Numbered from the stretch's first letter, positions 1 to 64,000 are shown. The stretch: DNA of 64,000 bases from Amoebophrya sp. A120 (GCA_905178155.1 CAJINV010000001.1:16120142-16184141), one strand, 5' to 3'. Translations and numbers: made by a program. Notes: generated by a model not told the origin, from the letters alone.

Positions 1-187
1 TGCTGGCTCAGCATGACAAGTTTCTGAGCTCCTAGGTGTTGCCTATTCTGCATGACAAGCTGCGCTTCTGCATCACAGAAAAACGAAGCTCTTGGGTAAC
101 ATGCATGACAGATTTAAGAGTCATGCCAGACAAGCATGACAAACATGAATTCTTCCAGACCCAGACATTTTTACATTTGATAAGCAG
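1..187 (+). mobile_element. 3' part of an inverted-repeat intron (TAT...ATA family) in the KH gene
   Basis: The end ttcttccagacccagacatttttacatttgata-agcag resembles the right arm of the STYX intron (ttcttccagactcagacacaatttacactgcata-tggaa). Several GCATGACA motifs are present. Confidence 0.6.
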
Positions 188-1029
188 ATGGGCGCGAGCG
201 TGTCCCTGGATCGCGATCACGGCTACGTCTGGGTCTGCGCGCCGCAGGCCCGGAACGTTGACGCAGTGCGAAAACGCATCGACGACCTGCAAACCAGCTG
301 GCGGGAACTTTTTCAGGTAGTTAGAAGCATTCTTGCGCGGAGGTAGCTCACCTCGTAGTAATTTTGTGTAATGCTGCTTGGTGTAATTCGAAATAGCGGC
401 GCGCTCCATGCGTCAGTAATTTTTTCTACTCCCCATGCCACCAACAGGTGATATCAGTTCGACACCAGGGGGACTTTGGCAAGCTCTTCAGTCGCGATGG
501 GAAGTCGGTGCGTCAAATTCAGCAGGAAACCGGGGCAAAAATCGAGATGGACCGAAATAGTATGGAGGTGCGCATCACCGGCCCATCAAAATCCGCTGTG
601 GATAGTGCCAGGGAACAGATTCGCACCAAACTCGGCTACGACGGCCGCAGCGGGGGCGGCGGGGGCGAGAAGCGGGGTGAAGCCGTGAGGCCAGAAAGTT
701 CGGGGCACGGCGGTAACAAGCGAGGAGCAGGGGCAATCAGTGCGGTGGAAAAGGTAAGTCGGACACTATTTTTTGCGTATGTTAGTAGAGCGAATTTGCT
801 ACACCTGGTTTTCAGTGCGAGTGCTAGAGCTCGTTTCGATTTGTCCAGCACAATACAAGTACAGCTACAGCTGGAGAGTTAAACGTAGGGAAATAACTCT
901 CTACAGCTCCAGAAGCAGGCAGAGCAGCAGGCAACTGGTGGCGACTGGGATGCGGGACCGCCACAGAACCAAACCCTGACCAACCTCCGTGGTCGGACCG
1001 GAGCCGGGCAGCAGGCGGAACAGTGGTAG
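188..1029 (+). CDS. KH-domain RNA-binding protein, probably 5'-incomplete (exons 188-316, 448-753, 907-1029)
   Basis: KH-like segment FGKLFSRDGKSVRQIQQETGAKIEMDRNSMEVRITGPSKSAVDSAREQI. The upstream exon resembles the end of another KH. GT-AG introns 317-447 and 754-906 keep the frame. Confidence 0.75.
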
Positions 1030-1877
1030 CTCAGCGCGCACTGCCAACGGTTTACGTCTCCCCCACTGAGTGTAGGCACGACGAAACATGTGTCTGGATC
1101 CCTGCTCAAATAAAGTTATCTTTTGCACCAGCGACAATCTGATTTCCATTTGCGCCAGCGAGAACGTGTGTACTTATTTTAATAAAAAGAAAGGTGCCAC
1201 TTCAAGAAGCTTCGGCCACGGGTCCGATCGGGCCCTGCCCACTGCAAAGTGAAAGTGAATTCAAACGGCGCGGTGGAGAGTCGTGTTCGCGGGTGGACTG
1301 GCATCGGCTTGGTCCGCTGCCGCTCGAAGTGGTCTCGTTCGCGAAGTCGGTCGTGCGGAAGTTGTTGGTTGGTATTCCAGCATGAAAATTCATCGTGACT
1401 GTGGAACTGTTACTTCCACGGAAGATGATGGTCTCCTGGAAAGATCCTTATCATGCGCCCGGGCGCAAGCGATCACTCATTGTTCGTGCGCATTTTTCAC
1501 CGATGTTGATCCGCAATTTTTCCCCTCACAAATAAGTAGGTGACTCGAGCTGATCTTTTATAGATGGTCGCAGCAGCAAGGAAGTACGACGTCACCGAGT
1601 TTGACAGATCTGCAGAAGGTCTCTCTGTTTCAGAACCGTACTCATGTTTCGGCTGAAGCAGATTCATTTGTTTCACTCGTCTCTCCTCACATTGATTGTA
1701 TGTCATACACAGGCTCTGAAGGTGGTTTGGCCATTCTTAGCTACGGGCACTTGGACTATTTTTGTATTGTGCCACAACGCATGCATGTAAGAGCGAGCAT
1801 TTGTTGCGGCCCGCGATGCAGAAGTCACGTAGTCCCATCTTCTTAAAAGTATCGCAAAGAGCAGGCTCCTTATCATC

Positions 1878-3569
1878 ATGACGCAAGCTGCAATGGCGCG
1901 CGAGGTCGCGCTGCGGCAAGGTTTGCTGGAAGCCGATGCGGATTGGACGTACTATTTTCAACACGTGAATCAAATTCAAAACCGATTAAGGAATCACAAC
2001 GCATCTTCAATACTAGCAGTATTTGGCGAGAGAGTAAAAAGTTTTGCGCATTTCAAGTTTTCGCACTACTCAAAAATAGGTACGTGAAAAAGCGGGAAGC
2101 CCAGGAAATTGTCCCCCGCCTTTACCTCGGCCCTTATGCGGCGGCGTGCAACGAGGAGCACATGCGGGCAATTGGAGTCACGCACTGCATCATTTTTCGG
2201 GCCCCGGAAGAGAACCGGATTATCAAGCCGAAATTTCCGTCCTTTGTCAAATACGACGTCATCGAGTGCAGTGACACCGCGCAGCAAAACCTCATTCCAC
2301 TGTTTCCGCTGGTAAAAGCCGCGGTGGATCAGGTATAGGTAGAGGTGATTTTTTTATAGAGATTATCTTCGGGTTTTGAATGCACATGAAAAGGTTTTAC
2401 ACCCACTTGCTTTCCCTTTATTTGCAGGTTCTTGCTATGAGCCGCGATCACCGCATCCTTCTTCAAGGCACAGTCGGGTATCAGAAGAAATTATGTCTGA
2501 ATCAGGAAGATGAACGGAGAAAATTTATGTGGTTGCTTTTCATGGACGAGAAGCAAAGCCTGCACGCCATAGCTCCGTTACAGTTTTACATAATCTCAAT
2601 TGATTTTTTGTACGTGCATAGGCGGATGGATTTTGCAACAGACACACGCACACCAGCGGTGGCTTCACCCTCGTGTCATGCGTGGCCCAGGTTGTAGATA
2701 GTTGACGAAGTTAGAGTTCTACAGCGGTAGCTAGCATTGGTTGGAGTTTGCACCATTTCTTCCAGACTCAGACACAATTTACACTGCATATGGAAATGAG
2801 CCGGTCTGCAGCATTCGCGGCTGCCTACGTTATGGAATCGTACAATCTGTCCTGGGAGGCGTCGATTTACTACGTTGGCACGCGCCGGTATGGAAGCGGT
2901 AGGTTTGAAATCGTCAAAGTTGAAAGAATCTGTAATGCATAAAATGCATGACCCGAGGTGCGTGTGTTGCAGAGCAGGCAAGTGATGCCGATTGGAAGCC
3001 TGTTTGGGGTTACAGCTCGAGGTGCTAAAGTAGCATGAGAAAATCACTCTTCTTTGCCTAAATAGCATGACAGACTGGATTTAGGGACCGCCGAAATTTG
3101 TCATTCGCCACTGGGAAACTGGGTTCCAACTGGCATCCATTTTATGCATGACAAATTATTTCAACTTTGTCGATTTCAACTCTGACACATCCATAGCCGG
3201 AACTGCGTTTCCGTGAACGAAAATTTCCGAATTCAGCTCCGGGAATACGACATGATCTGGAAAACCCGGCAGAGACAGCAGCAGCAAACTGCGACAGTCA
3301 ATAGTACCGGCATGATGATACCAAATCAACACACTGGTGCGACGGCAAACGGGCAGCCGGGCGGGGTAGCCCTGCAGCAGCTCGCTGGTGTTCAGCAGAG
3401 TCAACTCCAAGAACCCTACGAGCAAATAATGCTGCCACAGCCTGGAGGCGGCATGAAGCGGCGTCTAGAATACGACGACAACACGGACGCAGAAGTGTTG
3501 CCAGTGCCCAGCCACGAAAACCAACCGGGAGGAGTAAAGCCAGATATAGTGGCAATGGACAACGGATAG
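1878..3569 (+). CDS. STYX: STYX-like dual-specificity pseudophosphatase (introns 1949-2079, 2333-2427, 2478-2794, 2888-3199)
   Basis: Spliced protein DWTYVKKREAQEIVPRLYLGPY...LLQGTVGMSRSAAFAAAYVM...RRNCVSVNENFRIQLREYD. DSP fold motifs with Gly at the catalytic Cys position, as in STYX. Confidence 0.8.
2478..2794 (+). mobile_element. Non-canonical (GT..GA) inverted-repeat intron
   Basis: Left arm aaattatgtctgaatcaggaaga matches the reverse complement of the right arm aaattgtgtctgagtctggaaga at 20/23. Removal restores VGMSRS. No nearby in-phase AG. Confidence 0.7.
2888..3199 (+). mobile_element. Non-canonical (GT..CG) inverted-repeat intron with 5-bp direct repeat
   Basis: gccgg|TATGGA...TCCATA|gccgg. 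Removal gives TRRNCVSVNENF in frame. Internal GCATGA motifs. Confidence 0.8.
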
Positions 3570-4330
3570 GATAATTTTCTTGTGATAACTTTGCTCATGA
3601 GAAGATTTTCTTGTTCTTGCTGCACCAACTTGAATTTGCAATGCTGGAAGACAAGAAGGTTGGTGTCTTTCTCAGACGACTTTCTCTTTCACTCGACGCT
3701 GTAATTGTAGTGTACTCCGACGCCAGCGTCGTTCTACATTAATTATTAAGGAAAGACGCGACAGCGGCGCAGGTGAATAGTCACTTACAAGTAGTACCGC
3801 AAACAAAGGCTGGTCTGTTCCTACTAAAATGTCACGCAAGATAGAATGTCTCCTCGCATTTGTACTTCCCGTTTGGAGGACCTGAGAGGCTTGTTACCTA
3901 TGCTTGAGAGTATGTTCAAACCAGAGCGGGTAATTTCTTTTGTTGAGGATCAGGGCGCGCTGACGCATTACAGTTGTTTCTAGGCACGAAGTGCTACGTC
4001 GGGCCTTGCTTGGGTTTGTAAAGAGGGCTAATGCACGATGGTCGTTAAGATCAAGATGATGAAAACATTTGTTTGACAAACCAGAGTTTGAACTGCGCGA
4101 ATTAGTCTCACCGTTACGACAGGACGCCTCAACGTCTGTCCCGGCCGCGGCGAAAAATTTCATGCATTTGTCAAAACTGTGCGAACTACGAGGGAGGTTT
4201 GCAAGATGCGAATGCCCCATATTTCACTTACATACTGCGGATACTAAGCAGCTACACTCACATAACATGATTGTTTCTTGACAGACGAGCGGCAATTTAT
4301 GGAGATCTAACTATCTTGTGCGTTGACGAT

Positions 4331-5074
4331 GGAACTGCGTTTCCGTGAACGAAAATTTCCGAATTCAGCTCCGGGAATATGACATGATCTGGAAAACCCG
4401 GCAGAGACAGCAGCAGCAAACTGCGACAGTCAATACCAGTATGATGATACCAAATCAACACACTGGTGCAGCAGCAATAAATGGGCAGCCGGGGGTAGCC
4501 CTGCAGCAGCTCGCTGGTGTTCAGCAGAGTCAACTCCAAGAACCCTATGAGCAAATAATGCTGCCGCAGCCTGGAGGTGGCATGAAGCGGCGTCTGGAAT
4601 ACGACGACAACGCGGACGCAGAAGTGTTGCCAGTGCCCAGCCACGAAAACCAACCGGGCGGAGTAAAACCGGATATAGTGGCGATGGACAACGGATAGGA
4701 TAATTTTCTGGTGATAATTTTGCTCATAAGAAGATTTTCTACTTCTTGCTGCGCCAACTTGAATTTGCAATGCGGGAAGACAAAAAGGTGGATGTCTTTC
4801 TCAGACGACTTTCTCTTTCACTCGACGCCGTAACTGTAGTGTACTCGGACGCCAACGTCGTTCTACATTAAGTATTCAGAAAAGATGCGACAGCGGCGCA
4901 GGTGAAGAATAATCACTTACAAGTAGCACCGCAAACGAAAGCTGCTCTGTTCTCACTAAAATGTCACGCAAACATGTCTCTTCGCACTTGCATTTCCCGT
5001 TGAGAGGACCTGAGAGGCTTCCTACCTATCCTTGAGAGTATGCTCAAACGATAGCGGGTAATTTCTTTTGTTGA
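4331..5074 (+). repeat. Diverged tandem duplicate of the STYX last exon plus 3' flank (copy of 3199-3946); ORF 4345-4698 intact
   Basis: Near-identical 117-aa versus 118-aa translation. Similarity starts at the exon boundary (ggaactgcgtttccgtg) and runs ~375 bp past the stop. Confidence 0.9.
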
Positions 5075-5686
5075 AGTGCAAAGATCACTTTCGCTGGCAG
5101 CTGGAAAAACAATTCCGATAAATGCCCTTCCAAAATGATTTCATTCCATTTGTCAAAAAAAGTAGAAGTATACAAAGGCAAAGAATCATTGGAATGGCTA
5201 CGGGAAGCCTACTCTTCTCCAGTCCGCACAGGTAGGATGAGGGTCCGGGTGGTCGTCATTTCCGTTTGGGGAGGGCGTTTGAAACCCGTACTCTCAAACC
5301 TTGTTCACGTTCGATGGTGTGAACTACGAGCTGTCGTTGAGTGCAAAAAATGCGGAAGACAGAGCGATTTGCTTCTCTTAGTATTTATTTTCAAAGACGT
5401 TAGTATGCGCATTGGCTTTCGTCCCGCGTCTGTGCACAAGCATACGGAGTTGTGTTTTGCTGTTCGTCCACTTGATAGCCACGCGCACCTTCGACATTGT
5501 TCTCTGATTTTCGTGGCTCTACTGAGGAGTTGGTTTTATGAGCAAGTGAGATAGCACCTCATTTCGACTATCTGGGTGGTTTGTTGTCTCGATGCTTTTC
5601 ACATATTTAGACATGATGCTGATGGCACTGCATACCAACTCGCTCCTTGTCGTAGCTACAATTTCACCTAGCGAGCAAATCTTCCG

Positions 5687-8600
5687 ATGACCGACGCACC
5701 CGCGACCGCTCCGACGCGCGCTGCTCGCGGCGCGAAGCGGCCGCCTCCAGCATTCGAACGAGCAGCCGATGACGCGTTGAACAGCCGGTTCCTGGTGTTG
5801 CAAAAGATCGGACCAACCTCCTTTCTGATCCAGAGGGACACGGACACCTCGGTCGGAACAGATGGTCGTGCAGAAGACGACGACTCAGACGCAGACGGGC
5901 AGGACGGTGGTACGAGTAGTTCTATCGTGATCCACGCTGACGAGGGGCGGGGGATAGATTTGCGGGATGTTTCCTCGTCCTCCTCACGAGCTGACACGGG
6001 AGGCGTGCACGGAGGAACAGATACAACAGGAGCAAGACGCAAAGCATCAAGCTCCTCGAATCATAAAAATACTTCGGCCCGTAACATTCAGAAGTTCAAA
6101 GTGTGCCTAGGTGTGCCCTGTCACACCTGTACCTGCGGTACTACTGGTGCGGGGAATCATCTTGACCAAGCGAACGCGCCAGGAGGCGGGTCAACAGGGT
6201 CGGCATCTTCAGGACCTTCGAGGAGTAAACCAACTTCGATCACCACGACGCAGTGGTGCGTGCACATTTGCTACGTGCTCCTGAAGGTGTTGGGAGTTGC
6301 AAGGGATTTTCCCGTCGCGTTTCAAGACCGGATCACCGAGGTGGAGCTGGACCAGTTGCTCAGCTACCGAGACATGATGCGCGAAGCGAAGTTTGTGCGC
6401 GAACAGAAGCAGAAGCGGCGCGAGGAGATGATGCAGCGAATCCAGAACAGTCGGACTGGCGGTGGGGGTGCGGTAGCTGGAACCGACGCCGCACATGGTG
6501 GTGGTACGGGTAGTTGTGGTAACATCCGCCCGCCGCAAGAGGACGACCAGTGCCCGATCTGCTTCGACGACTTGCTGGCGGATGACGAGTTGACGTGCAA
6601 GCCCGTCGTGAACTGGGAGCGGAATTTTGCGCTGACCTTCTGTACCGAGGGCTGCAAGCAGGCCGTGCACACGGCGTGCATGTACAAGTGGTGCGAGCAC
6701 CACAAGTCCGACGGCGCCACCACCTGCCCGTTGTGCCGCGTTCCCTGGTCCAAGGAACAGATTTTGCAGCTCAATAAACGCTACCAGCGCAGTCTCCGGC
6801 AGAAGAAGGCACAGCATCCGGGGATGCAGTGTGGCTTCTGTAAGATGCGTCCAATTCGTGGGCCACTGTACGGGTGTCTGAGTAGTGTTTCATCTGGATC
6901 GACTGCAAAACACGACTCGGCCACGGCTTCATCTACCGTTGGCCGGGCGGGCTTGGGGATAGTGTCCAACACGCGTAGTGCTGGAGGAGCTGCGACTTCA
7001 CTACCAACCACTCTCGTGTACTGTGAAGAGTGTTTCTACAACCCGCTGGCCCGCGCAAGTAACTCGGGTAGGTTGTTTGTCAAGAAGGCAACGGCCGACC
7101 AGAAAAGCCTAGAACTGGTGCAGCAGTGCCTACCGTCCGCCATTTCAGCTTCGCGGCCACAGCAGCAGCGACCGCAGCCATCGGCGGTGCATCAGCACTT
7201 TCTTCCCCGGGGCTTGGAGTTTCAGCCGTCGCAGCAGTCCTCGCTCAGCATGCTGCAAGAGATTGTGGCAGCCAACCCCGAATTCCAGGGTGTCGACGAG
7301 CTGCCGCTTAGTGTGATTCTCGCGCTCGGCCATGACGTGGCTGAGCAGCGACGGAGCATATCTATTGAGGACTCGTTCACGCTCCAGACTACGCAACTGC
7401 AACTTCATCAGCAGGAGCGTCAGCAAGCAGTAGGCCAGTCCGCCACGAGTACTTCTGGCGCTTCATCATGGTCCCGTATAGCTGCTGCAACGAGTAGCGC
7501 GACAGCGCCAGAAGAGTCGCAAGGTCAACAAGTGGTTGCTCATAGCGAAGAGCGGGCTGCTCCAGGCTCGGGCTCACCCTCGATCTTTGCCGCAATTGTG
7601 ACTGCGCTGGCGACCGAGCCACCCTGCGCTGGATATCAAAGAGAAAAATCCCCCCTCCCCATATCGAACAGGTACGTTTCCGGAAATTTGTGTTGCTGAT
7701 TTGAGGTCACAAATCACATTTGTCTTGCAAGAAGACAAGGGCAGAAGCTTCCGCCGCATTATGGAAGCGATTTGTCATGCTGTGAGGCCTAAAAGGGAGC
7801 CGCCTGCCATGCTGCACAACTAGAACCATACGCCCCCAGCTAGCCTGGGGATCTGGCCGCAATGCCTCTCTGCAGTACAAACCTGATTTGTGTACTCAGA
7901 TACAGCATCACAAATTTCGTTTTCGATATGGGGAGGGGGGATTTTTCCTTTTGATACTGGAGTGCAGATGCTTCATCCATCCGGAATGGAAGTGCGAGGC
8001 GCGCGGCAACCAGAGTGCGTGTTTTGCGAAGATACAACTACCGTTCCGCGTGTGCAGCTTCCAAGGTGCGGACACTGGTGCCACGGACCGCAGTGCGTGA
8101 ACAGCTTCCAATGTCCCAAGTGCGATACTTTTTTGCTGCGCAGCCTGGAAGTTCTGTGTGAAGATAAGAAGAAGGCAAATACTAGCGAAGGCCAAGCAAA
8201 TGCGATGAGTGGCGATGCAGCTGCGGCAGCCGGGTTACTGGCAGTGCAGGGTCAGGGGCAAAATTCAAACGTCGCTGCTGGATCAAGCGAACAAGACGTA
8301 GCGCTCGCTGGCGCAGCGGTCGCGGGAGCTGCTCCGTTGCGGATGAATAGAAGTAACCACGGCATACGCATAGGGCGTCGGAAGCCCCGCCAAGCTGCGC
8401 CCCTCGAGGCAACAAGAGATGGTACAGGACTAAGACCAGCAGACCAAAATTCTGATCTGGACTCGTGGTGCCTGCAGCCCGGTCTAGAGGATGGCTTTGA
8501 GCTGACGGGTGAGAGACTGCAGAGCGAACGAAGCTTGATTGATGCGGAAACCCATGAGGCAAGTGTTGTGTCATCATCCACCTCGCGTCGAACCGCAAAT

Positions 8601-9392
8601 ACACAGATGATGAAAGGGCCTAAAACAGGAGGCCGACCGCGTGCGGGACTGCCGAGTAAAGCTTCGTTCGAGCTCAGCGCGGAGCCACTGTCAGACAGGG
8701 ATCCCATCGACGCGTTTCTTCTCGAGAATACGGCTCCGCACGTCAGGCGTACTGAAGATTCGGAGAAACAGACACTGGAGGAATCTGCCTTCGCTACCCC
8801 TGCCACATCTGCCGGATTGTTTTCGACGCGAGGGCCGGGTCGGCCGCGCGCGCGGTCCTCAGTCCTAGAACGGAAGAAAATGGCTTCATCGCCAGAAAAG
8901 CTGCTGCCTTCGCGAGATGAGACACTGGCAGTTGCAAGAGGAGAGGCAACGTCTGTAGGAGAAGGGGCCGGGGCGCAGCACGTGGTTCAGGACAATCTTG
9001 ACTTTACTCTGATGGCCACTACCATCAACAAGAGAAAACCCGTGACGCCTGGGAGCGAGCTCGTCGAAAGTACCCTGAACGACAAACAGCCTTCTAGTTC
9101 ATCGGAGAAGCTGCAGTCGTCACGTCGGCTCCGTGCCAAGCCATCGGTAGGATCATCCGCAGTGCCGACATCAAAGGGCAAACGCAAGGTGAACGCGGCC
9201 ACCGGTCGTTTGCTGTTGGGATCTACCCTGCAAACTGCGCCTCGCAGCGGCGAGCAGGAATTTCGAGAAGCTTACCCCGACTCCGCCGTCATCACCCAGT
9301 CAGATCTTCTGTCCCTGCAGGGATTGGGGGGCGCAAGTCTCGCTGCAACACTCCCCGATCATAGAAGACGATCCACTAGGCCACGGTCATAG
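5687..9392 (+). CDS. SWIM + RING + ZZ-like + second RING E3 ubiquitin ligase (ZSWIM2/MEX-like); one non-canonical intron 7633-7960
   Basis: SWIM (CTC...WCVHICYVLLKV), RING (CPICFDDL...CTEGCKQAVHTACMYKW...CPLCR), ZZ-like (HPGMQCGFCKMRPIRGPLYGC...CEECF), second RING-like (CVFC...CGHWCH...CPKC). Confidence 0.8.
7629..7961 (+). mobile_element. MITE-like intron with ~95-bp imperfect terminal inverted repeats and ctgga direct repeat
   Basis: ctgga|TATCAAAGAGAAAAATCCCCCCTCCCCATATCGAA...TTCGATATGGGGAGGGGGGATTTTTCCTTTTGATA|ctgga. Excision of 328 nt joins CAG to VQM in frame. Confidence 0.85.
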
Positions 9393-10762
9393 CAGAAACC
9401 ATTGCGGCTTTAGTCCTCATCGAGTGCGTGATATGCAGTCGTTTGCCTACTTTTCGCTGGCCAATGCAGTCTTCTTGTAGAATCGCTGGAGAAAACAAAA
9501 TTATTGGATCGCAAAAAGCACGATTGATGACACGCCTAGAGTGCAATGCAAAGTCTAGATCTACCATGGATGCGAAATTTTGTTCACCGTTTTGCTCTGC
9601 AAAGTCGTATCACCTTTGCCATGTAAGATCCTGAAATGACGGAAGAGTCGAAAGTTCAAAAAATCAATCGCGCGAGCAGTCCGACAACTAGAATTCATAA
9701 ACCATTGCCGCTAACCCAAGTTACTTTCACAGGACCCCTTTCCCATTTTTTTGTTTCTACCCTTTGAAGTAGAGTATAGAGGTAGCCCAGCCCCCCAAAT
9801 TTCGTCTTCAGAGAGACAACCTAGTATTCGCCCTCTTTTTGCGACATCCAAATTTTTCACTTACGAAAGTTAGGTTTTTTACATCGTACCTTCGGGAAGA
9901 ACAGTAGAAGCCTAGATCACTTAAGATTCCAGTATTCACTTCTTTCCTCACTGTGATAGAGGTTTTTTCCAGGCGTCCCTAAGACCATCGCAGGCGCAGC
10001 TTTTTTTGTCGGTGCCGTTCTTCAGCCGAGAAAGAAACAACGATCCTGCTTGCCAGGAGCAGTTTCAAAAAGAAAAAAAAAGAAAGGAAAAGAAATAGGA
10101 AGACAGGCCACGGTCGCACTATACAAGACGTACTTAGTTCTGAGCGTGTTGTGTTGTAAAGCAAGCACCTCCTCTTCCCGACCCTCTCTGTTCCTCGTCG
10201 GATCTCCGTATTGGTTCGAAGACACAAGGTTTGACTGACCCAAAAACGGTTTAGGTTCCGCATTCTTTCTTGTCGTGGCAAAGGTGATCGAGAGAGGTTC
10301 CTTCTCTTTATTGGGGTAAGAAATTTCTGCGCAACATCTGAAACACGGTTTCGTGTAGCTGACAAGTTGTACCTACTTCCAAAACACTCGAACCCGTGAA
10401 TTGAAACTGGTCGGAGCCATGACAATGTCTTGTGGTCGCACCTCCATTCGTGGAGCCTACTTGCTTGTCTGTCGCTAACCACATCGATCTGGCTGATCGT
10501 GTTTGATTCATGCGGTGCAAAAAACCTATCGTGCCTCAAGAACATGAAGTAATCCAACATCGTCTGGTTTTTGCCGTTGATATAATTTCTGCGTATCACA
10601 ATTTGGACACACGCACGAACAAAACTTTTCTGCCTTTATTTTTTCGCGAAGCAAAAGCAAAACTATAACTATCTGCTACTTCCTCGACCGCCCCACCGCT
10701 CTTCTTGTAATCATTTCAAGGAAGAAAAATTTTTCTATAACAAATCAAACGAACAAAGAGAG

Positions 10763-13334
10763 ATGACGGACCTTCAGGATGAGGATGCGCGTCTTGCTGC
10801 GGTCTTGGGGCAATCCCTGGAGAGCGTCATTGACGCTCCGCCGCCCAGCGCAGCCTCGGCCACGATATTACGATACTCTGGCGGTACGGGGCACAAGGGG
10901 AAGGTATGAACAATTGATGCTTCATTTCTTGCATAAAGTAACAGTTCCATGTAGATCATGAGAAAAATTTCCCATCGCACTACATTTCAGCAAAAAATCT
11001 CGTTGGTTCCTTCATGATGTAGCTGAATACGAATATCCCCGACCAGACGACCAAAAATGAGAAAGTGACAAAATACATCAGGGCAAGGGCAAAAAGGGAA
11101 AGTTCCACGGCGAGGGGTTTTTCCAGCGACAGGAGGTGGGGCAGAACTACATCTGCCAGAACTGCGGGAAGAAGGGGGACCACTGGCTGCAGGATTGCCC
11201 CCTGAAGTACGAAGATGAGCAGGAGAAGGTGGGCGCCACCTACGACGCCTGGTCGAATGAGAACGAGCGGAAGAAAACGAAGATTCGGTGGGCGCGGGGC
11301 ATCCCCATGAACTACCTGCAGGAGTGTCCGACGTTTGAGGCCGCCTGCGAGCGGAGCATCGACGGGACCTGCTACCTGCGTCGGGAAAAACCGGGGAAGT
11401 ATTTTGCCTACGTTCACGATGCGTCGTCCAACGTGTTTCTCGGGAAACACATGCAGAAACTCCAGACACCCGTCCACGAAAAAGCGTTTTTCGCCTACGG
11501 GGAGGCTTTCGAGAAAGCCCTGGACTTTGTCCGGTGCCAGGTCTGCACGAACTTGCTGATGCTGCCGGAAATCGCCCCGTGCTGCGGGCGCACGTTCTGT
11601 CGCGACTGCATCCTCGAGCGCCCAACCTGCCCAGCGTGCAAGAAGCCGAACATGCCGCACTTGTTGCAACCGCACGACCTGCTACGGAAAATTGCCGACA
11701 AGATAAGAGGAGGTACAGTTGCGTTTTTGCGTGAATGTGATTCTATAAATCGATACACCAATTTGTAATCGTGTCACAATCTGATAGAAGTTCCCCACGC
11801 CATAATTTTTCTACAATCTCATCATTCATTCCCTACCTTGACGAACACAGCGAAAATGTCGGACCTGCGTCGGCGCGAGGACGAGGAGCAGCGACGGCGC
11901 GCGGAGTGGCGCGTCAAACAGGTCGCACTGGAGGAGTGCTACGCGGAGGAGGAACGCGAGCGGCGCGCAAAAGAGCAGCGCACCGCCCTGCACACGCTGC
12001 ATCGCCGCATGCTGACGGAGAAGCTGGACCGATTGGAGCGGAAAATGGCGCGTCGGCGAGCGAAGATTTTAGAGGACATGGAAGAGGAAGAGAAAAAGGC
12101 GGAGGAAGAGAGTAAAGAAGCGAATAGCAACATTGGAGCGCCAGCACCGGGAGGCGCAGCTACGTCAGCGTCCACGACCGCAGGAGGAGCGTCAAGCTCT
12201 TCATCGGCGCAGCCCAACGAAGGTGCTGCTGCGACGGAAGGACAGCCGGCCGCTAGCTCGAGCTCCGCTAGCAGTAGCTCTACTGCGGCCGTCAAGAAGC
12301 GAAACTCCGCACCGGTGCCTTTGGACTTGGATGCGGAGGAGCGAAGGCTGCTGTTTGATCTTAAAACGCAGTCGGGACCCCCCGAGATCCGCAACGCCGC
12401 CGAGTTTGAGCTGTTCAAATTGTGTCTGAAGGAGCGGGCGCTGCGGGCGGAGCTGGAGGCGCACGACGCAAAGGACCCCGAAGCAATGGACAGCGCCGTA
12501 GGGGGAACGCTGGTCACGGACGACGGGGAAGTTCTTTCCCCCGTAGAACGGGACCACTCCGGGCGACACAAGCGCCTGATGCTGCCACCCGCAGGTGGAC
12601 CGCTGTGTTTGCCTGTGGGAAATACCACCAATAATTCCGCTGGTCCGGTTGTTGCGAAACAACAGACTTTGCAACCAGGTACAGGCGTGGTGAGAGTAAT
12701 ATCGCCACGAGCTGCAGACTGGGGCAGCAGTGCTGCAGCTTCTGTTGTGCCGCATAAAGCCACTCCAAGTTGTGCACCACCTGCAACGCTCTTGCCTTTG
12801 CAACCGCAAGCTGGGAACGCGAGTGCAAGTTCGTCGTCTTCCGCCCCGCCTGTTGCGCAGCCAGCAAATGCAACGCAACAAGCAGCGAAAGAGGCGTTGC
12901 TCCCCCTGGTAGGACAGGTCGACACCACCAGCAAAGATACCATCGCCTCTACGGAAGGTAGCCAGGACAACACAAAGTCTACTGCGGGGGCTCCGATCAT
13001 CAGTCTGAAGAGACCGCCCCCTTCACAGCCAGAGCAGGAAGGCTCAGGTGCGGCTTCAAGCAGCAGTGGACCGGTTGTGATGGTACCGGCGGCGCAAGAA
13101 CCAGCACTGGGTGGAGCGACCGCTGTTGCCACGACCGCGGGCGCTGCGTCGTCAAGCACCTCGAACGTTCCGGCAAGCACAGCGACTGCCAGCCAGAAGT
13201 CTCCGGAGAAGAAAACGAAAAAGAGGAAGAAGCTGACCCCCGAGGAGTTTTTCGCGTGGCAGGAATCCATTCGGAAGGCAGCTGAGGAGGGTCGACCGGC
13301 GCCACCAACTGTGAGTCCGGGAGAAGACGATTAG
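10763..13334 (+). CDS. CCHC zinc-knuckle + RING protein (RBBP6/Mpe1-like architecture) with a long low-complexity C-terminus; introns ~10904-11080 and 11713-11850
   Basis: YICQNCGKKGDHWLQDCP knuckle and RING CQVCTNLL...APCCGRTFCRDCI...CPAC. GT-AG introns restore the frame. Confidence 0.75.
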
Positions 13335-14051
13335 AAGTGTCGGCATGTCTTGGTACACACTGAGAAACCAAAAACTTCGACATCCGCAAGCGAGCGACTG
13401 TAGCACACCATCAATTCAGTATCCGTTTTCATGGCCAAAAAAAAATGTAGTACATGGAGAAATAAGTTCGTGTTTCGGCATTGACTTGCCCAGCAGATAC
13501 GATAGGCTTTCGCGGGATGATGTTCTCTCAAGCTTTGAGTGTAAGTACATCAGGTTTGGTTCATGCATGCTTTTGATACTCCGGTTTCGCTTTCGCCTTC
13601 CGTTCCTGTTTCGGTTTTTTGCTGCAGTGTGTCGGTCTTTCGTGCATGAGTTGGTTTCCGCTCTATCGATCTTTCCACTTCATCTGCCGTCTCGCTATGG
13701 ATCAAGCTGTTCCTTACATCGAAATCGTGGTGGTTTTGGTTGGTGAAAGAATCTGAAGAGCGATCTTTTTGATTTCTGTTCCACTTTTGTTTCTTGTTTC
13801 GGATCCCCGTGGTTTTTCTTGGTGACGTTTGTTTTGGCGTGATTGAGGCTGTTTCTTTCCGACTTCTTTGAAAAGATCTCTGTTGCTGTTTTTTTTCGCG
13901 TTCAAGATCCAATCAAAAAAAGAAGTATACTCATTCACGCACAGATATCGGTCACTAGTTGCTAGCAGAACCAAACAGAATGTACTGCGAAACAGCGGGT
14001 CGCTTCCGCTCGAGCGGGTGTGAAGGCACCGAAACCAAGCCGAGCACATCA

Positions 14052-16203
14052 ATGCCGAGGAAAGACCGCAGCACGTGTTGTAAGACGAAGGCTTTAATGT
14101 CTCTCGACGCCCTCACAACAAGTGGGCGAAATGGGTCCAGCAGAAGAAAATCAAAAACCGGAGTAGCAGCAGCTCGACCTGCTCAACAACATTCCAAACC
14201 GGCACGCCGGCGCTGCAGCAACTGGTCGGCGCCGATGAAGAAAGTCGCAAAGGGTTGCGTAGCGTCAGCCGCGGTTTTCTTCTCTCCCAATGCGCCACTC
14301 TCTGGTGTCCAGGCCGCTGTCGACGAAAACGGCAACGTTGTCGATGGCGGGGAGATGAAGATTATGATGCCTCCTACGCCCGAAGGGTTCAACGCGAGCG
14401 AGCCGGATCCGGATCCGCCGAGCCAGGACCGGATTCTGAAGCTGCTGATGTACGAGCTTGGGCAATACAACTCGTTCAAGATCCCGCGGTTCGTCAATTT
14501 CTACGAGTACGAGGACTTTCAGGACAAGGACTGCCCGCAGAAGCTGGTGCAGATGACCAAGGAGTTTCAGGATTTGTCCGAAACCGTAACGCAGTGGCAC
14601 TACAATTTCACCGGAACCGCGGGGCTTTTCTACCTAGTGCAGGACAAAAACGCACCGGGCATCGACATCAGCTGGCTGTGGATGGCACAACACTTCCAGC
14701 ATCGCGTGTCCTCGCTGCTGCAGCGCTTCATCGCGTGGATAATGGTACTTGATATCACAGTTCGTTATTTATTCCCACTTGTGTTTAGCGGCGGTCACCT
14801 TACCAATACTAGTGCAGCAGCTGTGTATGACAGTTGACGTGAAGTCCATCTTCATGTTGAATGATAAAGAACAACTTCGAGTAGAAGTGATTCTCGGGAA
14901 AGAAACTCGTTCAAAATTTTGTCAAAGGTTTTCTCCCTGTCGACCAATTCCCACGACCCCGGTTGCCTGTACTTCACGCCCGGCGTAAGAAAAATCATCG
15001 TCGAGATGCTCACGCATATGAAACGGTTGCAGCAGGACAATATGGCTTTGTTATGGAACGGGGCCGCTTTTGGCATGCTGGGGGACGTCACCCGAGACGA
15101 CTTTGAGGAATGGGAACTAACGGAAGAGGAAAAAGTCGACTTCGGCATCGCCAACAAAACCCGGGAGCAAATCATTGAAGACAGGAAAAAACCAAAGAGC
15201 AGGTAGAAGTTTCACTTTCCGTTGTCCACCTCCTCTTGAAGTAGTTGAACACAAAATTTTGCAGGATCAGGACCAGTGTATAAGTTGAAAATCTCGAATG
15301 AATACAAATCTCTTGCTCTTTCTCATCCAGATTTTCGCAGAACCTGATATTCGCGAACATGTATACGGGTTCTGTGTCCCAGTGGGCGAACTTCTACGCG
15401 TACCGCATGACGAACGAGGTGCAAACCGTTTTGACCAAGTGGGATGAGGTGAAGCAGGAGATTGCCATCGAGGCACAGGCGCACGACAAGGTCAAGTCCC
15501 ACCACCAGAACGAGCACGGCATGTTTTTGCCGTATGAACTGTGGCGCCGGGAGGTCTTCAAGCAGTGGGCCGTAGACAAGGGGCTTCTGCGGGGAATCCT
15601 GAGACACGTCGTGGACGATCTCTATGCGGTGCGCTCCCTGGCAGACTTCGGCGCCGGCGGCGGACACTACGCGAAATGGCTGAACGACACCGGGTTGCTC
15701 ACCGCATTTGCCTACGACGGAATTCAGGGTAGAAAGTGAACTGTTGGGGCGATGATGTGAATCACAATGCTGGTCGTCATTTGGAAAATATTTTTTCACA
15801 TTTATCAAGAAGTTCTTTCCGCAAAATGTTCTCTATCCCTCCAGGTGTCACCGACGTGACAAAAGGCGCTGTGCAGTACTGGAACTTGGTAGAGGACCAG
15901 GATGGGCACCCGCGCACCTACGACTACGGCATGTGCCTGGAGGTTCTCGAGCACATTCCCAAGGAATTCTCCGGCAGCGTTATCACGACGATATCCAAAT
16001 ACGTCAAGAACCGGCTCATCATGTCCTGGAGCAGCGACCGAGAGGGTATCGGCCACGTCAACTGCAAGGGGGAGGAAGAGTGGGTGCCGTACGTGGAAAG
16101 CTTTGGGTGGAAGCAGAACAAGGAGCTCACCTTCATGCTGAAAAACAATGCCACAGTCGAGTACATCTCAAACTCGGTCAACGTCTTCGATCGGGTGGCG
16201 TGA
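14052..16203 (+). CDS. Protein with a C-terminal class I SAM-dependent methyltransferase domain (3 GT-AG introns)
   Basis: Motif I LADFGAGGGHY and YDYGMCLEVLEHIP. ORFs 13959, 14919, 15359 and 15736 can be joined by GT-AG introns. Confidence 0.65.
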
Positions 16204-17109
16204 TGAATATGGAAAAAGTGCTGGTAGGGAACCCACGGGGTCGCAATCCTGCTCGGTTTTTTTACCATGCCTCAAGCGAAGTTGTTAAGTAAGTACGAAT
16301 GAAATGAAGTCGCTCAATTTGATATACATTTTCGAGAACTTTCTTTCCCCACACTATATTCGATGTCAAGATAGCTCAATGTTGCCGTGAATGTGACTCG
16401 CTCGAGAACATTGCTCGACGTTTGACAAAAGTGCTCGGTATGAACAGTGATAGAACGACAGTAAGTGCCAGTGAATCTTCACCCAGCTCGGCTTTGAAAA
16501 AAAAGGCAAGCTCCGCAACGCACGAGAAACTGCAAAACTCTGTGCCCTCTTTTGTGTAAAGCTGGCAGAATGCTCCTCGGTCAACTGAGTTTATTAGGAA
16601 AAAGCAAAGAAAGAAAAACAAATTTAATTTCGGTGTACAAAGTTGTACTTCGTTTGATGCAAAAAAGTCTGGACGGATCGGTGCCTCTCGTACATCAATG
16701 TCGTGGAAAGTCGAAACATCCTCGGTCCTGCTTGCAGTCGTTCGCATCCTTCTCGGTATGTGTGATCTTATCGTGGAACTAAAGACTGTCGTCCTTTCTG
16801 TCATCGTGCAAAAATGTAAGCGTTTGGGCAGCTTTCGTCACGATTGGCCAAAACGTCGCTGAATGTCGTCCTACTGTGCACGAATAAAATGATCACAGGG
16901 CCCGTACCAGCAGCGTGACGGACGCAACGCCTTGAAAAGGAATCCCCCCACCCGGGGAGGTTCTATGCTACGGGTTCCTGAATATCTCTGTGCAATTTTA
17001 TTGTTCGCCTTCTACACATAATCAACCCATTCTATCATTTTTTTCTCGCATTTTTCTTCCATTTCAAACCATTTCTACTTTTTAAGCCGTAAAAAGGGAT
17101 CCACAAACG

Positions 17110-18164
17110 ATGGCGACGAACCCGCCGCCAGGCGGCGGCAAGGGAAATATGAAAGGAGGCACTACCGACGATGATGTCAGCACCAATGCAGATTCCCGGC
17201 CCGTGCGAAATCCGAAGCCGAACCTCGGCCGAGAAATCGCGAACAGTATTCGCGACTCCGCGGCAATGGTGGCAGAAGGAGTGGAGGCAGGATATGGTAT
17301 GAAAGACAAAAAAAATTCTATGATGTATTTTTTTGTATGTAGTAGCTGATGCGCATTACTCGCGGGCAAGCGTCCGGCGCCTGTTTTCTGTCCTGAGGTA
17401 TTTGGAGGAGCTGAAAGTTTTTGTGTTGATTAAAGTCGACCTATTTATCATTTCAAAACAGGTGCCGTTGCCGGGGGCGACAGCAAGCAAACGGGTGGCT
17501 TTGACAGCGACGCGAGCCGTGGCGGAGGTGCCATGACAAGTGACTACCACCTGCCTGGACATCCCCGCGCAGACATGTCAGACTCAAGTTCCGACTTCGG
17601 ACCACCAGCAAACGCCGACACGCAGCGACCCAGCATGATGCAAAACTGCTGGAGAGTTATGGTCTTCATTTGCGTCGTGGTAAGTTGATTTTTTTTTTCG
17701 GTTTGGTGTGTTCGTGCTACGTGGACAACCTCACGAATCAATCTCGGTTAATGTAGAAGTAACAGTTGAAAGCGCTGACGGAATGATTACCTCGTGTTAA
17801 GACGTTGCCAAAAAAAGAGTAAAACCAAGAAACTCTAAAGCGATTTGTTCTTTTCAAAGTGCACTATACACATATCAACGCACAGATCGTTCTCCTGGCA
17901 CCCTGCGTGTGCATCGGTACCGGTGTCTTCTGCCTGGCGTGCCGCAACGAGGACGAGCCGGAAGGGAAGGTTGGCTACGACTGCAACCGGGGCCGACCCG
18001 TGATGACCGTGTTCGGTTTTGTCTTGGTGGCGCTGGGTTTCGTACTGATCACCACGTACTGCTTCGTCTGTTGCTGCCGCCGGCAGCACGACTCCTACCT
18101 AGTGGAGCAGGACGAGGACGAATACGAGGAGGAGAAACGAGTCTTGGGCAGCAGCAGGCCGTAA
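17110..18164 (+). CDS. Small membrane protein of unknown function (introns ~17297-17461, ~17680-17885)
   Basis: Two hydrophobic segments followed by a Cys-rich juxtamembrane CFVCCCRR. GT-AG introns. Confidence 0.5.
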
Positions 18165-19502
18165 AAACAGGTCATCTACTTGCATCTTCGTCGTTGAGGG
18201 GGATCTGACGAAGTGCTGCGTATTCTGCAGAAAAAAAGATGCGATTCGTTTTCGATAAAAATTCGAGACTACTTTTTACGCACCGGACTTTTTGTACTTC
18301 CTTGATGCCTTATCATTTTCCACGAGCAGTGCTGGCGTTCTTGGCAGCGTTATGTGGCTGATGTATTTTGGCAGAAGCGAGGAGGCTAGGTAGTAGTTTT
18401 ATCGAACAGCAGACATCGTGCATCGTAGGGAAATTAGCGTATTTCCAAAATTCGAGACCTTCGATATCTTCGCCTCCGGGGATTCGCCATTGCAACTGAG
18501 TATCCTTATTGCGGCAAAAAATTGGTAGATTGGATGTATCAGTATTTTTGTTTATTTGTGACGTAGACTAGTCTGTACCTTATGTACCGTTTCGTATGAT
18601 TCATGTCTGTAACTTTTTTGTGCGCGAAGATCACGTCTACGGAAGTCATTTGGAAATTAAGCTTTTTTTTTGTCCATAAAACGCCAGATCACAGTCTGTA
18701 ATTCATTTTTGTTTACTTTCCGCAAGCGCTGTGCGCGAGAAATAGACGAGACGCATCCGGGCTTTCTGGAACATTGCAACGTGGAATCGTTCTGTCCGCG
18801 CTCTCTGTAGATTTAGGGTTTTTTTAATACGAAGTTGAGGCCAGCAGCGTTCGCCAAACGTTGTCTCCAGAAACGGAAGAGCTGCTTTCTAAGGCGGGTG
18901 TGGACAAACGATGGTTGCCAATCGACACCCGATTTTGAACACAAAAAACGTGGCATGCGCAAGGGCTTGCGGTTTGTAATTATGGTGTTTTTCTCTTTGA
19001 ACAAAGCGAAATACGAAGCGCTGTATTAGATTAGTAGCTGTAGGAGCTGCAGCTTGACGAAAGACTGACAAATCAAATTAGTGTTCTTCGAAAAGCGAAC
19101 GTCACTGCGATCACAAATCGCCGAAATGTCAACATCGAGATCATTCTTGGATGCACATGCAGTGTCTCTCGTCTCGGTAGACTTCTTTCAAATTCGCGAC
19201 TGCATTGATTGAAAAGCAACCTTCATGAAAAAACTGACAGGACAGGACCCCTCTGGATATTACCAAGACACACCGAGAATATCAAGTTTGATTTTCGTCC
19301 ACCCCACAGAGCTAGCTTTGAAAGCGACACGGAAATTCGCTACGGCGGAAGCCTCGCTGAAGCCGCTTCTAGGTGTATCAGAGAATAATTGATTCGCCAA
19401 TAGCCTACAGTTTCTTTTTCATTCGAGTTAACGTTTGGAAAAAAGATCTTCGCTACAATTTTTCTTTGCGTACCACAGATTAAGCATTTCGCAGGGAAAA
19501 AA

Positions 19503-21088
19503 ATGTCGGGGTACTATAACAAGAAGGGGGAGTTCATTTACGGCGAGGTGCCCGCGCACATCCGGCGGCAAGAGGAGGCCAAGGCCCGGCAGAAGGCCGC
19601 CGAAGACGAGCAGTTCAAATTATTCGAAGAGGACTTTGTGAAGGATGACGACCCGATAGATGGGGACGAGGACGTGGGCGAGGGAGAGGTCACCGAGGCC
19701 TGCCTGCTCGGTCCGCCATCTACTTCGGCCAATAATGCTGCGGGCGGCGCGTCCAGCAGTTCCTCCTCCTCGACCGCCGCACCGGTGTTGCCGCCCCCTC
19801 CCAGCGACAGCGAGGAGGAAAAAGAACCGGTGGATCCCAGCAAGAAGGAGCAGCTGGACGATTTGTTCGCGAATTTGATGGGCACGATAAATACCATGGG
19901 GACGCAGCGACAGAAGGCAAACATGAGAAAGTACTCCTCGCCCGAAGAGCTGGTCAGCCGAATATTGGACCATGCAAGAAGTAAATACTTTCATTTTTCA
20001 TTGGTTTTGCAGGTGTGTAGGTCCATGTGTGACAGATTATGACGACCGGTTTTTTTGTGGAATGTAGTTTGTTAAACGAAGGAGCGCAGTTACTGTTGAT
20101 CCTAAAACCTAAACTACCCTCTCATGATGTGTGGCAAAAACCAAAACAGGTCCGTTCGAGATTCTGGGCGTTACCCCTGAAGCCGAAAAAGCCGAGATCA
20201 CAAAGACGTACCGAAACATCTCGCGAATTATTCACCCGGATAAGTGTCGAGTGGAAAGAGCGCAAGAGGCGTTCCAGAAGGTCCTGGATGCGTACAACGA
20301 GCTGAAGGAGGGCAAGTCGCGCGAGCGCTACAAGGACATTTGGGACGAAGTGCGCGCCGAGGTGTTACGCGAACACGAAGCCTTCAATGAGGAGAAGCTG
20401 CGCAACAACGACACCGAGGGATTGTTGCCAACGGAGGGGTACGAGTTTGACGAGGCTGTGATCAAGCGGTGTGAAGATCGCTTGGACACGAGTCAGAAGA
20501 AGGAAGAAGCTGAAGAAACTTATGCGGATAAGGTACAACGAGGATTCTTCTGTTCAAAGCTGCAGTGTTGTATGCAATGGATTATGCACTAGGTAGTGGA
20601 ATGACATAAATATATCGATGTACGATTTTCTGTCAGAAAAGGATGATGAAGCGCTGTGATGTATACGTGCGAATCCTACAAAAGCGCAAGAGATCGTGAT
20701 CTGCTTTTCCTAAGTGTCAAATTTGTTTTTTTTTCAGGTTCGCAAGGCCAACGAGGAGCGGATAAAGACCCGCGTGGACGAGGAGAAGGCCCGGGAGGGG
20801 AAGCAGAACAAGAACGAAAACCGGTGGAAAAAGGGCATGGACAAGCGGGTCGCCGGTTGGCAGGTGTTTCAGGCCAACGTGAACGCAAAGCGGTTTAAAA
20901 GCGAGAGTTGGGCCAAGGTCGGGCAGGTGGGCGCCGCGGACCGCTTCCACAAGCGCGAGGAGAAGACCGACGCGCAGATTCGCGAGGAGCAGAAGCTCCA
21001 CATGACCGCGGACGGCGGCAAGGGAAAGGGCGGTTTGCAGAAAAAAGCGGCCGGGCTCGATGACGGCTTCAAAAAAGTGTGGAGGTGA
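19503..21088 (+). CDS. DnaJ/Hsp40 J-domain protein, DNAJC8-like (2 GT-AG introns)
   Basis: PFEILGV...ITKTYRNISRIIHPDKC...AQEAFQKV. The C-terminal WKKGMDKRVAGWQVF resembles the DNAJC8 tail. Confidence 0.8.
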
Positions 21089-21701
21089 TCTTCGTCGAAA
21101 AAACGAGCGTGCGTTGCTATCTTCTTTATTACACAAATGTTGTATCAACACCATTTGTGGTGCAAAACTACGCCCCCCACGACGAGGAGGTCCTAGGAAC
21201 GTGACCCCAAGAACGACATAAAAAAGCGACAACTTTGCGACAGAAAGTAGCTACTTTCGTTATTGCGAATGCAAGCGGGATTTGAGTTATCCGCACTGGA
21301 GTTGCGTGCGTCCGTCTTTTGGCCTTTGTTATCCGGAAAAGGAAAAGCGTGTTCGCTACCTGGCATTATTTTTCTTAAATCGACCGCTGCGTGAAATCTG
21401 CTTTTTATGGGGGGGGAGGGCGTTTGTGTTACGCGTTTTTATTTGTGGTGCGTTGTGTGTGGTTCTGGTATGGCAACCTAAGCAGAAGTAGGAGCGAAAA
21501 GATGAGAGTAAGGCACAGAGAGATAGATGGAAAGGCGCGCTTTTTTATTGTCCAAACTTATTAATTTGCAGTAACGCGAACTCACCGTCACCCACAATTG
21601 AAAATTTAGCAAAGTTCAATTTTTCACGTAAACACGACCTGCAGACCGCGTTTACTCGATCCTTCCTCCGTCTTCGGTGGTGACCTCCGACGTCGTACAA
21701 G

Positions 21702-22233
21702 ATGGCGAAGATGATGAAGATGATGTCCATGAAGGTAAAGCCGTATTTTCTTGTATAAATTGTTGAGAAGGACCAGCACTGCAGTCGTGTCGGTGATATC
21801 TTTGGGTTTGTCATTTTCGTCCTGTAGTTTTGAATTTGATGCACCGGCGGTGGTGGTCGTGGTTCAGACGAAAAAAAATCTCACCAACATTCAGATGGGC
21901 ATGAAGAAGATGGCCATGAAGAAATCCGTCATCGCACGGGGAAGGGTGCCGAATCGGCAGGCGATGGTCTTGCGGGGCACCAAATTAAAGACCAGCGGTG
22001 GGTTGACCAAGAGCGATTTGAAGAAGAACCCCCGCGGGCGTGTGGTTTCCATCAAGAAAAGCAACGCAGCCCGAAAGAAAGGGACTTTTCAAAAGATTTC
22101 GACTTGGGGAAAAGCGGTAAAGCAGGCCTACAGGGAGATGGGCCTGAAAGGTTTCGTGCCGGTGGGTGGGAAGAAATCCGCGCTGAGTCAGGCTTTGTAC
22201 CAGAGGGTAAAGCAAATTACCTCCGCGAAGTAA
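21702..22233 (+). CDS. DVNP: Dinoflagellate/viral nucleoprotein (DVNP); intron 21735-21894
   Basis: MK-rich N-terminus, then SVIARG...VLRGTKLKTSGGLTKSDLKKNPRGRVVSIKKS...W..AVKQA...GLKGFVPVGGK...GQ-type tail, the DVNP signature. Confidence 0.9.
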
Positions 22234-23134
22234 TGGACAAAAATTCAATTGATAAGGAAAAGCTCTACTTTCTCGCCACAGTCGTCGTTCTGCAAGAACT
22301 TTCAGTGGGTGCGAAAGGTCGCGGAAAGATGTTAAAGGAAAGCGATAGACTAGCAATTTTTCTGTGATGCTCATGCAAATACATTCACATCATACGAGCA
22401 ATCGCGGTAAAATCACTGTGATAGATACGATTTTTGAATGGTGAAGACAGCCTTTTATCTGTTTACAGCGGCAAGCATGAGTAGGTGAGACTGCGTTCTG
22501 GGGCAGCAGGCTTCATAACGCGCGTCATAGCAACAATCGATTTTGTGCCGTTCAACGGGACGATATGAAAAAGAGAGACCCATGCAAAAGCAAACACTTC
22601 TTCTGCAAAAACGCATGCAAGTGGAGTGCTGTGAGTCCGCTGCGGACTAGGTACTACAGGACCTGACGACCATGTCCACTGCATGCTGATCATATACTGT
22701 GCATCTACATTTGAAAAAAAAGTTCTACTTTTACTCTCATGCCTGTGAGTGTCTCTTCAACACTCTGGTCACCAACCTGAAAGAAGTGTTCTGTCCGGAT
22801 ACTGCTTAAGTTCAGACGCGCCAGACAACTGGAGAGAGTGCGTCAAATCAAGCTTCCAGACCATCCGTTGGGTTTCAAGTTCAGCAAGAAAAAACGAGCA
22901 GAGCTGAAGTGAAAGACAGACCATGCTGTGAGCGACGTCGCAGGCTACAAGAGTGAATCACGTCGAGAAGTACTGCTGAATACCTACTGGTGATCATGCT
23001 AGATGAAGAAATACGAAAGCATCTCTTTAGGACAACTGCACTACCACTTGAAGAGCGAACTGCCTGAAACATAGCACAACAAAACATCTTCGCTGACCAC
23101 TGCAGCAGCAACTCCTCCGCGCGTGGCCGAGGTG

Positions 23135-23734
23135 ATGTCGTCGATGAAGATTTCGGCCATGAAAATCGTATCGCCCATGAAAGTCTACGCATCGGCGATG
23201 AAGTTATCGTCGACGAAAATGTCCTCGATGAAGATGTCCGCAATGAAGGCATCGATGAAGGTAAGTGCCTTAAGATTAATTTCCTCCTGCTTACGACCTT
23301 GAACCATTCGCGCCCTTCATTGTGCAAATTTATTGGGACTGTGCAACAACATTTTTGATTTTGTGTGACGCTACCTCCCGAACATAACTCACATGCAGAT
23401 GGGCCTGAAGAAGATGGCCATGAAGAAGTCTACCGTTGCTCGCGGTCGCAATCGCCAAGCGGTCGTGTTTCACGGTCATAAACTCACGACCAGTGGAGGC
23501 TTGAAGAAGTCCGATCTGAAGAAGAACGCGCAGGGCAAGATTGTGTCGGTCAAAAAGTCCGCGGCCGCGAAGAAGAAAGCGACGTTTGCGAAAATTAGCT
23601 CCTGGGGCGCAAGCCTGGGGAAAGCGCGCAAGGAGATGGGCCTGAAGGGCTTCATTTGCTGCGGTGGGAAGACGGCTTTGGGACAGGCACTGCTGGCCCG
23701 AACGCGGGCAATCTACAAGCAGAGCACGCAGTAG
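23135..23734 (+). CDS. DVNP: Dinoflagellate/viral nucleoprotein (DVNP), second paralog; intron 23261-23398
   Basis: VFHGHKLTTSGGLKKSDLKKNAQGKIVSVKKS...ARKEMGLKGF..GGKTALGQALL. 42-codon xxMK-repeat first exon. Confidence 0.9.
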
Positions 23735-24444
23735 GCTGATACGTGTGCAGTCTCTTCTACAGCATTTGTGATGTTACTTAAGTATTGAGCAGGAATATTA
23801 AGGAAGAAGCTTCAGAGACGGCCCTAACAGCTTCTATCATTCGTTGAGACCGCTCCCAGAAAATTTATTTCACCAATGTGGTAGTTTATTCGTGCAACAC
23901 AAACCCTGTCTGATGCGCACTGGTTAGTGCTCTTCGCTGTAGCATTGTCGGCGATAGCGTCTCGCCTTCGGCGAAAATAAATGGTGGAATCTTCATGCAG
24001 AGATGGTCACCAGGAGCAGATTTTAATGGTAAAGTGACGTGCCGTGCTAGGTTAATCACATCTGAGGAAACTTTTTTTTTCGCAACATCACGACCTAACA
24101 TGCAATACATAGTTTTGTCATAGTACTGTTGAAATACTCATCATCCGATTACCAATGCTTGTAAAATCAATCGTCAAGCCTGAGCAAGCGCCTCTTCGAT
24201 CTTCGGCTGTTCGTGCGAATCTACAGAACTCGGTTACTGATATGATTTTCTGTAGACTTCTCCGCCACAGCGGACTCGTTTTTGTAGGAATCGTGATGAC
24301 GCAGGTCTTCCGTGCGCGATTTCTCTTTTGTTTACCTGCACGTTCGACGTGTGTCTTATTTCGTAACTTCCGCAACCTTTTGCTCGTGTCCTTTGCTTGT
24401 TCTTCGTGTCTCATGAGCGGCTTTAAATTTAAGTATAAGCACAG

Positions 24445-26683
24445 ATGTCCCTGAAGATGGTTGTTCCCACATGTAAAAGTTTTGCAAGCGCGTGTGCGCT
24501 ATGGACGCTGGGCTTGATATTTGGCATCAAGTTTCATGATGTTTTCATCAGCATTCCGCTGCAGTCCCGCTGGCGGGCGTCAGAAACCAGCGGGAACGCG
24601 TTCTCACGCATGTTTAAGGGAAGCGGGTCGCTCGCCCCGAGCGGATTTTCCAGCAGCACGGGCGGATCTCCGGCGCCGTCCCAGCAATCGAACAAAATCC
24701 CAGCCGGAAAAACCACCGGCACGGCCTCCTGGAAGACCGGGCTGGTGCGATATTTTCGACCAACGCTACCGTGGCAACGCTACTCCGAGCAGACAGCTGA
24801 AGCCGTATTCGGCCGCGGACTTGGTTCCGCCGTGGAGCGCGCCAGCCAGTGGCTCGCAGCCAAGACTGCGGCCGCCGGGGCCCCGCTGCTCGTTTTCGAC
24901 GAGACTGTCGACAGGGACATCTTGAAACCCGCGGCGGAGGAGGAGAAATCAGGTGCAGCCGTCGACGAACTCGACGCCGCCGCGGTTTTGGGGTTCCGCG
25001 CCAGACTCGGCAGAGAGGTGGGGCACAGCCGGTTAGCGGCGTTGCCACGCGGGAGTTTGTACGTCTTCCCGGTGACGAACTTGCGCGGTGTCGCGCTCGC
25101 ACACAGGCTGGTCGAACTCACATCCGCCGGGAAACCGCGGATCCCCAACCCACAAAAGTCCGACTACGGACTGCACTCAGTTGCGTGCTGGGTGATGGGC
25201 GAAACCACCATCGGCGAAAACGGGCTCAGCGGCGGCTGCGTCGTTGAGATTCGCCCGCCGGAAAAGGAGCTTGCTACCTACTTCCAAGCTGGGACAGGGG
25301 TTGTAACAGGGCTGCTGGGACAAAGTCGCAGCGCCGCCGCGGCGCCGAACATGCAACTGTGCGAAACTGTACCTCTGGGGGCAGCGGAAAAGGAGTCTGG
25401 TCCTGCTGGGTGTGAGAAAATGTAAAATTTCTGTGGCGGTCTTGCGATGTGTCGTGCGGAAAAAAATAAGATGCAGGTAAGCAATTGCATGGCACGGTAA
25501 GTGCTCCCTTTGCAGCCGCTACTGTGCGCCTACGTGGACGACCCTGCCATTCTGCTTGGAAGACATTTTCATATTTTCATTTAGCATGTGTGTGACCTCA
25601 ACAGCAATGGCTACAGTTCCATTTCCGCAAATATCTCTCCTCGATAATCGTCTTCTTCAGAAGAGCGAGGCTTCCGGGATACGGTCTACTTATTACCCAC
25701 AATGGCGGCGGCTCGAGGGTTCATCAGGAACTGCAAGCAACGTCGCTGCAGCTCCCGAAGCTAATATCGCTCCTGCAATGCCAGACATATCTTTCGGCAT
25801 TACCGCTGGGACAGCAGCAGCGGAACCTCCACCCGCCCCTGGTGCTAAAGAGAGCAGCGCCACTATCGCCTCAACAAGCGCGACTGAAAGCAGCACTATT
25901 ACAACAACGCCTGCAACATCTTCAGCACCGCCGCTTCCTTCGCCGCAACCCTCCAGCACGTTGTCCGCAGACGGGTCTTTGCAGCTTCCGCGCGACGACC
26001 CCACACAATGGGCGGCCGCGGCCTCGAAGTTCTGGGAGATCGCAAAGCAGACCGGCACCGACAAGGTCTCGTCTCACCGGTACCACGAGCTGTACGGGAA
26101 ATACTTACCCGGCAAGTTCCTGGACCCGAAACTGCGGAAGCACATCTTGTTTGAGATCGGCCTGGGCTGCACGATGGTGTACGGCCCGGGGAAGAGCGCG
26201 ACCCTGTGGCGGAAACTCGGGTTCGAGCAGGTGCATTTTCTCGAGTACTTCCCCAAGTGCGTGGAGTTGTACGAAAGCCGAATCAAGCAGGAGGGCTACC
26301 ATGTCCACGTGGGCAGCCAGGCGGACGTGCGCCGGGTGGAAAAGATCAAGGCAAGCCTCCAGGAGGAGGCCGAGGTGGTAATCGACGACGGGGGGCACCG
26401 CAACTACGAGATGATCACCTCCGTGTTCCAGCTCTGGCCCATCGTGCGCAACGGCGGCCTGTACTTCTGTGAGGACTGGAGCGAAACCGCGTACATCCCG
26501 GGTTACCTGGACGCCCCGGCGCGGATCGCAGAGCCGGGCGGCGAGCAGCCCGGCACCGCACAGTTCACCTTGGCCACGCTTCTGCGCCACATGTTCTGCC
26601 GCATCGTAGACGCGCCGTGCTTTGGCGGCCTAGTTTTCCTCGAAGCGCAGTATAACCACGTGATGCTGCGCAAGGCATTGTAG
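24445..26683 (+). CDS. Membrane-anchored protein with a C-terminal sugar O-methyltransferase-like domain (intron ~25410-25660, boundaries uncertain)
   Basis: N-terminal hydrophobic segment. C-terminal motifs GTDK..HRYHELY, LFEIGLG, GSQAD, VIDDGGH and GGLYFCED are typical of MycE/Methyltransf_24-like enzymes. Confidence 0.6.
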
Positions 26684-27571
26684 GAAATGAGTTTGTAGTG
26701 TGATGCAGACACAGGACTGGTCGCACTTGATGTTTACAGCGAAAAATGCAACTTTTGCACTGTGTGTGACAGAAATCCGCTGCCCTAGGCTTGTCGCGGC
26801 AAATTATGAACGTCGAGCTTGGATATTTAGAAATCGAGCAGCCGGGCGGGGACGTCAATGTCTGGTCGCTCTCGCGCCGTCGCAACACTACGTGTGTCTG
26901 CCGAAATGGTTGGTTTGGAGTTTTCAAGGTCAAGGAATGCTGGGAGGTGTGTTGATTGGTGGTGCCACGAGGGGGATGTCGCGGTGGCGAATCGCAGTAT
27001 GGGGTTTCGGCCGATGACGATGTCACAGGAGGAGCGCTTTTTTTTTTGAGGGCTGGGCACAACAAGAAGTGCGAGAAACAAAGAGGGATTATGCACAAGT
27101 ACTTGGCTGAGCTGTGGCGAGAGATGGCGCTCGGGTTTTGAGGGGCGGACGCGAGTGCTACGCTGTAAGTTTTTACGTCACGAAAAAGTGAGCGAAGCCT
27201 TCTGGGGTCACCAGTTCTTCCTAACAGGATTTTTTGAAGAAGTAAGTATACTGAAGATATTCTGCCGACGTTGCACGAAACGCTCTAGCGCTCGGGTGCA
27301 TCACTTGGCGCTGCACCGTGGCAACGAAAGAGCAAGGAGGTTCTTTTGACGCAGCAGAGCCCTGCTGTAATTGGACCCACGACCGCCCAAGCGGCCGCGA
27401 TTTGGGAAATACAAGCAGCGGAGAGACAAGACCGCGGGTCGTCGAGAGGAGCAGAGGCGTCGCTTCTCGCGGCAAGAATGTTCCCGCATAGAAGTCCTGG
27501 GCCGGCACGGCGGTCCTGATACAGGTCGAGAATAAGTTCTCGCAGGAAGAACCCGTGGCACTGCGATCAAA

Positions 27572-30500
27572 ATGCGGACCATCACGCTATGGCAGGACCG
27601 CGTGCCCGAGCGGGACAAGCTCTACTCGAACACCATATGGTCTCTGGCCTTCAAGCCGGACGGCAGCCAGTTGATCTGTGCTGTGGGCAATCGTGTCCTG
27701 GTGTACGACACAGTCGACGGGGACCTTCTGCATTCGCTGAAGGGACACAAAGACACCGTATACTGTGTCTGCTACGCCAAAAACGGGAAAAAGTTCGCCT
27801 CCGGGGGGGCGGATAAGCAAGTGATAATATGGACGCACAAAGCAGAAGGTGAGGACTTATGGGTCTCTTTCTTTGTTGCGAAGCTTCATGTGGGAGCCGC
27901 TTCCAAGTACTCGAATCGAGTAACTCGATGGCCACCGGCGCGCACTGCTCCTGCTATTGTTCATTCATATTAAAGTGACTTTCAGATTCAGAATCAGATA
28001 CAGGTTTACCAGTTTCGTTCTCGCATGGAAATAGCTTCAAGAAAAAAACCAGGTATCCTGAAGTACAATCACAACGACAGTATCCAGTGCCTTTCCTATA
28101 ACCCGGTCACGGGGCAACTTGCGAGCGGCACCGCGGGTGATCTTGGTTTATGGTCCCCCGAGCAGAAGTCAGTTTCCAAACACAAGGTCCGCAGCAAGAT
28201 TCTGTGCTGCGCGTGGACCAGCGATGGGCTGCACCTCGCGTTGGGCTTCTACGACGGCCACATTCACTTGTGCGACAAGAGCGGCGCGGAGAAAGTGGTG
28301 ATAACAAGGTCGGCACCTGTCTGGTCGCTTTGTTGGTCCAGCTCCGCGAGTGCAACCGGGCGGTCGTCCACCGACCCGGAGGTGCTGGTTGCCTGCTGCT
28401 GGGACCAGACCCTCAGCTTCTACAAGATCAGCGGGCAGGAGCATCTGCCGGAGAAAAAACTGGACTACGACCCGTGCTCCGTTGCGTTCCTCAGCCACGG
28501 CGAGTACTTCTGCGTGACCGGGAGTTCGGGCAAGCTGCAGCTGTACACGAGGGAGGGCGTGTTTCTGGGAGATTTGGTAAACCCGAACGCGCCCGCGGAA
28601 ACGAACGTACTTAACGTTGTGACATATATAGGACTGTACAAGTTAATAGTACAACCACGGAGTTTTTGTAGTTTAAGCCTATGATCACGAGAATAGTCTC
28701 ATGTAAGCTTCGAAGCCAAGTGGACGAAACAATGAAAAACAGGGCGACGACGGCAAGAAGGGCGCGGTAAAGAAAGACACGCCACCGGAGGCGGGCAATT
28801 GGAGCTGGGCACTGGCGGTGAAGCCAAAAACGAGTTCTTCGTCCAACAATGGATTTAACATCTGTCTTGGCACGCATGGCGGGGGCGTGACCATGTACCA
28901 ACTTCTGTTGTCCACGATCCACGGCCTGTACCAGGACCGGTACGCTTACCGAGAGATCGTCACTGACGTCATCATTCAGCACTTGGTAACCGAGCAGAAG
29001 GTCAGAATACGGTGCCGAGAGCATGTGAAGAAAATTGCCGTCTACAACGACAGGTACTGGCTTTTTGAAGTTTTCTGTCTACTATTTTCTTCTCCCACGA
29101 CTTCGACGCGTGTGAATTGACGTGGTTCTCGAACACAAATTCTAGGCTCGCGGTGCAGCTTCCGGATCGCGTGCTTATCTACGAAGCGGGCGTGTCGGAT
29201 ATGCACTACAAGAACATCGAGAAGATAAAGCAGAAATTCGAGTGCTCACTCCTTGTGGTCACCAAGCACCACATCGTGCTGTGTCACGAGAAAACGCTGC
29301 AGCTCATCGGCTTCGACGGCGTTCTAGAGCGCGAATGGAACCTGGAGGCGCTCATCCGCTACATAAAAGTCATCGGTGGACCCCCGAGGAAAGAAGGGAT
29401 ACTGGTATATCAACCGTGCAGACCACTAGCTGTACAGTTTTTTGTTCTTGTACTGAGTAACATCACAATTTGTCGTGTACGACACGATATCTTTCATCGC
29501 TGCAGGTCTGATAGTACACAGTAGCTGATGCTGAAACGATTTGGAAGACATTACCACCCTCTCAATTCAGGTCGGTCTCAAGTCTGGTCACGTGCTCAAA
29601 ATCTTCGTTGACAACCCTTTTCCGGTTTGCCTGGTGAAGCAGGCCACTGCGGTTCGGTGTTTGGATCTCAACTGTTCGAGAAAAAAGCTGGCTGTCGTGG
29701 ACGAGCAGAGCAATTTGCTCGTCTACGATCTCTCCAAATCCTCCACTCAAGCGCTGAAAAACCTGCAAGCCACGACGGCAGACGAGTACTACTTACTAGG
29801 GGTCTGTTTTGTCCGTGTGCTTTGCAAGAATGGGAGTCTACGTGCAAAAATCGTGAGTGAACCAAACGGAAGATCAACTTTATCGCCCACGAAATCTTTC
29901 ATACAGGTCCTCGACCACGACGAGCCGTGCGGAACTTTTGTACACCGAACCCGGTGCGAATTCGGTCGCCTGGAACTCGGAGATGGAGGACATGCTGGCG
30001 TATTCGGGGAACAACAACCTGAGCATCAAGACGGGCACCTTCCCGCCGCACGTGCAGAAGTTGCCCGGGTTCGTGGTCGGGTTCAAGGGCAGCAAGATTT
30101 TTTGTTTGCACTACGTCAGCATGCAGACAGTGGACGTGCCGCAGTCGGCGTCGCTGTACCGGTACCTGGAGAAGAAGAACTTCGAGACCGCGTACAAGGT
30201 CGCGTGTCTGGGCGTGACGGAGGCGGACTGGCGGCAGTTCGCGCTGTTCTGCCTGCAGAATCTGCGATTCGACCTCGCGCGCAAGGCGTTCATCCGGCTC
30301 CGCGACGTGAAGTACATCGACCTGCTGAACCGCCTGAAGGCACTGCTGCCGATCCAGTCCGCCGAGGACGAGGCGCTGCTGAACGGTCACATCGCCGCCT
30401 TCCAGGGCCAGTTCCAGCAGGCCGCGGAGCTCTACCTGAAGGCCAAGCAGGCGCACTTGGCCGTGGACATGTTCACGGACCTCCGGAGGTGGGAGGACGC

Positions 30501-33321
30501 GCGGTACTACGCGGAAATCGTGGAAACGCGCGGCGGGGCGGTGGCCACCACGGCGTCGTCGCCCGTGGACGATCCGCTGTCGCTCACCATCACCAGTCAG
30601 CACGACGTGGTGCGCAGCAGAGCAACGAGCCGGGTCGGATTTGACGAGGAGGGCCAGTTTTCCAGTACTGATAGACATAATGGACCTCGAATTCAAAGAG
30701 TTGTGTTGATCAAGAAATCAACAGTTTTCTTTCTGCAGTGTTAACAGCTTCCACTTCTTTCCCGCTCGATGAATTGTTCTTTGATGTGAAGACTCATCAC
30801 ATCTACGTTCACGGCACAGGTAAATCCGGCGCCGGCTCACCGCAGCAGGACCAGCGGGATCCTTCGTCTGGCTCGCGCGGCGGCGCCACGGTAGCGACCA
30901 AGCTGATGCAGCGACAAGCGGCCACGGCGGAGGAGGACGGAGACTTGCGGGCTGCCGGCGAGATGTACGTGCAGCTGGGAAAGTGGCGACGCGCCGTGGA
31001 GATTTTCTGCAAGATCAGTTGCCTGGACGCCCTGATACAAACGGTGCGCCGGCTGTCCGCGCACGGCGACCAGGATCTGTTGCTGATGGCGATCAAGTGC
31101 TTCAAGAAGGAGAAGCACCACAGTTTCGCAAAGGAAGCCATTCTGAAGCTGGGCGACATACCCATGCTGATCCAGCTGCACATGGACAATCATCGGTGGG
31201 AGGAGGCCTTCCAAGTGTGCCAGCAACACCCCGAACACGCCGCGCTCCTGTATCTTCCGTACGCCGAGTGGCTTCGCGAAAACGACCAATACCAGGACGC
31301 TATCGACTCCTACAGAGAAGCAGGCCGCTGCGACATGAGGTTTCGAATTAGAAGTAAACATATTAATTTTCCTATAAGACTTTTTCATTCGAACCAATGA
31401 AATAATTCGGAAATAAAGGCGGTATCCACCAACCAAAACGATACATTCTACAGTCTCGCTATGCTGGAAGACTTGGCGGAGAATGCGGTGACGGAGAAAC
31501 GGTACAAGGATGTTGCGGCGCTGTACTACCAGATGGCCTCGGAGGTAGTCCTGCTGGCCGAGATCAGCTCCTCCTCCTCGTCGATGAAAATTGACGAGGC
31601 ACTCCGGCGCTGCTACCTGCGGCGGGCGGAGATTTACTACCTCTACTCCCTGGTCCACGAGTTCTCCGAGGCGCCGTTCACCACGATGCTGCCCGAGAAC
31701 GTGTTCAACGTGTGCGTGACTCTGATCAACCTGCTAATGGACCCGGACTCGCACCGGTATCCTGTGCAAAAGCATCGTACTCGTATGAATTGCAGGTATG
31801 CATGACAAATCTGGTTTCCTACCCAAATCTGCATTACAAGTTCCAATTTTCTTCCTGATAAAATTTGTCATGCGATTTATACTAGTACGATACTTTTGCA
31901 ATGCATAACCGGCTTACGCCAGCGAAACGCGACCAGGACATGACGCTGGACGACGACGACCTGCGCCTTTTGCTGTCTGGTAGTGTAATAAACATGATTT
32001 TCGGCTTGTTCTGGTGTCATTTGGATCATTGTAATGAGAGTGTTGAGCGCAACCTCGTCTCAAGGACAAGGAGGTACAATCTGGTAAAGGATTCTCCGTC
32101 CGACGTCCTCGAAGGACAACATTTTGAATGCGATAGTGACGGATCATGCTTCTAGTCAAGTGTTAGTTCTTTGTTCTCATCCCGCGATGTCGTGTCTGGA
32201 TGAAAAATCAGGTAGCAATGGAGGGGCAGCTGGGCGAGCAGCACTGAACATGGCAAGCAAGAAGTTTTTGTTGCCAGAAGTGCCAGCGCGCGTGTCGCGC
32301 GTCCAGATCATGTACGTGCTAGCGAAGCAAGCGCAATTCCTGAAGGCCTACAAGCTGGCACGCACGTGTTTTGACCAGCTGCACTTGATGCGCGTCAGTA
32401 ATCCAGCGTGGCAACACCACATCGACCTCGGGAGTCTCAGTATGAAAGTGATTTTCTTCATCTTGTTTTCGATGGAAGCATTTCTAAGTCAGTGGTCGTA
32501 CACAGGATGACAGCAACGTCGATATAAACTGCATGATTGTAGTTTCGAACAAACCGAAATGCGAACGATAATTGTGATTGTGTGTCATAACTTTTTTTTC
32601 TCTGTTTCCGTCAGTGATCCGCAGCAAGCCGTTCAGCGACGCGGAGGAGCTGCAGACGGTGTGTTACCGCTGCATGAGCACCAATCCGATGCTGCGCCTG
32701 GGCGACGCGTGCACCAACTGTAGCCATCCGTTTGTGCGGTGCTTTTTGACCCTGGACGTGCTCCCGCTTGTCGAGTTCGTGCCCGAGCCATCCATCTCGA
32801 CCGAGGAGGCGCTGCGGCTGATCCAACGGGGCGGCACCAGCAAGATGCAGGTCGAGCAGCAGGACGCCTGGCGCGAGGGCGTGGACGCACGGACGGGGGC
32901 CAACACACTCTCCCTCGGCGGTGGGGGCGCCGGGGACGAGTTCAACAACGGGCAGCGCGAGGACCTCTTCGTGCAGAAAATGCTGGAGGCCGGCAACGTG
33001 TTCGTGCCCGGTGACGCCTACGCGGTTCTGACGGTCGATCGGGAAGTGCTGCAGGAAATGCCCCCGGAGGAGGTGTTCGTGATGGACTACTCGCACCAGT
33101 CGCCGCAGCTGGGCCTGAAGTTCTACAAAAACGTCATCCCGGAGATGCACATCCACCTCTGCAACTCCTGCGGGAAGTTCTTCCACGCGCAGGCCTGGGA
33201 GAAGGAGACGCTGGCCAGCGAAAAGTGCCCCTTCTGCTTTGCCTCCACGCTCACCAAGCCGAAAAAGTTCCAGGCCGGACAGAACGAGCGCCTCCTGTTC
33301 GTGCGGAAAACGGAAATCTGA
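27572..33321 (+). CDS. IFT122: Intraflagellar transport protein 122 (about 10 introns)
   Basis: WD40 N-terminus ([32 protein letters not shown]; [14 protein letters not shown]), [41 protein letters not shown]...CYRC, and a C-terminal CPFC. Confidence 0.95.
31753..31912 (+). mobile_element. Non-canonical (GT..CG) inverted-repeat intron in IFT122 with accgg direct repeat
   Basis: Arm tgcaaaagcatcgtactcgtatgaattgca matches the reverse complement of the right arm tgcaaaagtatcgtactagtataaatcgca at 26/30, plus gcatgacaaat/atttgtcatgc. Removing 155 nt restores the frame. Confidence 0.8.
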
Positions 33322-34800
33322 AGAGATCCGCTGCAGTGCAGTAGAGCCCGGGGGGTAGAAGTCGAGTATGGGTTCGGTATAAGATGTAGTAAAAAAACCC
33401 AATGTTGAAAATATTCGGCGGGGCGCTGGTGCAGCTTCAGGCATCGGAAGAAGTGGGTCGCTTTTTATTTCCATCTCGAACGGTTTTTTGCACAACGGGT
33501 TCATTAACGAATTTATGTTGGGAATTCATCACAAAACCAATAGTACATCCTGAGCGATCTTTTTATCAAAGGCAATTAGGTCAACAAACAGAAAAATTTG
33601 AATCGTCCAGATACATACGTAGCAACCAGTCTTTTATTAGTTTTACGTCCAGTAACAGTAGCAGGTCTTTTGTTCAAGCATGACAACTGCGACAAAAGGC
33701 AAATGCGATACTTAGGGTCAGAAGTGCAGTTGGGTAAGAGTCCGAAAAAGTTGCCGCAGGGCCGGAGAATAGCGGGTGAGATGTGAGTGACGTGGCCTGT
33801 TGATCTCCCTGTACCTGCTGCGTGCGCGTGTAGAAATTGATGTACAACGGATTCACAATTCACAGACAACCAGCCGTGTCGGTCACCCCTCAACTACGCC
33901 CGTGTACAATATGACTGAATAAAGATACAATTCCATTGCATGCGGTATCTATAGCGCGACCGTAACATACCGCCCAGATCGAGCAACGCAGCAACGTTGG
34001 TGTAGCGCGGTTGTTGGTGCAGAATCGTGTTTCACGTGCATGACCAGATCCAGATGCGAGATTGCATTGATTGAGATTGAAAAGACAAAAGAAATCTGAG
34101 GTGATCTAATATGAAATCGTGGGCGATTTACTCACGTCTGCTCGAACGTAAAAAAAAAAGATAAGATGAAAATCTAAATGCTTATCTTGACACAATAAAT
34201 GCAGATCCGCACGAAAGCAAAACCAAAAAAGGATGAACATGGATCATGCAACAGCTTCCTATCGGTATCGGTTCATGTGAAAGGGAAAATGCTGCTAACG
34301 GAAGATCCGCGGAATCATTTTTGTGGATACAGTGATGATTATTGTGCCTCGAAATCGTCCCAGAAAAGTATAAGACGAGTCCAAAGACGCGTAACTACCA
34401 AAAGAGGAAAGGTGATTAGCAAACGGTGATTATCAAAAAGACTACGTATTTCCGACGATTTGCACCTGCAGTAAAAATTTTCTTGAACGAGATAAGACTT
34501 TTCGAAAAATTAAGTGGCATAAGTTAGTACTAAAACAGATCATTTTCATTCAAATCCTGTACGCAACGGCGGAGAAATAAAATTTACATTATCATCAAAC
34601 AAAACTGCACTCCTACATTATCATCAAACAAAACTGAAGTAGAGCTCAAGGAGGCATCTCTATTTTTTAAAAACGAACCGACTTCGGGCTACACGGTCGC
34701 AGTCCTGTTATTTTTGAAACATTCGGGAGAGACGAAGATCAAGATATCATATATAAGGGTATCAAAATCCTATAATTAAAAAATTTACTACACAAGTGAG

Positions 34801-36870
34801 ATGAACAAGACCATCAAAATGAAACGCGTTTGTGTTGCCTTCACCGTTTTCGTGGCGTTGGCGGAGTGCGCGAGCCCGGGAAGTCCGTCTGGAGGGCGTC
34901 GCGCCCCCGCTCCTACTTACTATGATACAGATGTCGTGGCGTCATTGGCGCACGCGCAGAGCCCGCCGGTGCCGCCCACAGGAATTTTTTCGGGCGGCTA
35001 CCCATCGCCTCCGGGCACTCCGACCAGAGGTACTAGTCAAGGCAGCAGGCCGCCTTCGCTGCGACACAGACGCAGGACTCCGAGCCAGGGCAGACTGCCG
35101 CGCGGCACTCCGCCACAGAAAGATACCAAAGGAGCATCGTCATCTCGTTCGCCTCCACCCCGTGCTGCGCGGTTAACGTATGGCACCCCGCCACAGGCAC
35201 CTCAGATGACTACTCCCGATGCAAATGGGCGAAGTTTCCGCGACCCCCCGTCGGGACCAAACCGGCGAGCTGCGCAGCGCGCTGCGGACAACGCGGGGAG
35301 CCTTGAGCTGGCTCCCGTGAGGGCAGCTGCAGCGTTTTACGATTCGCATCCAGATTACTTTCTGGGAGAGGTCGCGCCGCTGTTCACCGGTTCGCAGTTC
35401 CAAGTACCGAGAGAGGATCTTCGGAAGTGCGTTCGGAAAACAGGAAACGACGTATTCAGAGGCTGGACTGCGTTCCTGGACCGCGTGGCGGAGGCGCGCT
35501 TGGAAGCTGGACTGCGTGGTTGTTTGCGGCTGGCGTTTCACAGATTTTGGATGGCGCGCTTGGAGTTAGAGTGGAGCGAAGAGCTACACGACTTCGCGAA
35601 GACGCTTGCGCATTCGAAGCTGCAGGCAAAGGTGTATAAGGTCGGTGACGCCGTCGCGCTGGTGCCAGCAGCAACAGCGCCTACGCGAGCAGAAGCCAAA
35701 TTTCATGACCAGGCAGTGAAGCTTGACTTGCGGCTCGCCGAGCCCGACATGACCTGGGAAAGCGTTGAGGCGGTTGTGGACGTGAAGAAACTGGAGGAAA
35801 GCGGTGCGCAACTGGTGTTCGATGCGTCGCAGCCTGACAAGCACACCCCATTTTTCGCGAAAAACGAGCCGCGCGTCTTTGGGGAGTGCGAGCCCTGGCT
35901 CGGTTTCATTTGGGATCCAAAAGTGAGGGCCAACAAATTTCACGAGACTTTTTACGAACGCGCGGAAAGGACACTGGTCCCGAAGGTCGCGGGCGTCTTT
36001 CGTGAAGTTGTGCGGGATGAGTATCGCGAAATACTTGGGGAGTATCCATTCAGAAGCGAGACTTTTCTCCAAACCTGGTTGACCGAGAACGAACCGGAAA
36101 ATGCATGGCCGCTGAGACATGGTTATGGACCGAAGACACAGTTGACGAAAGTGGCTCTCATGGCATTCGAGAAGACATGGCAGATGGCATCGAAAACCTT
36201 CGAGCTTCGGCGACTCCGGGCGCTCCCGTTTCTTGTGCGGAAGGCCTATCATGGCCGTTTCCAGCGGGAAAGCGCGGTCACGAACGAAGGCCTGCGCGAG
36301 AAGTGGCAGCCGGCCAATCTGGAAAGTCTGCACTCTGTTTGGCGCGATCATCTCACAAATCCGATCACATTGAAAAACCGCAAGGCGACGCTGATCGGCG
36401 CTGGCGAGGACGAGTGGTACCTTTGGGATCTGAACGCGAAAAGGCACTGGCAACACGAAGAAGGTGCAGCCTTAATGCAAGGCAGCCCGAATCACCGGAG
36501 GAAAATGCGAGATGGGTCCGCGTGTCGGCCGCAGGTCACCGACATGAATCTCGTGAAAATGGGTCTGGACGGGTCGCTTGTCGCGAACCGAACCCCTGAA
36601 CTTCGTAGTACGATGAAGATTTCGGCCCTACTGCGAGAACTTCAGGCGGTGCTATCTGGCGAAAAGCAATTTGTCGAGCTCGAGATGCCAAAATTGGACA
36701 GCGACGAGCACCAGGAGGAAGAGAGGAGTCGTGTGCAGGCAGCTCAAGCAAATCGAAATTTGGTCGCTGGTGCTCAACAAAATGCTATTCTCGCAACTCC
36801 CGGCGCCTTCGCTGCTGCCGCAGGTGCCAGGCCGCTTTTCGCCCTTCCGGCGGGGCTGGGGAGGGCATGA
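34801..36870 (+). CDS. Intronless putative secreted protein of unknown family (paralog A)
   Basis: Signal-peptide-like MKRVCVAFTVFVALAECA, a Pro/Ser/Thr/Arg-rich region, then a domain shared with 39951-42668. Confidence 0.8.
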   Translation: MNKTIKMKRVCVAFTVFVALAECASPGSPSGGRRAPAPTYYDTDVVASLAHAQSPPVPPTGIFSGGYPSPPGTPTRGTSQGSRPPSLRHRRRTPSQGRLPRGTPPQKDTKGASSSRSPPPRAARLTYGTPPQAPQMTTPDANGRSFRDPPSGPNRRAAQRAADNAGSLELAPVRAAAAFYDSHPDYFLGEVAPLFTGSQFQVPREDLRKCVRKTGNDVFRGWTAFLDRVAEARLEAGLRGCLRLAFHRFWMARLELEWSEELHDFAKTLAHSKLQAKVYKVGDAVALVPAATAPTRAEAKFHDQAVKLDLRLAEPDMTWESVEAVVDVKKLEESGAQLVFDASQPDKHTPFFAKNEPRVFGECEPWLGFIWDPKVRANKFHETFYERAERTLVPKVAGVFREVVRDEYREILGEYPFRSETFLQTWLTENEPENAWPLRHGYGPKTQLTKVALMAFEKTWQMASKTFELRRLRALPFLVRKAYHGRFQRESAVTNEGLREKWQPANLESLHSVWRDHLTNPITLKNRKATLIGAGEDEWYLWDLNAKRHWQHEEGAALMQGSPNHRRKMRDGSACRPQVTDMNLVKMGLDGSLVANRTPELRSTMKISALLRELQAVLSGEKQFVELEMPKLDSDEHQEEERSRVQAAQANRNLVAGAQQNAILATPGAFAAAAGARPLFALPAGLGRA

Positions 36871-37616
36871 ACCTCGCGGGAAGATTGATGCGTGAAACCA
36901 CTGATGCAACCGCGCAGGAGGATGTTGCGGCGCAGTCGCTCTATGTCTGAGCTGCGCCAGGATCTTTCTTTATACCGATTATTTGAGCTCGGAGCAGTAT
37001 CCGATCTATGGAACTTTTTGTGTGAGTGGTAAAAAAAAAGATTTATGAGGGGTATCTACATAATTTTCGTGCTCCGTCTCGCCCGCCTTCCGAAGAAAAT
37101 ATGAAGATCAGGTGGAGCATGACTAACGGTCGCAGGTAACCCAAAAACCTGTCGACTTTCTTAGGGCGTCCTATGTAAAAAGTACCTCTTTATTCGCTTT
37201 GGCAGAGCTTCAATTTAGTATCTTGAATTTTGGTGCTCTAACCACTGCAAAAAAAAGTCACTACAGGAGGGTTTAGCGATTTCGTGGCCGATCCTGGAGC
37301 TGCGCGTGCGTGGCTTCAGTTTCGAGCCCGAGTTGGGGGGCAGATAGACGCCCGCCACTCGATCATGCGAAGTCCGAATTTTCGAGTGATCTTACACAAA
37401 TGAAAGGCGAAAACATTCATTAAAATTTGCATTGCGCGAGGGAGAAAGATGAACAATTAGCTAGTACCTAGCTCAAGATTACTTCAGTAATGTGAACTTG
37501 TCTACTCTAGTAGAACTAGACATTCGCGAGCAAACCAGGCGTCCTGGTCCACGACTAGGCAACACTTTACACTGTATTATTTGTGCGGGGAGACCAAGGG
37601 AGAATGAGAGCCCCGG

Positions 37617-38929
37617 CTTGCTTGGTCGCGTTGTTCCTTGTTTGCTTTCGTTCTTTATTGCGCAGCAACCAGTCTCGGACTAGAGCCGTTGCTAGCATGC
37701 TCCTCAGATCAATGAGATCCATGAACTAGGTCACAGAACACCGGTAGGTGTAGGATGTAAATACAGGGGTCACACTAGTAGGATCACAGGGATCACACAG
37801 ACAGGACACCACTAGGCTGGTGAGGATGACACCAATGGAATCATGACAAACATGCACACAGTGCCAGAATGGCTTCTGGTCTTCGGGCCAGTAGCTGTAA
37901 GAATCAATTGCCCTGGAACTCCGTAGTACCTACTAGGTAGGTGCTTAGATAGTAACTCTGTTCTCTATCTTAGGACAGCATGCTAGTTCGCATGCCTCGT
38001 CCCTGACGCTTGACACGTCCACAGAGTTATGAGCCCAAGAAGTTCCCCTATTGGGAACGGGTAAGAACTACCAGCCGCCCCCACCTATCCCTGCATAAGA
38101 GTAGGGAATGAGCTCCCCAAGCTCGTGGCTGTAGTCGCCTCCTTGTGTGGCTAGTCCGCACCTGGAGAGCCATCAAAGCGCAAAGCGCTGGAAAGGGCAA
38201 AAGCCCACTCGAGTAGCGTCTGTCGATGACGTCCGCTGCTACGAGTGTGGAAGGCAAAAGTAAAAGTAGCAACACACACATGGCGGCGCAGCAGCGACGT
38301 CCAGGGTGTTGCAGTGCGTAAATGTTGCCGCAGCTATCGGTAGCTGCGCGCAACTCGAGCAGTCAGTGCCGGTGCAAGTAGCAGCAGCTACTCCAGCACA
38401 CAGCACAGCTCAAGCACCAAGTCCGGGGAGTCCCCCCGAACGCAAGAAGAACGAGATCCGTCCAGGATCTCGATCCAGGATGCAGCACAAGCTGTAAGGA
38501 GCGGCTGCAGATGCAGCTGCAGGCAGTTCAATACGCGGGTCACGTATATTGTGTTTTCTGCACTAGAGCGATTTGCTACTAGTTAGCTTGTTTGGGTTGC
38601 TTACCATTTCCAGTAGAAGTAGACTGGTTTGCTGTAAGAGCGAGGGCCCGTCGAGGTTCTCTAATTTGTTGATGCACAAGTAGCATTCAACGTCAATGCC
38701 CCCGGGTTCACGCACCCGGGCATGCGCAAGCTCATCGAGGGACGCCTCGCGCGCATAGATACACAGACAGGCCTCATTGCCTGCCGTGTATGTGGGTTCG
38801 GTTTGAGCAATTTACTTTGGTCAGGTATACCATCTTGCGGCTTCGCAAGATTTCCTGACAAGATTGCAACGCCAGCTGGGCATGCTCCGACTTGCTTGGT
38901 CGCGTTGTTCCTTGTTTGCTTTCGTTCTT
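37617..38929 (+). mobile_element. 1235-bp non-coding structured element (37656-38890) flanked by a perfect 39-bp direct repeat
   Basis: cttgcttggtcgcgttgttccttgtttgctttcgttctt at 37617-37655 and 38891-38929. The first ~463 nt are homologous to 56904-57371. Confidence 0.8.
37656..38118 (+). ncRNA. Candidate structured RNA core, copy 1
   Basis: Many stems are preserved between the two copies while loops vary. C(UUCG)G hairpin at 37876-37891. Loop 37953-37961 is complementary to 38021-38029 (pseudoknot). Confidence 0.55.
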
Positions 38930-39950
38930 GTCTCGGTGACTGATCTACGGGCGGTTAAAGCGCGGATGAAACTCAATCGGAATCGTCTCAAAGGCAGCAG
39001 CTCTAATATCCTGTAAAGATCCTACTTGAGTTCGGAAATCCCCTGAGAAAAAAAACGATCCCAGCAAGAGCTTCGAGCATGGAATCATTCGGATTCTAGT
39101 TGTCATTCTCCCTGAGACCAGATCCAGATCGATGCGAGCCCTTTCCCTGCGCCTGAAGTCACCACAGACAAACAAAAGATGAAAATGTACGAGTTCGGTA
39201 GAAATATAAATGAAGAAGGTAATGGATCTGGAATCGTAGACCCGATCAAAATAAGCAGGAGGTCCAAACCGCCGAGAGCGCTGAATAATCGTTCAAAATA
39301 AGATTTAGTAGCTAGAAGATACAACTTCAATTTCGGCTAATGCGTTGATGATGATGATGATGGCAATTTCTGCAATGACCCTCACAAAAATTTATTGATG
39401 AATTGGAGTGCGAAATCGGATTCCACCTGGATTGGTCGGTACTTTACTTTGCATGTGCGGCAAGAAAACGGTTTGACAGAAGTTCTTTGAATAAATCATG
39501 ATCATCTCCTTGTTGACAGTGCCTTGAGTCACTCCGCTTTAGACCTTCACCCAAATTACCAAACAGAAATCGCCTAATTGCAGAATTGCTACTTAGACTT
39601 TTCTAAGCTATTCGTATATTCTATTTTCTACCGAATTAGAAACGACAACTCTCCGCTGAAAGGCAAGAACAGCATCGATCGATTCGAAGACTAAAAATCG
39701 CTCCGTCTGACATTTAAAGCACTGCAATTTCAACAGCAATTAATTTGAACCTTCAACCTAGCGAGTATTCACGCCGGGTATATTAATTAACGACTCTTAG
39801 TAGTCTCAGAGTTCTTGTTGGTCCTTTTACTGCTCCACGTCCAATTTGATTCGTGATCACACTACTTGTTGGCGGTAGTACATTTCATACCTGAATAATC
39901 GTACTTTTTTAAGTAGACGTTGCTAGCATCTCAGGATCGACGGCAGAAAA

Positions 39951-42668
39951 ATGAAAGCTTTCGGGTTCTTTGGCGCCGCTCTAGTGTCGGTGGCCAACGG
40001 GGCCGCACCCTACTTTCATCCATCCGACTGGAACGTTGCATTTTCCTCGTCGCCAACAGGAGACTCGTCGGCGTCAGCAGGACCCTCCTCGTCCTACTTG
40101 GGTTCGGATACTCCTGCCGGATTCCAACCTGGGATACCGCTCGCTCCCACCAAAGAGCAGCCGCGTCGCCGCCGGCGGAGCAGCAGTTCCACCTCTTCCA
40201 GAAGTATTACGTCCAGGTCCCCGGCTCCACGCCGGACTTTCCCGAGTACCCCTCCCCAGACCCCGAGTAGTAAAAATGGCGTTGCACGTTGGCCGGCGAC
40301 GCCGACGCGGAACCAGGTTGCTCGGTCGCCGCAGCAGCCTTCCGGCCGAGCCGTGAGATTTGCAGCTTCATCTCGGACGCCATCTCCAAGCACGACAAGG
40401 GTCTTCGACGCCACAGGATCACCAGTAGGTCCGCCGCGGCAGAGCACGACCAAGACGGCGCGGGCGCTCAACTCTCCGGGATCGCCAGTTACTCCGCAGC
40501 AGACCAGATCCGGAACTGCGCGGGCATTCAACTCTGCGGGATCCCCAGTGGTGCCAGGTGCGCCGTCCTTTTTCTCTACGGGAAGGAGTTTACTTCCGCC
40601 ACAGACGCCCTTCGGACCCAGGCCAGAACCTCGGGTACCAGACACCCCTGGTGCTACAAATGACTCGCCTGGAGGCCTGGATCAGGTGGAAGAGGTAAAG
40701 GACTTCTACAATCGCCTGGCGGACCGGGATGACTACTTTCTTGGCAATCCACAGAACCCGAACGCTGTCAGCTTCACCGACGAACACCCTGAGCCTTTCC
40801 GCGTTGCAGCCGAGTACCAGATGCGAAAGTGTGTGAGGATGGTTCTTAAGGATGCCACTCACGAGTTGCTGTGGTTGCAGAAGCACAATGCCAGGTTTAG
40901 TCCGTTCAGCGTGCACGAGGAGGGAAGTCTCCACCAGAAGGGTAACGGGCCTGAGGTTTTATTCGAGCAGGAGCAGGAACGTAAGAGATCGGCGATCAGA
41001 AATCTAAAGAAGGGTTTGCAGGGCTGTGTGAGTCTGGTGCTGCACAAGTTCTGGCAGGCGCGTTTCCAGCTAGAGTGGAAGACAGAGATCTACAAGTTCG
41101 CGAAAACCCTGGCGAAGGAGGGGGGAGCAAAGGTGTACGAAAGCATTGTGACGACTAACAAAGAAGTGGGAGTTTCGCACTGCGCAGTGACCGGTAGGGA
41201 AATCCCAGTGTATCGTGAGATTCTGAAACTGACGCTGGTGCCGGCTGGCTCTTTTTTAGCGGACGCAGATCCGAAGAAAAACCACGCCGTCTCGATTGAG
41301 CTGCGGGATGAGGAGGACTATGCCACGTGGAAGAACATCCGCGACATCGAGAGTGAGGCCGCGTTTTTGAAGGAGTTCCAGACGGCCACGCCTGTTTTCG
41401 GACGATCGTCGGAACGCTCCGGCGCTGTCGGGCGGGGACCGGGCCGCACTCTCCTCGACGGGGAACCGCGGGCCTTCGGAAACTGTGAGTGGGCCGGAGG
41501 CGAGTCGAACGAAGGGCGCAAGGGCGGGAATTACATGAAGCTTCTCTACAACCCGGCTCTACAGGCCGTGACGAGATTCCTTCAAACCGAGTTTCTCGCC
41601 GTCGCAGAGGAATTTCGTACTGAGGTGCAGACTCTGGACGAACAAGATCTTCCCAAGCTGGAGACTCTGGAGACTCTGGACGAAGTACTAAGCTGGATTG
41701 AACACGTCCTCCTCAGACAGAGACGCATCAGGGGCGTGTTCGACCGGAAATGGTTGGTTGCCGCAAAGGCCTTCGAAGTGCGCCGTCTGCGCGCGCTTCC
41801 GCTTCTGTTGCGGAAAGCCTACCGAAATAGGAAACAGCCAAATGGAGTACCGGCGAATCTCGAACGGCATCTACATTGGAGAAAGTGGAACAGGGGTAAC
41901 ACGTTGGACACGGAAACTGCGTTCGACAGTGCAGACTACCAGAACTATCGGGTCCGGCGGCCACACCCGAACGGCTACAACGCGCAGACCGACAACGGTC
42001 GGCTTGGTAACCACTGGTTCTTGTGGGACCCTCGCCCGGCGGCGAAAGCCGCGCCGCTTCTTCTTCCTGCAATCGGAAATGCGGGTCCTTTTGCGGTTCC
42101 GGACGCTCCACTTGCTTGGGGAGTGGATTCGCTCCACGGAGATGCGACAGATCTGTACAGTGATAATTTGAACAGGGAGACAGGACTTACCCTCGCCACG
42201 CTCGGTCTACAGGACGATAATGACCTGGCCGCTTTCGTACGCGAGCTTTCTACGAACTCGCGAAGCGAGGAAGCGTCGGAAAGCAGTACAAGCGACGCAG
42301 TTGTTCTCCCCGATCGCCAGCCGATGGCGCCAGCCCCAGCTCCCCTGCAACCGATGGGATTCAGGTTCCACCTTCCCCCTTTCATGGGGGCGGGTCCTCC
42401 CGGTGCTGTTCCTTGGGTACTAGCAGCAGGTGACTTACCCCCACCTCCGCTCGTTGCTCCAGCCGGAGACGGGGAAGAGCAGCCCGGTGATATTGCACAT
42501 ATCTTCGGGGGTGGTGCAAACAACATGGCGGCCCTCCAGCAGTTTCTCGGCTTCAACAATCGACCTCCTCCGCCCGTGGCAGAAGCGGTAACTGCAGTGC
42601 CCGAAGAACAACTACTACCAGTTCAAGCGGAAGAAGGACCTGATGAAATTACTAACATACAACCTTGA
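39951..42668 (+). CDS. Intronless putative secreted protein of unknown family (paralog B)
   Basis: Signal-peptide-like MKAFGFFGAALVSVANGA, an S/T-P-rich N-terminus, and motif blocks shared with 34801-36870. Confidence 0.8.
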   Translation: MKAFGFFGAALVSVANGAAPYFHPSDWNVAFSSSPTGDSSASAGPSSSYLGSDTPAGFQPGIPLAPTKEQPRRRRRSSSSTSSRSITSRSPAPRRTFPSTPPQTPSSKNGVARWPATPTRNQVARSPQQPSGRAVRFAASSRTPSPSTTRVFDATGSPVGPPRQSTTKTARALNSPGSPVTPQQTRSGTARAFNSAGSPVVPGAPSFFSTGRSLLPPQTPFGPRPEPRVPDTPGATNDSPGGLDQVEEVKDFYNRLADRDDYFLGNPQNPNAVSFTDEHPEPFRVAAEYQMRKCVRMVLKDATHELLWLQKHNARFSPFSVHEEGSLHQKGNGPEVLFEQEQERKRSAIRNLKKGLQGCVSLVLHKFWQARFQLEWKTEIYKFAKTLAKEGGAKVYESIVTTNKEVGVSHCAVTGREIPVYREILKLTLVPAGSFLADADPKKNHAVSIELRDEEDYATWKNIRDIESEAAFLKEFQTATPVFGRSSERSGAVGRGPGRTLLDGEPRAFGNCEWAGGESNEGRKGGNYMKLLYNPALQAVTRFLQTEFLAVAEEFRTEVQTLDEQDLPKLETLETLDEVLSWIEHVLLRQRRIRGVFDRKWLVAAKAFEVRRLRALPLLLRKAYRNRKQPNGVPANLERHLHWRKWNRGNTLDTETAFDSADYQNYRVRRPHPNGYNAQTDNGRLGNHWFLWDPRPAAKAAPLLLPAIGNAGPFAVPDAPLAWGVDSLHGDATDLYSDNLNRETGLTLATLGLQDDNDLAAFVRELSTNSRSEEASESSTSDAVVLPDRQPMAPAPAPLQPMGFRFHLPPFMGAGPPGAVPWVLAAGDLPPPPLVAPAGDGEEQPGDIAHIFGGGANNMAALQQFLGFNNRPPPPVAEAVTAVPEEQLLPVQAEEGPDEITNIQP

Positions 42669-44000
42669 GTAGATTTCAACTTCTATTCGCTATTTGATTC
42701 TTTTAGAAATTCGTGTAGTCGAATCTATCTATGGTTTTTCTGTGCTCCGTCGAAAATGACAATACCTACTAATAGCTCCTGAACAACAAGTTCGGGCGGA
42801 AGGTCATATCGTCACACTTTTCTAACTCGTAGTGAAAACGGTATCGCTCCATCCATCCATGATTGTGCTGCATTCACACATCTGTCATGCATTCAGTTCC
42901 CATTCGTTATATCGAAAAGGCACTACTGTAGATAAAAAATTAAAACCACTTAAAAGAGTTTTCTTGAAAAGAACAAACAATCTGCATGGGAACGGGGGTT
43001 CGGCTGCCCGCAGAAACAAAAAGCATTGTCTTACTTATTTATTTGACAGCATGACATCTGCCTCCAATTCAATAAATTAAGTTCTAACCACGACAACGTC
43101 GACCGCAGCGTGGATCAAGGTTCGCAGCGTTTATTTGACTAGACAGTACGTTATTTACGTATATGCGCGAAGGAAATGCAATTTCTGATTCGAAGCCGTT
43201 GGTTTTTGAAGCCGGTCTTCTGCTTTTTGCCTTTTGGAACAAGTTTGTCGTATTCATAATCATAGTCAAGCACCGAAATATACTTAATCTGATTACAGTA
43301 AGCATCGTATTTATCGAAGCACTCAGGTTCGAAGTTTTTCCACTGATTTTTTCTGTAGCTCTTTTTGTACGATCAACATTAGACATGATGCACAAAAAAC
43401 CTTAGGAAGAGCGTAATTCAGAAATTTATCACACAGACAGCATTGTTTTGCTCTGTTGTAGACTGGCGAGACTGCCGCCACGTGGCTATGCTCGTCGCAC
43501 GCCGTACAAAGAAAAAGTTGTTCGCAGCGGTTTTTCGCGGGTGGCAGTGTATGTCAGAAGGCTAAGTACGTAGTGCCTGCGATATTGAGAAGGTCGGTCT
43601 TTCGCTTCGCCTTTCGTTGAGGCTAGTTGCAACTAGCGTGATAGCGTATCTTCGTCCTTCTAACGACGTTCGGATTCGCATTCGTGGACCTAAAAGTGAC
43701 ATCGGTTGTCGTACCGCGTACGTGCCGCGTTTGAATTCCATCGGTATTTGCACTCACAGTTCGTTTTTACCTACCGTGTTGATTTCGTGTCGTTCTCCTT
43801 CTGTGTTTGGTCTCTGAAGATTCGTCGATAAAGTACACACAGGATTTTGTCTCGCCTAGACATGATTATATTTTCCCACCCCCTGCTCCTCTTGATGTGG
43901 TCCGCCTCATCGGATCACCCGGCGCTACTTGATTCCTAGAAATCAAAAATTTCTCACCTTAGTCATCCCTCTCCTTACCTTCGAGACATCAACTCTCAGC

Positions 44001-45536
44001 ATGCGAGAGTTTTTCGAGCGTGTGGCAATGGAGGCCGGGCTGCTCCGGACGGAGTTCGAGCACCTGGCTAACACCGACAAAAGCTTCCTGGCGTCGGTGG
44101 GGCGCGCGGGCCTGGACACCATGGTGATGGTGTCCGATGTGACGCAGTGTGTGGCCTTTTTTGTGTTACTGTACAACCTCCGGCGGTTTCGATCGCTGGT
44201 GGGCGTGAGTGGGCAGACCGTGGCAGCCATCGCGGTGGCCCGCGTCGTGAACTTCCTCGGAGTTTTCGTTTTCGAGGGTGGCAAGGGCCGCCAGCTCAGC
44301 TTCTGGTTGTTCACCTCCGTAGACCTGCTCGCTACCAGTGTGGCCTGCTTCAACCTTTACTCATTTGTGCAGCTGCGGCAAACCTACAATGCCGAGAAAG
44401 ACGACTTCCTGCGCGTACTGCTGGAGAAATTCGGCTTTCAGGGCAAGGTCGCGCAGTACGGTGGAATCTACATCGTATTTCTCTGATTGTGTTTTTCTTT
44501 ATCCGGTTTTTTTCCACTCAAGGAACAAGATTGATAGAATAGCCTAGATTGTGGTATGCAGAGATCTACTTTTGGTTTTCGTTGGCTGAGTCAATGACGT
44601 GAAGATCCATTAGCTTGAAGTCTGTTCGAGTTGGTAAGGTTGAGGGCGACAATGTCCACCGTTCTACAGTTCTGATTGAAGTAATGATCATCCCTGCGTC
44701 CCAGAGCCTGCGGTAAAAGGCTGGGGGCCCGGCGCAAGTAGAGATGCCGCGGTCTCCAGATCTCTGGGACTAGAAAAAATTTGCGACCACTTAATTGATT
44801 CCCGTCTGATCAAGAAGATACTCAGCGCGGGTTAGCCAGGTGGTCTACAAGATGTACAAATTTAACAAAGTGATCTGTACCAACAAGCTCTTCAAAAAAG
44901 CAAAACGACATTTTTATTGTGGTGTTGGTGAAGTCGTTTCCTCATACAGAACTGTCCCCAGCATGCATGCGAAGTAGGTCCATGTCAAAAAAAAACCAGG
45001 TGGCGTTTGTGTTCAGCATTGCGTGGAAGCTTTTTGTAAACAGCGGCTTGGTGTTTAACGTGTTGGGCGGGAAACCGGCAGAAACCATTTCCGCGGAGAC
45101 CATCATTCCGTCCTGGTCCGAGCTGGAAAAAAGCTTTGGGCAGCAATCGACGTTGGCCGGCGTGGAGGAGGAAAGTTTGGTGGTTGGGTGGTACACGGTG
45201 TTCGCCGATTCGCTTGTGATGTGCGGCATGCTGGCGCAAATGCACCTGACGCGGCGCCTGTGCTTCATCCGGGCCCTGCTCGGCGATTTTGTCATCCTCA
45301 TGGCGGCACACAAGCTTGGCCTCTTCTGCTGGTGGCTGCTGTTTGGGCAGGTGGTATCGCTACCTGAGTCGTATACGGACATCAATACGCTACGGTACCA
45401 GCTCCTGAGCTTTGAGTTCATCCACATTTGCATCTACTTTGACTTCTGGGTCTTCTGGGTCCGGTCCGGCGCCGCGAGCTGGTGGTGGACCAAGAGGCAA
45501 AGGGACGAATTCGTAATGCTCTACGACAATGTCTAG
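44001..45536 (+). CDS. Divergent ER lumen protein-retaining receptor (ERD2/KDEL receptor)-like multi-pass membrane protein; intron 44476-44999
   Basis: RSLVGVSGQT...AR and TYNAEKDDF resemble ERD2 motifs. Multiple TM segments and a terminal IYFDFW. Confidence 0.6.
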
Positions 45537-46519
45537 TACTACTACTAGTGGTGAAGGTGAATCACCGGCGGGCGGAGGCGGGCAACGTATACGTATTTCA
45601 CGTCCACTCAGCTCTATAAAACGAAGGATTTCATCTTTCGCTCTCACGACTGACAGTGAGACATCATTCAGTTTACGGTTGACTTATTCAACCGCCGCAG
45701 TGGTTCGTTCAATTATACTAGCAATCGCCCAGTGGTTGAGTTTTTTTTAGATTCTCTTCGACCTCGCGGTGCTGTAAAGCAGCCGGGAGTCAAGTACAAC
45801 CCATTTGATCTACCCCGTTCCACTTCCAATGATTTCCATTCCGAGAGTACAAAAAACACGAAGCGGTTTTTTCATTTCCACTAACGTATTCTTCAGTTTG
45901 ACGCAGGGATGAGCGCGCCGCGTACTACGTGCTCCACAACTTGCGCTGGCGGGACCAAGGCGAATTCTGTTCAAACAAATAATTTTTTTTGAATTTTTCG
46001 CTGCCTCACACAATTGAATTTTTCGCTGCCTCATACATAGGAGCCTCGGGCTTCTCTACTGCGAGCGATTCCATCGCATGAATTTTCTGTAAATCGCATT
46101 TTCAGTTTGACGATCACAATAACAGTTTTTTCACTGACAAACTACACCTATGGATAGATCCTGTTGCTCTCCCCGTTTTTCGGCGGACGAAGATCAGCGT
46201 CAACGCAGTTTCTTTATTTAGATGGAGTATGCCGATACTTTTTGGCTGTTTCTACTTTTTGTATGGCAGAGCAGGTTCTTGGTTGAGTGACGACTCCTCA
46301 TTGTTTTCGGGCCGATAGTAAGTTTGGAAATCATATGTGAATTTTTCGCATGGATGGCTCTCGATCCGGTACTAGTGTAAGACAGACCCATGCTGAGAGC
46401 GCGCAAGCGCTGACCGCCGTCGGCGGATTACAGTAGCAGATATAGTCGAGGTCCGGAACAAGAAATATCATGAATAAAATTTTAGCGAATCATAAGCAGT
46501 TATAATTGGCGCAAGAATT

Positions 46520-48383
46520 ATGATGGACGTATCGGAGCCGGGCCGCGGCATGGCCGCGGAGGAAAGCCAGGACTCCGCGTTGCAGTGGGGCGCGTTGACC
46601 GAGAGCATATTGAGCACGCCGAGCCACTTTGCCGACATGGAGAATTACGAGGGCACGTTCGAGTACCTCCGGGACGAGTGCCGCGTGCTGGTAATCGGGG
46701 CTGGGGGTCTCGGCTGCGAAATTTTGAAGGATTTAGCGTACTCCGGGTTTCGGCAGATCGATGTCATAGATTTGGACACGATCGACATCTCCAACTTGAA
46801 CCGGCAGTTCCTCTTCCAGCAGCGGCACGTGGGGCAGTACAAGGCGGACGTGGCGGCCGAGGCGATCAACGAGCGCCTGGGCCGGGACTACGTGTGTGTC
46901 ACACCACACGTGGGAAAAATCCAAAGCAAAGACCCAAGCTTCTACCGCCAGTTCAATCTAATCATTGCAGGACTAGACAACATAGAGGCGCGGCGCTGGA
47001 TCAACAACCTCGTGCATAGCCTTGTGGAGCGCGACCCGGAGACCGGAGAACCGGACCTGTCTACCACAATACCGCTGTTAGACGGGGGTACGAAATATTA
47101 AGCAAGCGAATCCCATTCTGGTCCCTGGTGGTATGGTTGCCAAAGTTTTTTTTTGCAATTTTTACGTACTTTCTGCAAAAATACAGAAAAGTTCTTCTTG
47201 GAAAAAACAAATGGGGGCAAACCAAATTTGAGCGCCCACACGCCGTGGTGACGCGATAAGTAGCACAACTGCGCACGCAAGAACAGGGACGGGTCGGGTA
47301 GGAGCTGTCCTTTGCATAAACCGCACGGAAGGTCTTCGGGGGCAGGCTCGGCTGATAATGCCCACACAGACATCGTGCTTCGAGTGCAGTTTGGACATGT
47401 TTCCGCCCCAGGTAAACTTTCCCCTCTGTACCATCGCGGAGACGCCCCGCCTTCCCGAGCACTGCATTGAGTACGCGTTGGTCATACTGTGGGACCGGGT
47501 GTTCGGGGAAAAACGAACCACACACACGGTAACCGCCGCGAGTGCAGCACCCCCGGAGCGGCAAGCGGAACAGCCCGAGACGGGGGTCGTGCCAGAAGGG
47601 ACTACTAGCGACAGCCGGCAGCAGCGTGAAGCTGGACAAGAAGGTCGTGGAGAAGACGAGGCCCACAGGAGCAAGGTGTCGGCGGAAATCGAGGCGCTGA
47701 CCAAGGAGATCGCAGCCCTGCAGAAGAAGATCCTGCCGGGCGAAACCACCAGTACCAGCGCGGCCGCTGTGGCACTGGACAAAGACTCGCCGGTGCACAT
47801 GCAGTGGCTGTACAAGCAGGCGCTGCGACGCGGGCTCCAATTCGGGATCGCGGGCGTGACGTACCAGCTGACCATGGGCGTGGTGAAGCGGATCATTCCC
47901 GCGGTGGCCTCCACGAACGCGATCATTTCGGCTGCGCTGGTGCAGGAGGCTCTGAAGGTGTCCGTGTACTGCAGCGGCACCGTGCTGGACAATTATTTCA
48001 TGTACATGGGCCACGACGGGCTTTACAGCCATACCTTCCGCTACGAGAAAAAGCCCGACTGCCTGGTGTGCAGCGACGCCGCCATCAAGGCGCAGACGGT
48101 GCTTGAGGTACCGATGCGGAAGACCGACACGCTGGCGGAGCTGCTCACGAGACTGGGCGAGATGCCGCAACTGCAGCTGAAGAGGCCCTCGATAACCACC
48201 TCCGCCGGAATCGTGTTCTTGCAGAACCCGCCGTCTTTGCGCCGCGAGCACGAGTACAAGCTGCACAAAAGCTTGTCGCAACTGGTCGAGTTCGGGGTCT
48301 TCAAGGAAAAGGAGCCCTTGTTTGTCACTGACCCACAGTGCCTGCCCTCGTGCAACATCAAAATTCAGGTCGTGCTTACATAA
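46520..48383 (+). CDS. UBA3: NEDD8-activating enzyme E1 catalytic subunit; one non-canonical intron 47088-47322
   Basis: VLVIGAGGLGCEILKDL, DTIDISNLNRQFLF, GLDNIEARRWIN, DGGTEGLRGQ, FPLCTIAETPRLPEHCIEY, GVVKRIIPAVASTNA. Confidence 0.95.
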
Positions 48384-49360
48384 AGATAAAACTCTTGTCA
48401 CATCATTGCGTATGGAGGAGCGCCCTCCCACTCATTTTATTGAGTTGGTGCTAGGGCGGGTGGGAATTTTTTACGCGTTAGGGAATGCAGGTTCGGACGA
48501 CGATGTACGAAGCCGATGTACGAAGCCGATTGTTATCGATTTTGGTTCCGCTTAAAGGAAGATGATGATGTGGCCAGGACGATGAAGTTCATTCCGAGAT
48601 GAATTTTCCTTCTCCTCAGAGGATGACACAAGCTCGTGCTCGTCTAAGAAGTTCTGAAAATGTGTGGTCTCCTGGCGAAGTAGTCGGTGCGCGATCGCCT
48701 CTTGCCGTCGTCGTGAACAATGCAGGCTTCCTTCCTTCTATGACCTGGTCTGGAAGAAATGGACGACGAAAAAGACTGTGTCCGTGCTGGCGTGTTTGAG
48801 ATCCCTTGGTCCAGCCATGGCGAAGCTGGTGGTAAAAGATCCCGCTGGTAAGAAAGTAAGAGCGAGAAGATCATCCTGCGTGTTTAGATCTAGATCCGCG
48901 TAAGCGACGATTTCTGTGCAAAGTCTCCACTATGTCGGGCTACTTGTGAAGATGGGTGAAGATGGTGATGGTGTTGCTGTGTCCGAGACGTGAATATCGG
49001 GTTACAAATCGTTGCTGTTATTTATTGGTCACAGAAATCCACATTGATGAGTCAGGGACTGCACCACCACTTTGGACCACGGAGCACGCCCGTGTACATG
49101 TAGATACGTGTTTGTACGTCACGTATAATCATAGTACAAAGTACTAACTTCGACTTCATTGCCTTGTCATTTTTTCATTTCCTAAGGGCAATCCACATCG
49201 ACAGACGCAATTTGTCTATCTCTGAGCCTGGAGTAAGATACATTTGATGCTTCCATGTGTGGTGGGCCGTAGAACGACTCTCAGCATAGAGGCAGCAATT
49301 GGTCTGGCGGCTGGCCGACAGTCGCTGGCGCAGCTGTGTGCTTGTACTTAGGTTCGCGGT

Positions 49361-52300
49361 ATGAAGATGCATCCAATTCCAGAAACCGCGACTGACAGCG
49401 CTCTGCGTTCCGAAGTAAAGGCCCTCCAGAAGCGGCTCGAAAAAGCCCTTCAGGGGCAGCGCCAATCGTCTTACCGCCTCCGTACATACAACGAGCAGCA
49501 TGCGGAAAATCCGGAGTGCAGTTTGCAGAGCAATGTCTTTTCACCTGGCGAGGTGGTCCCATGCTGTTGGTGCAGAAGGCCGCAGGTGCTGATTGAGGCT
49601 GAGGACGACGAGCAGGGCGGCGACCGGGAGATGCCGGAACCACACAACAGCGACAGAGCGGGGGAAAAGGGGGGCTTCACACCCGAGGGTGTAGACCACG
49701 GTACGGTCCTTTCCGGAGAAAATTTCAACGACAACGACGGCAATGACACGGCGCGCACAGATCATGTCGAGGACGCTTGTTTGCGGAGTGTTTGGGTGCC
49801 CTATGCTGTCGATGGAGAGCCGATTCGCCCGGAGGACGTTGTGGAGCAGTTCGGCGTTCTTGGTGCCGCATCTGTAGTACCTTCCTCGGAGGACGAAGAC
49901 GTCGAAACCTCGTCGGAAATTGTGTTGCGACCAAAGTCGCGATTTGCGCATGTGGCGGTACTCTTTGGAGACAAGATTGAGTACCTCATGGGAGCACTGA
50001 TTCTCGGTTATTCCTTGAAGGATTCCCGCCACGACGTGGTGCTACTCTACACCTCCGACGTGCCAAAAGAGTCCTTGCGGTACCTTCGCTCGGTTTTTAC
50101 GTTCATACTGGAAGTCGATTACCTCACGGTGGGGAAAAGCGTTGCACCCAGACTCTACAAAAACGCGGAGCGCACGCGCTTCAAGGACGTCTTCACGAAG
50201 CTTCAAATATTCTGCTTGGATTGCTATGAGAAGGTACTACAACTTGCTTCGCTTTGACGTAGTAATATTGAGGCAGCGTTTATCCCACCATGTTTCATTT
50301 TGAGATCTTTACTCAGAGAAATCTCGTAGTACTAAAAAGAACTTCTGCTGCTCTCGTTAGTGCCGCGCATTCACTTAGGACCGCCAGGTTCATCTTTAGT
50401 TGCACTACATTTCCTAAGCTCAGGTTCTCTTTCTTGATTTGGACACGCTCGTGCGTGACGTCGCGGCAGTGGATGATCTGTTAGAGAACGGTTCTGCGCC
50501 CGCAGCTTTGCAAAGAGGGGACCCGGTGCTGCAAACGGTAAAAGACGGGCTTCCGAGTCACGAGACGGGCCGAATTCCGTATGAGGAATTCTGGAAAAAC
50601 TACGAGCGGAAGGTGTGGCCGGACGGGAAGCTGGAGAAGTTATACCCGTTCGAGCAGGCAAGCGGGATCAACGCGGGCGTGATGCTCATCCGGCCGTCTC
50701 GCTGGGTCTTTCAGCACATCTGCAACGAGATCTGGATCACGGACCACCCGGAGCACTTCGGCACGTGGATGCCTGAGCAAGAATACATAGGCAGGTACGT
50801 GGGAGGTTTGGATCTCAACCACATCGAACAGGTGCGTTTTTCCTTTGACACTGTACTTTAGGTCTAGCGATTCCGATTTCTTTGTTGAAACACGAGCTTC
50901 CCGGAGGGAATCGAATTTTCTCGTTGACACCGGCACTATGTAGTTAGCGACCGACATAGTTCTTGTAGTGTGGTGCTGCTGTGGTCTCCGAAAAAGAATG
51001 ATTTTTGGTTTTAAAATGCTCCTACATGTTGAAAAAACACATGTAGATTTACCGAGAGCGAGAAGAGCTACGGAAGAGGGAATGCGTCGGGATGTCAAGC
51101 CTTCGCTGGACCAAACTGATACCTGGGACTCGTCGTCGTCGCGACCGAGTGCTGAATCCTGATGATGTCGATACCACCGCTTCAGAACGCAACGAGGAGG
51201 CGCTGGTTCGGCTACGAGCGCGGCTAACCGCTTCTGTTGGTGCTGGCGGAGCGGTCCACCATGCGAGCTTTGCGATTGCATCGGCCCGAAGCAGGGAAAG
51301 TCCCAGACGCGCTTCAGCATCCGTGCACCAACGCGGCTGGGCGAATTTGAGTCCGCGATTCAATTTTGAGATTGACAAGGAGATCCGCATCCCTTTCGAC
51401 TTCTCGCAGAACCACCGGTTGCTCCAGCAGGAGGCCGAAAAGATTGCGGTATTCCACTACTCCGGGACCAGCTGCAAGCCGTGGACGCCGTTTTTGGATT
51501 ATTTCTACTCCGGCGATATTACCCAAAAGCCGCGCAGCTTTGACGTACTAATTCAAGCGGTCAAGTCGAAGTTTTACAACGCTGACACCGCCCGCGACCG
51601 GGTGGTACCGTGGGCGCAGTCGCAGCTGGAGACGTCGCACGTAGGGACGGACCCGACCGCCGTCACTTTCATCGCGAGTACCGTGACAGCCTGGATTGGC
51701 GAACTCTGCCGTGCGCTTTCCTGGGAATGCCACGGCGGGTATCAATCCTCCTGGTGGCAGCAGGCAGGGGGCGCCACAAGCAGTTTCCAGGGTGTAGAAA
51801 AGCATCGTGTTGACTCGGAAGTATCTCAAGAAAAAGTTCGGGAGGGCGAAGTTACAGCCGGCGCTGCCTGGCAGTCCGCGGCTTCGCACGGGAACAAGAT
51901 TTCCGTGCGTAAGGACGAAGCTGCGGACGCACAGTCAAAGGCCGTTCTCGAAGAACCTGTAGCAGGACGAGATCACGTAGCGACCGTTCATCCGCAGCGA
52001 GACGGGCACGCTTGCGACGAAGAGATGGAAGTGGGGTCGCAGCCACCGGCTGAGAACGTTTCTTGTAGGAGCATCGGGAGGACGGCGGGGAGTGTAGAAG
52101 TCGACACGAATGATCAAAGTTCGTCTACTTTTGAAGAAAATCAAAAGTTGTCTACCACTCGCCCTCGCCAGCAAGGAAAAGCGCACAACACAACGGATGG
52201 AGCACGTACGAATCGTGTCAACTCGGAATCTTCAGGTGGAAGTCGAACGGTGGTAAAGCACAAGAAGAAAACCAAAAAGGCCTCGCGACAGCAGCGGGGT

Positions 52301-53704
52301 AGCGGAGAAGCGAACGACTCGTCAGGCCGCTCGAAATCAGAGGACGGTCACCGCCCGCCAACGCAGAAACGGAGAATACGTGATGGCGGAACCCGCGAAC
52401 AATCCCCACTGTCAGTTGCTGAGATGAGAGATGCTGCAACGAGTAGCGGACTACGTTCACAAGAGCAGAAAGGAGACCGCCTGTCGGCGGGGCCACGAGG
52501 AAGTGGGAGAAGCGAAGCCTCCGTAGGTCTGCGCACGGAGGTCGTTTTCGAAGACGATTTTCCGTTTTTCATGTCGAGCGAAGATCCGGAAGAACGCCGG
52601 CGTACGCTGAAGCGGTTGAAAGCGGTGAAAAGCGACCTGCAAGACTTCCTGGAGAAAGTAGAAAAGTTGGATGTGCTTCTGAACCGACAGAGTGCCGCCA
52701 TCCGCGCTTATTGCATTACCCAATCCTACGGAAAGTATGCGGATGTCCTGTCCTCCATGCCATCTGGCGTGCGACGCTCCTACTTTGGAGTTGGTGCAAC
52801 CGCGCCCTGCAGCTTGCCCGGTTTCGTGCAAGGATGCGTCGGGCTGTTCCGGGCACTTCTTGAGCTTGAGCACGAGTCATGTCTTGCGAGAAGCGCAGAA
52901 GACGGAAGCGCAGCCCGCCAGGGGGTGCTAAGGTGGTTTCGCAAGACCCACGGTGAGGGGCGATACCGCGTACTGCCGGATACGGACCAGGGGGCGGCAC
53001 AAATTGCGCTTTTCTACATTCGCAGTCTGGTCGGCATGTCGCTGTTTGCCTCAGTGCGGAAGCTTCTAGCGAGAGCCCGGAAGTGGATGTCATCGGCGCC
53101 GGAACAAAAGAGCCTCGACCAGTTGCTGCTTGGAACGGATGGCGAGTCAGAATTGCATCGTCTAGTTGGTTTCGAGCGCTACGATCTGTCCCTTCCTTCG
53201 CTAGAGCCTCCCAGTGGCGACGCCGATTTTTACCGTCCTGACGTCCAAGCCATAAAAAACTTTTTGCGCTCGCTAGATCATTCACGTCTCGCTCTCGTCA
53301 CAGATTGGCGCGACGGTGTGACAGGGCTGACAGCGCTTGAATGGACCGAGGGCCTGACGAAGAAGTTTCGTGACCAACTTCAGAGCTGCACCTCTGAGCT
53401 GGCACGGACGAAACTACAAACGGTTCTTGAGGCCTACAGTGCTATATCCGAGCAAAGGCTTCTCGCAGGTGTGCGGCGTGCTGACGCCGCGACCTCGTGC
53501 GAACCGCCTCGAAGAACCAGTCATCCTTCTCCAATTCGCCGTTCCTGCAAAGACCAGGTAAAGTCTGGTCGCGCCGGCAAGATTGATCCGCAAGAGCCAC
53601 TACGAAGCAGAAAAAACCGTGCACCCTCCTCGCAAGGAAATTGCAGTGGGGAAAGAACAAGAATAAAAAACCCCTCTAAAAAAGTGCGGGATGTTGAAAA
53701 CTAG
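49361..53704 (+). CDS. GT8 (glycogenin-like) glycosyltransferase with long insertions; start uncertain; introns ~50233-50421 and ~50832-51047
   Basis: FKDVFTKLQIFCLDCYEKVLFLDLDTLV (DxD), GINAGVMLIRPS, EQEYI, FHYSGTSCKPW. Confidence 0.8.
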
Positions 53705-54071
53705 ATTTTCTTTTGCACGAGGAAAGCCAGGTTCCATGATTGAAATCAATTGGAGTGCAAAGAAAGCATGGAATGACGGAAGCCTTGCTACCAATTTGTT
53801 TTTTGGCAAAACGTTGCTCTTCCCATGTTTAGGCGTAGAAAAAGCGCCATCAATGCTTCTAAGCCGAAGCCAGAAGCTCAAAGAAGTTGCCTGCTCCTTG
53901 AGTGAAGTGTGTAGCTCTCTTTGGAGAAGTGCGTGCAGGAAAACCGCTACCGTGATTGTTCAGCACTGGATCAACGATGAGGGTAAGTATTTTGTACCGA
54001 GCGAATAATTGATAGAAAGATACTTGCAGAGCCAAGCAAGGTGGTCGTCTTGTACCGAAGAAAAGAAGAAG

Positions 54072-55232
54072 ATGGCTTCATCCGCGTGGTCCATTCCTCT
54101 CTTCAGCGCGGGCCGCGCTGCCAACCAGCAGAATGCGCTGCGTTTTCTCGCGGGCAGTCTCGGTGGGTACTACATTTACCTCGCCTTTGCCACTGCCAAG
54201 CAGTGCCAAGACCACGAGCACCTGCCGCGCCACCTGGACGGGGAGGAGCGAAAAAAGATTTTTGACCGTATGGCGGGCGACTGGGACCGGATCATGGAGA
54301 AGGACGAGTATCTGACCGGTGTGTGGTGGTACCGGCGCTACCTGGTGGCCGGGTTCGCCCGTGGACACGTCCTCGAGGTGGCTTGCGGGACCGGACGCAA
54401 CCTGCACTACTACGACCCGACTTTGGTCAAGTCCCTGACACTGTTGGACTACTCCGACGCAATGCTGGCGGAGACCCGGGAGAAGGTGCGCAGCGACCCC
54501 GAGCTGCAAAAAAGCTGTTCCCTGGTGGCCGCGGAGCTGGACGAAGCAGAACCGCCGCGTGTTGATGTGGAGGGGACAACAACAGGAGGGGGGAAGAACA
54601 CTGCTGAAGTCATCAGTGGAGGCAATCAAAATGCACAGACACTATCCGACTCGTCTTTTGTACCTGCCTGGATTCGAAATTCCGAGCCTGGCGTTCTCTT
54701 TGCCTCTCTGAAGAGGTCCGTTTCTGCGGCGGTTCACGATCGCCAAAACCGCCGGAGCTGCTGCGGAGAACAAGAAGCACGGCATCATGATGTGGTTGAG
54801 AATTCAGCGCAACATCCGGGTGGTGCTATGCAGGTGCGACTGCAGCAGGGCTCCGCGGAAAGCGAAGACTCTTTGCAGAGTTTGGGACAGTTTGACAGCG
54901 TCGTGGAGACGTTCGGCTTGTGTTCGTACGGAGACCCGGAGGGCGCGCTGCAGACCATGTGGCAGCGGGTGCGCCCCGGCGGCCGACTGATCCTGTTGGA
55001 GCACGGGCAACCCAAGAAGGGCTTGTTCGGCCTCGTGCGCAAATACTCGGAGATCGCCATGGTGCCCAATCTCCACCGCTACGGTTGCAACGCAAACCTG
55101 GATATCTTGGGAATCATCGAGCAGACGCTGCCGGAGTCGGATTTTGCGTTTGAAATCCAAAAGCGCCGCCAGTTCGGACACTTCTACGTACTGGTCTTGC
55201 GGAAAAGTTCGGACAATGCCATCGCAACATGA
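54072..55232 (+). CDS. Class I SAM-dependent methyltransferase, OMS1/METTL7-like
   Basis: GHVLEVACGTGRNLHYY, FDSVVETFGLCSY, RPGGRLILLEHG, and an N-terminal hydrophobic anchor. Confidence 0.85.
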   Translation: MASSAWSIPLFSAGRAANQQNALRFLAGSLGGYYIYLAFATAKQCQDHEHLPRHLDGEERKKIFDRMAGDWDRIMEKDEYLTGVWWYRRYLVAGFARGHVLEVACGTGRNLHYYDPTLVKSLTLLDYSDAMLAETREKVRSDPELQKSCSLVAAELDEAEPPRVDVEGTTTGGGKNTAEVISGGNQNAQTLSDSSFVPAWIRNSEPGVLFASLKRSVSAAVHDRQNRRSCCGEQEARHHDVVENSAQHPGGAMQVRLQQGSAESEDSLQSLGQFDSVVETFGLCSYGDPEGALQTMWQRVRPGGRLILLEHGQPKKGLFGLVRKYSEIAMVPNLHRYGCNANLDILGIIEQTLPESDFAFEIQKRRQFGHFYVLVLRKSSDNAIAT

Positions 55233-56903
55233 AGCGCGAGACGAATGCCACGTCGAGGTGTCCTGCATTGACGCTGCTCCAGGGCCGTGGTAGTTCTAGC
55301 AAAGGCAATTCTATGAAGAACAGATAAGATACGAACGACGTCCACGTCAGCGTCGCAACCTGTAAGCAAGCAAACTGTGAGTGGCTCTTTAGAGAACAGT
55401 GTGGTTAATGTACTTGCTAAGAAAATTTGTATTATTGCGAGAATGATTTTTTCTCCGGGCGCGTTTCTGCCTTCGTATCTGAAGGAATACAGAGGTTTCT
55501 CCTAATTGCGAACTCATGCAGTGCATGGGGAGAACGTGGAGAGCAAAAAAACATAGTTGTGCAATGGCTGAATTTCCATTGAATAACAGATATATATAGG
55601 ATCATGCGACGAAATAAAAGGTTGAACGTGCATGGTGCAGATCCCGCTGTGGGGCGCACTCTTCGTCTCGCCGATCTGCGTGCTGTGCTGCTCAGTTGGA
55701 ACCCGGCCGCCCGGAAGAAGCAGCAACGCCCGCTTTTTCCTTGTAAGTAGACAGGCCGCTGTGTCCTTGCAGCGTAGCTGCTTTCCCTTTTCTTTCGCTT
55801 TTTTGCCAGAGAAACCCCAGCCAGATAGCAGTGAAAGCTGCCTCCTTTGTCGTACAGAAAACGCCTTCATATCTGCTTTTCCAGAGGCGGGCAGATCCTG
55901 ACCAAGCCAAGCAAGGGCGCCGCTTTCAAACTTCAAGAAAATAGCCTGTTGCTGATTGCTGCTCAAGCCAGAATCGAGATACTCCAAAAGCGCAGCTTTC
56001 CGAATCCAAGAGAAAGTAGGAAAGCCATGCGCCCCACCGGGCATCGCTGGCCCTTTCTCGAGCATTTCCAAAAGTAAGTGCCCCCCGCCATGCCCAAGGG
56101 AAAAACAAAAACATAAACAGGGAAGAACATAAACAAAGCGGCTACGACATTCCCTGGTCTGTTCTCCAAATCGCTTGCGTTTCACCTGCTGCTCGCGGCA
56201 ACCTCAGGCGCGAACAAGCGAAACAAGCCGCGGCCCCCTCGGTTTTTGAAAAACTGCGTGCGGTTTTTCTTTGGGCCAGGCAAGGCGGGAGTCGGAATTG
56301 CCATCCACTCCATCGCTTTTCTTTCCTATTCCCAGAGCGAAGTTTGCTTGCTTTCACCTGGCAGGACTAGCTAGAACTATCGCACACAGCGACCACGGGC
56401 GCCCTTGTTTCTTTTCGGCCCGTCATCCGATAAGGGTAGCCGACAGAAGAAGCTGAAGCAGCGGGCGGCGTTCCGAGGTAACCGGCCGGAAAAGAAATGC
56501 GCCCGCTGGTTCACTGAGCCGAATGGCCGGCAGCGGGGCGGAGTAGAAAGCCAAAAGCACAAGCAACAAAGGGAAGGCCTGTTCCTTTCTACCTTTTTGC
56601 GGCGGCAGCGGCGCGGCTTGTTGCCTCTCGGTCTTTTCAAACAAGTGTTGATCTTTTTGCTTTTTCGATTTCGGCCAAACAAGCCTATAGCGCAGCGCTT
56701 TTCTTCGCCCGCGTTGCCTGCCCCTCCTATTTTCTGTAGCCCAATTACCGCCCTCGTGCGTTTCTTTTGCCCAGTTATACCCACCGCCTTGAGCCCTGTT
56801 GTTCTATTTGTATGCGTAAATTCCCGCGCCGTTGTGCCTCCACGGCGGCGCGAGTGAGGTATACTCTTAATCTCGCCGATCTGCGTGCTGTGCTGCTCAG
56901 TTG

Positions 56904-57371
56904 TATTGCGCAGCAACCAGACTCGGACTAGAGCAGTTGCTAGCATGCTCCCTAGATCAATGAGATCCATGAATAGGTCAAAGCACACCCATAGGTGTAG
57001 GATGTCAATACAGGGGTCACACCAGTAGGATCATGAGGATCACACACAGGGCACCACTACGATGGTGGTGATGACGACACCAATGGAATGACGTGAACAA
57101 TGTACACAGTGCCAAGATGGCTCCTGGTCGTAGTGCCAGTAGCCTGATGAATCAATAGCCCTTAACTCTGCAGTAGCACCTACATTACTAGGTTGCTTAG
57201 ATGGTGACTCTGTTCTCTATCTTAGGACAGCATGCTAGTGAGCATGCCTCGTCCCTGACGCTTGACACGTCCACAGAGTTATGAGCCCAAGTAGTTCCCC
57301 TATTGGGAACGGGTAAGAACTACTAGCCAACCCCTTCCTATCCCTGCAGAAGAGTAGGGAATGAGCTCCCC
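56904..57371 (+). ncRNA. Candidate structured RNA core, copy 2
   Basis: Collinear homolog of 37656-38118, starting with the identical tattgcgcagcaaccag immediately after the direct repeat. Confidence 0.55.
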
Positions 57372-57653
57372 CAGAAGAGTAGGGAATGAGCTCCCCCAGC
57401 TAGTTGAGAATGAGCGTCTCCATTTCTCAACTTCAGCCGCTTGCTGTTTTCCGTTTTCTCGGTTTTTCTTATGGTGGAACACCATAGCGCTTTTATCAGC
57501 AGGGGAAGGGGAGTAGATGTAGGCTACCGCTGCCCCAGACATGGGAGCGCGCGGAATTTACAAGCCTAAGAATACATTACTCTTTCCTGTTTGGGCCGGA
57601 ATTACTCTTTCCTGTCTGGGAGCGCGCGGAATTACTCTTTCCTGTTTGGGCCT
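57348..57653. repeat. Short tandem duplications inside the element
   Basis: agaagagtagggaatgagctccccc x2, attactctttcctgt x3, gggagcgcgcggaatt x2. Confidence 0.85.
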
Positions 57654-60181
57654 CTCGTCCGCGAACTGCAATGCTGGGAACCCTCCGATCGGCTCTTCCT
57701 AGTCTTGCAGTTCGCGTGCATCAGCGGCAAATATGTCTGGGTTTGGAACGTTGCGGGACATGTTGGAAATAAGTCCGAGCCAGGTCTTTTATGCATGTAG
57801 GCGGCACTCTCTGTCTCGCCTGCCCTGTCATGCGGAGTCGCAGTCGGCCCCTCCGTTTAGGATATCTCAGTCTAATTATGCTGCCCGTCCGGATGCTGGC
57901 TATGAGATGGGTGAGGTTTTGTTCAAGATACCTCCTTCGTTCCTGGGAAAGAACAATGCGGCCAATCGAGCAGCAGGAGTTCTTTTAATTGAATTTGGCG
58001 AAACTGCAGGCGGGATCACGCAAGTTGATTCCACTAACTTGATTCCATTTCATAACGTGAGCCCATAAACGTGATTCGGTCGCAAACGCGATCCCACTAA
58101 CGTGATCCCATTAGTAAACGCGATTCCAAAAATGTTAAAACGTGATACGGGTGCTTTCCCTTAATCTCGCCGATCTGCGTGCTGTGCTGCTCAGTTGGTT
58201 CCGTACAGACTCGAATGACGCAGAATACGACTGTTATAAAGTCCGCAGCTGAAGTCGGCCGCGTCTTCCGTAAAGAATTCGTATCGTACATACACAATAT
58301 TTCTTCTGTGTGACTCTTGGATGGGGCGCACTCTTCTTTATTCTATCGGCGTTCGCCCATTCGTCCTCATCGTACGCCAGTCTCGTGCATAAAATAATTC
58401 GTCCTGCTGTATGTAGATGTGCATGTGTCGTACTAGGTCAAGGTCAAGGTCTTTCCCTTAGCGACGTCTTTCGGTAGATGTTACTGGCGTCGCACGACTG
58501 GACGTTTTTTCTCGCATTACTCGACAACAGCGTTTTTTCCACCACCCTTTTTCCCTGTAGATAAGTGAATAGAAACACTTTACGAAGTGCTCCTGTAAGT
58601 AGAAAAACAACGCGATAAAAGGCCACCACCAACAAATAGCAATCCAATATTTTCAGCTTTGATAAATTTTGTTTTTTTTTTCAATTTCAGTATACAATTT
58701 CCAATTTCCCGCCGTCACCGTGTACATGCTTACAAAATTACATTTTCTTGCATTTTAGATAGCGCCATATCCTCTTGTGCAACCAAAGATCTGCTTGATA
58801 CTTTTTTTGATACATTTCTGTGATAGATCCTTTTTGATATTTTTTACATTAGAAGTGTTTCGCTCGCCTTTCTTCCCGCTTGTTTAGCCTTCACCGTGCC
58901 GGCTCTGATTCGGCAAATTTTTTGGTCATCCTTTTGCAGCAGCAGCGCAATACAAGTGATCCGCAAATAAATAGTTTGAAGGTTCTCATTGAAATCGATC
59001 CGCAATTATAAAACAAAAAATCGAAGTCGACCAGTCGGAGGCGAAAAAAGATCCTCTGAAGAATTCTTGTCCGCACCACGGCCAGTTCAAAATTGAGAAA
59101 GGTCTGTGGAGTGTTGGGTTCAAAAAATTTTCAGCACTCCACTAGAATAGCGCACGAACCAACTACCAGAACCACGAAGAGACAGCTTTACCGCTTGAAC
59201 TGTCCCTCTTCAAAAAACGCACCTCCAGGAGTAGAAGACTCTCTTCAATAGGGCAAATAATAGGTCTTGTTAGCTTCATGATCGGTGCGCGAAGCTATCA
59301 CTAGCGCTAAGATATTATCTCTTCTTGGGAATATAGAGCTACAACTTGCAGGACTAGCCTCATCGTCAATATACCAAAAATACAACAACAAAAACAAGGC
59401 AACAACAACATCAACAACACGACATCATCCAGTAGTACTTACAGTTTATTCGACGTATTGTCTAGCGCCAGGGGTAGATGTATTTTTTTACCAAGCTCAT
59501 CAACCAAGTAAGAAAGTACTTTAACTTTTCTCAGTTTTAATTTCGACTCCGGAACAGCACGGGTAATAAGACACAGACGGCAGGTTTAACCGAAGCAGTT
59601 TATTTGTCATTCAGAACGTGATTGTATTTGTTTTTGTACAATAACCATAAACCATCTACAATTTTTTCGAGACTGGTAGAGGCGTCTTTCTTCCGACTTG
59701 CCCAGCTGAGAAGTCTTTTGCTTTACCGTCTCAAGGCGTCAACCATCTTCAGTACGTATTGTTGTGTATAGTGTCCCGAAACTGTTTGATACCGCGGCTA
59801 CTCAATAAAAGGTTCTCAACAGTAGAGTAAAAAGATAAAGAAGCAGAACACTCAGGACATCGTCAACAAATATCAGACCGATTCGAGCAGACAGAAACGG
59901 ACTTTGGTAAGAGCAACAAGACGTTAGGATCTCTTATTCCTCGCACGTTTGTTGCTCAAGTATCCATTGAATCCGAAATAGCAAAAAAGTTCCTTTTGAG
60001 TAAGTTTGCTAAAAACATCAGCCACAAAGTTACTACTGCGGAACAACTTGAAACAATATCAGCAATATTTTCCGCTACAAGCAAGGAGGACTAACTAACC
60101 CCTTAATTATTTTGAAGAAATACGTTACAGCGTACAGTTTGTTGCCGTGGCATCAAACACTACTACTACTCCATCAGCATT

Positions 60182-63032
60182 ATGTATTCCCAGAACCCGG
60201 GACAGTACCCTTCCAAAGGGGTCCACTCGGGCCGGGCCGTGTCCCTGAAGGGCGGGTCTCCGGACTACAAGCGACCGCAGCACCACGGAGGTGGTAAGTC
60301 GTGGCCTGCGACACCCACCACCGTGGGGCAGCACACCAGTGCGGACACCTCGCCGGTCATGATGGGCGTACCAGGGGGCGACAATTCGAATTTGCTGCTG
60401 GATATGTCCGTGGCGGAGCGCACGATCGCGGCAGAGATGGCGGCGTCGTGGGTGAACCAGGACGGTTCCTCGGCGAACGACCCAAACGCTTTGTTCCCCT
60501 ACACGACGCCCGACACCACCCCGGTGAATTACGGCGGCGATCGGTCGTACCACGGGTACGGGATGCCTGCCGGTTACCCGGACCACATGGGACCGCCCGG
60601 CGGCTTTCCGACGGGAGGAGGACCCGGCGCCGGAGGATCCAACAACTCGGCCGCGACCATTGCGCTGCTCGCACAGCAGCTGGCCTCTTTGACAAACGGA
60701 TCGAACAGTGCGGGCGGGAACGCCGGTCCCCCCGGGGCGCCGCCGCTGCCGCAGTACCTGCAAAACGCCGGGGTGGGCGGGGGACCCGGAGGACCCAACC
60801 CCGGTGCCGACGAGCAGGCCGCGCTTCTGGCTCAGGCTCTGCAGCAGTACAACACCGTGGACCACGCATGGGACAACCAATTTCCGCAGAATCATGCGCC
60901 CAAGGGAAAATTTTCTTCCGCCGTGGGCAAGGGAGGCAAGATGCACAAAGGCGACTACGCAGGGGGACCAGGATCACCGTCGGCGTGGGCCAATCAACAG
61001 TACGGCGGCCCTGGAGGGGGCGACTACGGGTCGTGGCAGCAGAGAGCCGGGAAAGGCGGGCACTGGCAGGACCAAAGTAAGGGTGGCAACTACAACTGGC
61101 AGCAAGGCAAGGGAGACTACAACGCGTGGCAACAGGGTCCGGGTGTCAACAAGGGCGGCTATAACTCCAAGCAAAACAAGGGCTTCGGAAAAGAGTGGGG
61201 TGGCAAGAAAGGTACAAATAAGTACAACTACTTGCTCCTTGAATTTGAAACACTCTTACGCGGTCTTCATTCCGTTTGTCTTAAATACTATGCTATCGCG
61301 TTCTTCTTAGAAGAATCCAAAAATAAAATCAATGATGTTTTCAGCATGTGAAACGAATACAGGTCAACTGCACCAGGGAAAGGGTGGCAAGATGGACGGT
61401 GTCCACCAGATGACGCCTACCGAGCTGGGGTTGCCCGAAGGGTGCAGTCAGGCCTTGATGGATTTCCGCATTCGCGGGATGAAGAAGGAGCTGAACGAGA
61501 TCCTCCCGCACGTTGTGGAATTCTGCAAGGACCAGTACGGTTCCCGCTACATCCAGCAGAAACTTCAGGTACTACGAACATATTTTTCTGTCTAGTGGTC
61601 ACAGTTACTCCTTACTTTCGTTTGAAGTGGGTTTATTTTTCAAGAAAGGTGTACGTGGTTTGCTGCTACAGCCCATCATGTCTTTGTCATTTCGAGGAAG
61701 AACAAAACAAGATTTTTGTTTCACTATCGCCACCCACCCCAGGTTTCCGCCGCGCACGAGAAGCAGGCCTTCTATTTGGCGCTGAAGCCGCACGTCCGGG
61801 ATCTGGTGTTGGACCCGTTCGGGAATTACGTGGTGCAGAAATTTTTCGAGCGCGGCAACCGCGAGCACCGCGAGGGCCTCGCCAGCGAGCTCCGGGGTCT
61901 GGCGCTGGGGCTGAGTTACCACATGTTTGGGTGCTGGGTGATGCAGCGCCTGATGGAGGTCCTGGACACCAATCCGGACCTGCAGAAGGAGCTGGCCGAG
62001 GAGCTGCAGGCTGACTTGCTGGGGCTGATCGTGAACCAAAACGGGAACCACGTGGTGCAGGCCTGCGTCGAAAACATGCCCGCGGAAAACACCACCTTCA
62101 TCGTGCACACGCTGCAGGGCTCCGTCGTGCGCATGGCCCGCCACACCTACGGCTGCCGCGTCCTGCAGCGGATCGTGGAGCGCTGCCAGACCGCCGATGT
62201 GGAGCCAATCATCGAAGAGTTGCTACCGGAGTTGGACGACCTGATGCGCGATGAGTACCTATCCACAAGCTTTTTCCTATATTTAACCTTCCGCTTCCCT
62301 AAATTTCCAAGGCAACAAAGACGAAAATTTTTTGATGACTTCGACCATAATTTTCTCTGATTCTAACCGTCCCAGCCAAAAATCACGACTTTTTTTTTAC
62401 TAGGTGCGCTGTCATCAACCCAAAAATAACCACTGCACAAACAAACCAGGTACGGAAATTACGTGGTGCAGTCCATTGCGGAGCGGATTGGGGCGCCCCG
62501 ACGGCCGCAGGTGGTGGACTACGTGTGTGCGAACCTGACGAAACTGGCCACGAACAAATACGCGAGCAACGTGTGCGAGAAGATCATGATGTACAGTTCC
62601 GAGGACGACGCCAACCGCATGACCAACATCATCCTGGGCGAGGAGACCGAGCCGGAGCCGCCGGTCCTGACCATGATGCGGCACCGGTACGCCAACTACT
62701 GCGTGCAGAAGATGCTGGAGAAAATGTCCGTGGAGTCGCCCTTCGTGGACCGGGTTCGCACCCTGCTCCGCGTGTACGTGCCCCAGATCCGGACCTTCGT
62801 GTACGGGAGACACATCTTGCAGTCCCTGTTCCGCCTCGGCGTCATCAACGCCGAGGAGTTGCAGCAGGCGCTGGACGCGTCCCCGGCCGCGCAGAACATC
62901 CAGGGGGTCCAGCACACCTCCGCGGGCCACCAGGTCATGGGCCAGCACGCCACCAAGCAGGACACGCACCCGCATCGGACCACCGGGAAAACCCCCCGCT
63001 CGACGCCGCGCGAGCAGCAGGGGCAGGCCTAA
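60182..63032 (+). CDS. Pumilio/PUF RNA-binding protein (introns ~61212-61362, 61569-61742, 62255-62449)
   Basis: PUF repeats DQYGSRYIQQKL, DPFGNYVVQKFF, HMFGCWVMQRL, NQNGNHVVQ, HTYGCRVLQR, DEYGNYVVQ, NKYASNVCEK, HRYANYCVQK. G/Q/K-rich N-terminus. Confidence 0.95.
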
Positions 63033-64000
63033 GGGAGCGGATTCTTCTATAGTCAGGACTAGGAGCAGCATGAGCATGTTTCTTGATGTTTCTGAGAATG
63101 TGCGTCGTGCTAAAATAGATAGTACTTACACAGGGCTTGCTCGAGAAGTAGAAATTTGTTTCGAGTACTGCGCGAGGTTGTGAACAATATACGTCTGCTC
63201 TACGTAGAGATAGAGATAAGAGGTGGAACGACATGATATATGACCAAGCAGCAGTAAGAAGGCTCTGTTTTGCGGAGTATGAGTATGCACGACATAGTGC
63301 TATGAGAAAGTAGTACAGTAAAACATCAGTAGTCGACCGAACATGATATTCAAAAGAAAATTTTCTAAGCACCTAATTTTATCACGATGAGAATCGGAAT
63401 TCTTTGTAAACTGGTGTGTAGTAGTTGGGGTACTTTTATTTGTTATGACTTCTCATCCTAGACAAGCACAAGAATCTGCAAAGGTCGAAAGAAGAACCTG
63501 TCACACACTCTTTCTCTGAATGAATTCACCGCATTTTTCCGTACAAAGACACCAATTCGCCACAGAAGTCTTACAACCACATGCGCAGAATGATAGCACT
63601 ATTTCCCAGTTTTTTACCCAAATATGCATGGTTTGTCCAATATGTTTTTCTAATTAAGTTTTTATTTTGAAATGTATTGAACGTAGACGTACATATTGTT
63701 TTTGCACTGATTGGTGTCCCTATCACGGTTGTTGCTGGGATAGAACCAGAGGTCCTTACGCTATGTCTCTTAACGAGTCCAGCCGAAGCCCATAAACTCC
63801 TACGTACGGCTATATGCCTAGTCCACCCTTTTTGTTTAAAGCGTAGAAGAAGTTTTACACTTCGAACCTATCCGGCGTTAGTAGGACGGTCGTTTAAAAT
63901 TTTGTTGGGCTGCCGTTGACTTTTCAGCATGCCTTAACGATGTCGCTGCCGTCCTCCTGTGCCGTATTCAACCTGATTTTTTGGCCACAACCTTCCGCCC

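Follow-up and report, generated by a model that had tools for sequence, protein, structure and literature searches.

How did two apparently non-coding stretches of about 1.2 kb, alike at one end and different at the other, come to lie each between a pair of long direct repeats in the genome of Amoebophrya sp. A120? Both lie in a 64,000-nt stretch (GCA_905178155.1 CAJINV010000001.1:16120142-16184141; hereafter the window, to the whole of which all positions refer), where a first-pass annotation had read them as a non-autonomous mobile element, or an integrated structured RNA replicon, made of a constant head and a variable cargo.

Two elements share one end and lie between unrelated direct repeats

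On re-check, the two elements had the coordinates and lengths originally given (e1, 37656-38890, 1235 nt; e2, 56904-58159, 1256 nt). Each was bracketed by a perfect repeat, of 39 nt in e1 and of 38 nt in e2 (Table 1), and the same 17-mer opened both immediately after the left repeat, as had been claimed. The shared end, previously put at about 465 nt, spans 466 nt with 86.1% identity over 475 columns (E 3e-152). The tails are as dissimilar as was first stated, with a best local score of 20 against a mean of 21 and a maximum of 31 in 200 shuffles, and in a sensitive search of e1 against the 64-kb window the e2 head was the sole match. The lengths are nearly equal, since e2 measures 1231 nt once its private 25-nt duplication is removed (4-21 nt from the 1235 nt of e1).

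At spacings of 200-5000 nt, the window contains 15 exact repeats of at least 20 nt, of which four are accounted for by the flanking repeats and a third copy of that of e2, and the other 11 by two gene-like duplications; a chance origin of the arrangement of repeats and elements is excluded. No LTR, TIR or poly(A) was found in either element, in agreement with the first reading; the best terminal direct or inverted match was 9 nt, the direct one being present in e1 only, with none common to both elements.

The two repeats are unrelated in sequence and both begin with CTT, whereas their earlier description as pyrimidine/G-rich suits only that of e1, which has no A and 21 T and is T-rich at its head-side end; the e2 repeat is close to even in composition (4 A, 11 C, 10 G, 13 T). 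Both targets are directly followed by GT, giving a CTT...GT pattern that was noticed post hoc and in two cases. In the window, CTT occupies 1.5% of positions and GT stands at +38/39 in 110 of the 936 CTT sites. The two bases preceding the head are TT in e1 and TG in e2.

The left junction of e1 recurred without differences in a second sample (contig X3 record 10, 37576-37717); on the right side, a contig of run X1 (record 6) covered the end of the tail and the first 30 nt of the right repeat. As the X1 contigs around e1 stop inside its 39-nt repeat, at 37646 and 38900, they cannot reveal an empty allele; an element-free allele of e1 or e2 was not observed as such, but only a paralogous site with a single repeat (55649-55699). 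The flanking repeats are likely to be target-site duplications, because they differ between the two sites, end exactly at the head and, in the case of e2, have an older single-repeat counterpart without the element.

Table 1. Positions of the two elements, their flanking repeats and associated features in the window.
Feature	Position	Strand	Remarks
Older third copy of the e2 target	55661..55699		33-34 nt identical; 44/50 nt with upstream context; paralogous single-copy site
Left 39-bp direct repeat of e1 (likely target-site duplication)	37617..37655		T-rich and free of A; starts with CTT
Conserved end (head) of e1	37656..38121	- (putative)	Likely 3' end; 16-29 times flank depth; fixed outer boundary
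Structured, most conserved half of the head	37916..38121		Predicted multi-branch stem and four hairpins; 94% block at 37942-38082; folds on both strands
Body of e1	38122..38890	- (putative)	Hairpin-rich, non-coding family sequence; depth 13 to about 2 times flank
Right 39-bp repeat of e1	38891..38929		Preceding 7 nt match 5/7 of the 7 nt before the left copy; followed by GT
Left 38-bp direct repeat of e2	56866..56903		Begins CTT
Conserved end (head) of e2	56904..57374	- (putative)	86% identical to the e1 head
25-nt tandem duplication	57347..57399		Where e2 leaves family sequence; private to e2; X1 depth 26.7, as for single-copy sequence
e2-specific segment	57400..58159		Unrelated to the e1 body; degenerate tandem arrays at 57576-57652 and 58027-58111; structured in its first half only
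111-aa ORF, deposited gene model	57733..58068	+	Cluster of one, no credible homologue, codon score -0.02
Right 38-bp repeat of e2	58160..58197		Followed by GT

The elements belong to a dispersed family with one fixed and one apparently ragged end

Sequencing runs were compared with positions 36900-39900, thus with the e1 region only, at 80% likeness, which gave 106 matching records in X1, 21 in X3, three in X8 and none in X9. X3 is presumed to be an RNA run, and X1 possibly derives from the same sample that the window was assembled from; the raw RNA run X9 yielded no reads even on the flanks and constitutes no test. The summed depth of X1 contigs, about 25 on the flanks, serves as a rough guide and not as a copy number. 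Relative to the flank, it was 29, 20, 16, 27 and 19 over the head in successive 101-nt bins starting at 37607, and in the next bins, over the e1 tail, it was 13, 9, 8, 4, 1.8, 2.1, 1.8 and 2.4 (38112 to 38919).

Among the pieces listed (19 of 137), at least four points of departure from e1 were found. They lie at about 38123, where e2 diverges, at 38211, as far as which a marine metagenome piece tracks e1, at 38286, where a 519-nt contig leaves it, and at 38757, reached with gaps by a diverged contig of 938 nt. At the opposite end, the head adjoins unrelated flanks at 37654 in at least three more X1 contigs (among the loose ends listed, 14 of 48), these contigs passing from it straight into long flanks, with a median of 255 loose letters. 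Since these contigs run unbroken from head to flank, whereas those of e1 break in the repeat, perfect repeats of at least 31 nt probably do not flank every copy, a reading of how such contigs break in the 14 of 48 loose ends listed. The first-pass annotation had staked its proposal on other copies having both flanking repeats and a fixed boundary; the boundary is fixed, and the long repeats are probably not on every copy.

e1 and e2 are therefore not isolated: both are copies of a dispersed, multi-copy, non-coding repeat family. One end of it, the head, is fixed and the other appears ragged; the gradient and the four departure points fit this description, yet divergence to less than 80% could mimic it. 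The tail of e1 had been taken for variable cargo behind a constant head. It is not specific to its locus but itself repeated, at about 13 falling to 2 times the flank, and because the depth declines while copies leave at staggered points, this supposed cargo is family sequence.

Neither proteins nor known RNA families are recognised in the elements

No coding signal was detected in any frame, so the statement that the elements hold no credible ORF stands, except that a 111-aa gene model has been deposited on the e2 tail. Codon-use scores reached at most 0.11 in the element frames, compared with 0.15-0.38 in 10 held-out long ORFs. Pfam searches gave nothing below E 0.03 for the 12 element frames read through stops and nothing below E 0.07 for 17 ORFs in or near the elements, and homologue searches with two e1 ORFs gave no matches. 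Two peptides, a zinc-knuckle-like one in a plus frame of e1 and a zinc-finger-like one in a minus frame (38566-38811), were considered as possible gag or LINE remnants and rejected; both lie in hairpins and have no Pfam match, homologue or coding codon use. RT-like families were not matched by any of the 22 window ORFs scanned.

With Rfam at E values up to 10, no ribozyme, tRNA, 5S or 7SL match was obtained for the elements; the window as a whole gave no Rfam match, and ARAGORN predicted no tRNA genes. The HDV-like motif had no matches on the four element strands, and no hammerhead core is common to both heads, the single core-like word being on the minus strand of e1 and not kept in e2. A candidate resemblance to U2 snRNA in part of the head, and one to a tRNA primer site in the bases beside it, were dropped as they had no Rfam or ARAGORN support.

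Outside the host, two 28-nt core motifs had no matches in JGI metagenome contigs and a 28-nt core motif had none in viral contigs. Five viral-contig matches to the 17-mer were attributed to chance, as none extends past 21 nt. The 17-nt head motif was also absent from the supplementary files of PMC12130899 that were searched (12 of 14).

The predicted structure is conserved but partial

The description of the head as structured proved right for its inner 206 nt (z -1.8 to -4.3) and wrong for its outer 260 nt (z -0.2 to -0.6), and folding of the whole head was unremarkable (z -1.2 to -2.0). The e1 tail folded at least as strongly as the inner head (z -2.6 to -5.9), whereas that of e2 did so in its first half (z -3.4/-4.5) and not in its second (about 0). 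Nine control regions gave z values of -2.2 to +4.1 with 25 shuffles each, the lowest coming from a region that contains another repeat. Folding predictions gave a succession of local hairpins, branched and not rod-like, in which GNRA/UUNG hairpins were not enriched (plus strand: two in e1, none in e2; background mean 1.5).

Differences between the two heads (53 over 462 aligned positions) were depleted in predicted pairs. The paired fraction was 0.40 against 0.57 on the plus strand (p 0.0008), and 0.42 against 0.61 on the minus strand (p 0.0002); a circular-shift test for avoidance of pairs gave p values of 0.005-0.053. Solid compensatory changes between the heads were not found. A candidate compensatory change in the e1 tail was rejected when the variants listed there were examined (40 of 144; 39 within the element, the one outside being dropped): in confident pairs, two kept and nine broke the pairing on each strand, and none was compensatory. 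The modelled structure is partial yet real, in the form of conserved local hairpins.

As to the strand, head differences in confident pairs still allowed pairing in five of nine cases on the plus strand and in two of nine on the minus strand, and two-sequence consensus folds had energies of -61.7 (plus) and -64.4 (minus) kcal/mol. In the X1 records, A/C exchanges numbered 36 and T/G exchanges 12. Folding models leave the strand undecided and lean weakly to plus.

e2 switches to a specific segment, and its target has an older copy

At the point where e2 departs from the family, the 25-nt tandem duplication is a possible scar of re-priming or of a template jump; oligo(T), which would be expected for a jump to the 3' end of an mRNA, is absent there. 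The gene model deposited further along the tail is probably spurious, and the fact that its protein forms a cluster of one weakly suggests that the e2 tail is rare. Its hits P0002 and P0003, among 1.84 billion proteins, were discarded as tandem-repeat proteins for which weak matches sum, with single alignments of 24-30 bits.

At 55649-55699 there is a single repeat without an element; the same two positions distinguish it from each e2 repeat. The sequence upstream of this third copy matches the left flank of e2 at eight of 12 positions.

Between this copy and the left e2 repeat lies a segment of 1.17 kb (55700-56853) that has no head and no Pfam match and terminates in a 12-bp hairpin (56825-56852); the repeat spacings are 1205, 1274 and 1294 nt. 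An earlier insertion at this site is a possible origin. Separately, a 9-nt motif just before the third repeat copy (55652) recurs at 58324, about 125 nt past e2, and nowhere else in the window.

Target-primed reverse transcription from the minus strand is the preferred explanation

With one end fixed and the other apparently ragged, with long duplications and with no terminal repeats, the elements bear the marks of target-primed reverse transcription (TPRT). On balance, e1 and e2 are probably non-autonomous non-LTR retroposons of the minus strand, with the head likely being the 3' end and e2 likely a template-jump chimera, a reading in which we infer the partner, the strand, the order of nicks and the jump. 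Because TPRT copies the 3' end first, that end should be the most abundant and the most precise, which is why the head is assigned to the 3' end on the minus strand. Of the original proposals, that of a non-autonomous mobile element with long target duplications is upheld by the multi-copy family, by the fixed boundary with other flanks in at least three contigs and by the lack of an ORF. That of a constant head with variable cargo does not hold for e1, as its tail belongs to the family, and may hold for e2; the depth gradient makes the head more likely to be a conserved 3' end.

The following course of events would account for the elements. An RNA of the minus strand, with its end at 37656/56904 and no poly(A) tail, would be bound through its 3' few hundred nt by the RT/endonuclease of a LINE or Penelope-like partner. 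This enzyme would nick the plus strand just before GT and prime cDNA there, and as priming would occur at the fixed RNA end, every copy would open with the same 17-mer. Synthesis would then halt or jump at variable points, leaving the depth gradient; in e2, a slip back of 25 nt would have been followed by the copying of another template, or else e2 may represent a second subfamily with a common 3' end. Cleavage of the second strand would follow at the CTT end, 38-39 nt from the first nick, with the long duplication resulting from fill-in.

The junctions bear on these steps. The minus-strand end is A-rich in four of five junctions, since in at least three contigs the alignment starts 2 nt ahead of the head and takes in the TT of e1; apart from this short A-rich end, no poly(A) or simple-repeat 3' tail was found. 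The A-rich end meets a T-rich target in e1, and the e2 junction has none. At its far junction, e1 has extra homology with the target at five of seven positions.

Comparable behaviour is described for several groups: non-LTR elements have precise 3' and variable 5' boundaries (PMC4640811), Penelope-like elements are frequently 5'-truncated and have common 3' ends (PMC8557442), microhomology at L1 5' junctions is commoner in truncated than in full-length copies (PMC2912911), and reports on R2/R1 describe jumps of template onto unrelated RNAs as well as non-autonomous derivatives whose 3' end is recognised (PMC3414825). Reported duplication lengths are 14 bp for SIDEs (PMC3414825), 20 bp for Utopia (PMC4640811), 22 bp for EhSINE1 (PMC1635306), and 126 bp and a median of 900 bp for R9 and Dualen, respectively (PMC9977147). 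Duplications of 38-39 bp are long, yet within the non-LTR range, between 14-22 and 126-900 bp. Non-LTR retrotransposons have been reported in Amoebophrya genomes (PMC7789003).

Several points speak against the preferred reading. No partner was found among the 22 window ORFs scanned, and the gradient could reflect subfamilies that have diverged past the 80% cut-off. Two lengths within 4-21 nt of each other are not what random truncation and a random template jump would be expected to give. Finally, the pairing of five against two of nine differences, the A/C excess and the e2 gene model lean weakly to an RNA of the plus strand.

Alternative explanations

These last hints would be natural in an element of the plus strand, with a conserved 5' head comprising an internal promoter and a structured leader, and with length-conserved 3' bodies, diverged or exchanged, inserted at full length. 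Such an element would resemble the trypanosome ingi/RIME/SIDER retroposons or an LTR-plus-leader piece mobilised in trans, and the succession of 260 unstructured nt, 206 structured nt and a hairpin-rich body recalls the U3/R-U5/leader architecture. It would account for the near-equal lengths (1235 and 1231/1256 nt), for the plus-strand gene model on the e2 tail and for the G-U-compatible changes (5/9 versus 2/9), but the strand test comprises nine pairs per side, and the consensus folds do not favour plus (-61.7 against -64.4 kcal/mol on minus). With neither poly(A) nor a common 3' end for an RT to grip, at least four departure points where two or three tail types would be expected, and no HDV-like match at the start of the head, we consider this alternative unlikely. 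In its LTR form it also faces the lack of a second LTR and duplications of 38-39 nt instead of the 4-6 bp that integrases make.

A precise end, an imprecise end that drags flanking sequence along and variable duplications would also be produced by a non-autonomous HUH/Rep single-stranded DNA transposon of the Replitron or Helitron type. Replitron-1/N1 has a fixed left end, a fuzzy right end derived from donor flank and variable duplications, Replitron-N1 being a 910-bp non-autonomous partner (PMC10288648), and the hairpins of e1 and e2 fold equally on both strands, as DNA hairpins would. What makes this very unlikely is that no short terminal direct repeat is common to both elements (the best, of 9 nt, is in e1 only) and that TT and TG, not RG, precede the head. 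Moreover, passages of PMC10288648 place the Replitron protein in no TSAR lineage outside stramenopiles, describe the fuzzy ends as short stretches and state that Helitrons generally make no duplication.

The near-equal lengths could instead reflect a cargo-capturing element with a length ruler, which we hold to be about as improbable as a DNA transposon. Its end of about 470 nt would recruit a CTT...GT cutter with a 38-39-nt stagger and copy about 1.2 kb of any sequence. Unrelated host sequence would be packaged behind the same end, and the head-less segment at 55700-56853, between older target copies, would be an earlier product.

No dedicated endonuclease would be required if pieces of another repeat, such as an LTR element, had been copied from the same end into staggered breaks as repair patches, the direct repeats arising by fill-in. 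The extra homology at the far junction of e1, the scar-like 25-nt duplication followed by unrelated sequence in e2, the earlier local duplication of the e2 target and the seeming absence of long perfect repeats from some copies would all suit such an origin. It is nevertheless highly improbable, as e1 and e2 share the boundary base, the junctions of at least three more contigs lie no more than 2 nt from it, and two independent staggers of 38 and 39 nt, both CTT...GT (a pattern noticed post hoc), are unlikely without a specific enzyme.

The integrated self-replicating RNA of the first-pass annotation (a retrozyme, or a viroid-like or Obelisk-like circle) is scarcely credible and was left unsupported: a non-coding, hairpin-rich sequence of about 1.2 kb with head-like contigs in X3, the run guessed to be RNA, is what it would predict, but the fold is a branched hairpin chain and no rod, terminal redundancy is absent, there is no conserved hammerhead core, HDV-like match (four of four strands) or Rfam ribozyme, all junctions use one fixed end and not circular permutations, and the 28-nt core motif has no match in viral contigs.

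Comparison with known elements

Returning to the minus-strand retroposon, the family works in the manner of non-autonomous elements that accompany stringent LINEs or Penelope-like elements, yet has the full set of defining features of none of these families. R2/R1 SIDEs share with e1 and e2 the lack of an ORF and a conserved, recognised end, and jump to unrelated RNA (PMC3414825); EhSINE1 of Entamoeba is likewise ORF-less and dispersed, with a duplication of 22 bp (PMC1635306). In contrast to R2, SIDEs and EhSINE1 as there described, no 5' ribozyme was found in e1 and e2, which lie outside rDNA and have duplications of 38-39 bp, not 14 or 22. The Penelope-like Chlamys-N and MRC1 show 5' truncation and likeness to the 3' end of a partner and occur in protists (PMC8557442, PMC9977147), and the Naiads of the same group are described as hammerhead-less, as are e1 and e2. 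The pseudo-LTR, conserved hammerhead and microsatellite target reported for Penelope-like elements are lacking here, as are partial tandems beyond the 25 nt of e2. The 30-40-bp 'tail' described for them is an extension of one end, whereas the repeats of e1 and e2 are perfect, on both sides and site-specific.

Compared with a SINE proper, e1 and e2 have no Pol III head derived from tRNA, 5S or 7SL (ARAGORN 0; Rfam none at E up to 10), and compared with LTR elements, TRIMs or retrozymes, the head occurs once per element and the duplications are of 38-39 nt, not 4-6 bp. A long target duplication is the likeness to the CRE/SLACS/CZAR group, in which target duplications extend to tens of bp. These elements encode an RT and a restriction-like endonuclease, whereas none of the 12 frames of e1 and e2 had a Pfam match below E 0.03. 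They are described as inserting in spliced-leader genes (PMC1635306) or telomeres (PMC12857005), whereas the targets of e1 and e2 are unrelated and intergenic. R9 and the Dualen LINEs are TPRT elements that make even longer duplications (126 bp and a median of 900 bp) but are autonomous as reported (PMC9977147).

Replitron-N1 is alike in being of about 0.9 kb and non-autonomous, with one precise and one fuzzy end and variable duplications, but its terminal direct repeats of 6 bp and its RG target have no counterpart in e1 or e2, and passages of the same source report no Replitrons from alveolates (PMC10288648). The introners of Amoebophrya are intronic and mostly have terminal inverted repeats, with duplications of 2-11 bp in the Amoebophrya rows seen (PMC12130899); e1 and e2 differ from introners and MITEs in being intergenic and without inverted ends. 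They come from the same host group, whose repeats passages of PMC7789003 describe as mostly unclassified.

The literature searched, with Repbase and Dfam outside that search, contained no description of the family, and a word search of the supplement of PMC7789003 gave no match, its Fig. S4, a repeat classification that may bear on the family, lying beyond this search. The family is apparently unnamed; its broad kind is already known. In these early-branching dinoflagellate parasites, where most repeats are reported as unclassified (PMC7789003), duplications of 38-39 bp suggest that an enzyme cutting with an unusually wide stagger, and possibly preferring CTT...GT, has been active recently; the conserved head offers a direct probe for its identification. 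If e2 is chimeric, unrelated sequence is being shuffled through a compact genome by the family, giving rise to spurious gene models. Should lengths and staggers be fixed genome-wide, the mechanism would be without a described parallel; otherwise, it is a curation case of an unnamed non-autonomous retroposon.

Genomic context and other features of the window

The window is eukaryotic in content: Pfam matches were obtained for seven of the 22 plus-strand ORFs scanned (IFT122 pieces, a ThiF/E1 enzyme and a methyltransferase), and the longest ORFs of the window are on the plus strand. One-directional gene clusters and introners are reported for Amoebophrya (PMC7789003), and the window fits both. 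Both elements are intergenic; around e1, X3 contigs end at 37572 and resume at 39525.

Long plus-strand ORFs (500-900 aa), coding-like in codon use and matching no Pfam family, lie at 34780-36870, 39927-42668, 51047-53704, 5672-9392 and 11769-13334. In the 3' region of the first of these there is a separate short repeat (37286-37378), with an X1 depth of 1159 at 37327 and at least 18 X1 contigs, which is also present in X3. Its predicted plus-strand fold has an energy of -48.7 kcal/mol for 101 nt; it occurs once in the window, gave no Rfam match and is possibly a small SINE- or MITE-like family.

Inverted repeats were seen at two other places. At 7634-7956, an intron-like gap between two long ORFs is introner-like, with terminal inverted repeats of 35 nt (94%), and at 2889-3195 a 62-nt inverted repeat (82%) surrounds 183 nt in a MITE- or introner-like arrangement. 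Directly after the latter lies a gene-like tandem duplication (3199-3946 and 4331-5074) with 90.6% identity over 754 nt and a period of about 1130 nt. An older coding-like duplication at 21887-22174 and 23391-23672 has 68% identity over 297 nt and a period of about 1500 nt.
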